From NCBI RefSeq assembly GCF_001194135.2, contig NC_068985.1, positions 104,689,533 to 104,753,532 on the forward strand: a stretch of 64,000 nucleotides of DNA, written 5' to 3'. Below, piece by piece: positions 1 to 64,000 of this stretch (positions are counted from its first letter, which is position 1; every line of letters starts with the position of its first letter). The notes beneath the pieces were generated by a model that saw only the letters and a program-made list of their open reading frames with translations, was not told where the DNA came from and ran no database searches. Both the position numbers and the translations under genes were made by a program. This DNA is from Octopus bimaculoides (lineage: Eukaryota).

Positions 1-115
1 AGTAAGGCATGTGTAAAGTTTGAATGAAATTGGTTGCGTAGTTCTCGAGTTTTAGGGATTCACACACAGACAGACACACATTCTCATTTTTATATATATA
101 TATATATATATATTT
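1..115 (+). mobile_element. 3' part of a putative non-autonomous Helitron-like (Lep1/HINE-style) repeat
   Basis: aagtttgaatgaaattggttgcgtagttctcgagtt followed by acagacagacacac and a (TA)n end resembles invertebrate Helitron-like repeat ends; recognition only. Confidence 0.35.
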
Positions 116-120
116 CATAT

Positions 121-492
121 TTTTACTTGTTTCAGTCATTTGAGCATCCCCTTCGAAGAATTTTTAGTCGAATGAATCAATCCCAGTACTTTCTTTGTTT
201 TTAAAGCCTGGTACTTTATTCTACCGGTCTCTTTTGCCGAACCGCTAAGTTACAGGAATGTAAACACCCCAATACCGGTTGTTAAACGATACGGGGGGGG
301 GCAAAGATGCACGCGCATGCGCACACATACGGCGAGCTTCTTTCAGTTTCCGTCTACCAAATCCACTCACTAGGCTTTGGTCGGCCTGAGATTATAGTAG
401 AAGATACTTGCCTAAGGTGCCACACAATGGGACTGAACCCAAAACCATGTCGTTGGGAAGCAACCTTCATACTACACAGCCACGCCTGCGCC
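121..492 (-). mobile_element. tRNA-derived CORE-type SINE (octopus OR-like family)
   Basis: Reverse complement of head-ccttgggcaagtgtcttctactatag-body; same family at 2113, 5058, 9534, 17706, 24112, 41660. Confidence 0.8.
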
Positions 493-544
493 TATATATA
501 TATGTAATATATATATATATGTATCATATATGTAATCATTAGCT

Positions 545-830
545 TATCTTAAAGCTGTCCATCAATGTTGAAGACGATGTTGTCCTCTAGGAATCGTATC
601 CTACATTTTGTGAGTTGATAGATGTGAAAAGTGTCAGATCCTGGAATGGCTTGTCCTTGAACACAGATGACAGGGGAAGTTGCCCATTATGTTGTTGGTG
701 AGTTTGAGATGACGCTGACGCCTCTTTTCCTCTAGTTTCTCACGTCAGATTAGTCCAAAGTGTGCAGCTGCTTCGTCTCAGAGGAGGTGTCAGGTTTACC
801 GGTTCTGAACAAAGTTGTACCGGATGAACG
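545..830 (-). mobile_element. RTE-clade LINE 3' remnant
   Basis: Minus strand reads EKLEEKRRQRHLK...FPCHLCSRTSHSRI*HFSHLSTH, the RTE ORF2 C-terminal CxxC..SRIG..SH knuckle with an in-frame stop. Confidence 0.65.
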
Positions 831-1325
831 TTGCTGTGAGCGTAGTAGTATCTTATTTTTTTATCTTTATGTTCTGAGTTCAGTTTCTGCCGAAGTCGAC
901 TTTGTCTTCCATCTTTTTTGGAGTCAATAAAATAAATACCAGTTAAGCACTGGAGTCGATGTAATCGACGTATCCCTTCCCCTAAAATTACCGGCCTTGT
1001 ACCAATACTTAAATTACATATTATTACATTTTGTGTTTTGTTTTATGCATTGTCCTCCGTCTGTGGAAAAATTGTCTTGCATGAAACAGATCCAAAGCGC
1101 ACAAAAGGTTCGGGATCGCTAATCTAATATTTTCCTTTATGATAGTAATAAAGTAACTGAAGGAGATTTGGCCCTTATTTCCAGCATGTCAAGCAACCAT
1201 GTAGAGGCTCCTTCCTCAGGGTCATTGCTGACGTTGTTGTTCTGGTTGACGTTACTGTTTATTGATGAATCACTGTTTTTTGGTATTGTTGTATGTCGTC
1301 ACCTATTATATATTCATCATTTCAG

Positions 1326-1742
1326 GTCAGTATGCACTGCAAATGTATGCCAAGAACGACCCAAATGACAACGAATTCTCCAATATTTGCAATTACATGT
1401 TGAGATGCAACGAGGGCCTGGGTGTTGTATACCCTTACCCATCGGTGACAAACGACAAAGTTGGATCAATGGGAAAGTTCCATTCGTTAGGTCTCCACTT
1501 TGTCGAAGATGCCCCTGGATATCAAAGAATCTCCACTACTGGCCAGTGTTCTTTTCAAATTAAAATCCCAGCCAATATTGATTACTTCAGTAAGCTTATT
1601 CACCAATCAGAGAACACTTTGAATGACGTTTCTGATTATACATACTGTTATCGAGATGGAGATATCGTAAGCTTTGCCATAAGATGTTCGTTGCCTGGAT
1701 TTTACCGCTTTGATCTATTCGCCAAACTTAACACAGAGGACG
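1326..1742 (+). CDS. KY/hillarin/LTD-1-like protein, internal exon (Ig-like repeat modules)
   Basis: Acceptor ttcag|gt (phase 1), donor acg|gtatgt (phase 1). GQYALQMYAK...FSNICNYMLRC and FAIRCSLPGFYRFDLFAK match the repeated G-x-Y-x-L-x-[IL]-[YF]-A module C-terminal to the transglutaminase-like core of KY/hillarin proteins. Confidence 0.75.
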
Positions 1743-2112
1743 GTATGTAGGAAATTATTATTATTATTATTATTGTTATTATTATTATCAATATAAAGGC
1801 AGTAAGCTGGCAGAATCGTTAGCATGCTGGGCAAAATGCTTAGCGGCATTTCGTCCATCTTAAAGACGTTCTGATTTCAAATTCTGAGGTCAAAATTTAC
1901 TGCCAAAAAAATGCCAAGACAACTTTGGAGGACCGAAAATTCCATGTGAAATGCAGCTGTATTAGAAAAGAAATTGACAATATTTGAACGTTTACATTAT
2001 ATACCACATTGACATGTATGCTAGAAAGTTTGGTAATATTTCTACAGCCAGCTTTTGAAAGCCTTTTTCTCTTAACTAATCTTCATGTTTTCCACTCTCT
2101 TTTACTTTCTCT

Positions 2113-2460
2113 TTTACTTGTTTCAGTCATTTGACTGTGGCCATGCTGGAGCACCACCTTTAGTCGAGTAAATCGACCCCAGGACTTATTCTTTGGAAGC
2201 CTAGTACTTATTTTATCGGTCTTTTTTGCCGAACCGCTAAGTTACGGGGACAAACACATACACACACACACACATACATAGATATATACATATATACGAC
2301 GGGCTTTTTTCAGTTTCCGTCTACTAAATCCACTCACAAGGATTTGGTCGGCCCGAGGCTATAGTAGAAGACACTTGCCCAAGGTGCCACGCTGTGGGAC
2401 TGAACCCGGAACCATGTGGCTGGTAAGCAAGCTACTTAGCACACAGCCACTCCTATGCCA
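2113..2460 (-). mobile_element. CORE-type tRNA SINE, near full length
   Basis: Head ggagtggctgtgtgctaagtagc...ggttccgggttcagtccc on the minus strand; same family as 17706. Confidence 0.85.
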
Positions 2461-2648
2461 CTCTTGACTAATTTTTTCCTTTTTCCACTCATGACTAATT
2501 TTTTTTTACTTTTTCCATCTCAACTTATTCTCTGCTGGACTATTTTTACTATTTTACTTTGTACATTTTTACTGCTGGACTATTTTTGCATTTTCTGCTA
2601 CTGACTAATTTTTACATTTCCACCCTTAACATTTTCTGCTTTCCACAG

Positions 2649-2989
2649 GTGGCTACCCAAAAGTATTCTGTTCAGTTCTTGAAACTTTTTGGCCAATGGC
2701 TGAATGTTTACCATACCCACAGAAATACTCAGCTTGTAAGGATACATACAATATCCTTTCACCATCTGTGAATCAACTAGCAGAAGGTCAGAATATAAAA
2801 ATGGCCATCGTCGTTCCAAATGCTGAATCTGTTGCTACAATCGAAGACCAAAGCTGGACATACTTAGAGAAAGGTGAAAAAGACAAATGGACTGGAACCA
2901 TTGTTCCAAAAGCTTCTGGGAATATCATTTCCATAGCTGCCCGACAGTCCAGTGCTGTACGCTCCTTTGAGGCATTAGTCTCCTTTGAG
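2649..2989 (+). CDS. KY/hillarin-like protein, internal exon
   Basis: Acceptor ttccacag|gt phase 1 continues the previous exon (GYPKVFCSVL...WTYLEKGEKDKWTGTI...ALVSFE); donor gag|gtaaca phase 0. Confidence 0.75.
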
Positions 2990-3080
2990 GTAACATTTTC
3001 CCTCTGTTTATTTGGTTGATGTGATTAAGTGGAAATAATGACTTCGCTCTTCCTTTCCCTGTTCTTTTACTATCTTGCAG

Positions 3081-3101
3081 GCTATTAGACAATCTTACTA
3101 A
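3081..3101 (+). CDS. Candidate alternative terminal exon (AIRQSY*) of the KY-like gene
   Basis: Strong pyrimidine tract ttcgctcttcctttccctgttcttttactatcttgcag 91 nt after the 2989 donor; phase 0 reaches TAA after 6 codons; AATAAA at 3697. Confidence 0.35.
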   Translation, partial: AIRQSY

Positions 3102-3938
3102 TGCTAGTGCCCCACCATCACTTAAAAGTACACTCTGTAAAGTGGTGTTAAGAAGGACATCCAGCCAGAGAAACCAGGCCAAAGTTAATATTGAATCTTG
3201 ACGTAGCCTTATAACTCATGGGTTCCTGTCAAACTGTCCAAGCCAAGCCAGCATGGGAAATGGACATTAGTGGCAATGATTTATCTATTTATCATATATT
3301 TTCTGAAGAATGGTGTGATTGGTTATAGATTTTCAACTGGCCAATTACTGACCCTTAGATTTCCAATAACAAAAGTGACAAGTGCGACATCTGTACAACT
3401 CAGATGGAGTAAATACTGTAAGATATTTTTGCTCAATGCACTAACTTACGACTTTTCGCATTATATATTTTACCACTTTGACTATATTTTCACCAATGTC
3501 TTGTAGGTAGGTGGAAACTAATCATGAGAGAGAGGAGAGTGTGTGTGTGTATGTATGTGTGTGTGTGTGTATGTTTAAGTTACCAGCAATCAGTTATTTT
3601 CAATTATTTCAAAACTGTAACTTACTGGTTCAACAAATAGATTTTGATAAAACAAATACCAAATTAAAACAAGTATTGATGTTTCTGATACAGTTAAATA
3701 AAAACCCATGAAAGTGGCACCAGAGCCTGGCTGCAATCTGCTGACTGAATTTCAATGCCAAGGTATTAACTCAAACTTCTTACAAATCACTTGTCCCTCA
3801 TGCTGTGCAAGGGTATTGAACACAGCCACGTCTGTGTCTATAGTGATTACTCATATATTAAACATAGATAATACAGAATAAAATACATTTTTTTTTTTTT
3901 TGTGTTTATGTACTTCTTTCTCTTCTATTTCTCTACAG

Positions 3939-4973
3939 GTTGTTCCAGCTCATGTTTTGAGAGAGGAGTTCCGCAAGCAAAGAGCGTCTCGTGAGAATGC
4001 TGAACAGGAGTATTTAGAGCATATCTCTCGCAAAAAACACCTGCAAAGCATGCGCAAAGATCGGTCAATGATTCATATGATTCAACGAATGGCAAAGATG
4101 AAATTACAGAATTTAAATGAGGATCACTTGAAGCTGATGGATCAGCAGTTGGATAATGATGCTATTCTGCAACTGGACCAATGCTTGCCTGAAGTCCCAC
4201 AACATTTAACGCAAAATGGTACTGAAAACACTGTTGAGAGAGATGTAGCATATGGTGATGTGTTAGAGAATCACAATTATGAAAGAAATGGAAATGATGC
4301 CCTTGTTGATTTTCTCAGTGAAGTCAATGACAGGCAGTTAAATAAAGCAATACTTGACAATGGACCTGTCAATGGAAATGAAAATGACGATTATAATCTA
4401 GGCATGTCACCGTTAAAAATGAGACCATCCATCAAAAAGCGAACACTTCCCAAAATTGACATAAATTTAAATGAGCTTGATGGTGTTAATGATAGTGATG
4501 ATGACAGTGATGAAGACTATGAGAACAATGCCGGCAATCACTCGGAGTATAATCTTGATTTTGATAAACATGGTGTCAGACTGACGCCTATTTCAGAAAA
4601 AGAAGAAGAAATTGATGATTTCTTTAAAAGCACTCTAACTCAGAACCAGAATGGTCCTGAGTCTGATGAATCTGAAGAAAGTGTTGACAATGTGAGAGAG
4701 GCAGTAGAAGAGATAATAGGAGCAGAGACTGTTGAACGGGTAAACGCCTATCCATCTTTGGATGACAGCGAAGACAGTTTAGTCGAAAGACTATCAGAAC
4801 TACGAGGGAAAGAAGTAAACCCAAAAGTTCCCTTGAGAGTGAAAAGAAACCTGGAAGAAAAAGTAAAAGAGGAGGAGATTATTGTAAGAGAAGAGCCAAA
4901 GAAACAAGAGGATCTTACAGAGAAACTGCTCCAACAAGTAGCTTCTATTGAAAGAACAATTGAAGAAGATGAG
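3939..4973 (+). CDS. KY-like protein, 345-codon charged helical plus acidic low-complexity exon
   Basis: Acceptor ctctacag|gtt phase 0, donor gag|gtactt phase 0; stop-free, E/D/N-rich. Confidence 0.8.
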
Positions 4974-5017
4974 GTACTTGTACCTTTTGATTTTATCTTA
5001 TTCTTTTCTAACCTATG

Positions 5018-5055
<38 letters not shown>

Positions 5056-5057
5056 TC

Positions 5058-5268
5058 TTTTACTTTATTACTTGTTTCAGTCATTTGACTGCGGCCATGC
5101 TGGAGCACCACCTTTTATTCGAGCAAATCGACCCCAGGACTTATTCTTTGGAAACCTAGTACTTATTCTATTGGTCTCTTTTGCCGAACCGCTAAGTTAC
5201 GGGGACGTAAACACACCAGCATCGGTTGTCAAGCGATGCTGGGGCAACAAACACAGACACACAAACAT

Positions 5269-5299
<31 letters not shown>

Positions 5300-5404
5300 C
5301 ACATATACGACGGGCTTCTTTCAGTTTCCTTCTACCAAATCCACTCACAAAGCTTTGGTTGGCCCAAGGCTATAGTAGAAGACACTTGCCCAAGGCGCCA
5401 CGCA
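5058..5404 (-). mobile_element. CORE-type tRNA SINE, 5'-truncated
   Basis: Very similar to the 2113 and 17706 copies, CpGs retained. Confidence 0.85.
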
Positions 5405-5954
5405 ATATATGTATATATATTGTGATTCCTATAACGCATTTAAGGCTTTACCATTTACTTGTTTTGGTCACAAATATTCATATGCATGCATACACAAATA
5501 TTCATATGCATGCATACACACTCATGCCGGTGCCACATGAAGGCGCTTAGGCAGTGCCATGTAAAAACCACCCAGCACACTCCGTAAAGTGGTTGGCATT
5601 AAGAAGAGCATACAACCATGCCAGATCAGACAGGAGTTTGGTGCAGCTCTCCTGCTTGCCAGCCCCGGTCAAACTGTCCAACCCATGCCAGCAAGGACAA
5701 CAGACGTTAAATGACGATAACTCACTCACTCTCTCTCTCGCATTCATTCGCCAAGTTTTTCATTTTCTGTCTACTAAATTCAGTCACAAAGACCAATATA
5801 TATTATTTACAACTATATTTACATTAGTAAAAAGATATCTTCAAATTCTCGAATGCTTTAAAATAGTCCTAAAACCATTATGTATACATACATATATATA
5901 GAATTTTATTAAATTTATTAAATTGCAAATGTTGAATTTTAATTCTCTCTACAG

Positions 5955-5991
5955 ATGGCAATTCAAAATTTCCACCTTGGAGCAGCATCAG
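5955..5991 (+). CDS. KY-like protein, 37-nt exon (MAIQNFHLGAAS)
   Basis: ttctctctacag|atg...tcag|gtaaga; phase 0 in and phase 1 out, bridging the 4973 donor and the 7803 acceptor. Confidence 0.65.
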
Positions 5992-7491
5992 GTAAGATAA
6001 ATCCAATAATCCTTTCTCACCCATATTTTAGAAACAAACATCTGGCTTATTTGAATCTGTCTCATTATATATATTATTGATAATCATTTGTTTAGCAGAG
6101 TCATTAGATCATTAGGAAAAATGGTTTGCAGTATTCACTCTTATTAAGCAACTATATACCTGCTTTTGCTCACACCTCTATTGTACCAAACAAGTTCTGA
6201 AATTGATGGAACTGACAAACCTTCTTCCACCAAAATTTCTAACCTTGTCCATAAATCTGAAAACCATTCTTATTAATCCCTACCATATCAAGCACAATTG
6301 AGCAGATTTATGATCAAAAGCATTCCAGACATGACCATCCCGTTTTTTATTTATTTATTCATTCATTCACATTTTTTTCATCAAGCACATAACTAAATGT
6401 AGATATTGTCTGTTAAAAATAATCTTTATTTCTGTTCTGTGCTCTGCCATACATTGGTTTGTCCTTGGACAGTTTTAGTACCATATTAGTTTACTTATGC
6501 TAAGAGGTGGCTAACCCCTCATTTACCCCTTCTCCCATTTCTGGAAGAAGGAATGCTGTGAATGGTTCCCTCGTGACCTTTTTCACAAGGCAATGCAGCC
6601 AATTCAAGGAGAGAAGTACCAACCGCAGTAAATGACTGGTATTTCGTTGACCCTAAAAGGATGAAAGCCGAAGTTGACGTTGGCAGTATTTGAACTCAGA
6701 GCACAGAAAGGTGACATGAGTACGAAGATGTAATCTATCTGATCCACCAACCACTTTAACAATTCAATGGTCACACATACACCTCTATTTTGGTGAGTGG
6801 TATTTTTTTAAATGGTATGATTTTGATAGAATCTCAAATTGCTTCCTGTATACACAAGCAACATTCTACTTTTGCCCCAACAAAACATTTGCCAGATGCA
6901 AATGGAGTTAGTTTTGGCAACTCTAGATATCCTACAATATGTGACAGTTTATCAATGAATATGTAGAACAGGACAGACTTAAAATATAATGAAGAAAGAC
7001 CAAGATGGTGGTCATGGTGTTCAACTTGTTGAGAGCAGATGATGCCAGACTTATGATGATGGTGATTAAAATATGTTAGAAATTGTTGTAAAGTATGGCT
7101 TCTGTTCATCATCATCATCATTTAACATCCATTGTCTATGCTGGCATGGATTGGACAGTTTGACCAAGGCTACACCAGACTCCAGTCTGATTTGGCATGG
7201 TTCCTATGGCTGGATGTCCTTAACGTCAACCATTTCAAGAATGTAATGGGTGCTTTTACATGCCACTAGTATCCACCATAACTATGGTTTCACTTGACTT
7301 GATAGGTTTTCTTCTCAAGCATGACATATTGCCAAAGGTCTTGGTCATTTGTCATTGCCCAACATTTATTCAGTAAATTAAAATAAACTCCTCCAGTTCT
7401 GTATCTGCAAAACCATTAAACAACTGAGATAATAACAGTATGTTAATGATAGAAACAGTTCACCAGAAGATGATCAAAGAATGGGCAGATT

Positions 7492-7712
7492 TTAACCTTT
7501 TATCATTCAGGTGAATCTGTCAAGTGTAATGCTTATTTTATCACAATGTTTTGAATTCATCATGCATTATCTTGTTGCTTTGAGATTTTACTGATGTGGC
7601 TGTTTAGTTTTAGAGGTAAGATAGGTGTGAAAGGCCCAGTTTGGTGAGTTGCAACATAAGACATGTAGAATGTTTGGGCCAGATATGGTCAGTTTAAATG
7701 CTAAAAGATTAA
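7492..7712. mobile_element. TTAA-flanked piggyBac-like MITE, family A
   Basis: ttaa-ccttttatcatt ... aatgctaaaaga-ttaa; a second copy is at 44351-44574. Confidence 0.6.
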
Positions 7713-7802
7713 AGTAGTGTAAATAGTTATAAACATTAAGTTATGGCTAAATAATGAAATCCAAGTAGCTCAAATTGTTATTTCTCTCTTTTGTGTTTCC
7801 AG

Positions 7803-8044
7803 CCCCAAAAGACGATCAATCCTTTCTCCGGCATCGAACAACAGCAACATTGTCAAATTATTCCACACCAAATTTACCAGACAAAGAGAAGTCTCACACA
7901 GCACCAGTATCAGTGCAAACTCAAACAGACAATGAAGAAGTCTCACTCACAGTGGTTTTGGAGAACTTCATTTATGTTTTTGCGATTTTTAGTCTCTTAT
8001 GGAAACTTGCAGGACTATTAAGTTTTGAACATACAAGCAGCTAG
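7803..8044 (+). CDS. KY-like protein, terminal exon with hydrophobic C-terminal segment
   Basis: Acceptor ttgtgtttccag|cc phase 1; APKDDQ...VVLENFIYVFAIFSLLWKLAGLLSFEHTSS*. Confidence 0.65.
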
Positions 8045-11000
8045 AAGTCAAGACTTATACACGTTTTCTAAGTATGCACATGAAGACCTTTAGAAAGTCG
8101 GAATTCAGGATCTAATTTGAATGGTCTGTTGATAGATATCTGCAGAAGATAAGGAAATAGTAACAAACTACTTGGCTGACCAAAAGATTGAGATTCAAAT
8201 GATTTACTAAGTATAATTAATAATATATTGATATCGTTCATTTTTTTTTTTAATCCTTGCTCCCTTCCAATTCCTGTCTATTATATTTCATTGTTGGTTT
8301 AGTAATTATGTTAAAATTTCACTTATAAAATCTGACACTTAATGGTTTCCACACTTCCAGTTATTTTTATATCACTTCACTTTCATCACCAAGCCCTTCA
8401 ATGTATAAATATCATACATTGTCATTTCCCTTTTGTCTCTGAAGCTGAAATTGTGTCTAGGGAAGAAACTCATAACTTAGTTTTGTAGTAAGTTAAGCTA
8501 CAAGTATATGGGAAAAAAAAAATGGAAGTTATTGCGACAATCACTTGTGATACTGTTGTTTCATCTTTTTTCATTATTACTTTGCTTATAAAACAATTTC
8601 GAAGTAGAAAAGTGTTGATTCCCTTATCTAAAATATGCTTTTTCAGATACTGAAAGAGTTCACATTCATCAGACACAATGAAATCTTGTATTTACATTTG
8701 ATTCCTTGGTTAAAAGAGTAAAACCTACTTTTTGAGAATCATAAATGATGTGTATCTTCTAATTACAATTTTCTTTCTTTTTTTTTGGTTACTTTTACAG
8801 GTAAAATTCTAATCATCTAATTGTTATTCACAAATCAGTACAGCAATGTAATATTTCTGCTTTTGTTTGTTTTTTTGTAACCTTTTTCATGAGCTGTAAT
8901 AATAATGTGCTTGTATTCCTTTATTAACATAAAATTTATTCATTTTATAATTTCAACCAAGTGCCAAGAAATCAAAATAATTTTATAATTTAGAAATTTA
9001 TTTATAACTAGATTTTATAGCAAATATTTTTCCTTTACAGAACCCATGTTAGCATGGAAAGCGGACGTTAAACTTTAAAAAGTATATGTCATATATCTTA
9101 ATTTATGTCAGTTCAAGTTAATTTTCTTCCAGAATTTTGATTTTGACAGTATTTTAAACCTCTTGTCAAAAGGTGGTGTAAATCTGATAATGTTTGGACA
9201 GATCATAACATGCCAACTGTAAAAACCCTGTATAGGATACATGATGTCACTAAAAAAAGGATTAAAGAAATACATTTGTGACACTGTTATTAAAAATAAT
9301 CCCAGTTTGGGGCTGGGGTACAAATGTTTGTTTATCTTTCCTCAAATTAATCATTACATTAAAAATTATCACCTAAATTGTATAACCGTGTAATAATTTT
9401 TTGCAGTAAATAACAATTCCACACTCTGTCCTCTTTCGTACTGTGTTATTATTTCAATATGTTGGTGATATTTTGTTTGGTAGTTGCAGAAGTGAGAGGT
9501 ACTCAGTTTAGTCTTGTAGTAAACATATATATTGACTTGTTTCAGTCATTAGGCTGTGGCCATACTGGTGCACAGTCTTGAGGAATTTTAATCGGATGAA
9601 TCGATCCTTGTATTTAAATTTTTAAAAACTGGTACTCATTCTGTCTCTTGCCAAACTGCTAAGTTACAGAGACCTACATTGCAACATCAGTTGTCCAGTA
9701 GTGGTAGGAGACAGACACAAAGGAACACACACAGGTAAATAAAAATGAAAATCAAAAGGATGTATGCAATGAATATTGAAGATGGAAAAAGGAGGGGGCA
9801 TGGCTCTTTGTCAGAAAGACAAAAGGGCTGGAGAGAAGGAAAAATAGTCCAGAAGTACGTGTATGGTTATATATATACGCACAACGGACTTTTTTCAGTT
9901 TCTGGCTACCGAATCTACGCAGAGGTTTTAGTTGGACCAAGACTATAATAGAAGACGCCCAAGGTACCACACAGTGGAACAGAACATGGAATCATGTGAG
10001 AAGAGATTATCAAAGGAGTATGAAGCTCAATGTATTTGAGCTTGCAAAGCATATCCTAGGATGTTCAGAAAGAGAGAAACTAATAATGAAAGACGGGCAA
10101 TGTATGGATGCCTTTGAGATTTTGAATGTCATAAGTGAATAATTTACTGGTGTGAGTTGGACACTATCACAAGGCTTAGGCAATGAATGAATCCAAAGTT
10201 TGACAAGGTGTTAAACTGTGAAAATACCTCTCAAAATGGATTAATCATTGAGTTCTTAATCGACAAAACTAATTAATTTGGTAGTAATTTGACGATTAAG
10301 TGTTTTAGCGATGTACCTTTTATATATAGTGACTCGTTGCAAATTGTGGGTACCTCGCCTGGCCGGCCGGCCGCACGCTATGGATTTCATCTCTCACAAC
10401 TCGCTATCGTTTATGTCCCCTTTCGAACCTCTAGACACGTACAATTTCCTAGCTCGTTACATTTAAGTATGCTTAAGCATCCACTCATTTTACGATAGTT
10501 AAATCCGCTTTACTCGCGCAAAGTGATACAAGAAAGACAACTCTTCAGTACACATTCCTGTATACAAGATAGAAGGTTGTATATTGCAGATTGGCTCCCA
10601 TACGCCACATGGCTGAAAAACTATGACGTTAAATTTCTCAGCCAAACGGTACCGTAACAAAATATTTTTTTTTAAATTGTGAAATTTTAAGTTTTAAATG
10701 AAGGTATGTAGCCTTGTGATTAGAGTGTTCACGATCATTAGATTGTAGGTTCAATCCTTGGGCCCGATGCCGCGTTATTTCATTGTGAAAGGTACTTCAT
10801 TTCACGTTGCTCCTGTCTACTCAGCGAAAACAGATGCTGGTGCAATTCTCACTCATCTTTCACATTCTGGATGTTCTACTAGATTAAGCGTGCGAGGTCT
10901 GATAGCGTGTCTGTGTCTGCTCATTACTCCGTACATACCTAAAACAATTAGCAGGAGCGTCGTTCAAGTTACCAGATTATTTATACACACTAGTGAGTGA

Positions 11001-11314
11001 CGGCCAAGAAATTCATGGTTGAAAGAAATAGCTTTGGTGATGGGGTTGAAATTAGCTGAGAGTTGATCTATTTTACTGTTGTCCTTTCCAATATTTTAAG
11101 TCAAAATCAATCTTTATAAATTAAGATTTTCAAGGTGGGTAAAAATTTTGGATCTTTTTTAAAACGGGGGCCACATTTTTCATTAACGAAACACTTTGAA
11201 ACTTGGAACACTGGTAGAACGTGTCATATAAAACATCTTTTTCTCTTAGTCTTCTTTTAAAAAAAAGAAATCCATAAATTATTCCATGTTAAAGTTGTCG
11301 TATTTCTGTAATTT

Positions 11315-12185
11315 NNNNNNNNNNNNNNNNNNNNNNNNNNNNNNNNNNNNNNNNNNNNNNNNNNNNNNNNNNNNNNNNNNNNNNNNNNNNNNNNNNNNNN
11401 NNNNNNNNNNNNNNNNNNNNNNNNNNNNNNNNNNNNNNNNNNNNNNNNNNNNNNNNNNNNNNNNNNNNNNNNNNNNNNNNNNNNNNNNNNNNNNNNNNNN
11501 NNNNNNNNNNNNNNNNNNNNNNNNNNNNNNNNNNNNNNNNNNNNNNNNNNNNNNNNNNNNNNNNNNNNNNNNNNNNNNNNNNNNNNNNNNNNNNNNNNNN
11601 NNNNNNNNNNNNNNNNNNNNNNNNNNNNNNNNNNNNNNNNNNNNNNNNNNNNNNNNNNNNNNNNNNNNNNNNNNNNNNNNNNNNNNNNNNNNNNNNNNNN
11701 NNNNNNNNNNNNNNNNNNNNNNNNNNNNNNNNNNNNNNNNNNNNNNNNNNNNNNNNNNNNNNNNNNNNNNNNNNNNNNNNNNNNNNNNNNNNNNNNNNNN
11801 NNNNNNNNNNNNNNNNNNNNNNNNNNNNNNNNNNNNNNNNNNNNNNNNNNNNNNNNNNNNNNNNNNNNNNNNNNNNNNNNNNNNNNNNNNNNNNNNNNNN
11901 NNNNNNNNNNNNNNNNNNNNNNNNNNNNNNNNNNNNNNNNNNNNNNNNNNNNNNNNNNNNNNNNNNNNNNNNNNNNNNNNNNNNNNNNNNNNNNNNNNNN
12001 NNNNNNNNNNNNNNNNNNNNNNNNNNNNNNNNNNNNNNNNNNNNNNNNNNNNNNNNNNNNNNNNNNNNNNNNNNNNNNNNNNNNNNNNNNNNNNNNNNNN
12101 NNNNNNNNNNNNNNNNNNNNNNNNNNNNNNNNNNNNNNNNNNNNNNNNNNNNNNNNNNNNNNNNNNNNNNNNNNNNNNNNNNNNN
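11315..12185. other. Assembly gap (others: 13360-13840, 27459-27468, 27922-28424, 31422-31937, 42414-42448, 55674-56170, 56911-57181, 57531-57540)
   Basis: Runs of N, mostly next to microsatellites or poly(A). Confidence 1.
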
Positions 12186-12300
12186 ATGGCCTTCGGCATT
12201 CTGTATTTGTCTATACGTGAGACGTGGTTCGCCCATCTGAGCTCTCTCAGCAGCAACATGGTTTCAACGTACGTCAAATGTAGTACAACCAAGTAGTTGC
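12186..12300 (-). mobile_element. RTE LINE RT C-terminal fragment next to a gap
   Basis: LRELRWANHVSRIDKYRMPKA matches the RTE LRWAGHV.RM...R.PK motif. Confidence 0.65.
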
Positions 12301-13840
12301 CTCCCTTGGGAAGGGAGATAACTATCAAACAGTGCTGGGAAATTTTAATATTGGTTTCAAATTTTGGCACAAGGCCAGCAGGCTTAAGCTGGAAGCTAAG
12401 TTGATAATATCGACCCCAAAAGGATGAGAGACAAAGTAGACCTTAGCGGAATTAGAATTCAGAATGTAAAGGGGAAAATTTTAATATCAATTAATCAGCT
12501 TTTAGTGCTGCTTGCATGATATAAGCTTTCACACCAACGGATACGATTTGTCTAGTTGTCGTCCAACTAAATTAATAGAAGAACTATGATATTAGAATAA
12601 TATTGTTTCCCGTCCTCACTGAATAATTATTAATATTTTTATGCAGGAAACATTAAAATATTAGCTATTAACACTCTGCCCAGCACCATTCGGTAACTTC
12701 ACATTCCAAAATCAGCAGTCAAATCCCCATTTATTCTGAAATCATTTTCTGCTATATTAAGAGGGATACGTGGGTTCAAAAGTCCCACGACAGTCCTGGA
12801 CTCTATCTATTCAAAGTCTTTTTAACCCAATATTTACACGCTATTATTTATAGCTTTATGTGTTTCGAGATACTTCGTTCTAAAAAAAAAATTCATATTC
12901 TCTTAAAGTTTACATAGAAATTCTTATATCATGTATATATAAGAAGACATCCATACAAATAAACAAAAGAAAAATGTAATACAATGTATTTCAAAGATTG
13001 ATATTAGTGTACAAAACTGTTTATTTAAACAAAAATAATTGCCATCTCATCGGAGCAGAAACGAGATGAACAGAGCATTCCTTAACAAAACTTAAGTGTT
13101 TATTTCGGGATTTCTTTCCCCACACACTATATATTCGTTCTATTGGCGTAGCTAGAGTGTGTGCCGCCCGGGACGGCCTTTTATCTTCCCTCCCCTCCCC
13201 CCTCCGCACAAAAAAATACAGCAGATCCTAAAGTGGTACCGCTCAGAGCGGACTTCCCCCTCTAAGATGCTCTTTGGTATGCGATATACGTAGCCAACGT
13301 GATCTACAAGAGCCAAATTCCACTTTAGTATGCGATCTACACGTTTTATTTGTTTATTANNNNNNNNNNNNNNNNNNNNNNNNNNNNNNNNNNNNNNNNN
13401 NNNNNNNNNNNNNNNNNNNNNNNNNNNNNNNNNNNNNNNNNNNNNNNNNNNNNNNNNNNNNNNNNNNNNNNNNNNNNNNNNNNNNNNNNNNNNNNNNNNN
13501 NNNNNNNNNNNNNNNNNNNNNNNNNNNNNNNNNNNNNNNNNNNNNNNNNNNNNNNNNNNNNNNNNNNNNNNNNNNNNNNNNNNNNNNNNNNNNNNNNNNN
13601 NNNNNNNNNNNNNNNNNNNNNNNNNNNNNNNNNNNNNNNNNNNNNNNNNNNNNNNNNNNNNNNNNNNNNNNNNNNNNNNNNNNNNNNNNNNNNNNNNNNN
13701 NNNNNNNNNNNNNNNNNNNNNNNNNNNNNNNNNNNNNNNNNNNNNNNNNNNNNNNNNNNNNNNNNNNNNNNNNNNNNNNNNNNNNNNNNNNNNNNNNNNN
13801 NNNNNNNNNNNNNNNNNNNNNNNNNNNNNNNNNNNNNNNN

Positions 13841-13877
<37 letters not shown>

Positions 13878-14010
13878 GTGTTTGTTTGGCCATCCTGAAT
13901 TATATGTTTCAACCCACAATTTAATTTCACATCAGGAATCTTGCTAAACAAATATATAAGCGTAAGTTTGATAAACAATTATTCCAAAATATTTTGATGC
14001 TTTGGGGATG

Positions 14011-14299
14011 GGTCATTATGTCCATAATAGTCACATGCACTGACGCAATTTCATTTCTTTATTATTATTCAGTTGGTTAGCTGTTTAACCAACTAACTAG
14101 TCAATTGTTTGATTAATCAGTTGTTTGCCCAAGTTTATTCGTCGCCATTCGCGACATCTTCGATGACCATACCCTCTCAGCTTAATTGAATGATTAATAA
14201 AACGATCGACTAGTTAGTTGGTTAAATAGCTAACCAATTGACGAATAATAAAGAAGTGAAATAGAGTCAGTACGCGTGTTCATTATTGGAGTAATAACC
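14011..14299. repeat. Imperfect long inverted repeat (MITE-like foldback)
   Basis: 14011-14118 is the reverse complement of 14190-14299 with scattered mismatches (core ttggttagct.tttaaccaactaactagtc). Confidence 0.75.
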
Positions 14300-14616
14300 G
14301 TCCTGAGGTGTAGCAAAATTTGTCTCTACACATAAGTTTACATCAAGAATTTTGCAAACCAAATACAAAAACGTAATATTCCAAAAAACAAAATAAATTC
14401 ACTCTTAAAATCATAATTTATCATCCGATTATTTTGTTCAAACTCAAAGAATATTAAGAGAAAATACCATATATTTTGTAGGCTGAAAAAAAAGACACCG
14501 TCATAGAGAATCAAACAAAAATAAACTGTTTATCTATTCCGATAAACTTTAAAGTCATTAAGTTGCTTTCCCTCTTCTTTGTTACCTAACTAAAGCAGCT
14601 AGTTTGGATTGGGGTG

Positions 14617-17600
14617 TTATATAAAAGAAAAGTTTTCTTCACGATCACAAGATGTCGCTAACGTAGTGTGACTGTAATCAGTCAGATTGTCGCATAATGT
14701 ATTGTTATTCGCATCACTGAAGTGGTTTTCATTCAGTGACGCATGACAGCCAACATCATCCTTTTTTACTGGAGTTTTGGACATTTCAGTAATCAACAAT
14801 TTTTCTGCTATGTTTCCGTTATTGTTCCAGTTTGAATGTACTTCGGGAATTTTTAAGAAATTCCTTCTGTTTTGAAAGGTACTTTCTTTATCTTGACAAT
14901 TGTTGGATTGAGAAGTAGCATACATTGATTTCTTTTCAAGTGAAATCGAATATTTTGGAAAATTATACTCACTGTAGATATTTTTTGATCTAGACTTCGG
15001 CTGACATCTTAAATCTTCCTTTATTGTGCTGGATTTTGAAAAGCAGATATCAGCCGGTTGATATCTCTTACTCAGATGTTTTTTCAATGGAGAAGCCGAT
15101 ACTGGTGTAGTGTGTTCTTTCAGTTGAAATTTATCAGAATCTTTTCCCTTTTGTTTAGATTCCCAATTTTCACAAATACGTTGCTCTAAACTATAACCAT
15201 CATTTGTATCAAGAACTAAACAATTGTTTTCATTAAAGTAAGACATTCCAGTGGAGTTTGAACCTGCTTGAATCAAAACTGGGTTGTTTTCATTTTCTTT
15301 CTGATTGTTAAGTTGGTTTTCATCCCTGAAGTCTAAAGTGTTGGGATATTTATCAAATGGAATGTCTGAAATTAAACCACATTTTTGTTTATTATCAAAA
15401 ATATTTGATGATTCTAATCTATTTTTGGTGCAAGAATAATGACCCCGATACCGGGAGTTAGTCGATTCCATTTTGAGTGGCTCAAATGCAGCAACAGTGT
15501 TCATAGATTTGAAAGCATTAAAGTTGTCCATACCTAAGCTTTCACTTACTGGACTATTAACACTTTTGTCGGGAAGACCTATTTTCTCTTGACTAGAAAT
15601 ATTACAATTAATATCCATGCGAGTTGGTTTGGTTTTATATGCTTCGTTTCCGTCATTAAAGCGAGAGAAACCATTGCTGCCAGCCACTGAAAAAATACTA
15701 TCGTTCTTGTTTTTTTGCAACAACAATGGGTTATAATAATTTGTATTCTTTCCGGTCTGTAAAAGTTGTCTCTCACAGAAACTGGAAACTTTGGGTGGTT
15801 CGAATTGATACGGAGAAGATGGAACTAAGTTTGGTCTATTTTTATAGAAAGGAATAAAGTCCAGACCAGTTTCACAACCTTGGGATGAGACTGAAAGATT
15901 TCTTTTATCTGGACCTGAAAAAGTATATGTCTCGGCTTTCGAAAACCTGTTGTTCTTGACATTTGCTGAAGTTAATTCGACATCTCTGTTCTCTCTCGGA
16001 GGAGCAGTTTTTGATCGATCGTTATCGCCTGTTATTGGGACTAAATGTTGTTTCATGTGGTCATGAAGCGGTTTATCTGTAGAAAAGTGCGCCGAACAAT
16101 TAATACACTTCATTTCATGAGATTTTATATGTTTTTTGAAAACATTTAGATTATGGAAAACTTCTCCGCATATTTCACACAAACGGATAGAACTGGATGA
16201 AACAGCATGAGAATTATCTCTGGTTTGTAATATCGAGTGGTCTTTCTCGTGGTCAAAATAACCGTCTGGACTCGTAAAAACTTCGTGGCAGACTTTACAA
16301 TGAAATGGCGGCTTACCAAAATGACTGTCCATGTGGGAATTAAAGTTGCAAGCGCTCATGAAAACTTTCCTGCAATATTTACACTGATAAAGCAAATTTG
16401 AGTGATGTTGAATTTTATATTCATTCGAGTAAAATTCAGAATAAGATGCTGGAATCTCGTAATGGTCCATTTCATGAAGATTCCGTTCTGGTACATTTTG
16501 ACAAATAGCTGAGCAAAAACTACATTGGTTAAACGTATTTGGTTTTAAATTCATCTCACTATACCCGTTAGTCTTGGGTTCACCATTTATGCAACTGAGG
16601 GCTGGGATATGTTCCGAGCTTGTTTCTAAATTTGTTTCGTCTGGATCCTCTTCTAATGATTCAAAATCTGATTTCAAAGTACAGTTTTCTGCATGAATCG
16701 GTAAGTGCATTTTCAACGTTGTGAAAGATAAAAAAATTTGGGAGCAAAAAGGACATTGCTTGGAGTTGTTTCTCTCTTTTAGCAAGGCCGACTTCAAGGA
16801 CATTCCTTCTGATTTAGCAATCACATCTTTATTTTCACAAGTTGCCTCGTGTTTCTTTAGCAGATAACGACTTCTGAAGATTACATCACAAAACCCACAG
16901 TGAAGTTGCTCCATTGAATGGGAGATTAAATGTATTGCAAGCTGGTTCCGCTTGAACCATACACCACAGCGTTCACATTCTATCACGGAACTACCCGTTC
17001 GACCTAATCTCTTAAGCGAGCGATGGGGACTTTGTAAAAGGACTTTTGCCTTCAACTTTATCAGTATCTTTTTGTAATGGACACTTCTGAAATTACATTT
17101 GACACAAGTGGAGTGTTCTGGAAAGTGACTTCTTAAATGTGCTACCGTGAAATTTTCATCAGCTTTAATATTTTTATAACAGAAAGGGCACCGACAATAA
17201 TTTGAACAAGAATCGACTTTAAATAACTTCATAAGTTTATCAATATTATTTGAACAGCTTTCGCATTTAGGGAGATGCAGAATATCTTTTTTATGACTCT
17301 CCAGGTGCCTCTGAAGATGCAAACCAATAATAAATGTTTTAGAACAGTAATCACATACGTAGGGAGCTTGTTTGCTATGAATTCGTAAATGAACCAACAA
17401 GTAAGAAATATGAGAGAAATCTTTCTGACATATCTTGCATTGGAATAGTTTAATATTTCGATTGTGTTTTAAAAAGTCAACCATACTGGCTGAAAGGCAA
17501 ATCTTCTGCAAAATATCCCCGCATTTTCGGCCATTATATTTGGACGGAACGTTTCTGTGTTTCATGAAAGATATGAAAGTTCGAAATTTCTCATCGCACC

Positions 17601-17634
17601 GATTACATTTGAAACTCAACGAAGTCCTTTCGAT
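14617..17634 (-). CDS. C2H2 zinc-finger protein, main exon (about 1005 codons, roughly 11-13 fingers plus an N/S-rich tail)
   Basis: Stop-free ORF with fingers such as CKICQKDFSHISYLLVHLRIH, CDYCSKTFIIGLHLQRHLESH and CKYCRKVFMSACNFNSHMDSH; the ORF-track start is TTG, and an acceptor ttttccag|atc (phase 0) lies at 17634. Confidence 0.9.
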   Translation of the reverse strand: MERTSLSFKCNRCDEKFRTFISFMKHRNVPSKYNGRKCGDILQKICLSASMVDFLKHNRNIKLFQCKICQKDFSHISYLLVHLRIHSKQAPYVCDYCSKTFIIGLHLQRHLESHKKDILHLPKCESCSNNIDKLMKLFKVDSCSNYCRCPFCYKNIKADENFTVAHLRSHFPEHSTCVKCNFRSVHYKKILIKLKAKVLLQSPHRSLKRLGRTGSSVIECERCGVWFKRNQLAIHLISHSMEQLHCGFCDVIFRSRYLLKKHEATCENKDVIAKSEGMSLKSALLKERNNSKQCPFCSQIFLSFTTLKMHLPIHAENCTLKSDFESLEEDPDETNLETSSEHIPALSCINGEPKTNGYSEMNLKPNTFNQCSFCSAICQNVPERNLHEMDHYEIPASYSEFYSNEYKIQHHSNLLYQCKYCRKVFMSACNFNSHMDSHFGKPPFHCKVCHEVFTSPDGYFDHEKDHSILQTRDNSHAVSSSSIRLCEICGEVFHNLNVFKKHIKSHEMKCINCSAHFSTDKPLHDHMKQHLVPITGDNDRSKTAPPRENRDVELTSANVKNNRFSKAETYTFSGPDKRNLSVSSQGCETGLDFIPFYKNRPNLVPSSPYQFEPPKVSSFCERQLLQTGKNTNYYNPLLLQKNKNDSIFSVAGSNGFSRFNDGNEAYKTKPTRMDINCNISSQEKIGLPDKSVNSPVSESLGMDNFNAFKSMNTVAAFEPLKMESTNSRYRGHYSCTKNRLESSNIFDNKQKCGLISDIPFDKYPNTLDFRDENQLNNQKENENNPVLIQAGSNSTGMSYFNENNCLVLDTNDGYSLEQRICENWESKQKGKDSDKFQLKEHTTPVSASPLKKHLSKRYQPADICFSKSSTIKEDLRCQPKSRSKNIYSEYNFPKYSISLEKKSMYATSQSNNCQDKESTFQNRRNFLKIPEVHSNWNNNGNIAEKLLITEMSKTPVKKDDVGCHASLNENHFSDANNNTLCDNLTDYSHTTLATSCDREENFSFI

Positions 17635-17705
17635 CTGGAAAACAATTACATCTTTAAGAAAATTCAAAAATAACTATTCCTACTCAGCAATCATTTTAAA
17701 ACAAT

Positions 17706-17864
17706 TGGGAGTGGCTATGTGGTAAGTAGCTTGCTTACGAACTACACGGTTCCAGGTTCAGTCCCACTGCATGGCACCTTGGGCAAGCGTCTTCTATTAT
17801 AGCCTCGGGCCGACCAAAGCCTTGTGAGTGGATTTGGTAGACAGAAACTGAAAGAAGCCCGTCG

Positions 17865-17901
<37 letters not shown>

Positions 17902-18100
17902 TTGTGTGTGTGTCCCACCCCCAACATCGCTTGACAGCCGATGCTGGTGTTTACGTCCCCGTAAACTAGCGGTTCGGCACAAGAGACCGATAGAATAAGC
18001 ACTAGACTTACAAAGAATAAGTCCTAGGGTTGATTTGTTCAACTAAAGGCGGTGCTCCAGCATGGCCACAGTCAAATGACTGAAACAAGTAAAAGAGTAA
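17706..18100 (+). mobile_element. CORE-type tRNA SINE, full length, antisense in the zinc-finger intron
   Basis: A-box-like tggctatgtggt, B-box ggttcagtccc, ccttgggcaag core and an aaacaagtaaaagag tail. Confidence 0.85.
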
Positions 18101-18107
18101 ATGAGTA

Positions 18108-18655
18108 CCGTATTTGCTGAAGTATAAGATGCACTCTCAATTAAGATGCATTTCTATTTTACTATGACATTTTTTTTTTAATAAAACAAATTTAATAGGT
18201 TTCATCATACGCTTATTAAAAGATATACTGGCGTGGTTTTTGTGGGGAAAGACATATAATTTTACACATGTAATTTCAATATTGCGTCATACTGGAATAA
18301 AGTATGAAATTTTAAATTTATCATAAACTCAGTTATAGGAGTACCGTAACCCATGGTTATCTTCTCTCAGATCAACTGTATTGTTATTTATATTTTATTC
18401 AAGAGAATTGCCATGAAGTATTGTAAAACTCGTATTTCTGATTGTGACGTATTACCGTGATTGCCACTAGGGTGGTGCATTGCCACTATGATTTGGTTGT
18501 CATTCACTCATTGCAAATAAAAGTTTAACTTCCTTTCATTTCTTTAGGATAATTTTCCATTTAGATCATATACAAGTGTTTCTTAAAGGTAACACAGTCA
18601 TTAAATAAAATATCAGGTATGGATTATGTATTCTGGAGAAGGTACAGAAATACGG
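18108..18655. mobile_element. Possible TA-flanked pogo/Tigger-like MITE
   Basis: ta-ccgtattt at the left end and aaatacgg-ta at the right end; only about 10 bp of matching TIR. Confidence 0.3.
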
Positions 18656-18889
18656 TATGACCTCCGCACATAACTGCCGTTGGCTCGTTTTCAATATTTT
18701 ATTAAAAGTAGAGCGGCGAGCCGACAGAAATGTTAGCACGCCAGGCGAAATGCTCGACTTTGCCTTCATCTTTTCGGGGTCGATAAATTAAGTACCAGTT
18801 GCGTACTGAGGTTGATCTAATCGACTAGCTCCCTACCCAAAAATTTCGCGCCTTGTGCCTAGAGGAGAAAAGAATATTTTATTAAAAGT

Positions 18890-19100
18890 AGGGCGGCGTG
18901 CTGGCAGAATCGTTAGCACGCCGGGCGAAATGCTTAGCAGTATTTCGTCTGCCGTTACGTTCCGAGTTCAAATTCCGCCGAAGTCGATTTTATCTTTCAT
19001 CCTTTCGGGGTCGATTAAATAAGTACCAGTAATGCACTGGGATCGATATGTAATCGACTTAATCCCTTTGTCTGTCCTCGTTTATCCCCTCTGTGTTTAG
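18890..19100 (+). mobile_element. Nin/Deu-domain tRNA SINE
   Basis: gctggcagaatcgttagc head and tttcatcctttcggggtcgat-aa-taagtaccag Nin-like core; more than 10 copies in the window. Confidence 0.75.
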
Positions 19101-19719
19101 TAATTCTCATAAGGCATTTAATCAAAAGTTTTACTTTATTCTATCAAATATAATATTTCTTTACGGAGAGGGGGAGTTTCCAGCGCTTTCCTAAAATGAT
19201 ATTATGGCAAATAACCTTGCAATGAAGAACAAGAAAGAATATCGGTATGGAGGAACAGTTTCTCTACAGCGCGTGCAATTCAAACAACTTACGTAAGTTA
19301 ATAATCTTTTCTACTATAGGCACAAGGCCGAAATTTGAGGGAGCGGGTAAGTCGATTACATTGGGATATTTTCAATTTGACGGCCAGATTTTTTAATTAA
19401 ACACTTTGAAACTTCGGATACTGGTAGAATGTGTCACATAGTACAGGGTTTACTCTTAACGTTTTTGACAATTTTGTATTTTAGAAGTTATTTCGTATTG
19501 AAGTTGTAGTATTTGAGTAATTTTAACCAATCAATGACGTGTATTCAGCTGAAGAAAATTACTGCTGCTGTTTGCGAACAACTTCCAGGTCCACTCCCCT
19601 AACAAAACCCTTCTTTAATAACCAGAGATGTTTTTATAGCAACATAGGTTTGCCGTATCAGGGTTGATTTGAGGCTAAATAACACCAAAATTATTGTGAG
19701 AAAGACCAATGACGGAGCT

Positions 19720-19875
19720 TTACATTGACCCCAGTACTCAACTGGTACTTATTTTATCGACACCGAAAGGATGAAAGGCAAAGTCGACTTTGGCGGAATT
19801 TGAACTCAGAACGTGAAGACACGAAATCCCGCTAAGCATTTCGCCCGGCGTACTAACAATTCTGCCAGCACGTCA
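19720..19875 (-). mobile_element. Nin/Deu-domain tRNA SINE
   Basis: Reverse complement closely matches 18895-19030. Confidence 0.75.
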
Positions 19876-20094
19876 CCTTTATGGCAGTTTAGCGAGATGA
19901 CAAGGGTGTTAGTTTCCTTGATTTTCTGGAACATGGCTGTACCACGAACAGCGAATGATACATTGATACACTTAAAAAGCTTAGAGAAGCTTTTAGGAAG
20001 AAGAGACCGAACAAGAATCTGAAAACGATCTACATTCACCATGATAGTGACCACACACACACACATCCTTGACAACAAATCAATCCATCGGAAA

Positions 20095-20335
20095 ATTGAA
20101 TTGGTGAGTCGTCTCTTATTGTACAGCCTGAATCTGGCATCGTGTGACTTCCACCAGTTCGGTCCAATGAAGGACAGTCTTCTGGAAAACTATTTGATGA
20201 CGCAGACGAGAGCAAAATAGCCGTGAAAGAGTGGGTACAGCAATGCCAGCTGAATTTTTTGGAAGTGGATTCCTAAGTTGGGCTCAACAATGACGCAAAT
20301 GCATTGCTTTCTTCTGAAGATTATGTTGAGTACTA
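20095..20335 (+). pseudogene. Mariner transposase C-terminal fragment, degraded
   Basis: LLYSLNLASCDFHQFGPMKD ... KCIA..EDYVE corresponds to PYSPDLAPSDFHLFGPLK ... KCI...GDYVEK, with frameshifts. Confidence 0.65.
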
Positions 20336-21146
20336 ATTTTGTATAGAAAGAGCTACTCAACTAACTTGTGAAACTTCAACAACTTATGAGGAGTTGTATG
20401 CATTGTATTTCAGCAGGAAGCACAGAAACTTCTATTGGGATTGATGTTTTAAAACAATTTCCATTTACCTGAATATATAAGCTGTTTAATGACTCCCTTT
20501 CTTTATATGTTAATGTTAAATTCAAATCTACAAAAATACAGGACATTATGTAAAATACTAGCGGTAGTGAGCGGAGAAAAGCGCAGTACATAAATGGTTT
20601 TGGATATCCATAACCTTCTCACTATTATTAATGCGTAAAATTCGAAAAGGCAACAAGCTGGAATCGAAACGGCACCACAGATTATACTCTAATAAAATAA
20701 TAATGGAAGATTTTTTTTTTTCCATTTTGTATTAGCTTTAGAATTGATTTACATTAAATTATACTGTGTACATTAATTTTTAAATACTTGTAGTTACTAA
20801 ATTACCCAATTCTGGATTTAAACTGAAACACTGAAAATACGTCTTATTATGTATATATATATATATATATATATATGCAACATATTTTCAATAGAGAAAT
20901 CGTAACCAAACGTTTTATTTTCTCTGTTTACCCAAATCTTTGCAAGCTTAATCGCATTCTAAAGAGACGAGCAAGAAAAGAAAATTGCAACAAAATAATT
21001 CACGTGGAAGTTCAGATGTTGCTGAACCAAATGGCGTACACCAATATTATATGTTCCTTGAGGAACAAAACCTATATTCCTTAAATGATACTTTTGTTCT
21101 TTGATATCTTTTAAGTCAAATGAAAGAATAATTTTATCACGTTTAC

Positions 21147-21191
21147 CTTTTCTCTGTCTGACGCTTTCGTGCTGTTTGTTGTCGCAACCAT
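21147..21191 (-). CDS. Probable first coding exon of the zinc-finger gene (MVATTNSTKASDREK)
   Basis: gagATGG Kozak context, 15 codons, donor aag|gtaaac phase 0 matching the 17634 acceptor; CpG-retaining surroundings. Confidence 0.5.
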
Positions 21192-23460
21192 CTCCAATAT
21201 AAGCAGCGTCTTCTGTTTGAATTCCTTTAATATCTTAACAGACCAGAAATAAATGTTGACGTTTTTCTCCTTTTTTTCTTTTTCATATAAAGTTACGTCT
21301 GGAACTACGGAGAGTTATAAGAAGCTAATCTAATGCTGAGAAACGAATTTAGATTGATATCTCAAGTGAAAAGGATCACACAAAGCAACCAAGTGTGTTC
21401 GCTTTAAAACCTGACCACCGGAATCGTAAGAGCGCCGAGAAAAAAATGTCTTGTGATATTTAGTTACAGCCCTTTATGTTCCGAGTTCAAAACCCACCCT
21501 ATTCGTCTTTTACTTTTCACCCTTTTGCGATTGATAAAACAAAGTATGGGTCAAATATTGTGTCAATTTAGAATTTTTTTTTATACATCATAGATATGGA
21601 TGGGATAATGAAAGACTAAAACCAGAAGAAAAAGGTATCCAGTTACTCATTGTTCTCTACCCGCCTCTAAAAATACAAGAATCTTAACACTAAACATTTA
21701 AAATTGAAGTTTGTTCAACATCAGTGTTGGAAAACATGAATTCTAATTTCATTTTAAAATACGCATCTATAAAATACCTGAATAACGGGAACAAACATTA
21801 ATTTTTGAAACGGTTTGCTTTCCTTTTTTTTTTGAAAATGTATATATACTCTTCAAAAACCAAACTGTAGGGATTACACTAAATATTTCTTCTTACTATA
21901 GAGACAAGGGCCAAAAGTTTGGAGTTGGGGCTGGGGACTAGTCGATTACATTGGCTCCAGTGCTCAACTGATTCTTATTTTATCGACCCCCAAAAGGATG
22001 AAAGACAACGTTGATCTTAGCGGAACTTCGAACTAAATACCACGAAGCATTTTTTCCCCGTCACTCTAACAATTTACACTAAATACTTAAATCATTAATT
22101 AATTGTCTTAAATATTTTAAAACCTTTTCGTATCTTAAAACTGACTTCCATGTCGTTTACTATCCTTCTGAAGAAATGCGAAAGCTTATCAAAAATGTTA
22201 ATTATATTTTCGGTTTGACATGATTCATCAGTCATCCAGAATCAGTTCGCTCTCACCCTCTTCACAGTGGCATTTGTATAAATGTAAATGTTATGCTTTC
22301 AAAGGTTTTGCAATTTTAATAATGTTACTAACATATTGATATGTATGTACGTAACCGATAAACTTCCCCTTCTGTCAGCTTTCTTAATTTAATTTAGTCA
22401 AAAAGGCATACATTAAATTCACTGCATGTATGTGTTGGATGTATGTGTATTCGTGCAGCTGAAACTTCTAAAAGAACCAAATATTTTCAAAGAGATTTTT
22501 CGCAATTATATGAAATGTGCGATCTTTCACTTTGTATATAGTTATCGTTTGTTTGTCCACTACCACCACAAGACTGAAATCCTTGTTTCACTGTTCTACT
22601 TCATGTTCCTTTATCGAACGTTTTTTCCAGTTTTTCCTTTTTTTCATTCACTCCCGTTGTCACTTTATTTCTCTTTCCTCTCAATACCTTACTAATTCAA
22701 ATCCTTTTCCATTCTTCTCTCTCTTCCATACTTTTCCCATTTCCTTATTTTTCTCTTGCTTTGTCCCATACTTCTCTATCCTTTATTATTGTCTTTCCTT
22801 TCTTTTTATCTCTACTTCTTTCCATCTCTAGTACTATCAGTAGTTTTCACTCCACTGCTTCCTTTCTGCTTGTTTTTCCTCCAAGAAATGAAATAAACAG
22901 TTTTAACAGAAAACTAGATCGGAGTCTCCTGCTGGTATGTGCACCATCAGCTGCAATCAACGTATCAGCTCATTCTAATTAATTTAAGTGGTAAGTCAAA
23001 TTTCATGGAAGTTCAAATTATGATTACGCCCACAATTTAGTCTTCCTTTTTGTGAGCTGTTTGTTGCAAATGATATTTCTATCACTAATGTCACCAGAAA
23101 AAGCAGCTTAATATATGCATACATTTTGATCGGGTAAACGAATAGGATTCACTTCAATTCAATAGATTCCATCATGTCTGCAAAGCTTCTAGACGCTTGC
23201 AGAAAGGCTTTTCTGGTGTTGTTAAAACGCAGATGTCTTATGGTGCATGTGATGCATTCAATAGGAGTTTACTTTGCTTGGAAGACAACCAATGCACCAA
23301 AACGGTTTCCAAGACTATTTATCAAAGAGACGCAAAGAAGTGAAGATGTCAGTTCGTGTTACTGAAGAAGCACACCAAAGTATAGGGGGCGTTGAAACCT
23401 TGTATTTCAACCGTATGAGACTGACAATAGATAGATAGTTTCCTACTACCATTCCCTAAA

Positions 23461-23812
23461 GTGGAGGCGCAATGGCTCAGTGGTTAAGGCAGCGGACTCG
23501 CGGTCATAGGATCACAGTTTCGATTCCCCGACCGGGCGTTGTGAGCGAAAACACCTAAAGTTCCACAAGGTTCCGGCAGGTGATGGTGGCGAACCCAGCT
23601 GTACTCTTTCTCTCACTCTTTCTTCCTGTATTTTAAAGGGCCAACCTTGTCACACTCTGTGTCACGCTGAATATCCCCGAGAACTACATTAAGGGTACGT
23701 GTCTGTGGAGTGCTCAACCACTCGCACGTTAATTTCACGAGCTGGCTGTTCCGTTGATCGGATCAACTGGAACCCTCGACGTCGTAAGCGACGGAGTGCC
23801 AACAACAACAAC
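23461..23812 (+). mobile_element. tRNA-headed SINE, third family, with approximate target-site duplication
   Basis: A box tggctcagtgg, B box gtttcgattcc, (caa)n tail, flanked by accattcc(c)taa on both sides; second copy at 56666-56910 (-). Confidence 0.75.
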
Positions 23813-24632
23813 CATTCCTAACTAAAACATTTAATGCATTCATCAATTAACTTCAGTAATTCAATGAAGCCCATTAAATGTCTGCAAATATCATCAAGGT
23901 ATCTAACACTGCGATATTTACTCTGTCACAGCAACACATCATGGTGAAGTTATCCAAGTTATTTAGCTAAAATATACTGTGAATAAAGGTTTTTTTTCTT
24001 AAGTAAATCCCATATTTTTCATAATTTGTTAGATAAGTTAATTTTTCAAAAAAAAAAAAAGAAACAAAAATGCTTTGCTCAAAATGTTATACTATCGTTT
24101 TCTTTTAACTTGTTTTTAGTTATTAGACTATGGCCATGCAGGAGCACTACCTTGAAGGATTTAGTCAAACAAATGCATTCCAGTATATTTTTCTTTTTTA
24201 AGTTTGGAACTTATTCCATCAGTCTCTTTTGCTGAATTGTTGTATGACAGGAATGTAAACAAACATTGATTTTAAAGCAGCAATGGGGGCACATGCACAC
24301 ACCTACAAATGAAAGGCTTCTCTCAGTTTCCTTCAATCAGATTCAATCACAAGACATTGGACAGCCCAGAGTTATTGTAGCAGACACTTGCCCAAGATGT
24401 TACACAGTGGGATTGAACCAGAAACTGCATAGTTCCAAAGGAAGCTTCAACACACAGCCATGCTTGCACCTATATAAAAACTTGTCTTTATGCAGGAAAT
24501 CAAAGAATTAAAAATATATAAATACAAATGGCAAGTTAACCTAAAGAAATTAACCAAAAAAGAAAAATAGTAAGCTATATCTTCTTTAGTGGAAGAAGAA
24601 AAATCTAATTCCCACATTTATGTAAATAAACA

Positions 24633-24852
24633 TTAACCCTTTTGATACCAATCTGTCTGAAACTGCCATTGGTCCTTTGACACAAGTTTTTTATTTTAAA
24701 GTAAGACCTTCCATCAAAATTTCAAGTTCATTTCTGTTTCAAACACCAGCATAATAACAGCAATGCTATTTTGATAATTTTTTCATTATTCTCATTATTA
24801 ATTGAAATAAATGAAGAGTATTTCAACAGAAATATGGTAACAAAAGGGTTAA
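24633..24852. mobile_element. TTAA-flanked piggyBac-like MITE, family B
   Basis: ttaa-cccttttgatacc ... ggtaacaaaaggg-ttaa; related copies at 36201-36422 and 51654-51845 (partial). Confidence 0.7.
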
Positions 24853-25604
24853 TTTCTATCTGCACAACTCTTCAAGGAATAGTTCTCAAATCGTCAACTC
24901 TTGGCACTAACCAACATGAGACCACCATAATTGTACGCTAAACACTTCCTGATCTAAATTATAATCATCCATCAAAATTTCATGCTAATTTAGGTACTAA
25001 ACACCAGCTTCATCATCATTGTTTAACGTCCACCTTCCATGCTGGCATGGGTTGGAGGGTTCGACAGGAGCTGGCCAGACAGGACCCTGCACCAGACTTC
25101 TGTTTTGGCAGGGTTTTTACAGTTGGATGTCCTTTCTAACACCAACCAGCCAGCAGAGTGGTGTGAGTACTTTTTTATGTGGCACAAGCACAGGCAAGGT
25201 TTTTACAGCTGGATGCTCTTCCAAGTGAAGACAACAGACATCTTAAAGCACAGTAAAACAAACTAATATGATGACAGCTTGTGAAGAGATTATAGTTTAT
25301 ATTTTGAAAGGATCTTGCAAAGATACTTTTCTACCAATGGAACCTGCTTGCAATTAAATACAGGTGAGCTGTATATTCTAGCTTGGCCATACAAATGGTC
25401 GATTAGCTCATTTCCTCTTGTATGAAAAGCTATCAGCATTGAAAGAAGTTCATAGGCACAAATATGGCTGTATGGTTAAGTCACACCCCAACCATGTGAT
25501 ATCAGGTTCAGTTCCACTGCATGGTACCTTGGGAAAGTGTCTTCTACTATAGCCCCAGGCAGACAAAACCCATTATATATGTGCGTGCGTGCGTGCATAT
25601 GCTC

Positions 25605-25636
<32 letters not shown>

Positions 25637-25689
25637 TATACGATGGCCCATCAAAGGTGATGATGGTATCAATCCAAGAGATTATCCTT

Positions 25690-26300
25690 CTCTGCCTCCA
25701 GTACATTGTTTCTCATTGGAGCAGATATGGGTGACAAGACCAATACAAGATAAGCAGATCTTATGGCACTGAGGGTACTGAAAGTGAATCCGATCAACAA
25801 CCGCAAGGGTTTGATGACATCTCTTCCTCTCTTCATGCAATCTCCTGCATTCATTTTCAAAGCTTTGTCCCACCATCACATATGGACTCCCATACCTTCC
25901 AATTAACAGCCAGGGCCTCCAACCAATTGGGATAGGGATTACATGAGATGATCATGAAAACAAAGTTCAAAGTTCTGGATGTCCATAAAACTTACTTCCA
26001 GTCTTGATCTCACTGAAGAGTACCAGTTACCCACCATCCAAATAACATGGCCAGCTCAGCAGAAAAGACAATGAAGAATGCAGGTTTCAAAAGTGGAGAT
26101 CCCAGGCCTTAGAAAGATTTCCGTATGAAGTAACATGTCCAGCCATGTGAGACTGGAGTCATCTGGTGCTGATAAACAGTCCAGCACTCAGGCGCATACA
26201 GAAGAGTGGATAAAGGGACAGCTTGATAAACAGAGATTCTTGTACTTGCTCTTGAAAGATGCAGAGACCAAGCTGATCTGACATCATCAAGGAGCCCTAC
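25690..26300 (-). mobile_element. RTE LINE 3' fossil
   Basis: Remnants STLLYAPECWTVY, WAGHVIWM and FQYPQCHKICLSCIGLVTH, broken by frameshifts and stops. Confidence 0.65.
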
Positions 26301-26654
26301 ATATATTATTGAATATGTTACATCTCTGTAACTTGTATTTTTATCATCTGGATTATGAAAGTATACTAGTGAAATGTTCCTATGAAGACCTCAATGAAAT
26401 GCAAATATAACAGGTCAAACACAATGATTTGAGACAGAGTAAAAAAATTGTACAATACAATAGAAATCAGTTGCCCAGAAAAGATTATTAATATAAGGTG
26501 AGAAAGAAAGAAAAAGAAAACATCTGATGAGAAATATGCAGTTACTCTACCAAGACAATAGCTTCCGATTTACACCTATAACACTATGCAACGTAATTTT
26601 TGTCCTTGGATAGCAAATGTTACTTCTTATTTGCTTACCTCTAGAAAGTATGAA

Positions 26655-26980
26655 AAATGGTTATTTCCTTCAAACTTTGCTTTCATTGCATTTATTCAAA
26701 CCCCAAAGAATCCCTTTCAAAACATGGCTGTGATGCTTCCCCACTACTTCTGCTCGTGATCAAAGATGCACATACTGTCAACCACTAAGGGACATGCTCA
26801 AGTTGTTATGGTCAAGCGACTGACAAGCAGATTTGTGGTTCTGAGCAGAATATTTGCTATAACGATATTTCTGCCTCAGCAACTCAGTGTTGAATCTATT
26901 GGAAATGTAATGGAAAGTAAGTCAGTTTTGAAACAGTTATCTCCAAGTCACAAAAGTACAGTTTGGAGGGAATAGTTGTC
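26655..26980. mobile_element. Possible MITE with degenerate TIRs
   Basis: ttatttccttcaaactttgcttt versus the reverse complement of aaaagtacagtttggagggaatag. Confidence 0.35.
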
Positions 26981-27402
26981 ATTTCCTTTGATTTCTACAT
27001 AGAAGCAAATTGGAAATAACACTTACTGACCAGGTCAGGGGAAAAAAAAAAAAAAAATTGTTATACAGTTTAATTATTAGGGTGGTTGGATCTGTAACAA
27101 ACTGCTTCAGTACCAATTTTCAGGAGCTAGCCTGCACAAAAAAAAAAAACATAAAGGACGCTGTTAATTAGAAAATTACACCTACTGGCTATTAAAATAA
27201 GTGTGAAAATATGTAAAACATGCCAGAAGCTTAGCATATAATAAGTGTATATACAGACACATGTGGACATGCAGATATATGTATATGTAAATGTGTATAA
27301 GTGTAAAACATACAGATCTACAGATGCAATGTCATCTATACTTGCATATTAGTATACATATATCCATATACATATGTGTGTATGTGAATATGGGGTTGGG
27401 TA

Positions 27403-27458
<56 letters not shown>

Positions 27459-28424
27459 NNNNNNNNNNAAATCTAAAATTTGTAGTTTGCTTTACAAAGC
27501 TCATGTACGGATATTGGCTAACAAATACTATTTATACAGCAAGGTTGATCATATCATTGCTTAGATATTTGGAATTTTGTAATATTTGTTGAATTACTAC
27601 TGGTGAATTGATATTGAAATATGCAAGTTATTCAATCCATTTTTTATTATTCATATATATATATATATATATGCTGTGCGTGAGAAGACTCAGCAAGCCA
27701 AGTGAGATCATAACCCGTGGCCTTTGCCAGGGGTGTAGCCAGCCTACTTATGCATACCTTTCCTTCATTGGACACATATAGGTACACATGTACAAATACC
27801 TAGTTGATATTCTCCAAATTCTAAAAAGGCCTTGTCGCTGAGTTAGATCCTGGCTCTCCATCCTTTGCTGAGAAATTTGAAAAATAAACTAGTACACCTA
27901 CACACATCATGATATATATATNNNNNNNNNNNNNNNNNNNNNNNNNNNNNNNNNNNNNNNNNNNNNNNNNNNNNNNNNNNNNNNNNNNNNNNNNNNNNNN
28001 NNNNNNNNNNNNNNNNNNNNNNNNNNNNNNNNNNNNNNNNNNNNNNNNNNNNNNNNNNNNNNNNNNNNNNNNNNNNNNNNNNNNNNNNNNNNNNNNNNNN
28101 NNNNNNNNNNNNNNNNNNNNNNNNNNNNNNNNNNNNNNNNNNNNNNNNNNNNNNNNNNNNNNNNNNNNNNNNNNNNNNNNNNNNNNNNNNNNNNNNNNNN
28201 NNNNNNNNNNNNNNNNNNNNNNNNNNNNNNNNNNNNNNNNNNNNNNNNNNNNNNNNNNNNNNNNNNNNNNNNNNNNNNNNNNNNNNNNNNNNNNNNNNNN
28301 NNNNNNNNNNNNNNNNNNNNNNNNNNNNNNNNNNNNNNNNNNNNNNNNNNNNNNNNNNNNNNNNNNNNNNNNNNNNNNNNNNNNNNNNNNNNNNNNNNNN
28401 NNNNNNNNNNNNNNNNNNNNNNNN

Positions 28425-28464
<40 letters not shown>

Positions 28465-29890
28465 ATATTTTTCATAGTTTGGTTTCTCCTAAGACTTTGA
28501 ACTTCAAGGACAAATTGTTTCAGGCTGATAGACGCAACAATATTTTATGAATTAAAAGAGTTATGTGTATGTGTGTGTGTGTGTGTTTGCCTGTATTGAT
28601 AGAAAGTGGATTAACCAACTAACAGGAATAAGACAACAACTTCCTTTCCCTCCACTACTCTAGTGTGCTCCTTGGGGCAATTTATGGCTTCTCTCTATTT
28701 AAGTCACTTAGGTATATAGATCTCCTACCACTCAAGTTGAATCACTATGTTTAAGCATGGGCAGATACCTAGTGCTGGTATCAACACCAACTATATACCC
28801 TGGAGAAAGAGTAGACCTTGTTCAGAATATTAAATGTTAGACGAATACAATGTAAATGTTCTGGTAACATCATACACAGCATGTGCATCTCCACAGCCAA
28901 ACACTTAGGCACTAAGATAAGGTGATGGTTATGGCAAAAAGCTGGTGGAGACTGCTTCCTGTCTGAACAATCTGAAATGCTTGCAGTTTAATATCAGTTA
29001 TGAATCTGCAGAGTATTAAGTGAAACAGCAGTAGATGACATAAACTTGCGTTTAAACAGAAGCACTACAGATGGGAGGCACAAATGCTTCTCTTCCAGAA
29101 TTTGCAAAGCATCAACAAATTTCCACTAGTAACAGATCTGTCATGTATGCAGTTCAATTGCCAAGCTGAAAGCTGGGCTTCCAAGAATAGGTTCTTGAAA
29201 ATGCTGCAGTCAGTGGCAAAGTTCTTGTTAGGAAATGAAGAAGGGAAAGGAAGAAGAGATATAAAAATAAGAAAGAGAAAATTCACCAATGACTTAACTA
29301 TCATCATCGATGGAGACAATTGTTTGTTACATCCATTGTTTGCAATGCTAGCATGAGTGGAATGTTTATTGTTAGAACGTTTTTTTTTAATGGATGTCCT
29401 TCCTAGTTCTAACATCTTCGTTATGAAATCTGAGAGTAGGTGGAGCATGTTGTCAGTTAGGTAAACTGAGGCAAGCAGAGTTATGTCCTTCAACAAAAGA
29501 CAATATAATGCTTGAGAGTGTTCAGGTCGTTAGAGAATACATCATACATCTTTTAACAGCTTCTTTGCTTTTCCCTCTTTTGTAATAACTGCAGCAAATA
29601 CTCTTATCTAGATGGAAACTGAAATATTAGTCTTAGAGAAAAAAAAAAAACCCTTCAAGAAACTAATTTTTTTAAAAAAAAACAAAAGATGTTTGAAAAA
29701 TATGATATGCAAAGATGTATGCGACTTATAAATACATAAACAAATGTACATAAGCGTAACAAATGCATCCACACACGCTAACATACAAATATTTTTATAC
29801 AGATATTCATTGAAAAGAAACTATTTTCAAGAGAATGGGAACCGGGTTATTTTGAATGTCAATAAAACAATATTTCTAACAATAAAGTCC

Positions 29891-29931
<41 letters not shown>

Positions 29932-30178
29932 AAGACAAAAATCGTTTCTATGTGATTTTTGTGCAGTACCCAATTCAAGACCCCGATTCATTGCTGAGGA
30001 CCTTTTCTCACATTCTGTAAATGTCTCTTTAAATCATATTCATACTCATCAATTACCAATCATTTTCCCCCTCTTACAAAATTATCTGTAATCAACCAAC
30101 TAACTTTAAAAAATACTGACAAGAGATGAATTTAAAATATATTCATGTGTATATATACACACTCTTAGGTGTGTGCAT

Positions 30179-30251
<73 letters not shown>

Positions 30252-30401
30252 TACATATATATATATACAAGATAGTTACAGATATGTATTTATAATTTAG
30301 AAAGAATAATAAAATTTTCCCTTAGTATTTAAGTCCAAGTTAAAACCCAGATTTTCAACAAATCTTAGATACCTGTTGAAAGAAACAAAACCCATCACAG
30401 A

Positions 30402-30439
<38 letters not shown>

Positions 30440-33400
30440 GGAGATAGGTATGAGCATAAATTATTCTGGCCAAAGACATTTTGTGAAAGAAAGTGAGAGT
30501 GTATGCATACATACATTTAGGAAAATATATACTGGTATGTCTATGGATCATATTCATGAGCACTACTTTGCTGGCAAACATGTATGTATTCATAAGTATT
30601 CATGTAAAATTATGCTATGTACATGTAATTATGAGAACATGAGTGATTATGCACATCATATGTGGATGTCGTTGGATTTGTGTAACTAACCAAAGTTTAT
30701 CTGTAAATAAAAGAAAAAAAGTATCGCTAGTATAAGTCTTTTTTTTTTTACACTAGCTCCTTACCGAACAAACTTATTTGTATACTGAATGCCGAATCTT
30801 TAAGTTTACCCTCTAACAACTGTACATTCGATATTCTTAAATTGACTACCAATCACTTGTTACTATTAGATCCTCAGTTTATAGTCACTATAAAAGTAAC
30901 AGTTAAATATTTCATGCAGCAAATAGAAATTTCTTACAAAAGTAGATCTCAAATTATAAAAGAAAAATATTGTTTTTTATCTCTGAGTTTAAAGATGTCC
31001 AGAGACCTATTTTGGCAATGAGACTTCATGAGGGCAACTTTCTTTTTTTTTGTTTTTGTTTGCTCTCTTTCAACAGTTAAGAGAATAAAGAAAATACACT
31101 CAAAAATAAAAAACACTTATAAAAAAAGACTAACTTTTTTTTTAAGAATAAGATAACTTTTTTTTAAAGGATACCATAGCATTTGCTCTGGAGACAAATA
31201 ACAGATACATCAAGTTTTTATTGTGTTGTAAGTTGTTGATGCTGCTGTAGTTAGTAATGACATTGTTGTAGGTCTTATAATTACAAGGATTGTACAAGAT
31301 GTTCCTTTTTTATTTGGTATTTTTTCATACTCCAGAAGAAAAAAAATAATAAATAAAATGTAATTTACATAATTTAAAAACCAAAATTAATAATTGAAAG
31401 TCATATAATTAAAAAAAAAAANNNNNNNNNNNNNNNNNNNNNNNNNNNNNNNNNNNNNNNNNNNNNNNNNNNNNNNNNNNNNNNNNNNNNNNNNNNNNNN
31501 NNNNNNNNNNNNNNNNNNNNNNNNNNNNNNNNNNNNNNNNNNNNNNNNNNNNNNNNNNNNNNNNNNNNNNNNNNNNNNNNNNNNNNNNNNNNNNNNNNNN
31601 NNNNNNNNNNNNNNNNNNNNNNNNNNNNNNNNNNNNNNNNNNNNNNNNNNNNNNNNNNNNNNNNNNNNNNNNNNNNNNNNNNNNNNNNNNNNNNNNNNNN
31701 NNNNNNNNNNNNNNNNNNNNNNNNNNNNNNNNNNNNNNNNNNNNNNNNNNNNNNNNNNNNNNNNNNNNNNNNNNNNNNNNNNNNNNNNNNNNNNNNNNNN
31801 NNNNNNNNNNNNNNNNNNNNNNNNNNNNNNNNNNNNNNNNNNNNNNNNNNNNNNNNNNNNNNNNNNNNNNNNNNNNNNNNNNNNNNNNNNNNNNNNNNNN
31901 NNNNNNNNNNNNNNNNNNNNNNNNNNNNNNNNNNNNNTGAATATTTACAGAGAAATATAGAAGGATTTCCAATATTTTCTTTTAAATTACTGATGACCTT
32001 TCCCAATAGAAGGCCAAAGAGTGGAATATAAAGAGGATTTATAGGGGGAGGGTAAAATGGTGCAGGGAAAATCCAGCTCAATCCATAGAAGTATTTTTTT
32101 TTAATGTTTTATATATATATATATATATTTTTTTTTTAATTTGGTTCTCCCCAAGTAAAGAGTTAAACAAGGCAAGCAGGCCAAATGAAAGTGGGATCCA
32201 TACAGCTTGTGTTCATGTTGCCAAATCTCAAAGGTTCTGAACAATGGACTGGCTTTTCGTGATGAACAGAGAAGCAAAGACCTTTATCCTGGTTACTGCT
32301 AACTGCACAAACAATACTGTCCATGTGATAACACTGAACCCATTGTAATTCTGCATACTGTGCAGATATGCCATACTTGTACACATACTACTTACAAACC
32401 AACCGATAATATGACATGTAACAAGAAATATATGACAAAGAAATAAAAATAATAAAACACTAAAACATCTTCCTAATGTTTCAAGCAATTGTGCATCTGA
32501 CTCCCTAACAATATGGCAATAAGCTACTACAACTCACAGGATATATATTGCCATTATTATAATGCTGTAGAAAACCTTCATTACTATAATACTTTAGAAA
32601 ACCTTCTAATCCATTACAAATATAGTAATGAGAAGTGAAATTATATCAGGCAACATCTATTGAATTCAAGAGAACTGTTACTAAGAGATAACATACAGAA
32701 ATAATGATGCCTGAGTACAAGAACTGTAGCTGTGAGTGGAGAGAGAGAGGGGGGATAGTGTGTGTGTGTGTGTGTGTGTGTGCACACGTGTGCATGCAAT
32801 TGCAAGCAAGCATATACAAATGTGTATGCAAGCTTGCACCATAGGCAATTCTATTAATACCCACCATTGTGAGATCCTATCCAAGTTCTAACCGTCAGAT
32901 GTTTTTTTTTTGATTTTTGTTTTTTTTGTAAAAAAAAAACATTCTAAATGAGGTTGGATACCTCACAATGATAGATACTAGTAGAGCAGCCGCTAAGTTT
33001 GCTGTAAGTAGTTAATGAAATATCTTGGTGAAATAAAGTAGTACTATCAAAATAGCAGAAACACATTATATTGTCTAATTTGAGAAGATGGAATGGCAGG
33101 AAATGTTATTGAACAAATAACAAGGTCACCTGGCAAGAAAACTATACGTGGTTTGCATCCCTATCAATGGATCTATCGCACTTCTCTATTTCAAATATCT
33201 TATAATGTCTGATATCACATGAAAACAACTCAGTTTTGAATAGACTTAATTTTGGAATAAAGACTTATCTAGTAAATACCAATATAAAAGTAGTAAAAAT
33301 TATTCTCCACAAAGGCAGTTTTCTATAATATGTGTTGGTAAGTAAGAGTGTATACAAGCGGATGTGTCATGTACTGGGATAGACAACATGCACCTTTTAT

Positions 33401-33682
33401 AAGTGCTGATTTGCTCTTACCATCCGTCTCTGAAGGTTTGTGTTGGCATGCATGTACATGGGCTCCAAAATTTTCACTTTAGCTGGTAGAGTGCACATCT
33501 GTTCAACATCAATTTTCAATGTACATATAATGGTGTGTATGTTTGTGTGTTTGTGTGTTTGTGTGAATGCATATGTATGTGTGTGTGTGTAAGTAATTCT
33601 AAGAACATCTCTGTGTATATTCGTATGTAGGTGCTTTGGCCTGCAAGGTGCATGGTTCCTCAAAGTCACAAAATGAAGTTGA

Positions 33683-33835
33683 CTACTGTTCAATCCAAGA
33701 TGGCTTTGAAGAATTGGCTGTTTTCAATTTAATGTTGAACTGCTTCAATGTTGCATCCAAAGCTGTCTCATTCCCACTGAAGTATGCCGACACCGCATTG
33801 TGGAACAAAAGAAGTTGCTTGTGCATGACTTTCAC
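33683..33835 (-). CDS. Arfip: Arfaptin, last exon
   Basis: ttcag|gtg phase 0; [38 protein letters not shown]...SWIEQ* is the arfaptin C-terminus. Confidence 0.95.
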
Positions 33836-33904
33836 CTGAAACAGAAATGAAAATACGACCATTATAACTAATAACAATAACAACAACAACAATAATCTCA
33901 AGTT

Positions 33905-34080
33905 TCAGGGAGGACATTCGGTGAAAGCGACCAGATCTGTGGAGGACAAAGAATTGGATTCTTCACGAAGATAATGTCCCCTGTCACTAAGCTCTCCTCA
34001 CTTGTGAACTTCTCGCCAAAAACAACATGGTGTCATTTCCGCAGCCACCCTATTTGCCGAATTTAGCACCTGCAGACTTA
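33905..34080 (+). pseudogene. Mariner transposase fragment in the last arfaptin intron
   Basis: KRPDLWRTKNWILHEDNVPCH*...LAKNNMVSFPQPPYLPNLAPAD. Confidence 0.7.
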
Positions 34081-34910
34081 ACTTATCAACCCCGAAAGGA
34101 TGAAAGGCAAAGTCAAAAGGGAGAATTTGAACTCAGAACATAGTGACAGACAAAATACCGCTAAACGTTTTGCCTGGCGTGCTAATGACTCTGCCAGCTC
34201 AACACCTTCAATGATAATGATAATAATAATAATAATAATAATAATGGGTTCAAATGCAGAAACAAGGCCTGAAATTGTAAGGGAAGGGATTAGCTGATTA
34301 GACTGACCCCAGTACTTTAGTGGCACTTTGTTCATCAACCCAAAAAGATGATAAGCAATGTTGAATTTGGCAGGATTTGAACTCAGAACATAAAGAGCTG
34401 GAACAAGTTCCACAAGTCATTTCACCAAAAGCTCTAACAATTCTACCAATCCACTATCTATTTACTACTAATGAGCTGGCAGAATTGTAAGTGTGCCAGA
34501 TGAAATGCTTAACAGTATTTCAACCATTGCTACATTCTGAGTTCAAATTCTACTGAGGTCAACTTTATCTTTCATCCTTTCAGGGTCAATATAATAAGTA
34601 CCAGCTGAACACTGGGGTCAATGTAATCGACTCATCCCCTCCCCAAAAATGCTGCCTTTGTGGAAAAATTTGAAATTATTATTATTATTAAGGCAACGAG
34701 CTGGCAGAATCGTTAGCATGCTGGGTGAAATGCTTGGTAGTATTTCATCAGTCACTACATTCTGAGTTCAAATTCTGCTGAGGTCGATTTTGCTTTCCAT
34801 CCTTTCAGGGTCAATAAATTAAGTACCAGTTAAGTATTGGGGTTGATGTGATTGATTGTCTCCTTCCCCACAAAATCCAGGCTTTGTACATATAATAAAA
34901 AGGATTATTA
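34080..34910. mobile_element. Cluster of four Nin/Deu-type SINEs oriented -,-,+,+
   Basis: Copies at about 34080-34205 (-), 34235-34455 (-), 34470-34680 (+), 34690-34910 (+). Confidence 0.75.
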
Positions 34911-35651
34911 TTATTTAAAATTCAGCTTCCATGCTGATATGAGCTGGGCGGTTTGACAGGACCTGACAAGGTGGAGGACTGTGCCATGCACCGATGTCTA
35001 CTTTGGTATGGTTTCTATGCCTGGATGCATTTATTAATGCCAATCACTTCACAGAGTGCACTGGGTGCTTTCTTTGTGGTACCCACACTTAATGGTGATT
35101 GCCTCATCATTGGTCAAATGTGGTCACAATAACTGAAGGAGAGCAAAAGTGAGAGAGCGAGCGGGCAATGAGCCAAGGTACAAAGCTAAGGGAGAGTAAA
35201 TAAGAGGAGAAAATGAGGGAGTACAGCAGTGAACAGGGGAGGACGAAAGGGCTGAGAAAAAGGGAGGCAAAAAAGTTGAAAGGGAGATGGGGTGATTGTG
35301 TAAGGGGAGGTTAGGGCTATCCAACACTATAACAGGTGACTATAGAGAGAAGGAATGAGGGAAAAAGAATACTTTACTAGGATGGAGAGGAATCCTGAGA
35401 GAGAAGTGTGGAGGATCATGGGGTAAATTATAAATTGAAAATATGTAACTTGTTCTCTGTAAATATTTTCAGTATTAAATAAATTAATCAAATCGTCCAA
35501 CCCATGCTAGCATGGAAAGCGGACGTTAAACGATGATGATGATGATGATGATTAATTCCTTGTGTCATTACTTTTGCACAAGTGCAACACGCTTAACTCA
35601 ATTATTTTTTCATTTGAAATTTTTTTTTTGTGAATCAAACTGTTATCTTAC

Positions 35652-35826
35652 CTTATTTTCTTCCAAAAAATTTAGCTTGATGGCTACATCAGCACGTAGA
35701 GATTCATATTTTTGTTTATGTTCTTCAAACTTGGTCTTGGCATCTTCAACTTTGGGTATAGAATTACTATCTCGTGGTCCCATTTGAGCAAACTCAAGGT
35801 CATTTCTATATGCATCATATTCCAGT
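35652..35826 (-). CDS. Arfip: Arfaptin, AH/BAR exon
   Basis: ttccag|a phase 2 to aag|gtaaga phase 0; LEYDAYRNDLE...YESLRADVAIKLNFLEENK. Confidence 0.95.
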
Positions 35827-36895
35827 CTGGAAAAAGAAAATCATACGTTAGATAAAAACAACTAACAATTCCAACACGAAACGATTTCGGTTTAAATATA
35901 ACTATAATCAACAAAACAAACTAGTCAGGTTTGACTAGTTCTACAAATATCTACATTTACATATATTGCTAGAGAGTATGCATTTTAACGATGCTACCCA
36001 TCCTATCATATAATCATAATGGAATAGCAAATTTAGAGTGAAGCCACTTTTCCAGTCCTGCAGTCTTGCTAATCTAAGGCATTGCAAATGTATTGCATGG
36101 AATTTAAGTAATCAATATGAACAGGTTCCTAGATTTTGCCACTTTATAACAAAATTATCAATTGTTCAAATTGCAGTAACATGTAAGCCAAAATTTTTAA
36201 TTAACCCTTTTGATACCAACCTACCTGAGGCTGCCCTTAGATTTATGACACAAGCTTCCTGTTCTAAAACGATCTAAATTAAGACTTCCATCAAAATTTT
36301 ATGCTAGTTTATATCCCAAACAATAATGACCAAATTATTTTACCAAATTCTTCATTTTTTTCAAAATGAATTGAAACAAAAGCAGTGTATTTCAACAGAA
36401 TTAAGGTAACAAAAGACTCAACTAGTAAAGGTTCTGAAATGAAAACCCAAGTTTCTAAACTGGAAATTTTCTTTTTATGAATGACAGAAAAATGAACTTA
36501 ATTTTACTAGAATCTTTCATTTACTAATTCCACAGTAAACCACCCTGCTCTAAAAACAACCCAGACAGTAAAGTCTGCTTGGAGTATATTGTAACTTTTT
36601 TAATGTTTACAATGATGAAGATTTTCTTCCCATAGGACGCTCAAGAATTAACACTATAAACTAATAAAAGACATTTGTTAGTTACATAGCAATTAGTATT
36701 TTACAATTATGGATTATACTCACGGGCAGTTAGCAGTGAAAAGAAAACAATGAGCTGCACTCAACAACGACATGAAATATTGGCAAAGAAATTGAAAATC
36801 TTCAAATGTTACCTAGATTACAATAATTCAGTGCATTTCTAAAATAGAAAATAAATAAAATCTGAAAAGCAATAATAAGAACATCATGAACTAAC

Positions 36896-36989
36896 CTAGC
36901 ATTTTCATACTGTTTTATTGTAAGTAGAGTGTCTTCCATAGTTTTATTGCATAGTGTGTTCACAGAAGAAGTAAAAAAATTCATGGCAC
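36896..36989 (-). CDS. Arfip: Arfaptin, AH/BAR exon
   Basis: ttctag|gt phase 1 to ag|gttagt phase 2; [32 protein letters not shown]. Confidence 0.95.
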
Positions 36990-37177
36990 CTAGAAAGACG
37001 AGACAAAGATAAGAAGGCCATAGAAACAAGTCCATAAAACAATCCAGTCACTTCATAATAGTTTCCAGACAAAAAAAAAATTTAGAAGTAAACTCAAGCG
37101 TTAAACTACAATTTTAATTACATACCCTAAAACAAAAATATAAAATAACAGGAACAACAAGTTAATAATTTACTTAC

Positions 37178-37588
37178 CCAATAGTACTTCACCATTTCTA
37201 CTTAGTGTTCTCTGTGTTTCAGAATTGTAAGTAAATTCCTCCTGGAGATCTGGAGATTTTGCAGCTAACTCAGAGAAAGATTCTCCAAGAGCTTTTTGAG
37301 TTTGCACCACATAATAGAAATGATTGGTTAGAGAACGTGCCAGACGCAAAATGTTGCAATATTTGCGTTGTGTTTCACGCAAAGCTTCGATCTGAGTTTC
37401 CAACTCCAGATCTACAGTTCGCGAACCCTTGCCAAATTTTTCAGATAAAAGTTGACGAGTACATTTGTATGTATTCAAGCTCCATGAGCGAATTGTGTCA
37501 ATCTTGGATACAGCAGTCTGAGTGACACTGCCTTTAGGTACGAAATCTCCATTGCTCTGAGGACTCGACAGTGGAATATTACTTGTGG
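37178..37588 (-). CDS. Arfip: Arfaptin, amphipathic helix and start of the AH/BAR domain
   Basis: tttcag|cc phase 1 to g|gtaagt phase 1; [45 protein letters not shown]. Confidence 0.95.
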
Positions 37589-37772
37589 CTGAAATAGATA
37601 CAAATTGAAAATACACAACTTATATGGATAGATGAAGCTAAAAACAGCTATAAAGCATTTTAGTAACATCAGAGGCAACAGACATAATTATTATTTAATA
37701 GACATCAGTATAAACCAAACTTGTACAATTGCTACATTAGCTTCATTTATTTTTTTTTATTTTTTTACTTAC

Positions 37773-37784
37773 CTTCAAGCACCA
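37773..37784 (-). CDS. Arfip: Candidate 12-nt arfaptin microexon (VVLE)
   Basis: gtcttttttctttgaag|tggtgcttgaag|gtaagt; frame-preserving in phase 1, but the AAG acceptor is weak. Confidence 0.35.
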
Positions 37785-39716
37785 CTTCAAAGAAAAAAGA
37801 CATTTTTTTTAATAAAATAACATAAAAAGTTTCAGTTTAAATACAATTCATTTCTGATGTGGAAACTTTACATTTTGCAAAATAATTTTAGAATACATGC
37901 TGAGTAAATTATTCTATAGTCTCCAATGTCCAAAGTTTATAACAATTAAGCAAGTACTAAGTTATTTAATTAGGCAATAATTAAAAGCAAACAGAAAATT
38001 GATAAAATAAATGGTAGAATTAAGGATAGGGATTCAAAATGTCATAGATTAAACTAAAAATTTTAAAAGTAGTAAAACTAGAATTACTACCAACCAGACC
38101 AAAGTAACCTGATAATAATAACAGAGTGTAGACAACTGAAAGTAACTTTAATATGATATTGAAGTTTTATATTATTTACTTCTTGTGATTTGGAATTAAT
38201 ATTAACAATCGTAATATTAACTCAAATGTAAAGGTAGTGAGCTGACAGAATCATTAGCACCTGGGACAGAATGTTTTATGGCATTTCTACCAGCTTTATG
38301 TTCTGAGTACAAATTCTGCCAAAATTGGCTTTGCCTTTTATCCATTTGGAATTGATAAAATAAGTACCAGCTGAACACTGGGGTCAATGTAATCAACTAC
38401 TACCCTACTTCCAAATTTCAGGTCCTGTGCCTATAGTAGAAAGAAACAATCTATTAATCCAACTGTAGCTTTAAGTTTCAAAACTCCTGAAAAGGACCCG
38501 TTATCAAAAACAATTTTTAAACATTTTTTATTTGCTTATTTATGCAAAAGTTTCAAGTTTTTAGGTGAGTCTTTGCTATTATTGCCAAAATATTCTACTT
38601 CTGAAGTGTACTTAGAAGTAACCACTCATTAGAAATTCGTCACTTTCTTAATTATACTTTACAGTACAACAGCAGTTGATACAAATCACTACTTTAAGCT
38701 ACAATGTTGTCATACAGTTCAACAAAAATGTTCACAGATTAATGACATAAAAATAGACATCAACAAAATTAACCGCTTCGCTACATTTCTGAGTAGTTTA
38801 TGGAAATCTAGCATATTCTGACTATATAAACAAAACATCCAAACATCACTAAGATAAAAAGCTTTAAGTCTAACATTTCTCAACTCTCTCCAATTCCTCT
38901 GAAAAAAAAAAGCTAGAAATTCACAAATCACAAACTGAGTTATCAGAATATTATAAAACACTGGGTTATCCACTTCAATGTAGACCTAATGCATTAACTT
39001 TAAAAAAAAAGGAGGGCAAAGACAAACAAGAGAACCTTTCGTCATATTATGAAATACAAGGTTTTATATTAAGAAACAAGAATCTCTTCATTATTTTATG
39101 CGTGTTGCTTCGTTCAAGAACTACAAACAACAAATTTTTACATAGCAATAAGTAAATATAAATGTAAGCATTTAAGTTGGGAATGCCTTTAACATTTAAA
39201 TAAGTTTTGAAAGGTTAAGAAATACAGAAAAGACAAATAGAGAGTATGTAACCATTTATCATTGGGAACAGTGGAAAATAATTTAGTTCTGAAAAATTCA
39301 TTTCTCATCATACAAATATATATATACATACACACACACATATATATACAAACACACAAACATATACACACAAACATACACACACACACACAGACATTTG
39401 TATATATCTTTTACTTGTTTCAGTCATTAGACTGTGGCCATGCTGGGGCACTGCCTTCAAGAGTTTCAGTTGTACAGATTGTTTATGGTGATCAAATGTA
39501 TGTGCTGTACATTAGCTCACTTCCTCCATCAAATCACCATTACCCACACAGGTGCAAGTGTGCCACAAGTCGAAAATGATCATAGAGCAACGTGAGATGA
39601 AGTGTTTTGGCTCAAGAACACAATGCACTGCTTGATCTAAGAATTAAAACTATGATTTCATGATCAGAGTGCAACAATCTGACCACTAAGCCATGTGCCT
39701 AAACACATACATACAC

Positions 39717-39751
<35 letters not shown>

Positions 39752-41474
39752 ACACACACACACAGAGACAGGAAGACAATGTATACACACACACAAACAC
39801 ATATGTGTGTTGATCTAATATATTCCACTTTATGTTAGCTACCTTTTAAAAGCTAAGCAATTAGCTGTCTTATAAAGATATATTTTATAGCTGTCTGCCA
39901 TTACTTCTATAGGATATATATATACGATTGTCTACCACAGCTTCTATAACTAAAGTATAGACCTATATTGTCAAAAGACAGAAAACATAAAAATCAAATT
40001 GTTTCTCTAGATTTCTTAAAATAATCTTATGGTAGACTCAGTGCTTTAGATATTTCTAGCATAAAATGTGAAGGTAATTTAAATACAAGACACTCCTTTC
40101 TTATTTTGCTGTTGTTGCTGTATCAAGACAGTTTATTAACTGTAAAAACCTTTTTTGGATTCTAATGGTTGTTTCTAGGATAATTCTAGCAGCTACGTAA
40201 GAATATTCAAAATTTATCACAAAAAATAAAAGACGGAGGATGATATTATGAACCTCGATACCACTTAGAAAAAAAAAATCTGCAGAACTCAAACTTCAAA
40301 AGATGCTCGCAATGAATAAATGGAAGATCAGTTTAAAGTAATACACTAAACAATTACAGTTGGTGTTCTCCATTGCAGCTCACATGAATAGCTTCGTAGA
40401 GATTACACTTGATCAATACAGCAATCAATGGAAGCAAATCAGTTCTTTTTTTATTTCTTTTTATATAGAATTCAAAGTAAAGGAAAAGTAAATAATCAAT
40501 GCTGCCCTTCTAAGTTTCTAAGTACAGACATTATTTTCTTTATTATGTCTGTATAAAACATATCTGGCTAATGAGCAGCACAGAACTACAACGTAAACAT
40601 TTACCTAACTGTACTTGTTGAAACCAGAGAGAACCAATCACATCTTGTCGGGATTTCCTATATTTTCTGAATTTATATTTAAATGATCAAGTTCAATAAT
40701 GCCATAGAGATGTGTATTTAACTAGATGGTATTTGTTTTAATTGTGGCAATTTTCATTATCAAGTTAAGTGACTGAAGACAGAGATAACATGCCAACCAG
40801 TTAACAGACTATGTATCTTAAATATTCCATCTTATTATCTTATAGTAAGATCCTTCTTCTGTGTCCAAGTGGAGATACATGAAATTATTGAAAATACGTA
40901 GCAGTCAGCCAGGGAAAATTAGCCAATGTTATGCTAGCAGTCTATCCAGGAGGAGATTTGTGTCATTTAAAACATTATAGAAACAGAAAATTGCAGGCCC
41001 ATTTTATGCCCACCTTTCATGCTGGCAAGAGTTGAACTGGTCACCATAATTTAAGCTATTACAGGAAGGTCAGAGGATCATACATTTCAGTTTCAGCAGT
41101 ATATTGTAGAGTATTAAAAGATTAAATATTTTGCATGAATTGAAGTTTTAGAAGAGGTTTAAATGAATACTACCATTAACAATAATGATTCCTTATAAAA
41201 TGTTTAAAATGAAAAAAAAAAAAAGGAAAAGAAAATAACGAATCATATTTTACATCCACTTTTTAATGTTGGCATGGGTTGGACAGGTCACAACATTCAT
41301 CAAGATCTCCATCTTACATACACAGAGAAAATCAGACAGGTTTGTAGTTGTGTGTCTTACAGTGTATACATGCCACCTGCACTAAATAGGTTATCCCATG
41401 CAAGAGAACTAGAGAATAAAGATGCCCCCTCTACACAGCATCAGTTCTTAATCAGAATCATTTTGACTTACCTC

Positions 41475-41615
41475 TCATCTTGTGAGGACTAAATGCTGCA
41501 GCTGCATTACTGTGCCAGCACCTGCACATCTAGCATCAAATTCAACCTCCCACTCACCATCACTCATGAATACAGCCCTGAGATACTGAAACTTCTCCAT
41601 TTGTTTCAATGACAT
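41475..41615 (-). mobile_element. RTE (Expander/Rex3-like) RT fragment
   Basis: FQYLRAVFMSDGEWEVEFDARCAGAGTVMQ resembles FKYLG.LF.S.G..E.EID.RI.AA..VM. Confidence 0.55.
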
Positions 41616-42786
41616 TCCACAGCAGAGTGCACTGGGGAGACTTCATTTAATTAATTATCTTTTACTTGTTTCATTGCCCCAGCATGGGGCATTGCCTTGA
41701 AGAGATTTTAGTAGAATGAATTGATCCCTGATATTTTTTCTATCAGGCCCTTTTGCTGAACCACTAATTTACAGGAATGTAAATACACCAACACCAATTG
41801 TCAAGAGGTGGCAAGGAGGGGGGGGGGACAAAGATACACACTCATATACAATGGGCTTTTTTCAGTTTCCATCTACCAAATCAACTTATAAGGTTTTGGT
41901 CAGCATGAAGCTATAGAAGACACTTGCCCAAGGTGCCCCATGCAATGAGATAGAACATGGAATCATGTGGTTGGAAAGCAAGCTTCTTACCACACAGAGA
42001 AGCCTGTGCCTATAATTAGTATATATTTATATAGAACACTGTAAATCAGAATACCTGAAGCATGTATAACAGATAAATCTACAGCTATCTACATTATACA
42101 TGTTCCAGGTATTCTGCTATACACAGTCCTTACACACATGCACCCTCGTTTTGGGATCACTACTACTTTGTTATCTCCCCTTCTTCTTAACTCTCCTGTG
42201 TGACCCTTCTGTCCGGCATTCACCATGATAGATTGCTAACCACTACACACATTTTTTTTCTCTCCTTGTTTCTTTCTATGGAAGAGCGTAGGCTCGAAAT
42301 GTTAAAGACTTTTTCAATTCCCGAGTGTTATACTAATACAGCTATTTGTTTTCTACACCACCTGTCTTCGTCTGTTATTTTTTTGTGAATTCTCCCTATA
42401 TATATATATATATNNNNNNNNNNNNNNNNNNNNNNNNNNNNNNNNNNNTATTCATCAAATATGTTACCTGCAAATCAGGAAGGCAATGCCTGTACTCTAA
42501 TAAATTAAATGTAGTGGTTTAAATTTCTACTGCGCAGAGTTGTCTAAAGAATAAAGTGCATCTTCTCTAAAAAGATGACAAATAACTGTAAATTTATCTA
42601 GATCACATGTTTTCAGTTTTATAGATTTCTTCTAAATTTTTAACTTAAAATAATTTTATTTAACTTTCCATGTGAAGCACAACAGTTACTTTTAGCTTTC
42701 CATGCAAAGTGAGTAACTAAATTTTTTTTTATTTGATCTCCAGCACATGACAAAGCCAAAAAAATTTAGAATGGCTATTCTACATA

Positions 42787-43022
42787 TTAACCCTTTTGGG
42801 ACCATAGTTCAAATGAAATATATTGTGGTCAAATTAATTTTTTCAGTAATCAAAGAGTTTAGAGGATTTTCATTATTAATATTCATGTATAATTTTTAAA
42901 AAATGTTCTTACATAAAATTACGATATTCAATATTGATTTAAATATAATGACCAGTTTAAAAGTAAGTGACTTTGTACCACAGGAGAGACATTCTAGGGT
43001 GGGTTAGTATCAAAAGGGTTAA
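42787..43022. mobile_element. TTAA-flanked piggyBac-like MITE, family C
   Basis: ttaa-cccttttg ... caaaaggg-ttaa, with an interior unlike families A and B. Confidence 0.65.
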
Positions 43023-43399
43023 ACAACAGTTTCAACTTGCATAATTTCCAGCTTTATTGATCAAAAGAATAAAGAAACAGCAACACTTGGTTAAATAGCA
43101 TACACAAAAAACTCAAATAACAATTGACATTATCAGAGTGAAAAATTATGATTATTTAAATTTAACATGCATTTAGTTAAAAAAAAAAAGAAGATTAAAA
43201 TGCTGATAAATTTAACATTTTCCAGAAATGTTTCTATGTATATTTGTGCACTAAAAAAAGGATTTTCTATCAAACAAAAGCTTGCAGCCTCTTGTATTTA
43301 TGTGTATATATATATATAGGTATATTAAATAAACATGCATTCGCAGAAACACGCATCCAATTTCCAGGTCAATGCGAGTGAGAGAGAGAGAGAGAGAAG

Positions 43400-46105
43400 G
43401 AGGTGGTGGAGAAGTGTAGAAGAGAGAGATATTACACCCAAAAAGTAATAATGACCAAAGAGGAATAATCATCATGGCTGGTGACTTTAATGGATATATT
43501 GTGCAGCACTATGATAGCTAAACCAGAGAACATGATGGTTATGGACAGGAGGATGGATCGAGGCTTAGGTTTGGGACACAAATAACATAGCCATCTGCAA
43601 AGGAAATCAGCCAATCATTTAATCACCTACAAAACCAGGTGAACACATAAGCTGGAGAGACTTCATGCTCACCAAAAAACATAAAAGTTAGAGAGTTGCA
43701 AATGCTAAGTCTTTCACCAGAGCAAACTATGCCACTCGATAAAGATAAGAGCTAAGTAAACAATACACAAAGGTTCTTTCAGTTTTCACACCTTTCTTCT
43801 CCAAAAGGAAGCTGAAAGAACCCTCAATAGGTTTTGGGAGGTTCTAGGTGACATTTACGACAAAAAAGAGGAGATAAGGGCTTATAATGCAGAGGACAAC
43901 TGGGAGTTTCTATCAGATAACCAAGTCAAAGATGTAATCAATGGTTGGAGCAATCAAACAAAAAGTGACATATTAGTGGAATAATATTATAGTTAGAACT
44001 ATAAAGGCTAAGAGAGTCGCTCATAAAGACAAAGAAAATGGCAACAAAGAACAATATGCTGACAAGTTACAAGAATAGCTAATCACAGAGAGAAGCTAAA
44101 AAGAAGAGGTTTGCCAATGTTCTACAATATGAGGATTAAAGGCATGATGTACCCCAGATTGCAAATCAGTATGTCAGAGTAATCCAGATGACAGAGATGA
44201 AATTATCCTCATCAATGATGATGAGAAAAGATTTCAAAACGTTACAACAGACTGCAAAATGTGGAGAATGTAGGGAAAAAGAGGGTCTATTCTATGCAGG
44301 CTGAACAGAGGGACCAACTTACATGACAGTTATATTGTTGAAATAGCCCATCACTCTTTAGCATCCAGATTACACTGTCAAATGTAATGCTTATTTATTC
44401 ACATTGTTTTGAATCAAATCATGGATTATCTTGTAACTTTGAGATTTCGATAATGTGATTGTTTATTTTTACAATGATATTGTAGGGTAGGTGAGATAGG
44501 TTGGATCTGGCCAGTTTGAACATAAAACAGAATATTTTGGCTGGATATGACCGGTTTAAATGCAAAAGGGTTAAGGATATGAATGTAGGCAAAGCTACCA
44601 GACCACTTGCGATAGTAACTGAGATGCTGAAAATATCCAGGGAAGTGGAGCTCAAGCTAGTTACTTATATGGTCAACAAGGGAATATGGGGAGGGAGAAG
44701 TGTCATACCCAACGACTGGCACAGCTATATCATGGCCAACTTCTGTAAAAGCAAAGAGAAAATGGTCTAGAAAGAAGTCAACATAGAGTTATTAAATTGA
44801 TGAACCAAGTTATGGAAGTACCAGAAAGAATTTTAGAACAAGTGATTAGAAAGAGAAAGCTTAGATGAGAGTTTATATTTGTGCCAAGTTAGAAGTGTCA
44901 CTGATTCCTTCATCCTGTGGAGATAACTATGAGAGATATTCTTAACTATGAGTAAACCACTCTATTAAGCATTCACTGATCTGGAGAAGGACTTGGACAG
45001 GATACTGGCCGTCTTTAAGAAAACAAAATTTAGATGAGTGCTTTGTGAGCAGTGTGAAAGTTATGTCCAAAGATGTTAAGAGTTGGCAGTGTGCAGAAAG
45101 GTATCTACCAAGATTCAGTTCTCAGTCTATTCCTATTTACTACTGCTCTTTGAGCTATAAGAGAGGCATTTAAGACTGGGTTTTTTCCAGAGGAAATCTT
45201 GTGCACTAATGACCCAGTTCTCATAGCTGAATCTACAAAAGACTCAGGGAAGAAAATGTAGCAAAATTTAGAGACAAGAGGTCTTGAAGTAAACTTAGCA
45301 AAAACTGAAGCCTTGACAAGAAAGAAGACAGAACTTGGTTGTCATCAGGTAAGTGGTTATGCTGACTATGCAGGAAAAAAGAATAGGTAAGAACTCAGTG
45401 TATGTGATAAATATAAACTAAGGCTGCACAAAATGTAATGGGATCATAAACAGACTGGCAAAAACCCATTCTTCAAATGTGGCAAATGCACAGGAATAGT
45501 TAGCAGTAAAACCACCAATGAAATAAATTCTTTCTGATGTTCAGAAGGTTTCATTAAATTCATTTATTGTATTTGTTACTTAAGTGACTTGATTAACAGT
45601 GGAAGAATTGCTCCAATCAGAGTAAGATCAGAATGGGAAAAGGTCAGGGAGCCATTTCTTTCTACAAATGAAAGGTAGATTGTAGGCTGCTTGTGTATAA
45701 AATGCAGTGCTGCATGGAAGCAAGACATAGACATTCAAAACAGAGGATGTGGTGCAGAAGCTAGAAAGAAGAAATAAAGCAAGCAAACCCTTGGACTGTA
45801 ATGTTAGTGTGCATAAAGGATGCAGCGCATGTGAGCTGAGAGAATTACTGAATACAAAGAAAAGTAGATTAGTGAAGAAGAGACTGGATTGGAAGGGACA
45901 TGTAATGCATATGGATGGTAGATAGATAAAGAAATGTCAGGAGATCCAAATGGAAGAAACCTATGGAAGAGGAAAACTGAGGAAGATATGGGAAGAAGTG
46001 GAAAAAGCTAATCTAAGTAGGCTAATTCTCAGAAAGGAGATGACAAAGGAATGCAGCAAGTGGCAGATGGTTGAAAAAGACCCACCCGACTCATGGAGGA
46101 GGAGG
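43400..46105 (+). mobile_element. Degraded RTE-clade LINE (endonuclease plus RT)
   Basis: Ordered remnants IMAGDFNG, HLITYK, DWHSYI, IKLMNQVM..PERILE, FTDLEKDLDR, YQDSVLSLFLF, KGRL*AACV..AVLHGS.T; many stops and frameshifts; ends at (CA)n. Confidence 0.8.
44351..44574. mobile_element. MITE family A copy nested inside the RTE fossil
   Basis: Matches 7492-7712; ends tgcaaaaggg-ttaa. Confidence 0.65.
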
Positions 46106-46113
46106 ACATTATG

Positions 46114-46161
<48 letters not shown>

Positions 46162-46702
46162 TTATAGAAGGCTATAGCTTGTACTTCCCTGTTCCTTGAT
46201 GCCTATCTGGAAAAATGAACAAGAAACCATGCTAGACCCATCCTATCAGAGTTCCTATAATTCAACAATAACAGGCAAGGTTAAAAATGGAGGAGTTTTG
46301 ACAGAGAGCAGATAATATCCCACTTTAAAGTAATTCTCAGTGAAAACAACGTTCTGAACAATTGTTTTTCTAAAGATCAAATGTAAGACTAGCTTTTTCC
46401 CCATTTATATTAAAGAGTTTAATAAATTACATGAACAAAAATTTAAATTGCTTCTATTAACAGTCACTGCATTTCTCTCCTGTCTGGAACATTTATCAGC
46501 TTGCAGCCAAAGTCACAACACAAAACCTCTCTCTTTCTCTCTCTCATTCCAAGACCACAAATCATTAAATTTCCCCCTCCTCACAGCAATTGAACTGATC
46601 AAACTCTTCCATATCTAGAACATTACTGTTTCTATATACATAAATATCCAAGAATGCATTAAAAAAAAGTAATAAAATTTCTCTTCTTTTTGTCTCTTCT
46701 AA

Positions 46703-46749
<47 letters not shown>

Positions 46750-48040
46750 ATCTTCTGAAACAGCACACTACGTACCACAACTACCTAAGTTCACCTGCCT
46801 CTTCTCCTCTTCCTCTTCTTATTACGGGTTCCATGTTACAACTTTGTTTAACCATACCCACAACCACCATAAAAGTCTGACTTTTGAAACTCCTTTTCCC
46901 TTCCCACCCAACCAAAATATCACTTTACAGAAGATAAAAGTTAAATATCAACTACATTAATCTCCCTAGCCTGGGATTATCTGCAGCAAACAATACTGAC
47001 ACTGCCCCTCTTCCTTTAATTGAATAAAATATATCTATTAGGTATGGATGGAATATGTGGATTGGAGCCAAAGTAGAGAGGATATGAAAAGGAGAGAGAC
47101 AGGTACATCGTGTGTGTGTGTGTGTGCACGCATCCTGTGTGTTTTATAAAGGCAGTACAGTATAACCAAATTTACAAAGATTCAAGTTGAAGATGGTATA
47201 GTAACAGTTATGGAGATACAGAGAAGACAGCTCAACTGCTTATCAAGAAGATGTAATTATGTATGATGTAGTCAAGAAGGTGTTTTGTTTCTGGATGCTT
47301 ATGAAAGTCAACAGCGCTTTAGTGAAGGATGTCTTTGTGTTCAATAAAGGATCAGCAGGTATCATGTTTTCTGGCATAGAAGTTGAATTTTTCACACCAA
47401 AATTTACAACTGAAAAACAGGTCAAGTTATACACCTAAACAACTTCGAAAGACCAAAAACTCCATGTGAAATGCAGCAGGATTTGGAAAGATAGTCACAA
47501 TATTTGAATATTTGAACTACATGTTTACATTATATTCTATGTTGACTTGTATGCCAGAAAATACCGTACTCCAAATTTGAACATTCCCATACTAAAAAGG
47601 AAAAAATTATTGTTTATTAATCTTTCTATTTTTAGAACGGAAGGTCTCATCCAAAGTTATCAAGGATTGTAAAACTTAGTTTATGTGTCATGAATATGAA
47701 AAATGGGGTGTTGTTAGGGTGCTTTCTAGAGATATGTTGTGTATATTTTGCTCCTATTGAATGTGAATAGGTAGTTGAGTGCTCAGTGAAAGATGTTTTT
47801 GTGTTTCCATTCATGAAAGATATTCCAACTTGATAGAAAGGAGCTGAGATTTCACATAGATGAAGTTTGTGTGCTGAAAGAGCAGTAGGTGAATGAGGGG
47901 GGCATTATTATAAGAATATATGCCAAAAGGATTTATGCAGTGAGAAGGTCATAAATTAAAAATATAAGATATAATAGAATAAAAGATATGACCAAAATCT
48001 GAAGCTGGAACAGAACTTTAAAGCAATGAAATATTTAATA

Positions 48041-49330
48041 CCATAAAAACCCATGTAATTTATGCACTTTTTTCCACAAAAATAAAAATAAACTCTAGGG
48101 GTTGTGTAAATTGCATGAGTAGATTGCTTCCAGGATTTTTTTGGAAATTTTTTTTGTTGCAAAATGATGTACAAAATGTAAACATTTGTACCGAAAGTTG
48201 ACTCATTTAACGTCTGAATAGGTTTTTACAGAAAAAATAATAGCTTAAATATAATGAAGTTGACTTTTATTTATGCTGGACGGTATAATGCTTACTTATT
48301 CTGTATAAATTTACTAAAACTATTAAATAGTTAACTACTTTTTGAAGTCTGACGTTCATGCTGGTAAACACGGTTCAGGTCATATCTTACATTGCTTGGA
48401 GTTTCTACCTATCGCAATGGAGCATCATTGATATACATAGAGATATGGATATTCCTGACGGCAAAAAATATAATGATATGGATAATCTTGATTGTATGTT
48501 TTTATTTTTGTCTGTTTATTACTAGGCACAGTTTTAAGTATGTCAAATTGCTTACGCCAATTTTGAACATTGGCTTCATTAACATTAAAATGCCTTCTGG
48601 CAGCTCTATTGCCACATTCAAACGCATATTCAACACATTTAATTTCTCCTTTGCACTAAGCGGTTCATAAGTTCTGCCCATACTGACAATAATGGTAATG
48701 ACAAACTTTTAAGTTCGCTTGACATTTTATAAGTGTGAAAGAGATTAAAAATTCACTACTCCCTATCAAAGGTTCCAACAAGAATAGGTGGAAAAGAATT
48801 CTGTTTACATAACCAGTCTGATCTGTCACCTTCCTCTGTCGGTTGAGTAAAGTGCCATCCAAGCTGATCTTTATTGGTAATTATACTTAAATTGCAACAC
48901 CTGTGCGTATTAATCAGCCTTGTTTTTGTTGGTAATTCTTATCAACAACTTTTCCTGTGATCGTGATCTGAGAAGACTTACAACAGTATGCTAAAGATCA
49001 GACATAATTTCTTGTGGACAAGAAATGTAAAATAAAGTTTATTATAAACAATACAAACACATTGTAATTTAACAGCTTTCAATGTGATACCTGTTAAACA
49101 GAAATTATTTTTATTTACTGAAAATTTAACAAAAACTAATCATAAGTAAGTGAAATTATATGCTAAATACAACTAAATTGAAAACCATTTTTTTCCCTTG
49201 GCAATATTGACAATTCTGAAAACTTTGAGATGCGAATTTTACATGAGTAGAAGCTTTTTTTAACAAATTTTATCCTGAAAAATCATCTGTGCAAATTACA
49301 CAGGTACACAAATTACATGGGTTTTTATGG
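48041..49330 (-). mobile_element. Pogo-family non-autonomous DNA transposon with Brinker-type HTH remnant
   Basis: TA-flanked TIRs with 21 identical terminal bases (ccataaaaacccatgtaattt); 48681-48510 encodes MGRTYEPLSAKEKLN/VEYAFECGNRAARRHFNVNEANVQNWRKQ with one frameshift near 48635. Confidence 0.75.
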
Positions 49331-50392
49331 TAATTAGGACAACATATAAGATTCAAAATTAAATAAAGCATTTTAGAAAACAAAAAATTTCCCTGGTCTT
49401 TTCTGCAAGCATTACACATTATATAGGCAAATAGGTAAGGACCATTCTTAAAGAGTCAAATTTATATTTTATTTTCAATTACATTCTTTCAATAGTTAAT
49501 GAAATTCAACTTGATAATGTCTCTAGATTATAGACTTAGCAATTAGTACAATTAATAACTGCAAAAACTAAATATATATTCTATACTTTCTTTCATATGC
49601 ATCTGTATATGCATGTTAACATACACATATATGATATTAACATATATGTGATATATACATATACAAAATAACAAAGGCATGTGTATGTCACAATGTAAAA
49701 CATTTGTACTGCATGATGTATGTATTAGGTATACATGCAACCACATATGGGTGTGTCATTGCATGTGCACAAGAGTGTGTGTGTGTGTGCGTGTGCGTGT
49801 ACAAAATAATCCCGACTTTAAAAAGTACAATTATCAAAGAGAGAGAGAGAGAGAGAGAAAGATTGAAAAAAAAAACGCAAAAGCAAAGGATGGCAGGTGA
49901 GGAGGGAGTGATTTCTTGTTTATCCCAATATAAAAACATAATTCTACAGAAAGTCTTTGGAATAAAAAGGATTTTTTTTTTTTTAGATAAAGCTTAGAAA
50001 GAGAGTGGAACAATTGTAGGTAACCAACACCATCAAAAACAATTCATAAACAACAATCCAGTAAAGATACCAACCAACTGTTAAGCATTAAAATTCAAGA
50101 AACTATTTCTGTGCATATGAAACCAAAACATACTCTCAAGGATGAAGAAAAGAAAAGAAAAGAATATCAGAAGAATATGATGGAGCTTAAGCAAGAGAAT
50201 AATTAAAACAAAGACCCAGAGAATAGTAAGCTTTAGAATGGAATGAATATGAATATTTGTTTTCCTCAACCATAGAAAATGAAAAGAAAATAAAGTGGGA
50301 GGGATCAAACACATACACAGACTGAAAATATTAAATAAAAAAAAAAGATTTTTCAAAAAAAGAATTACCAGCTGGGATTTCAAGAAACTAAC

Positions 50393-50491
50393 CTGCCAAA
50401 GAAAAGCAACCTGTGGGATACAGTTTGCTTGATATTGTTCGAGTCATCCCATTTGAGTCTGAAGCTTTCTGAGACTTCTCTGAAGGGGTAG
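50393..50491 (-). CDS. Arfip: Probable arfaptin N-terminal exon (ATPSEKSQKASDSNGMTRTISSKLYPTGCFSLA)
   Basis: ttttttctggttag|ct phase 1, donor gcag|gttagt phase 1, 99 nt, joins 37588 in frame; alternative in-frame donor at 50411. Confidence 0.55.
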
Positions 50492-51892
50492 CTAACCAGA
50501 AAAAAAGCACATTCAATAACATTTCACACCAGTTATTGAAAACTTCCCAAAAACACCCACGCATACACACACATTTGCACAAACATATCAAGCAACAGGA
50601 AATTAAAGTATTAATTAATTGAATTTATTAACTAGTAGACAATAAAATTTTTAAAATATTTGTTATTTGTTATATAAAACTCTTATTTGAAAACAAATAT
50701 CAAATCATTATTACATGTCTAAATATCAGATTCATCATCATTATTTTAACAGCTATTATTTATTTATTTATATTATCTATTTAATTTTCATGTTATTATA
50801 TGTCGATTAAGTCTGCAATACAGAATCACTCAATCATTTCATCAGATCATTAGTTGAAACTGCTTTTTGATGATCAAATGATTGTATGAACAAAACCTCG
50901 TTTAAATCTGAAAATTCTATTTAATATAAAATCTATTTGTTCATGAATTTAAATTTTATTTATTTATATGAAATTTCTTCAGTAGGACGTTTATCAGAGT
51001 GGAGGAGTATCAGGTTACAATAAAAAAATTTTTAAATTCCTTATCAGTCAAATAGGAAAATACTGAAAATATCAGATTTCTAAAAGAAATACCAGGTGTA
51101 TGTGCATAAATGTAATTTGTAATGATAGGTTAGCAGCCAACACAAATACAAAACAATCATTGATGATTTCTATTAACAAAAAAAGAAAAATAAGAAGCAC
51201 CCAAAAGAAACACAAAAAAATAACATAGTTTAATATTTTTCCTGAACATTTCAAAGCACTAATTTTAACAAAACAAAAAGAAAAAAAGAACAAAGTCAAA
51301 TAAATAAAAGGAAGTGCACATTAAAATATTAATTCTATTTGTTCTTGTAGCTGCATTTTTTTTTTTATAGGAAGAGTTAAGAATATAAAGTAATTTCCTT
51401 TCATTTCAAGTACATCCTCTTTCAGCAGTTAACAACCATGTATTATTTACCTTAACTAAATTGAAAGCAGACTTATTTCCCATACTATGAACAAAGTGAT
51501 TATGTCAATGATTATGCTTTATGTTCATTGTGCAGCCACCTTCAAAACTATCAATCAGCAACCCAACTTTCTGCCCCAGTATTTTCACCAACAACATACA
51601 CTGGTCACTCAACCTGCTAGATATAACAGCCAAATCTATCATATCACAATCTCCTAACCCTTTTGCTACCAACCCTTCTGAGACTAGGTCCAATGACAGA
51701 AACTTCCAGCTTCAAAATGACCTAAATTAAAATCTTCCATCAAAATTTCATGTTTATCTATTTTCCAAACAGTAGATTTATAATAACAGTTATTTCATAA
51801 AAGTCTTCATTATTTTCTAAATTAATTGAAACAAAAGCAGTGTAGACAAGTAATATTCATAGCCACTTTAACATGGACTTTACTGCAATTTT

Positions 51893-52180
51893 TTAACCCC
51901 GAGAGGACATCTCCTCTAGCTGGTTAACGATGCACAGCTGCATCCGATAAAATCGCGAGCAGCGGAGCAAACCCCTACCATCTCCTAGCAACGGGACAAG
52001 TAGACCAGTCCTGGTTTCAGGCTATTTCTGCCACTCCTCAGTACTGGACACCTCGTCTGCCAAAGATGACTACTGGACCCATCACTAGGAGATGGCAGGG
52101 GTTCACACCCCTGCTCCCAGTTTTATCGGATGAAGCTGGGCATCGTTAACCAGCTAAAGGAGATGTCCTCTTGGGGTTAA
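51893..52180. mobile_element. GC-rich foldback MITE with about 100-bp TIRs and TTAA ends
   Basis: ttaa-cccc ... gggg-ttaa; 15 mismatches over the first 96 paired positions by hand count. Confidence 0.8.
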
Positions 52181-53761
52181 AAAATCACAGTAGAGTCCGC
52201 TCAAACAGTAATGCTGTGATGGACTGACATCCTGAACAGCTGGAGGGGAACACATACGCCATAGAAACCGGGGAAACCAGGCCCATGAGCCTGGCTAGGC
52301 TTGAAAAGGGCGCATAAATAAAAATAAATAAATTACTTAATAAAACAAGGTTCATCCAGAATAAACACAAAGCACTTATCAACAAATTATTTCAACAAAT
52401 CATCAGCCACTTTAAAGTGGAATGATAATTTCAAGACTAGGGAAAAGATTATTTGAAATTCATATAATACAAGTAACAATATAAGAAACTAATAACAGAT
52501 CATGCATGTTCTCCTGTGTAAAATGCCACCATTCCAATAAGTTAAAACAGCTTCATGATTCAAATTTTCTTGAGAAATTGTTTTCGTGTTGGGACAGCCA
52601 TTTCAAATATAAACATTACAGAGAAATAAAATTTTCATTACACTCTAAAAATATTAATTTGCTTTTAGCATACTATATATATGCACAAAACAATGCCCAA
52701 CTATCTTAGGTAATCAAAAGAATTGAATAAGAAAATAATTCCTTGCAGTAATTTTAAAATATTGATCATATGTGGAGTTTTTTAAACTTGTTCTGACTGG
52801 ATTAACAGGAGTGGGGAGGAAGAAATATTGGCATAAGCAATTAAGTGAAGATGTTAGTAAATAGAAATGGGGTTTTTTTTTTTGTATCTATTAAATGTAA
52901 AAGCTAAAAGATGAAAATACAATCAAAACATGAAAATATATATAAATAAATACACACACACATACACACCTGAGCACGCACACACATACACACACAAGCA
53001 AAACGCATGCACAAACACACCAAAGAAAGATTAGAAAAAAGGTTTAGAAAGAATGTAGTAACAGCTTTTAAAGATTGATTGAGTCACAATCAATTTTAAT
53101 AAAATATTCAGAATATGTATGGATGAGAAATAGAAACTTCTATGTAGATAAAGACAGTGACAAATATAATCACCAAGTCGAGCCATGAGAAATTTCTCTG
53201 TCTAGAGTAATAAAATCAATATCGTAACCTACATCGACATATACTAAACATGATACAAATATGTTGTACTTTTAAACAGGAAAGAACTTGACTTGTAATA
53301 AAAATATACTAAGAAATAAAATTAGAGAGAAATGGTTTAAGATCCACAAAGTAAATAGGTCATTTTTATCTTTAATGTAAGCTAGCTAACTACCATATAC
53401 TCAAGATAATATTGACTAGACTGAACTAAATAAGTGAAAATAACTGTTTAAGTTCCTTCATATTCAAAATTGTATTTCAGAAATTAAAAAGCAGAAAGCT
53501 AATGTAAAGAAAGAAGTGGTCAATATGATATAAAAGTAGTACTAGTAGAGAAAGAGAGAAGAAATATTAAAAAGTAAGAAAAAATTTGGGAAAAAAAAAG
53601 TTTACAGCAAGGGAGGTAAATCTTAAAATCAAGAGGGGAGATGATATTTTAGGAAATATGTGTTTTCATAAAATGCCCAAAGTATTCACAGATGATGATA
53701 AACAATTGTCAAAGAGAGTGAGAAACTGTGCACATAAGAATCAATGTGTGTGTGAGAGAGG

Positions 53762-53789
<28 letters not shown>

Positions 53790-53792
<3 letters not shown>

Positions 53793-53986
53793 CAAATGAA
53801 ACAAATGTGTGTGTGTGTATGTATGTGTATGAGTGAGTGTGTGTGTGTGTGTGTGTGTATGTATATATATATATATATATATATAGAGATAGATAGATAG
53901 ATAGGTAGGTAGGTAGGTAGGTAGATAGATAGATAGATATATGAGAATAAAGGAGTGTACATGTTTGCATGAGTGAATGAAACAAA

Positions 53987-54040
<54 letters not shown>

Positions 54041-54125
54041 ATATATATATAGATAGATAGATAGATAGGTAGGTAGGTAGGTAGGTAGATAGATAGGTAG
54101 GTAGGTAGATAGATAGATAGGTAGG

Positions 54126-54164
<39 letters not shown>

Positions 54165-54328
54165 GTAGGTAGATAGATAGATAGATAGATAGGTAGATAG
54201 ATAGGTAGGTAGGTAGGTAGGTAGATAGGTAGGTAGATAGGTAGACAGATAGGTAGATAGATAGGTAGATAGATAGATATGAGAATAAAGGAGGGTACAT
54301 GTTTGCATGAGTGAATGAAACAAAAAGT

Positions 54329-54394
<66 letters not shown>

Positions 54395-54395
54395 C
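53790..54395. repeat. Compound microsatellite (TG)n/(TA)n/(GATA,GGTA)n with a duplicated unique spacer
   Basis: gagaataaaggag.gtacatgtttgcatgagtgaatgaaacaaaa occurs near 53943 and 54281. Confidence 0.85.
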
Positions 54396-55639
54396 AATGA
54401 ACAAAAATTAGTTTGTGCATGAACAAAAGCAAATAAGCGGGAAATGGAAGCAAGTGTGAGTAAGTGATGAATGTGAGAGCGTACGTGGATGTGAGTGAGG
54501 GTAAAGATGTGTGCACACATTTGATTGGGAAGGATTGCATGTGCACAAGAAGGAGTGTATGTGTACACACGTGAATGAAAATGAGTATGTATGTATATGA
54601 GTGAAAAAAAAAATATGTGGGTGAATAAAAATGATAGAGAATAACTGTAAATGACTGTAAAAAATTAAGTGCGTAAGATCCAATGAGAGAATGCATGTGG
54701 TTGAGAGAGTGCATATAGCTGAGAGAGAAAGTAAGAGTGTGAGTAGGAATTTGTGAGTGTGAGAGAACACTTTAGACAATATGATTTCAAACATGCATAG
54801 AAGTCAACTCAAAGAGTGATTAATACTAAAAACTCTGAGTACTTGATAGAGAGACAACATCAATTATGAGAAACAAATAGCAACAGAATAGAAGAGAAAA
54901 AAAAATTAGATAATTACATGTCAATTTTGAAAACAAATACACCAAGGAGAGAAACAACACTAAGTTTCAGTAAAGTTGAAACATTACAACAACTATAACA
55001 ACAACAAATAAAGGAAGAATTATGATGCCTTTTAAACTATAATGATCAAATTAAACTATCTTCCAGTTCTCTTCCATTATCCTCTGCCCGTCACGGAACA
55101 GTAGTACCTTTCTTTTCTAATTTACCCAAGTAATCAAAGTTATTATTTGATACTCTATTAACTCCAAAACAACTATTCAACTCTAACAGCAACCCAACAT
55201 ATTGAAATACGAGTTCCAGAAAAATAAATCTCTCAGATTCAGCAGCAGAATCGGTTTTTTTTTTTCCTTTACGATATGAACTGCAGAAAAAAAGAAATAA
55301 AGATTTCCAAGACTGACACCTATAATTACATTTTACTGCTCTATTTTCAGTCGGTTATTTATTTAAATTTAGTGTGTGTGTGTGTGTGCGTGTGTGCGTT
55401 AGTTCATTTGTTCATTTTATGTCCACTTCCCCATGCTAACATGGGTTAGATTAATAAATCAGTGAGGCATTGTTTTACTGCTGGATACCCTTCCCATCAC
55501 TAACCATTATCTTTTCTGTCAAGTAAGGAATCTCTAAGGTGCAAAGTAGGTGAACAACTTGTTGACAAGTAACAATGACAACACTGCTTGCAACTTGCAT
55601 TTCATTGAGTGTAAACAGGTGCAGACACACACACATACA

Positions 55640-55673
<34 letters not shown>

Positions 55674-56170
55674 NNNNNNNNNNNNNNNNNNNNNNNNNNN
55701 NNNNNNNNNNNNNNNNNNNNNNNNNNNNNNNNNNNNNNNNNNNNNNNNNNNNNNNNNNNNNNNNNNNNNNNNNNNNNNNNNNNNNNNNNNNNNNNNNNNN
55801 NNNNNNNNNNNNNNNNNNNNNNNNNNNNNNNNNNNNNNNNNNNNNNNNNNNNNNNNNNNNNNNNNNNNNNNNNNNNNNNNNNNNNNNNNNNNNNNNNNNN
55901 NNNNNNNNNNNNNNNNNNNNNNNNNNNNNNNNNNNNNNNNNNNNNNNNNNNNNNNNNNNNNNNNNNNNNNNNNNNNNNNNNNNNNNNNNNNNNNNNNNNN
56001 NNNNNNNNNNNNNNNNNNNNNNNNNNNNNNNNNNNNNNNNNNNNNNNNNNNNNNNNNNNNNNNNNNNNNNNNNNNNNNNNNNNNNNNNNNNNNNNNNNNN
56101 NNNNNNNNNNNNNNNNNNNNNNNNNNNNNNNNNNNNNNNNNNNNNNNNNNNNNNNNNNNNNNNNNNNNNN

Positions 56171-56246
<76 letters not shown>

Positions 56247-56381
56247 TGTGATGCTTCAATATGGCCTTGACAATGGTGGTCAAAACAAAACTAAAGAACT
56301 GACATTAAAGGCACTTCCTTATGAAACAGGAGAAGAGAAGTAGGATGTTGTGATAGGGCTGATTTCATAAGCCAAACTTAC

Positions 56382-56390
56382 CTTCTTGTT
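56382..56390 (-). CDS. Arfip: Candidate 9-nt microexon, probably of arfaptin
   Basis: gctgac branch point, pyrimidine tract, TGC, ttcag|aacaagaag|gtaagt. Confidence 0.55.
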
Positions 56391-56665
56391 CTGAATGCAG
56401 AAGAGATAAAACAAAAAGGTCAGCAATCATGAAAGCAATATATACACAAAGTTATCTTAGCAACGACACAAAGTATACCAAGAATATAGGGAAAAAAAAA
56501 GAAAACAGAATGTAATGTAGAAGGAAAGAACTCTATAATATGAGTAAACATAGCACTGTTATTACAAGGTCTAGGTCATTAATGTACAAACAAAGAATCA
56601 TTACACCCAACTGGAATTTCACATGAAACAGATTATTATGAAATGAAACTCAGATGGAAACAATA

Positions 56666-56910
56666 TTGTTGGCACTCCATCGCTTACAACGTCAAGGGTT
56701 CCAGTTGATCCGATCAACGGAACAGCCTGCTCGTGAAATTAACGTGCAAGTGGCTGAGCACTCCACAGACACGTGTACCCTTAACGTAGTTCTCGGGGAT
56801 ATTCAGCGTGACACAGTGTGACAAGGCTGGCCCTTTGAATTACAGGCACAACAGAAACAGGAAGTAAGAGTGAGAGAAAGTTGTGATGAAAGAGTACAGC
56901 AGGGTTCGCC
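56666..56910 (-). mobile_element. Second copy of the 23461-type SINE, running into a gap
   Basis: Reverse complement of the 23461-23812 body and tail. Confidence 0.8.
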
Positions 56911-57487
56911 NNNNNNNNNNNNNNNNNNNNNNNNNNNNNNNNNNNNNNNNNNNNNNNNNNNNNNNNNNNNNNNNNNNNNNNNNNNNNNNNNNNNNNNNNN
57001 NNNNNNNNNNNNNNNNNNNNNNNNNNNNNNNNNNNNNNNNNNNNNNNNNNNNNNNNNNNNNNNNNNNNNNNNNNNNNNNNNNNNNNNNNNNNNNNNNNNN
57101 NNNNNNNNNNNNNNNNNNNNNNNNNNNNNNNNNNNNNNNNNNNNNNNNNNNNNNNNNNNNNNNNNNNNNNNNNNNNNNNNNATTGATATTTTAAACACAG
57201 TTTAGCTTTCAAAGATATAAAAGTTTTGCATGTTCAATATTAAGAAATTTCTTGTCAAAACAATAACTTTGATTGGGAACATCACAGCAGTTTGAACTAA
57301 TTATCTTACATGACAGAATGGGGTTCTTATCATTTGTAATGAATCAATGTACCATACTTCAACTATTTTACTGAAAACGTCTGACGTTAAATGTGAGTAA
57401 ATATGTGGATGGGAGTAAATAAGTATGCAAGTGAATGAGTATGACTCAATGAGTTTGAAAATGAACAACTGAACAAGAGCGAAAGTG

Positions 57488-57530
<43 letters not shown>

Positions 57531-58401
57531 NNNNNNNNNNGAGAGAGAGAGAGAGAGAGAGAGCATGTGAGAGCGAATGTGTGAGAGAGAGAGTATCAAG
57601 GGACATTTTTCAAACGCACAGAAACACACTGAAGCTCATAAAAAACAACTGTCTTAAATAAACCACTTTGCTAATTCTTTAAATATCTACAGCAAAGCAC
57701 TGGCCTATTTTGATGATATCAATAGCTTATAAATTAAGTAAGGACACCAAACAAATCTGGTTTTAATTTCAGCATTTCAAATGTTGACAGCATTGTCTGC
57801 AAGTCAAGGTCTTGGCAATGTGATATCCTAAAGTTTCCTATTGGTTACACCCTTCTAAGTGCTCAAACAGCTTTTCATGAAGAAACTATATGACTTGGCA
57901 ATTAATAAACTTCTTGGATTCTAGAACCCATACATTAAGAAGAATGAAGTAAAACGAGAAACAGAAAACAAATGTTTTATTGTTTGGAGGTAATCTTTAG
58001 AATATATTTATTATATGACAGATGTAAATGATGTATACCTTCTTAGGCAATAATTATCATCATCATCATCATTTAACAGCCATTTTCCATGCTGGAATTG
58101 GTTGGACAGTTTGACAGGAGTAGGCAAGCCAGAGAACTGCACGAAGCTCTACAGTCAGCTTTGACATGGTTTACACAGCTGGATGCCCTTCCTAACACCA
58201 ACCACTTTACAGAATGTATGGATGTTTTGTGTTTTTTTTTTTGCTTGGCACCAAACTGGACTGCAGATAGCTTGCAAGACAAATAGAGGGTGAGTGGTGT
58301 TGAGGGAGGTGGTTTTGTGCCAAGTGATGAGAAATTTAAACAATGACAGTAGGACAGAAATAGATGTTTTGCTGTAGGGGAAATATATGGCTATCCCAGT
58401 C

Positions 58402-58442
<41 letters not shown>

Positions 58443-58665
58443 AAGATGGTGGTAAAGATGTGCTAGGGCATACCCTCAAGATACAAGGAGATGAATGTAA
58501 GTGGAGTGGTACCGAGGATTGGACAGGGTAAGTGAGCAAAGAGTGCATGAGAGGTGCTAGTGGAGTGAAAGTCAGGGGAAAAGGGGAACATTTGATTGAA
58601 AAAAAAACTGGCTGCTTACAAGTTTTACAAGTGCAAACAATAAAAATAATCAAATCATTAGAATC

Positions 58666-58739
<74 letters not shown>

Positions 58740-59989
58740 TCATCATCATCATCGGTTAAAGTCCGCTTTCCCTGCTGGCATGGGCTGGACAATTTGACTG
58801 AGGACTGGTGAACCAGATGGCTACACTAGGCTCCAATCTGATCTGGCAAGGCATCAACAGCTGGATGCCCTTCCTAATGCCAACCACTCCAAGAGTATAG
58901 TGGGTGCTTTTTATGTGCAACTGGCATGCAGGAACGTCAGGCAACACTGGCATCGACCACGCTTGAATGGTGCTTTTTACATGCTACCACCATGGGAGCC
59001 AGTCAGGCGGCACTGGCAATGACCATATATACATATATATATAAAATTGAGGGAAAGTTTTTATATCTCAGGATAAAATTTTAACCCTTTTAACTAAGGT
59101 GCAGCAAGCATGGCTGAGTAGTAAAGAAGCTTGCTTTGTAACCATGTGGTTTTAGGTTCAATCATACTGCAAGGCAACTTGGTCAAGTGCCTTCTACTAT
59201 ATATAGCCTAGGCCAACCAATGCCTTGTGAGCAAATCTGGCACACAGTGGAAGCTCATTATGTGTATATATACATATGTGTATGTATGTGTGTGTCTATG
59301 TCCCCCTCGGCCACCCACTTAATAATAATAATAATGAATTTATTGTATACAGCGCTCAGGTGTGCTACAACTCATCAGAAAAAGTAACCAAAACTGCATG
59401 AACAGTACACAGAATGTGCACAGGAAGTGAATAGTGAATAAGCTTACAAAAAAAGAAAAAAACGAGGGGGGAGGGGCATCAAGCATACTGATGGCAAATT
59501 TCAGGAAGCATGGAAGTTTCGAAGGATGCAGTGACCTGATGGCTAACAACTGACGCAGCTAGTTTATTCCATGCTTCATCAATTCTGAGCATGAAAAAAA
59601 TATCTGAGCTTGACAACAGGTTTTCATTTGTTTATATCCCTCTAGCTTAGTAATTCTGCAAAAGAGACCAATAGAATAAGCAACAAGCTTAAAAAATAAA
59701 TAAGTACTAGCAGGTTGGTTTGTTTGATTAAAGCCCTTCGGTCCATCAACTGAAACAAGTAAAAGATAAAAAGTTTAAAGATGAATAAGCATTTTTTTTT
59801 TTATTTTAGTCACACAACAACAACAAACTACTAAGACAGCTAAAGCTAATTATTTTTAGATTTGTTCTGGCATTGTTTAGTTCTCTTTCATGAACACATA
59901 AATAATTTGGCCATTAATAACAATCCTACCAACAAAAGTTATCAAAATAAAGGATAAAAGATAAAGATAGCAACTAGAGATTTATGTTT

Positions 59990-60302
59990 ATTTACGCTTT
60001 TCGAGCGAGATCGTTGCCAGTGCCCCTGGACTGGCTCTTGTGCAGGTGGCACATAAAATACACCATCTTGAGCATGGCCATTGCCAGTACCGCCTGACTG
60101 GCCTTCGTGCGGGTGACACGTAAAAGCACCCACTACACTCTCTGAGTGGTTGGCGTTAGGAAGGGCATCCAGCCGTAGAAACTCTGCCAAATCAGATTGG
60201 AGCCTGGTGTAGCCATCTGGTTTCACCAGTCCTCAGTCAAATCGTCCAACCCATGCTAGCATGGAAAGCGGACGTTAAACGACGATGATGATGATGATGA
60301 TA
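59990..60302 (+). mobile_element. Short retroposon with RTE-like tail ending in (GAT)n
   Basis: ggttggcgttaggaagggcatccagc...ccaacccatgctagcatggaaagcggacgttaaacgacgatgat; related copies at 5525, 7120, 25010, 34915, 35480, 58060, 58735. Confidence 0.75.
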
Positions 60303-60924
60303 CAATATAAATCTTGATGTAATCATTTAACATGACTTCAAAATTTTTGTAGTTTTCACTTGACTTCAAAAACTAAAATATTTAGATATTACTATGGCAT
60401 TACTACCCCAAATATGAAAGAAGGTATGGCCAAGTGGTTAAGAGATTTGCAATTATGGAAGTCCCAAGTTTGATCCAGTGTGCAGTATCTTGGGCAAGTG
60501 TCTTTTATCATAGACTAGGGTTGATCTAAGCTTTGTGAGTGAAACTGGGTGTAGGCAGAAACTGTGTGGAAGGCTGCCAAATGGACTGTACCTGTACTTC
60601 AAAGGTTCAGCCTTGTCACTGAATGAGAATTACACTAAAGATATACATGTGAAAACAATCATTTATATGTTTATTTAAGAGGGAATTCAGTTGATTAAGC
60701 AGCAAACAGAATTCTCATCAGCAAAGCCAATAAAGAATCCAGACTTAAGAGAGTTTGTATATAAGCTGTACTTTCAACTAAAAATACTAAATTTTTCCAC
60801 AAATAGGCACAGGTGTGACTGTGTGATAAGAAGTTTGCTTCCCAACCACATGGTACCAGATTCAGTCCCGCTGCGTGGCACTTTGGCCAAGTGTCTTCTA
60901 CTATAGCCTCAGGCAAACCAAGCT

Positions 60925-61702
60925 TTCCGAGTCTAATTGTGTGCAGAGAGTCAATGTATGCTCTTCTTTGCTGTCGTGTCTCACAAATGAACCTTTTTTA
61001 GACCAAATAATGACTGATGACGAGAAATGGGTTCTCTATAAAAATGTCCTGATCACGAGAAATGGGTTCTCAATAAGAATGTCATGTGCTGAAGACAGTG
61101 GGTAGGGAAAGAAGAAACACTGGCACTCCAGACTAAAGTAAGTCTTCACCCACGTAAGGTGTTGCTATCTCTGTTTGGTGGGATATGAAAGGTTTAGTCT
61201 CCTTTGAACTTTTAAACTCAAACCAAAAGATAACAAAGGAGATCTACTGTGAGCAGCTTGAGTAGCTTCAGTCAGCGCTAGAAGAAAAACGACCATCTTT
61301 GCTTTCGAGACGAAAGATATTCTTCCATCAGGATAATACTCAGCCACATACAGTAAAGATGACATTCCAAAGGCTGGGGCAGTCTGAATGGGAAATGATG
61401 CCCCACCCACCATATTTGCTAGACATTGCCCCATCTTATTACCATTTATTCTGCAGTCTTCAAAATCATTTGGACAGAAAAAATATGAATTCTACAGACG
61501 AGGTCAGAATAGTATTGGAGGAATATTTTTCATCACAGACAAGTGAATTTTGGAAGAGGGGCCTTGCAAGTCTACCAGATAGATGGAAGAACATTGTAGA
61601 AATGAAGGAGAGTATATTTTAGATTAAAAAAGAAGTTTGTTTATCTTAATTCTGAAAAATAAAAGACGTATTAAAAAACGCATTATTTATGGGATGACCC
61701 TA
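60925..61702 (+). pseudogene. Mariner (DD34D-type) transposase, 5'-truncated, with 3' TIR
   Basis: FLDQIMTDDEKWVLYKN, FHQDNTQPH, HPPYLLDIAPSYYHLF; internal stop and a roughly 36-bp duplication; ends aaaacgcattatttatgggatgaccc-ta. Confidence 0.85.
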
Positions 61703-61783
61703 TATATATATGTGTGTGTGTGTGTGTATGAAATTAATATAAACAGCAGTTTGCAATGTGTCACCAAAAAGGAGAGTTACAAT

Positions 61784-62077
61784 TGTCACTAAATGTGACT
61801 AGGGTGTTAGAAACACCTACATTGCTAGAAATAAGAGCTAAAATGCTCTAATGCTGTAGTCACACATACATAAATGTAAACATACACACTAACAGGGAAT
61901 AAGAGGTAAAATGCTTTAATGCTGTAGTCAACGTACATAAATGTAAGCATATACACTAACAGATCCCTGTTAGTGTATATGTTTACATTTATGTACGTTG
62001 ACTACAGCATTAGAGCATTTTAGCTCTTATTTCTAGCAATGTAGGTGTTTCTAACACCCTAGTCACATTTAGTGACA
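61784..62077. repeat. Near-perfect inverted repeat with about 114-bp arms
   Basis: 61784-61898 versus 61964-62077; the spacer is a tandem copy of the inner arm. Confidence 0.9.
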
Positions 62078-62664
62078 GTTACACACACGCACACACACAC
62101 AATCTTTTTATTTTATTCATAGCTATTGCCAGATATGATACTATTCGGTAATTTATTCAAGATTTTGTACCATTATCCTCCTTTAGATGACACCAATCTG
62201 TTGCATATTTTGTTTGTAGCAGGAGTTGAATTCACCATTGCTAGCTGTCAAAACACTTGTTAGTCACTAACAGTGTTACGGTGTTCCCAATGCCTGCAAC
62301 ACTGAATTGTACATTCAAATGCAATAAAAATGGGCTGGGCCTTTAAATGTTAACAACCATTTCCCACTTGTATACACCAGTGACAGGATATGAAGAGTGA
62401 ATTGTTCCGTTAACAGGCAGCAGCAATTTTTGAGTCTCCAATGGGTAAATCTTTTTTTTACATATATGCTCCATTGTTTTTAAAATAATAATTACCACAT
62501 TTGATTGCATACAAGATGCAATTTTTTTTCAAAAACAAATCTCAAAAAAACAACCCCAGATCTTATATGCTAAGTTAGGCCTTCCAATAAGCTCACTATT
62601 ATAGGCTAATTTTAATCCAGATGTCTCTTCTACTAATCCTAACTCCATAATAATAATAATAATA

Positions 62665-62880
62665 ATCCTTTCTACTAAAAGCACAAGGCCTGAATTTTGA
62701 GGGGAGGAGACCAGTTGATTTCCTCAATCCCAATGTTTCACTGGTACTTAATTTATCAACCCCAAAAGGATGAAAAGCAAAGTCAACCTCAGCAGAATTC
62801 GAACTCAGAACATAAGGACGGACAATATGCCACTAAGCATTTTGCCCAGCATGCAAACGACTCTGCCAACTTGCCACCTT
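62665..62880 (-). mobile_element. Nin/Deu-type SINE
   Basis: ctggtacttaatttatcaaccccaaaaggatgaaaagcaaagtcaac core on the reverse strand. Confidence 0.7.
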
Positions 62881-64000
62881 AAACTCCATACTAATAATTA
62901 TTTTTATTTAAAATTAGCTAAGGTACTTTTTGTAATGTGCTGCTCAATTGCCTTAGATATTGCATTAAAAAACTCTTTTTTTTTTCCAAATATGCGTTGC
63001 TGCAAATAAGGTGTGTCCAATATCCTTTGTGTGTGTAATATACTCATGCATCTTCTATGCCATCAAATACTGTAGCTATTATAAAAATATTATTGTAAAC
63101 AATTAAAACTTTTGAACCAATAATTTTGAGTAGAATGCATGTAATTATTTCTTACGTAAGCTTTTATTGTTTATAATAAGATATTTGTTAAAGAAATACT
63201 CCTTCAACACGACTTCCTTCTACTTCCTTTTTATATTAACTGAAGACTTTTTTAACTAAACAGCCAACGTGTCAATTATTTATACTGCTAATATACTGTA
63301 TTTTTGCATAGATTACAGTGATAAACAGGCCTTAAAAAAGAATCTCGAGATTAAATTAAGAAAAATAAGGAAAAGGAGAAAGTTTCCTACAGATAATAAC
63401 AAATTTAAATTAGTGTTCAGTTGAAACTTAACGAATATAAACTTTCACTTTCACGGAACATTCTTTAATGATGCAGTTTAAAAAGCAGGCAGATAATCTA
63501 ATAACTTTTCTATTTTATGAACATTAAGTATGAAAATATTAATCTTATACTACCTAGAACAAATCCAGAATAAGAAGAAGGATATTGTTAACTTAAATAC
63601 TGGTGCAAAATTTAATCACTTCTTAAGAGTTGAAAGTCAACAAGAGGGGACAATGAACCCCAAACCAAGAAAGACTAAACTAATTATGATGAACAGGTTA
63701 AGTACAGCCTCCAAGTGTTTTGTTGGTAATGACACTACATGCAAAGAAAAGCTATCAACCCTAAAATAGTAAATTTTTTCCGATTCTAAAATATCAATGC
63801 AATGCAACCACACTGCATTTGATGAGCGCAACATATCTGTACGGTAATATCAACCCATATATATTTCTAATAAAAATTTCAATTTAAACATGTTTATTAT
63901 TGATTTGTAATGTACATACCTTTTTTTTTCCTTTTAAATATATCCATTACAGTCTTAGAATATTAACAAATAAAAAGATACTTAAATGCGTTTCAGCATG

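Follow-up and report, generated by a model that had tools for sequence, protein, structure and literature searches.

The usual view of KY and its relatives is that of soluble scaffolds associated with the cytoskeleton. Leech and insect hillarin belong to the same broad superfamily of transglutaminase-like proteins with KY-type Ig-like domains, and the relatives of KY are not known to be membrane proteins. For vertebrate KY, association with the cytoskeleton and the Z-disc is reported, with filamin C and IGFN1 as partners (PMC6078408, PMC7584501). Splicing control of tail anchors is an established theme in other proteins; in SLMAP, the organelle to which the protein goes depends on which of two tail anchors, TA1 or TA2, is used (PMC2712456). 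For the octopus locus described here, the sequence of which is already in public annotation, we favour with reasonable confidence an arrangement of five exons with a constitutive long splice path, a conserved C-terminal helix that is a predicted tail anchor, and a reinterpretation of three candidate acceptor sites.

The window, the whole stretch of 64,000 nucleotides that was analysed, is identical in sequence to Octopus bimaculoides chromosomal DNA (CM046605.1). It carries the 3' exons of LOC106881314, the gene for XP_052823843.1 (P0002, 1180 aa), the last five coding exons of which occupy positions 1326-8044 on the plus strand. The gene is a KY-like paralogue common to octopods and decapodiform cephalopods. 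The initial annotation had called it KY-like and this is borne out by Pfam, the Ig-like_KY family (PF23265) matching three stretches of the complete protein (E = 1.8e-63) and two stretches of the window-encoded part (E = 2.8e-18). An Rfam scan of the window gave no match. A protein search with the 689 aa encoded in the window retrieved the Octopus cluster alone, and the 79-aa last exon, used as the query, gave no match, even though P0001 shares an identical stretch of 31 residues with it, which we count as a limitation of the search; full-length P0001 retrieved the decapodiform orthologues. One decapodiform contig (L003) contains upstream exons only.

The coordinates, splice motifs and peptides given initially are all present in the sequence, and all exons and splice sites discussed here lie on the plus strand. 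The exon at 1326-1742, entered and left in phase 1, encodes part of the third KY-type Ig-like domain and matches Pfam Ig-like_KY; its translation equals residues about 491-630 of the reference protein and its splice sites are kept in O. sinensis. The exon at 2649-2989 completes the last Ig-like domain, up to the residues ALVSFE, and ends in phase 0 at the donor GTAACA (at 2990). Its conservation extends to O. sinensis (L001, 26513-26853) and to a third octopus (L002, 89% amino acid identity). The large exon at 3939-4973, included in the reference protein, starts with a charged coiled-coil and continues as a linker that is acidic and poorly conserved. The splice sites of this exon are conserved and its dN/dS against O. 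sinensis is 0.41; the opening ~70 residues can be aligned with P0007, a paralogue in octopus, and with other KY-like relatives. It is followed by a micro-exon of 37 nt, MAIQNFHLGAAS (5955-5991), which ends in phase 1, is likewise part of the reference protein, has identical splice sites in O. sinensis and aligns with LALKHFSY of decapodiform transcripts. The last coding exon (7803-8044), also in the reference protein and with splice sites conserved in O. sinensis, contains the TAG stop at 8042-8044. Together, these last three exons read through to VVLENFIYVFAIFSLLWKLAGLLSFEHTSS, followed by the stop.

Splicing from 2989 to 3939, from 4973 to 5955 and from 5991 to 7803 yields the constitutive product: the reference proteins of three Octopus species (O. 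bimaculoides, O. sinensis and O. vulgaris) follow this path, the long protein having been annotated independently by separate pipelines, and O. sinensis keeps all five exons with their splice sites. What had been proposed as one alternative is the reference product, conserved across coleoid cephalopods. The DNA of O. bimaculoides and O. sinensis is about 85-97% identical everywhere, a uniformly high identity that cannot tell UTR from intron; therefore, counts of synonymous and non-synonymous changes were used. The 3'UTR of the main transcript probably covers 8045-9260, a single-copy stretch with an estimated end point; neither AATAAA nor ATTAAA occurs from the stop to 9261. Decapodiform transcripts continue for 1.5-1.8 kb beyond the stop, and no 3'UTR similarity was found between octopus and decapodiform transcripts.

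The protein would begin with a degenerate transglutaminase-like core, its catalytic residues probably lost, and continue with three KY-type Ig-like domains, a short charged coiled-coil and an acidic, probably disordered linker of roughly 330 residues, to end in a predicted hydrophobic helix of ~20 residues located 5 residues from the C-terminus. The initial label "transglutaminase-like" is a weak one. Relatives scoring above the Pfam cut-off for Transglut_core (PF01841; 27 bits for P0007 and 72 bits for P0011) can be aligned with the core region, but the octopus protein itself has no match to this family, even at E <= 10. In the alignment, the presumed catalytic Cys is an arginine in the octopus protein (KGRYD) and the presumed His an asparagine (RNIWNAV), while the Asp is unchanged (LIDVHW). 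What we take to be the core motif served to place the triad, and the replacement of the Cys and His is a provisional call.

The long product ends, as the initial annotation had it, in a hydrophobic run of about 20 aa. This run, FIYVFAIFSLLWKLAGLLSF, is encoded at 7967-8026 and is followed by five residues and the TAG. On its own such a run is unremarkable, since 4.8% of the window's stop-free segments of 30 aa or more end in an equally hydrophobic 19-mer; it is the conservation that stands out. Nine full-length, transcript-derived orthologues were found in two decapodiform clusters, which were built from RNA-type Logan contigs and one of which holds a Sepia pharaonis protein. All nine end in an acidic run plus the hydrophobic helix, the long form being the sole form among them, and their end, EEV.LIKFVEYF[IV]Y.I.LLS.L....RLLSWRPY, aligns with octopus EEVSLTVVLENFIYVFAIFSLLWKLAGLLSF. 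Of the changes in the helix codons that separate O. bimaculoides from O. sinensis, 4 are synonymous and 1 is conservative (Fisher p = 0.004). These comparisons indicate that the C-terminal helix is conserved, under purifying selection and older than the octopod/decapodiform split; its retention in all nine decapodiforms and in the three Octopus references makes it an old, constrained feature rather than an optional extra.

The helix comprises residues 1156-1175 of 1180, takes an equivalent position in the decapodiform orthologues and resembles a tail anchor. In a hydropathy scan it is the only transmembrane-like segment of the protein, the N-terminus being hydrophilic; its Kyte-Doolittle 19-mer mean is 1.9-2.2 (1.74-2.16 in the comparison with the classic threshold of 1.6, which it exceeds), and the next best 19-mer (1.17) is inside the folded domains. 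It holds one basic residue, and AF2 models it as helical (pLDDT 90-96), downstream of a disordered segment. An amphipathic, in-plane helix was considered for the tail and rejected, the hydrophobic moment being low (0.05-0.29, with a mean hydrophobicity of 1.13-1.22). As the sole hydrophobic segment, at the extreme C-terminus of a protein with no signal peptide, the helix would leave the ribosome only at termination and is predicted to insert post-translationally, as a tail anchor. The target would most likely be an ER-type membrane in octopus, where the flanks of the helix are not basic, and the KY-like module would be cytosolic, on a long flexible tether.

The conserved C-terminus might, instead of anchoring the protein, be a helix for protein-protein contacts, such as oligomerization or docking on the Ig-like domains, or a signal for quality control or degradation. 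The position-independent Hessa sum of −0.6 to +2.6 kcal/mol is borderline for insertion, especially in the decapodiforms (+1.6 to +2.6), the sequence-specific conservation (E.F[IV]Y, S[LI]L, LLS[FW]) exceeds the needs of a generic anchor, and membrane proteins are not known among the relatives of KY. However, the length and position of the helix fit a tail anchor, its moment is low while its mean hydrophobicity is high, and the about 330 disordered residues between it and the folded part fit a tether better than an intramolecular contact. We thus regard a purely non-anchoring role as unlikely and prefer the tail anchor.

Upstream of this path, a short soluble isoform had been proposed, using an acceptor at 3081 (cttgcag/GCT, the slash marking the splice site) and a terminal exon at 3081-3101 that encodes AIRQSY and a stop. 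With a crude acceptor weight matrix applied to the 383 AG sites in 2991-9500, 3081 ranks 3rd, 8801 4th and 8647 32nd, the first two scoring a little below 3939 and 7803, the true acceptors. At the position equivalent to 3081, O. sinensis has a 16-bp deletion, reads CAAG and is in a different frame, and the third octopus (L002) reads GTGAAG and has lost the stop. The AIRQSY ending is found neither in the annotated Octopus protein cluster nor in the decapodiform transcripts, leaving the short isoform unsupported. The candidate exon adjoins a fragment of a dispersed repeat (3129-3270, no strand assigned), of which the window contains six other copies of 68-80% identity. The AATAAA at 3697 carries no information, since this motif occurs at chance density (1.55 per kb on the window strand). 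From these comparisons, we judge 3081 to be a species-specific decoy acceptor within the intron.

The two downstream sites, 8647 and 8801, are both probably located in the 3'UTR. They had been proposed to be joined in phase 1 after skipping of the exon at 7803, giving the endings DTERVHIHQTQ (candidate acceptor and tail at 8647-8680) and GKILII. The first of these endings is absent among the annotated proteins and the decapodiform contigs. The acceptor at 8801 (8801-8812, ttttacag/GTA AAA TTC TAA) is identical in O. sinensis and would give GKILII in phase 1 and VKF in phase 0, each followed by a stop; the one evidenced use of it pairs it, in phase 0, with an internal donor at 7952, so the skipping of 7803 finds no support. 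This evidence comes from O. vulgaris, the annotation of which holds forms with the tail (P0005 and P0004) and one without (P0003, CAI9723251.1, ending in SLTVKF), alternative forms having been added by PASA from Iso-Seq and RNA-seq (PMC10700109). The tail-less form is absent from the O. bimaculoides and O. sinensis annotations and from the decapodiform contigs.

When the junction is rebuilt on the DNA of O. sinensis and O. bimaculoides, CAI9723251.1, which also has a different first exon, is explained by a phase-0 join to 8801 from a GT donor at 7952-7953 (ACA/GTGGTT), situated inside the last coding exon, four codons short of the helix. The donor position is deduced from the O. vulgaris isoform. 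The splice would cut out exactly the helix and would yield a soluble form. In window positions 7951-20000, no site but 8801 can give VKF and a stop, and the same holds for its counterpart in the 10 kb downstream in O. sinensis. In this reconstruction, 8801 acts as a true acceptor only when paired with the internal donor. The donor is weak in O. bimaculoides (rank 150 out of 417 GT sites); O. sinensis reads ACA/GTGATT.

The initial proposal that alternative ends toggle membrane tethering is thus retained in part: an isoform lacking exactly the helix is annotated, but with another junction and in a sister species. A regulated switch in its original form, with a 3081 isoform made by intronic polyadenylation and/or 8647 and 8801 isoforms skipping 7803 beside the long form, appears very improbable to us. 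Its frames and stops are all as described and two of its acceptors, 3081 and 8801, are among the four best in 2991-9500, but the 3081 acceptor and peptide are missing from the two other octopus sequences, none of the three endings occurs in any annotated isoform of the three species or in any decapodiform contig, the AATAAA at 3697 is at chance density, and beyond 3100 the DNA is repeat-derived. Several short members of the protein cluster were rejected as evidence for isoforms: the open reading frames of P0119, P0142, P0207, P0211, P0213 and P0217 are exons with intron read-through, and the contig of P0212 is frameshifted.

A more serious contender, which we nevertheless place somewhat short of an even chance, is that there is a single constitutive isoform, the O. 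vulgaris protein ending in SLTVKF reflecting noisy splicing or faulty annotation and the tail never being removed to a meaningful extent. NCBI lists one protein each for O. bimaculoides and O. sinensis (the latter from three transcripts), the full-length decapodiform contigs keep the tail in 9/9 cases, and the internal donor is weak. Yet the 7952 to 8801 intron has canonical GT..AG ends and a conserved acceptor that is the fourth best of the region, the junction is situated just ahead of the helix with a stop 9 nt beyond it, and the O. vulgaris annotation requires transcript alignments for isoforms. Tentatively, a KY-like pseudoenzyme specific to the coleoid lineage may have been tethered to an organelle membrane by a tail anchor since before the octopod/decapodiform split, with octopuses regulating the tether by the 7952 to 8801 splice to maintain membrane-bound and soluble pools; we offer this as a possibility in which our confidence is limited.

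If the anchor is real, a conserved tail-anchored member would give the family its first membrane-tethered form, suggesting that an organelle membrane is linked to the binding partner of the KY-like module in cephalopod cells. It would also provide a simple testable case of a predicted transmembrane segment removable by one internal splice. Like KY and KY-like proteins, the octopus protein has three KY-type Ig-like domains after a region homologous to the transglutaminase-like core, and its best database relatives are annotated as "kyphoscoliosis peptidase(-like)". It differs from KY by its undetected Transglut_core with presumed replacement of the catalytic Cys and His, and by a C-terminal extension of about 430 residues with the hydrophobic helix at its end. 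This helix is absent from the retrieved fish KY proteins and from all of the 150 best KY-like representatives outside the orthologue group, so membrane anchoring has no precedent in the family; the nearest octopus paralogue (P0007, XP_052825369.1, 40% identity) ends in a charged coiled-coil instead. Unlike hillarin, the octopus protein has no LIM or other hillarin-type N-terminal (LIM / W180-type) domain in Pfam, which detects Ig-like_KY alone, whereas a gastropod relative (P0197) does carry LIM (PF00412).

Transmembrane segments have been suggested to arise from thymine-rich sequence (PMC7005711). The octopus locus fits this idea: the helix codons are 50% T, and T-rich non-coding DNA here often translates to transmembrane-like runs (at the 4.8% level, and in the read-through frames of P0119 and P0142). 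The octopus tail differs in not being young, as it predates the octopod/decapodiform split. With SLMAP there is no sequence relationship, and in place of a choice between two anchors the octopus case, drawn from one species' annotation, would have one predicted anchor that is present or absent through use of an internal 5' splice site. The two have in common a long cytosolic protein with coiled-coil and disordered regions, in which a C-terminal anchor, predicted for the octopus protein, is encoded in alternatively spliced 3' sequence.

The exons in the window form the 3' end of LOC106881314, the product of which is XP_052823843.1 (the same as XP_014787144.1 and UniRef A0A0L8FTV7), a protein of 1180 amino acids named 'KY-like immunoglobulin-like domain-containing protein'. 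Over the 18,044 bases of overlap that were compared, the window and O. bimaculoides chromosome record CM046605.1 do not differ. Translation of the forward strand yields coding exons at 1326-1742, at 2649-2989 (last residues ...ALVSFE, phase-0 end, donor GTAACA), at 3939-4973, at 5955-5991 (a 37-nt micro-exon with a phase-1 end) and at 7803-8044, the last ending with ...DNEEVSLTVVLENFIYVFAIFSLLWKLAGLLSFEHTSS before the stop codon. Joining 2989 to 3939, 4973 to 5955 and 5991 to 7803 reproduces the annotated protein exactly. The exon coordinates, acceptors and peptide ends reported in the initial annotation are all present in the sequence; it had proposed that alternative last exons switch the protein between a short soluble and a long tail-anchored form. 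The long path exists and has a tail-anchor-like end, but it is the constitutive, ancient reference product rather than an alternative. It is also annotated in O. sinensis (XP_036358837-9) and O. vulgaris (CAI9723252), and the O. sinensis locus keeps every one of the five exons together with its splice sites. The NCBI listing for O. bimaculoides contains a single protein for this gene.

Three KY-type Ig-like domains are the sole Pfam matches in the octopus protein. In relatives these are preceded by Transglut_core, and the octopus protein aligns across this region. Arg and Asn stand at the positions where, from the core motif, we expect the catalytic Cys and His; because of these replacements, it is probably a non-catalytic KY-like scaffold.

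The short soluble form was proposed to arise from an acceptor at 3081 (cttgcag/GCT), which would append AIRQSY and a stop. The acceptor is well formed, ranking third of 383 AG sites with a crude weight matrix. In O. sinensis the equivalent position has a 16-bp deletion, reads CAAG and is followed by an entirely different frame, and in a third octopus locus (run SRR11869391) the site reads GTGAAG and the stop is missing. A dispersed repeat occupies the sequence from about 3129, and the AATAAA at 3697 matches the background density of 1.55 per kb. No ending just past ...SFE was found in the annotated proteins of three Octopus species or in decapodiform contigs, unspliced read-through ORFs excepted. 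In relatives, including the nearest octopus paralogue, the last Ig-like domain also runs on into a charged helix, so that the ancestral state is one of continuation. Apart from the site score, all of these tests count against the short form, and we judge the 3081 exon to be an O. bimaculoides-specific decoy.

The C-terminal tail is the only segment scoring as transmembrane, with a Kyte-Doolittle 19-mer mean of 1.9-2.2 versus 1.17 for the next best. A simple sum on the Hessa scale gives −0.6 to +1.1 kcal/mol for octopus tails and +1.6 to +2.6 kcal/mol for decapodiform ones. The combination of a high mean hydrophobicity (1.13-1.22) with a low hydrophobic moment (0.05-0.29) is more in keeping with a membrane-spanning helix than with one at a surface. 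In an AF2 prediction made without an alignment, the last 31 residues form a single helix (pLDDT 90-96), preceded by a disordered stretch. The position and length of the tail, its long disordered spacer and the lack of a signal peptide are all as expected of a tail-anchored protein, in which the KY-like module would face the cytosol. We infer membrane insertion and a target organelle: in octopus no basic residue follows the helix, which points to the ER, and the decapodiform RLLSWRPY end may leave room for mitochondrial or peroxisomal targeting. An equally hydrophobic 19-mer terminates 4.8% of random stop-free segments in the window, and the tail helix codons are 50% T; the functional case therefore rests on conservation and not on the hydrophobic run.

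A third protein search returned two clusters of full-length orthologues (41-42% identity, 99% coverage), one containing a Sepia (Acanthosepion) pharaonis protein and the other from a second decapodiform. These orthologues come from sequencing-run assemblies, as intron-less contigs of 3.7-5.6 kb. In all nine full-length decapodiform members (9/9), the C-terminus consists of an acidic run and then EEV.LIKFVEYF[IV]Y.I.LLS.L....RLLSWRPY, which can be aligned position by position with the octopus EEVSLTVVLENFIYVFAIFSLLWKLAG-LLSF. Also alignable are the micro-exon and the upstream LR[HQ]R motif; the acidic linker between coiled coil and tail barely is (24-27% identity, many gaps). Comparing the helix codons of O. 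bimaculoides with those of O. sinensis gives four synonymous changes, one Val>Ile and one in-frame codon indel (Fisher p = 0.004, on small numbers). We conclude that the tail-anchor-like end exists and matters. The negatives of the word-indexed protein search need care: with the window-encoded part it missed the clear relatives P0119 (an exon plus intron read-through ORF), P0183 and P0184, and with the 79-aa last exon it gave zero matches despite a 31-residue exact match in P0001. In an ENA metagenome assembly (ERZ21867824), the 145-kb contig ctg115356l carries upstream exons of a decapodiform-type orthologue and is therefore cephalopod host DNA; TGA is read through in its gene calls, suggesting a bacterial code-4-style caller.

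Two further acceptors had been put forward as removing the hydrophobic run. Entered in phase 1, 8647 would give DTERVHIHQTQ and 8801 GKILII, each before a stop. Since canonical poly(A) signals are absent from the stop (8044) up to 9261, and decapodiform transcripts extend 1.5-1.8 kb past the stop codon, both most likely lie in the 3'UTR. Acceptor 8647 is modest (rank 32 of 383 AG sites); 8801 ranks fourth and has the same sequence in O. sinensis. A splice form that cuts exactly the tail is annotated in the sister species O. vulgaris: CAI9723251.1 ends ...EEISLTVKF, without the hydrophobic helix. An internal donor following ...SLT (ACA/GTGATT; ACA/GTGGTT at window position 7952), spliced to acceptor 8801 in phase 0 (GTA AAA TTC TAA), accounts for this end. 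In the 10 kb downstream in O. sinensis, and between 7951 and 20000 of the window, no other site can yield VKF plus stop. The O. bimaculoides internal donor is weak, ranking 150 of 417 GT sites. In the O. vulgaris annotation, alternative forms were added by PASA using Iso-Seq and RNA-seq alignments (PMC10700109), so the CAI9723251.1 model should reflect a transcript. The idea of a toggle by alternative 3' splicing is partly supported, by an annotated O. vulgaris form that would use the counterpart of 8801 through a 7952-to-8801-type junction, which is not one of those proposed. The same annotation has two alternative first exons, giving the N-termini MRLRTLMFYRIE... and MTPFFYLLCKAPKN... (P0003, the tail-less form, and P0004 versus P0005, the latter two with tail); the tail-less isoform pairs one of them with the 3' change.

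Around the gene, a SINE-like element (core ...tttcagtcatttgactgcggccatgctggagcaccacc...) recurs at 91-520, 2097-2459 and 5056-5404, with (CA)n/(TA)n tracts on its flanks. Many additional copies lie in the O. sinensis locus, L001, one inserted directly after the 2989-equivalent donor in that species only (about 26885-27335 of L001). Tail-to-tail with the KY-like gene, about 6.6 kb downstream, an uninterrupted 1016-aa ORF on the reverse strand (14617-17667) encodes a multi-C2H2 zinc-finger protein, a neighbour also found in O. sinensis and O. vulgaris. Positions 10000-14000 and 28000-32000 are very AT-rich (GC 19-27%) and contain simple-sequence ORFs that are open on both strands, in several frames, and a (TAGA)n / 12-mer microsatellite (54041-54279) lies within a broad zone of strongly positive GC skew (52000-60000, up to +0.33).

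Overall, the original interpretation is partly supported: for the tail-anchor-like end and, through an annotated O. vulgaris isoform, for a form that removes it, but not for the 3081 exon, a probable decoy, nor for the long form as an alternative. None of the best 150 representatives has a comparable tail, and no paper in the literature searched links KY with tail anchoring; the architecture of this KY-like protein is undescribed for its family. Splice-controlled anchors are already a known theme, as in SLMAP TA1/TA2 (PMC2712456).

Follow-up and report, generated by a model that had tools for sequence, protein, structure and literature searches.

A conserved 9-nt alternative microexon in octopus arfaptin-2 with the splice-site layout of neural microexons

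The stretch of Octopus bimaculoides DNA analysed here (the window, 64,000 nt in all) carries the arfaptin-2 gene on its minus strand. The exons for the arfaptin AH/BAR domain were located at 37588-33683 by tblastn, with a human ARFIP2 sequence as the probe only, and a search with the spliced model identified the gene as O. bimaculoides arfaptin-2 (for example, ATPSEKSQKASDSNGMTR matches XP_014787138.1). By tblastn, identity between the window exons and the O. bimaculoides protein is 96.8-100%, and the few mismatches fall in exon-junction overhangs. An earlier, sequence-only reading had proposed a 9-nt microexon in a trafficking protein of a cephalopod and had assigned it to arfaptin from strand and position. 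Both species group and gene proved right: the window matches O. bimaculoides arfaptin-2, the AH-domain exons lie on the same minus strand as the microexon, and the microexon is in frame in arfaptin models. In the order of transcription, the features are as follows (a slash marks a splice junction here and below).

56419..56424, minus strand: candidate branch point GCUGAC (GCTGAC in the DNA), its A at 56420, which is -30 from the first exon base; read directly.
56393..56455, minus strand: AG-free zone of about 65 nt before the 3' splice site; within 120 nt upstream, AG occurs only at -67 and -2.
56400..56418, minus strand: U/C-rich polypyrimidine tract ctttttgttttatctcttc, containing UCUCUUC; 79% pyrimidine at -22..-4.
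56397..56399, minus strand: UGC at -9..-7, between the pyrimidine tract and the AG; candidate Srrm/eMIC-responsive intronic enhancer.
56392-56391, minus strand: acceptor AG of the microexon; direct reading.
56382..56390, minus strand: 9-nt alternative cassette microexon AACAAGAAG, phase 1; G/AA CAA GAA G/ gives Glu-Gln-Glu.
56376..56381, minus strand: consensus 5' splice site AAG/GUAAGU; direct reading.
56360..56370, minus strand: downstream intronic element TTaTgAAATcA (+12..+22), with columns T111, T112, T114, A116-T119 and A121 invariant in a four-species alignment.
50393..50491, minus strand: 99-nt alternative cassette exon (A)TPSEKSQKASDSNGMTRTISSKLYPTGCFSLA, phase 1 in and out; identical to XP_014787138.1 (P0195).
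37178..37588, minus strand: first arfaptin (AH/BAR) domain exon, its product starting (A)...; 100% identity to P0076 by tblastn.
36896..36989, minus strand: arfaptin domain exon; boundaries refined from tblastn.
35652..35826, minus strand: arfaptin domain exon; boundaries refined from tblastn.
33683..33835, minus strand: last coding exon of arfaptin-2, VKVMHKQ...SWIEQ and stop; boundaries refined from tblastn.

The first coding exon (MSAETPQ...TGPP) was not found in the window by tblastn. In O. sinensis this exon ends CCACCAG/gtgagg about 19 kb upstream of the microexon, and synteny with that species places the O. bimaculoides exon about 12 kb beyond window position 64000. The microexon lies in the long phase-1 intron that follows coding exon 1 (...TGPP + G); transcripts that include it continue either with the 99-nt exon (ATPSEK...) or straight with the first AH-domain exon (ATSNIPL...). 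The 99-nt exon (ATPSEK...CFSLA, 50491-50393) has the acceptor ttag/CTACC and the donor GCAG/gttagt, both phase 1, and is skipped in the 356- and 359-aa isoforms. In the 392-aa isoform (P0196), the Pfam Arfaptin domain PF06456 spans residues 142-368 (E = 1.1e-72) and the microexon contributes residues 80-82, so that its product sits in the N-terminal linker. Protein searches returned only short genomic ORF fragments for the last arfaptin exon and 13 fragments for a junction-centred 122-aa query, the known isoforms not being among the matches of the latter.

The assembly has two runs of N near the microexon, one (55674-56170) 212 nt downstream of it and the other (56911-57181) about 520 nt upstream, so that the introns on either side are not complete here. 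The orthologous locus of O. sinensis (L001) is gap-free and, from the microexon to the 99-nt exon, longer by about 7.6 kb (window 52394/52204 corresponding to L001 24819/32406). Three other open reading frames share the window. Downstream of arfaptin, on the same strand and apparently intronless, an uninterrupted 1018-aa frame (14620-17673, minus strand) encodes a multi-C2H2 zinc-finger protein (Pfam zf-C2H2). A charged-residue-rich frame of 425 aa (3882-5156, plus strand) has no Pfam match and is possibly an exon of a neighboring gene. The third (61266-61619, plus strand) lies inside an arfaptin intron and has no Pfam match at E<=0.001; its motifs (...HQDNTQPHT...DIAPSYYHLF...), which we take to resemble the C-terminal catalytic motifs of mariner/Tc1 transposases, suggest that it is probably a decayed transposon remnant.

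Read on the minus strand, the microexon region is ...gattGCTGACctttttgttttatctcttcTGCattcAG/AACAAGAAG/GTAAGTttgg, that is, cAG/AACAAGAAG/GTAAGT with the exon at 56390-56382. Every element of the cis signature that the sequence-only reading had listed is in place (the A at 56420, TGC at 56399-56397, the AG and GTAAGT). At 9 nt the exon falls within the 3-27 nt microexon class, and it keeps the frame, adding EQE and no stop codon. The GCTGAC at 56419..56424, picked out by eye, would be the branch point, and published work on SRRM3/4 targets points to a likely enhancer role for the UGC at 56397..56399. An Rbfox site was considered for the same stretch and rejected, since UGCAUU/UGCAAU differs from UGCAUG.

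How unusual is such a site? A filter demanding at least 75% pyrimidines at -22..-4, an AG, an exon of 3-27 nt in multiples of three and GTRAGT was passed by no site but the microexon on either strand of the 64-kb window. Third-order Markov simulations of the window gave a chance expectation of 0.41 passing sites per window, or 0.07 once a TGC within 20 nt of the AG was also demanded; because the filter was modeled on the observed site, these figures are somewhat favorable and should be read as "uncommon", not as proof. The decisive support is the independent transcript and orthology data rather than motif statistics.

In public annotation the microexon and the 99-nt exon occur in all four combinations.

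...TGPP-EQE-ATPSEK..., 392 aa: O. sinensis isoform X1, XP_036358834.1, which reads TGPPEQEATPSEK around the junction.
...TGPP-EQE-ATSNIPL..., 359 aa: O. sinensis isoform X3, XP_029636031.1, and O. bimaculoides XP_014787141.1.
...TGPP-ATPSEK..., 389 aa: P0075 and P0195 (XP_014787138.1).
...TGPP-ATSNIPL..., 356 aa: P0077 and P0200.

The EQE insert is thus present in three RefSeq proteins (P0196, P0199 and P0076) and missing from four (P0075, P0195, P0077 and P0200). It is because these other isoforms skip AACAAGAAG that the microexon is classed as alternative, and because the 99-nt cassette is phase 1 in and out, the two exons combine freely to give four isoforms. With the exon-1 end taken from O. 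sinensis, the junction G/AACAAGAAG/CT reads E-Q-E-A; on the same basis the k-mers CCACCAGAACAAGAAGCTACCCC and CCACCAGAACAAGAAGCCACAAGT span the inclusion junctions, and CCACCAGCTACCCCTTC and CCACCAGCCACAAGTAA the skipping junctions. The sequence-only reading had predicted a frame-preserving, phase-1 insertion of (E/K/Q)-Q-E before ATPSEK, and this is exactly what O. sinensis XP_036358834.1 contains.

The same reading had expected standard annotation to miss the exon, which was correct only in part and, for NCBI models, mostly mistaken: it is included in the Gnomon models of O. sinensis X1 and X3 and of O. bimaculoides XP_014787141.1, but the models retrieved for O. vulgaris, Argonauta hians and Sepia pharaonis lack it, though the Argonauta and Sepia genomes carry it. 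The EQE models are themselves NCBI Gnomon predictions, without stated tissue. XP_014787141.1 (P0076) was found only via EukProt, its sibling accessions being in the current NCBI/UniRef sets, and the "isoform X2" label now stands on a different accession. For these reasons the O. bimaculoides microexon isoform may have been dropped from the current release, and the pattern suggests that re-annotation removed it. Some models and contigs, P0201 from O. vulgaris and P0207 from a Sepia esculenta contig, have an N-terminus extended upstream of MSAETPQ (MVPTTTYRQTLDVDVQLSA... and MDVDVHFSSISEA..., respectively), which may point to a start further upstream in frame or to an alternative first exon, kept in both octopus and cuttlefish.

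Conservation in other coleoids had been named as a test of the microexon, and an orthologous exon was found in each of the three further genomic loci compared with the window: O. sinensis (L001), Argonauta hians (L002) and Sepia pharaonis (L003). In all three, the intron that follows exon 1 holds a 9-nt exon flanked by AG and GTAAGT. In O. sinensis it is again AACAAGAAG, with flanks identical over more than 60 nt; in Argonauta it is AACAGGAAG, a synonymous change that still gives EQE; in S. pharaonis it is ACCAGGAAG, which encodes DQE. An alignment of the four species shows almost no variation in TTCTGCA(T/A)TCAG, the exon and GTAAGT; TTCTGCAWTCAG before the exon and GTAAGT after it are the same in all of them. 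The UGC at -9..-7 (TTCTGCA) is likewise fixed in all four, and the pyrimidine tract is T-rich in each. The CTGAC branch site is present in O. sinensis and Argonauta and is not kept in Sepia. The downstream element is invariant as TTnTnAAATnA from octopus to cuttlefish, and was matched to no known factor. Applied to the other loci, the window filter returned exactly the orthologous site in each, plus one UGC-less site in Sepia.

These comparisons differ in what they can tell. The introns of O. bimaculoides and O. sinensis are about 90% identical, which makes the two species too close to be informative. Between O. sinensis and Argonauta, the microexon sits in a conserved island of 147 nt with 77% identity; apart from this island and the 99-nt exon, no colinear block is conserved over some 45 kb of intronic sequence (octopus vs Argonauta). 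The 99-nt exon is conserved in Argonauta (AISSENSMKTSNSNRKARTISSKLYPTGSYSLA; L002 about 11276-11374). Octopus and cuttlefish are separated by a deep split, and blastn of octopus against Sepia introns detected no conserved island; the Sepia orthologue was located solely by pattern search and then confirmed with RNA contigs. In place of the 99-nt exon, the cuttlefish has an unrelated 33-nt exon (GSEMKPAPGCN; L003 35979-36013).

The RNA evidence comes from cuttlefish. Assembled RNA-seq contigs (Logan) of three Sepia esculenta runs (SRR20545812, SRR8281690 and SRR8281668) contain the spliced sequence CCACCAG-ACCAGGAAG-CTACCAGT, encoding AGPP-DQE-ATSNIPL. The 9 nt in these contigs are exactly those flanked by AG and GTAAGT in the S. 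pharaonis genome, and in the UTR the contigs are 96-97% identical to S. pharaonis. SRR20545812 is Sepia esculenta whole-larva RNA and the only identified RNA source with the microexon; the SRR82816xx runs are not mentioned in the papers searched. The 361-aa form P0203 is encoded by at least 17 contigs, of which eight were retrieved; all eight join exon 1 directly to the AH exon (CCACCAG/CTACCAGT). They come from S. esculenta runs other than the three with inclusion, and the skipping runs include SRR8281662, SRR8281669, SRR8281683, SRR8281686 and SRR8281687. Three S. pharaonis contigs use the 33-nt exon instead of the microexon. In the cuttlefish, the microexon is expressed and alternative, and it is the minority form in most libraries.

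Taken with the annotated isoforms, it is virtually certain that octopus arfaptin-2 (ARFIP) possesses a real, conserved 9-nt alternative cassette exon. When included, it lengthens the N-terminal linker by Glu-Gln-Glu (in cuttlefish, Asp-Gln-Glu) some 60 residues ahead of the Arfaptin/BAR domain, directly after an R-x-Y/F-T-x-P-P motif that is conserved across lophotrochozoans and before ATSNIPL and the amphipathic-helix/BAR region.

When would such an exon be included? A 9-nt exon cannot be defined across itself, and would therefore rely on a perfect 5' splice site and an upstream intronic enhancer layout. The code of eMIC targets consists of a UGC near the 3' splice site, long AG-exclusion zones, UCUC-rich tracts and strong branch sites; the eMIC domain of Srrm3/4/Srrm234, expressed in neurons, reads this code in vertebrates, amphioxus and flies and engages SF1 and U2AF (PMC8797185; 10.1101/2024.09.17.613571). 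The domain itself originated in the bilaterian ancestor (PMC8797185). In the octopus, the distant branch site, the long AG-free zone, the UCUC-type tract and the UGC just before the AG would form the layout that the eMIC domain reads, with recruitment of SF1 and U2AF to the site, and neurons, in which an eMIC isoform would be present, would show higher inclusion. From this match in cis-architecture, inclusion is probably neuron-enriched and Srrm/eMIC-dependent. The best explanation overall, to which we give a probability of roughly 0.6, is accordingly a conserved arfaptin-2 cassette whose inclusion would be neuron-enriched and eMIC-dependent. For the protein, one may speculate that two extra negative charges are placed beside the conserved R-x-Y-T-x-P-P linker motif.

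The most serious alternative, possible if somewhat doubtful, is that the microexon is real, alternative and conserved, but that its inclusion lacks either neuron specificity or eMIC dependence. Its alternative use could be widespread, regulated during development, or under PTB-type repression or some other factor, and the conserved UUCUGCA might equally serve such a factor or be part of a constrained 3' splice site. The annotated isoforms with and without the microexon, which come with no tissue information, fit this alternative, as does the observation that the inclusion form is the dominant contig in some whole-larva cuttlefish libraries. The UGC is also short and common, and it is found in only about 75-80% of SRRM3/4 targets, being neither strictly necessary for the SRRM4 response nor specific (10.1101/2024.09.17.613571). 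Furthermore, the arfaptin linker intron is a hotspot of alternative splicing in many protostomes, where the inserts are unrelated. Regulation by the eMIC domain is also weakened by the missing CTGAC in Sepia and by the lack of any arfaptin exon in the fly eMIC-target supplements searched. On the other hand, the published eMIC-target code is matched (9 nt, 65-nt AG-free zone, UC-rich tract, UGC fixed at -9..-7 from octopus to cuttlefish and perfect 5' splice site), and most cuttlefish contigs skip the exon, which suits restricted inclusion. Most very short conserved alternative exons of bilaterians studied so far are, moreover, neural-enriched, and this too counts against a non-neural exon.

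Two further explanations have next to no chance of being correct. Aligners and annotators often miss microexons, and the models that lack this one might thus be annotation errors concealing a constitutive exon, but this is refuted by the RNA contigs that skip it, namely the eight retrieved from S. esculenta (of 17 reported) that join exon 1 directly to the AH exon and the three from S. pharaonis that carry a different 33-nt exon. Nor is the site a chance splice-site look-alike dressed up as isoforms by gene prediction: Gnomon models are indeed predictions and 0.41 sites would be expected per window when no TGC is demanded, but conservation of the exon and its flanks in four species, with only a synonymous difference in Argonauta, and the spliced S. 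esculenta contigs that hold exactly the S. pharaonis 9 nt effectively refute this idea.

Where did the microexon come from? No 3-aa difference between isoforms was found in roughly a dozen molluscs outside the cephalopods, nor in an annelid, a nemertean and a brachiopod; annotated isoforms there differ by 11-29 aa. This is a weak negative, since annotators can miss microexons. Among the molluscs sampled the exon thus appears confined to cephalopods, in which it may have arisen. A more ambitious proposal, that it is a cephalopod-born, eMIC/Srrm234-dependent and neuron-restricted microexon in an arfaptin linker intron that has acquired independent alternative exons in several phyla, falls slightly short of an even bet.

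The gain in knowledge is incremental, because the microexon already exists in RefSeq models and is an ordinary member of a well-described class. Nevertheless, a reading of raw sequence by motif can correctly pick out a real 9-nt exon, and an exon with its UGC kept from octopus to cuttlefish provides a cephalopod test case for the bilaterian eMIC code in cephalopod neurons. Arfaptins work at the trans-Golgi, in the biogenesis of secretory granules and vesicles, and a neuron-specific variant of the linker would for that reason be a plausible modulator of neurosecretory trafficking. If a cephalopod-born neuronal exon is the correct view, a third large-brained lineage would have assembled its own neural microexon program on membrane-trafficking machinery.

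How does the arfaptin exon compare with known systems? The literature searched yielded no paper specific to a microexon in arfaptin or to microexons in cephalopods, and the fly eMIC-target supplements searched list no arfaptin exon. A 2026 preprint on tissue-specific splicing in O. bimaculoides tissue panels probably covers it. The closest records are the RefSeq proteins XP_036358834.1, XP_029636031.1 and XP_014787141.1, which contain EQE at exactly the microexon junction and are computational models with no stated regulation. With the other alternative inserts of protostome arfaptins, the microexon shares its point of insertion, directly before the A-T/M-S-N/P-I/V-P-L motif, but those inserts are longer and unrelated in sequence, and none is a 3-aa microexon. 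They include the 99-nt octopod exon and the 33-nt cuttlefish exon; outside the cephalopods (P0114, P0141, P0152 and P0176 among them), the nemertean Lineus has 11 extra residues at this point and decapod crustaceans have 14, EYGNKWDCYISPFP. Gastropod and bivalve arfaptin isoforms also differ in length by 11-29 aa, most of them with insert positions that were not aligned. The linker intron thus looks like a recurrent hotspot for new exons.

Other BAR-domain trafficking genes have microexons as well, for example EndoB/endophilin B, whose eMIC exon is one of the few common to fly and mammals (PMC8797185). Like arfaptin, it has a tiny neural-type cassette in a BAR-family membrane-remodeling protein, but the gene and the position are different and the exons are without homology. 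With the neural microexons dependent on Srrm3, Srrm4 and Srrm234 (in vertebrates, amphioxus and Drosophila) as a class, the arfaptin exon has in common the 9-nt length, frame preservation, the UGC, the AG-exclusion zone and the UC-rich tract, as well as a strong 5' splice site like that of mammalian targets, the conservation of exon and flanks, and its place within a disordered linker in a membrane-trafficking protein. Those exons are neural-enriched and depend on the eMIC domain, whereas the arfaptin exon is likened to them by its sequence.
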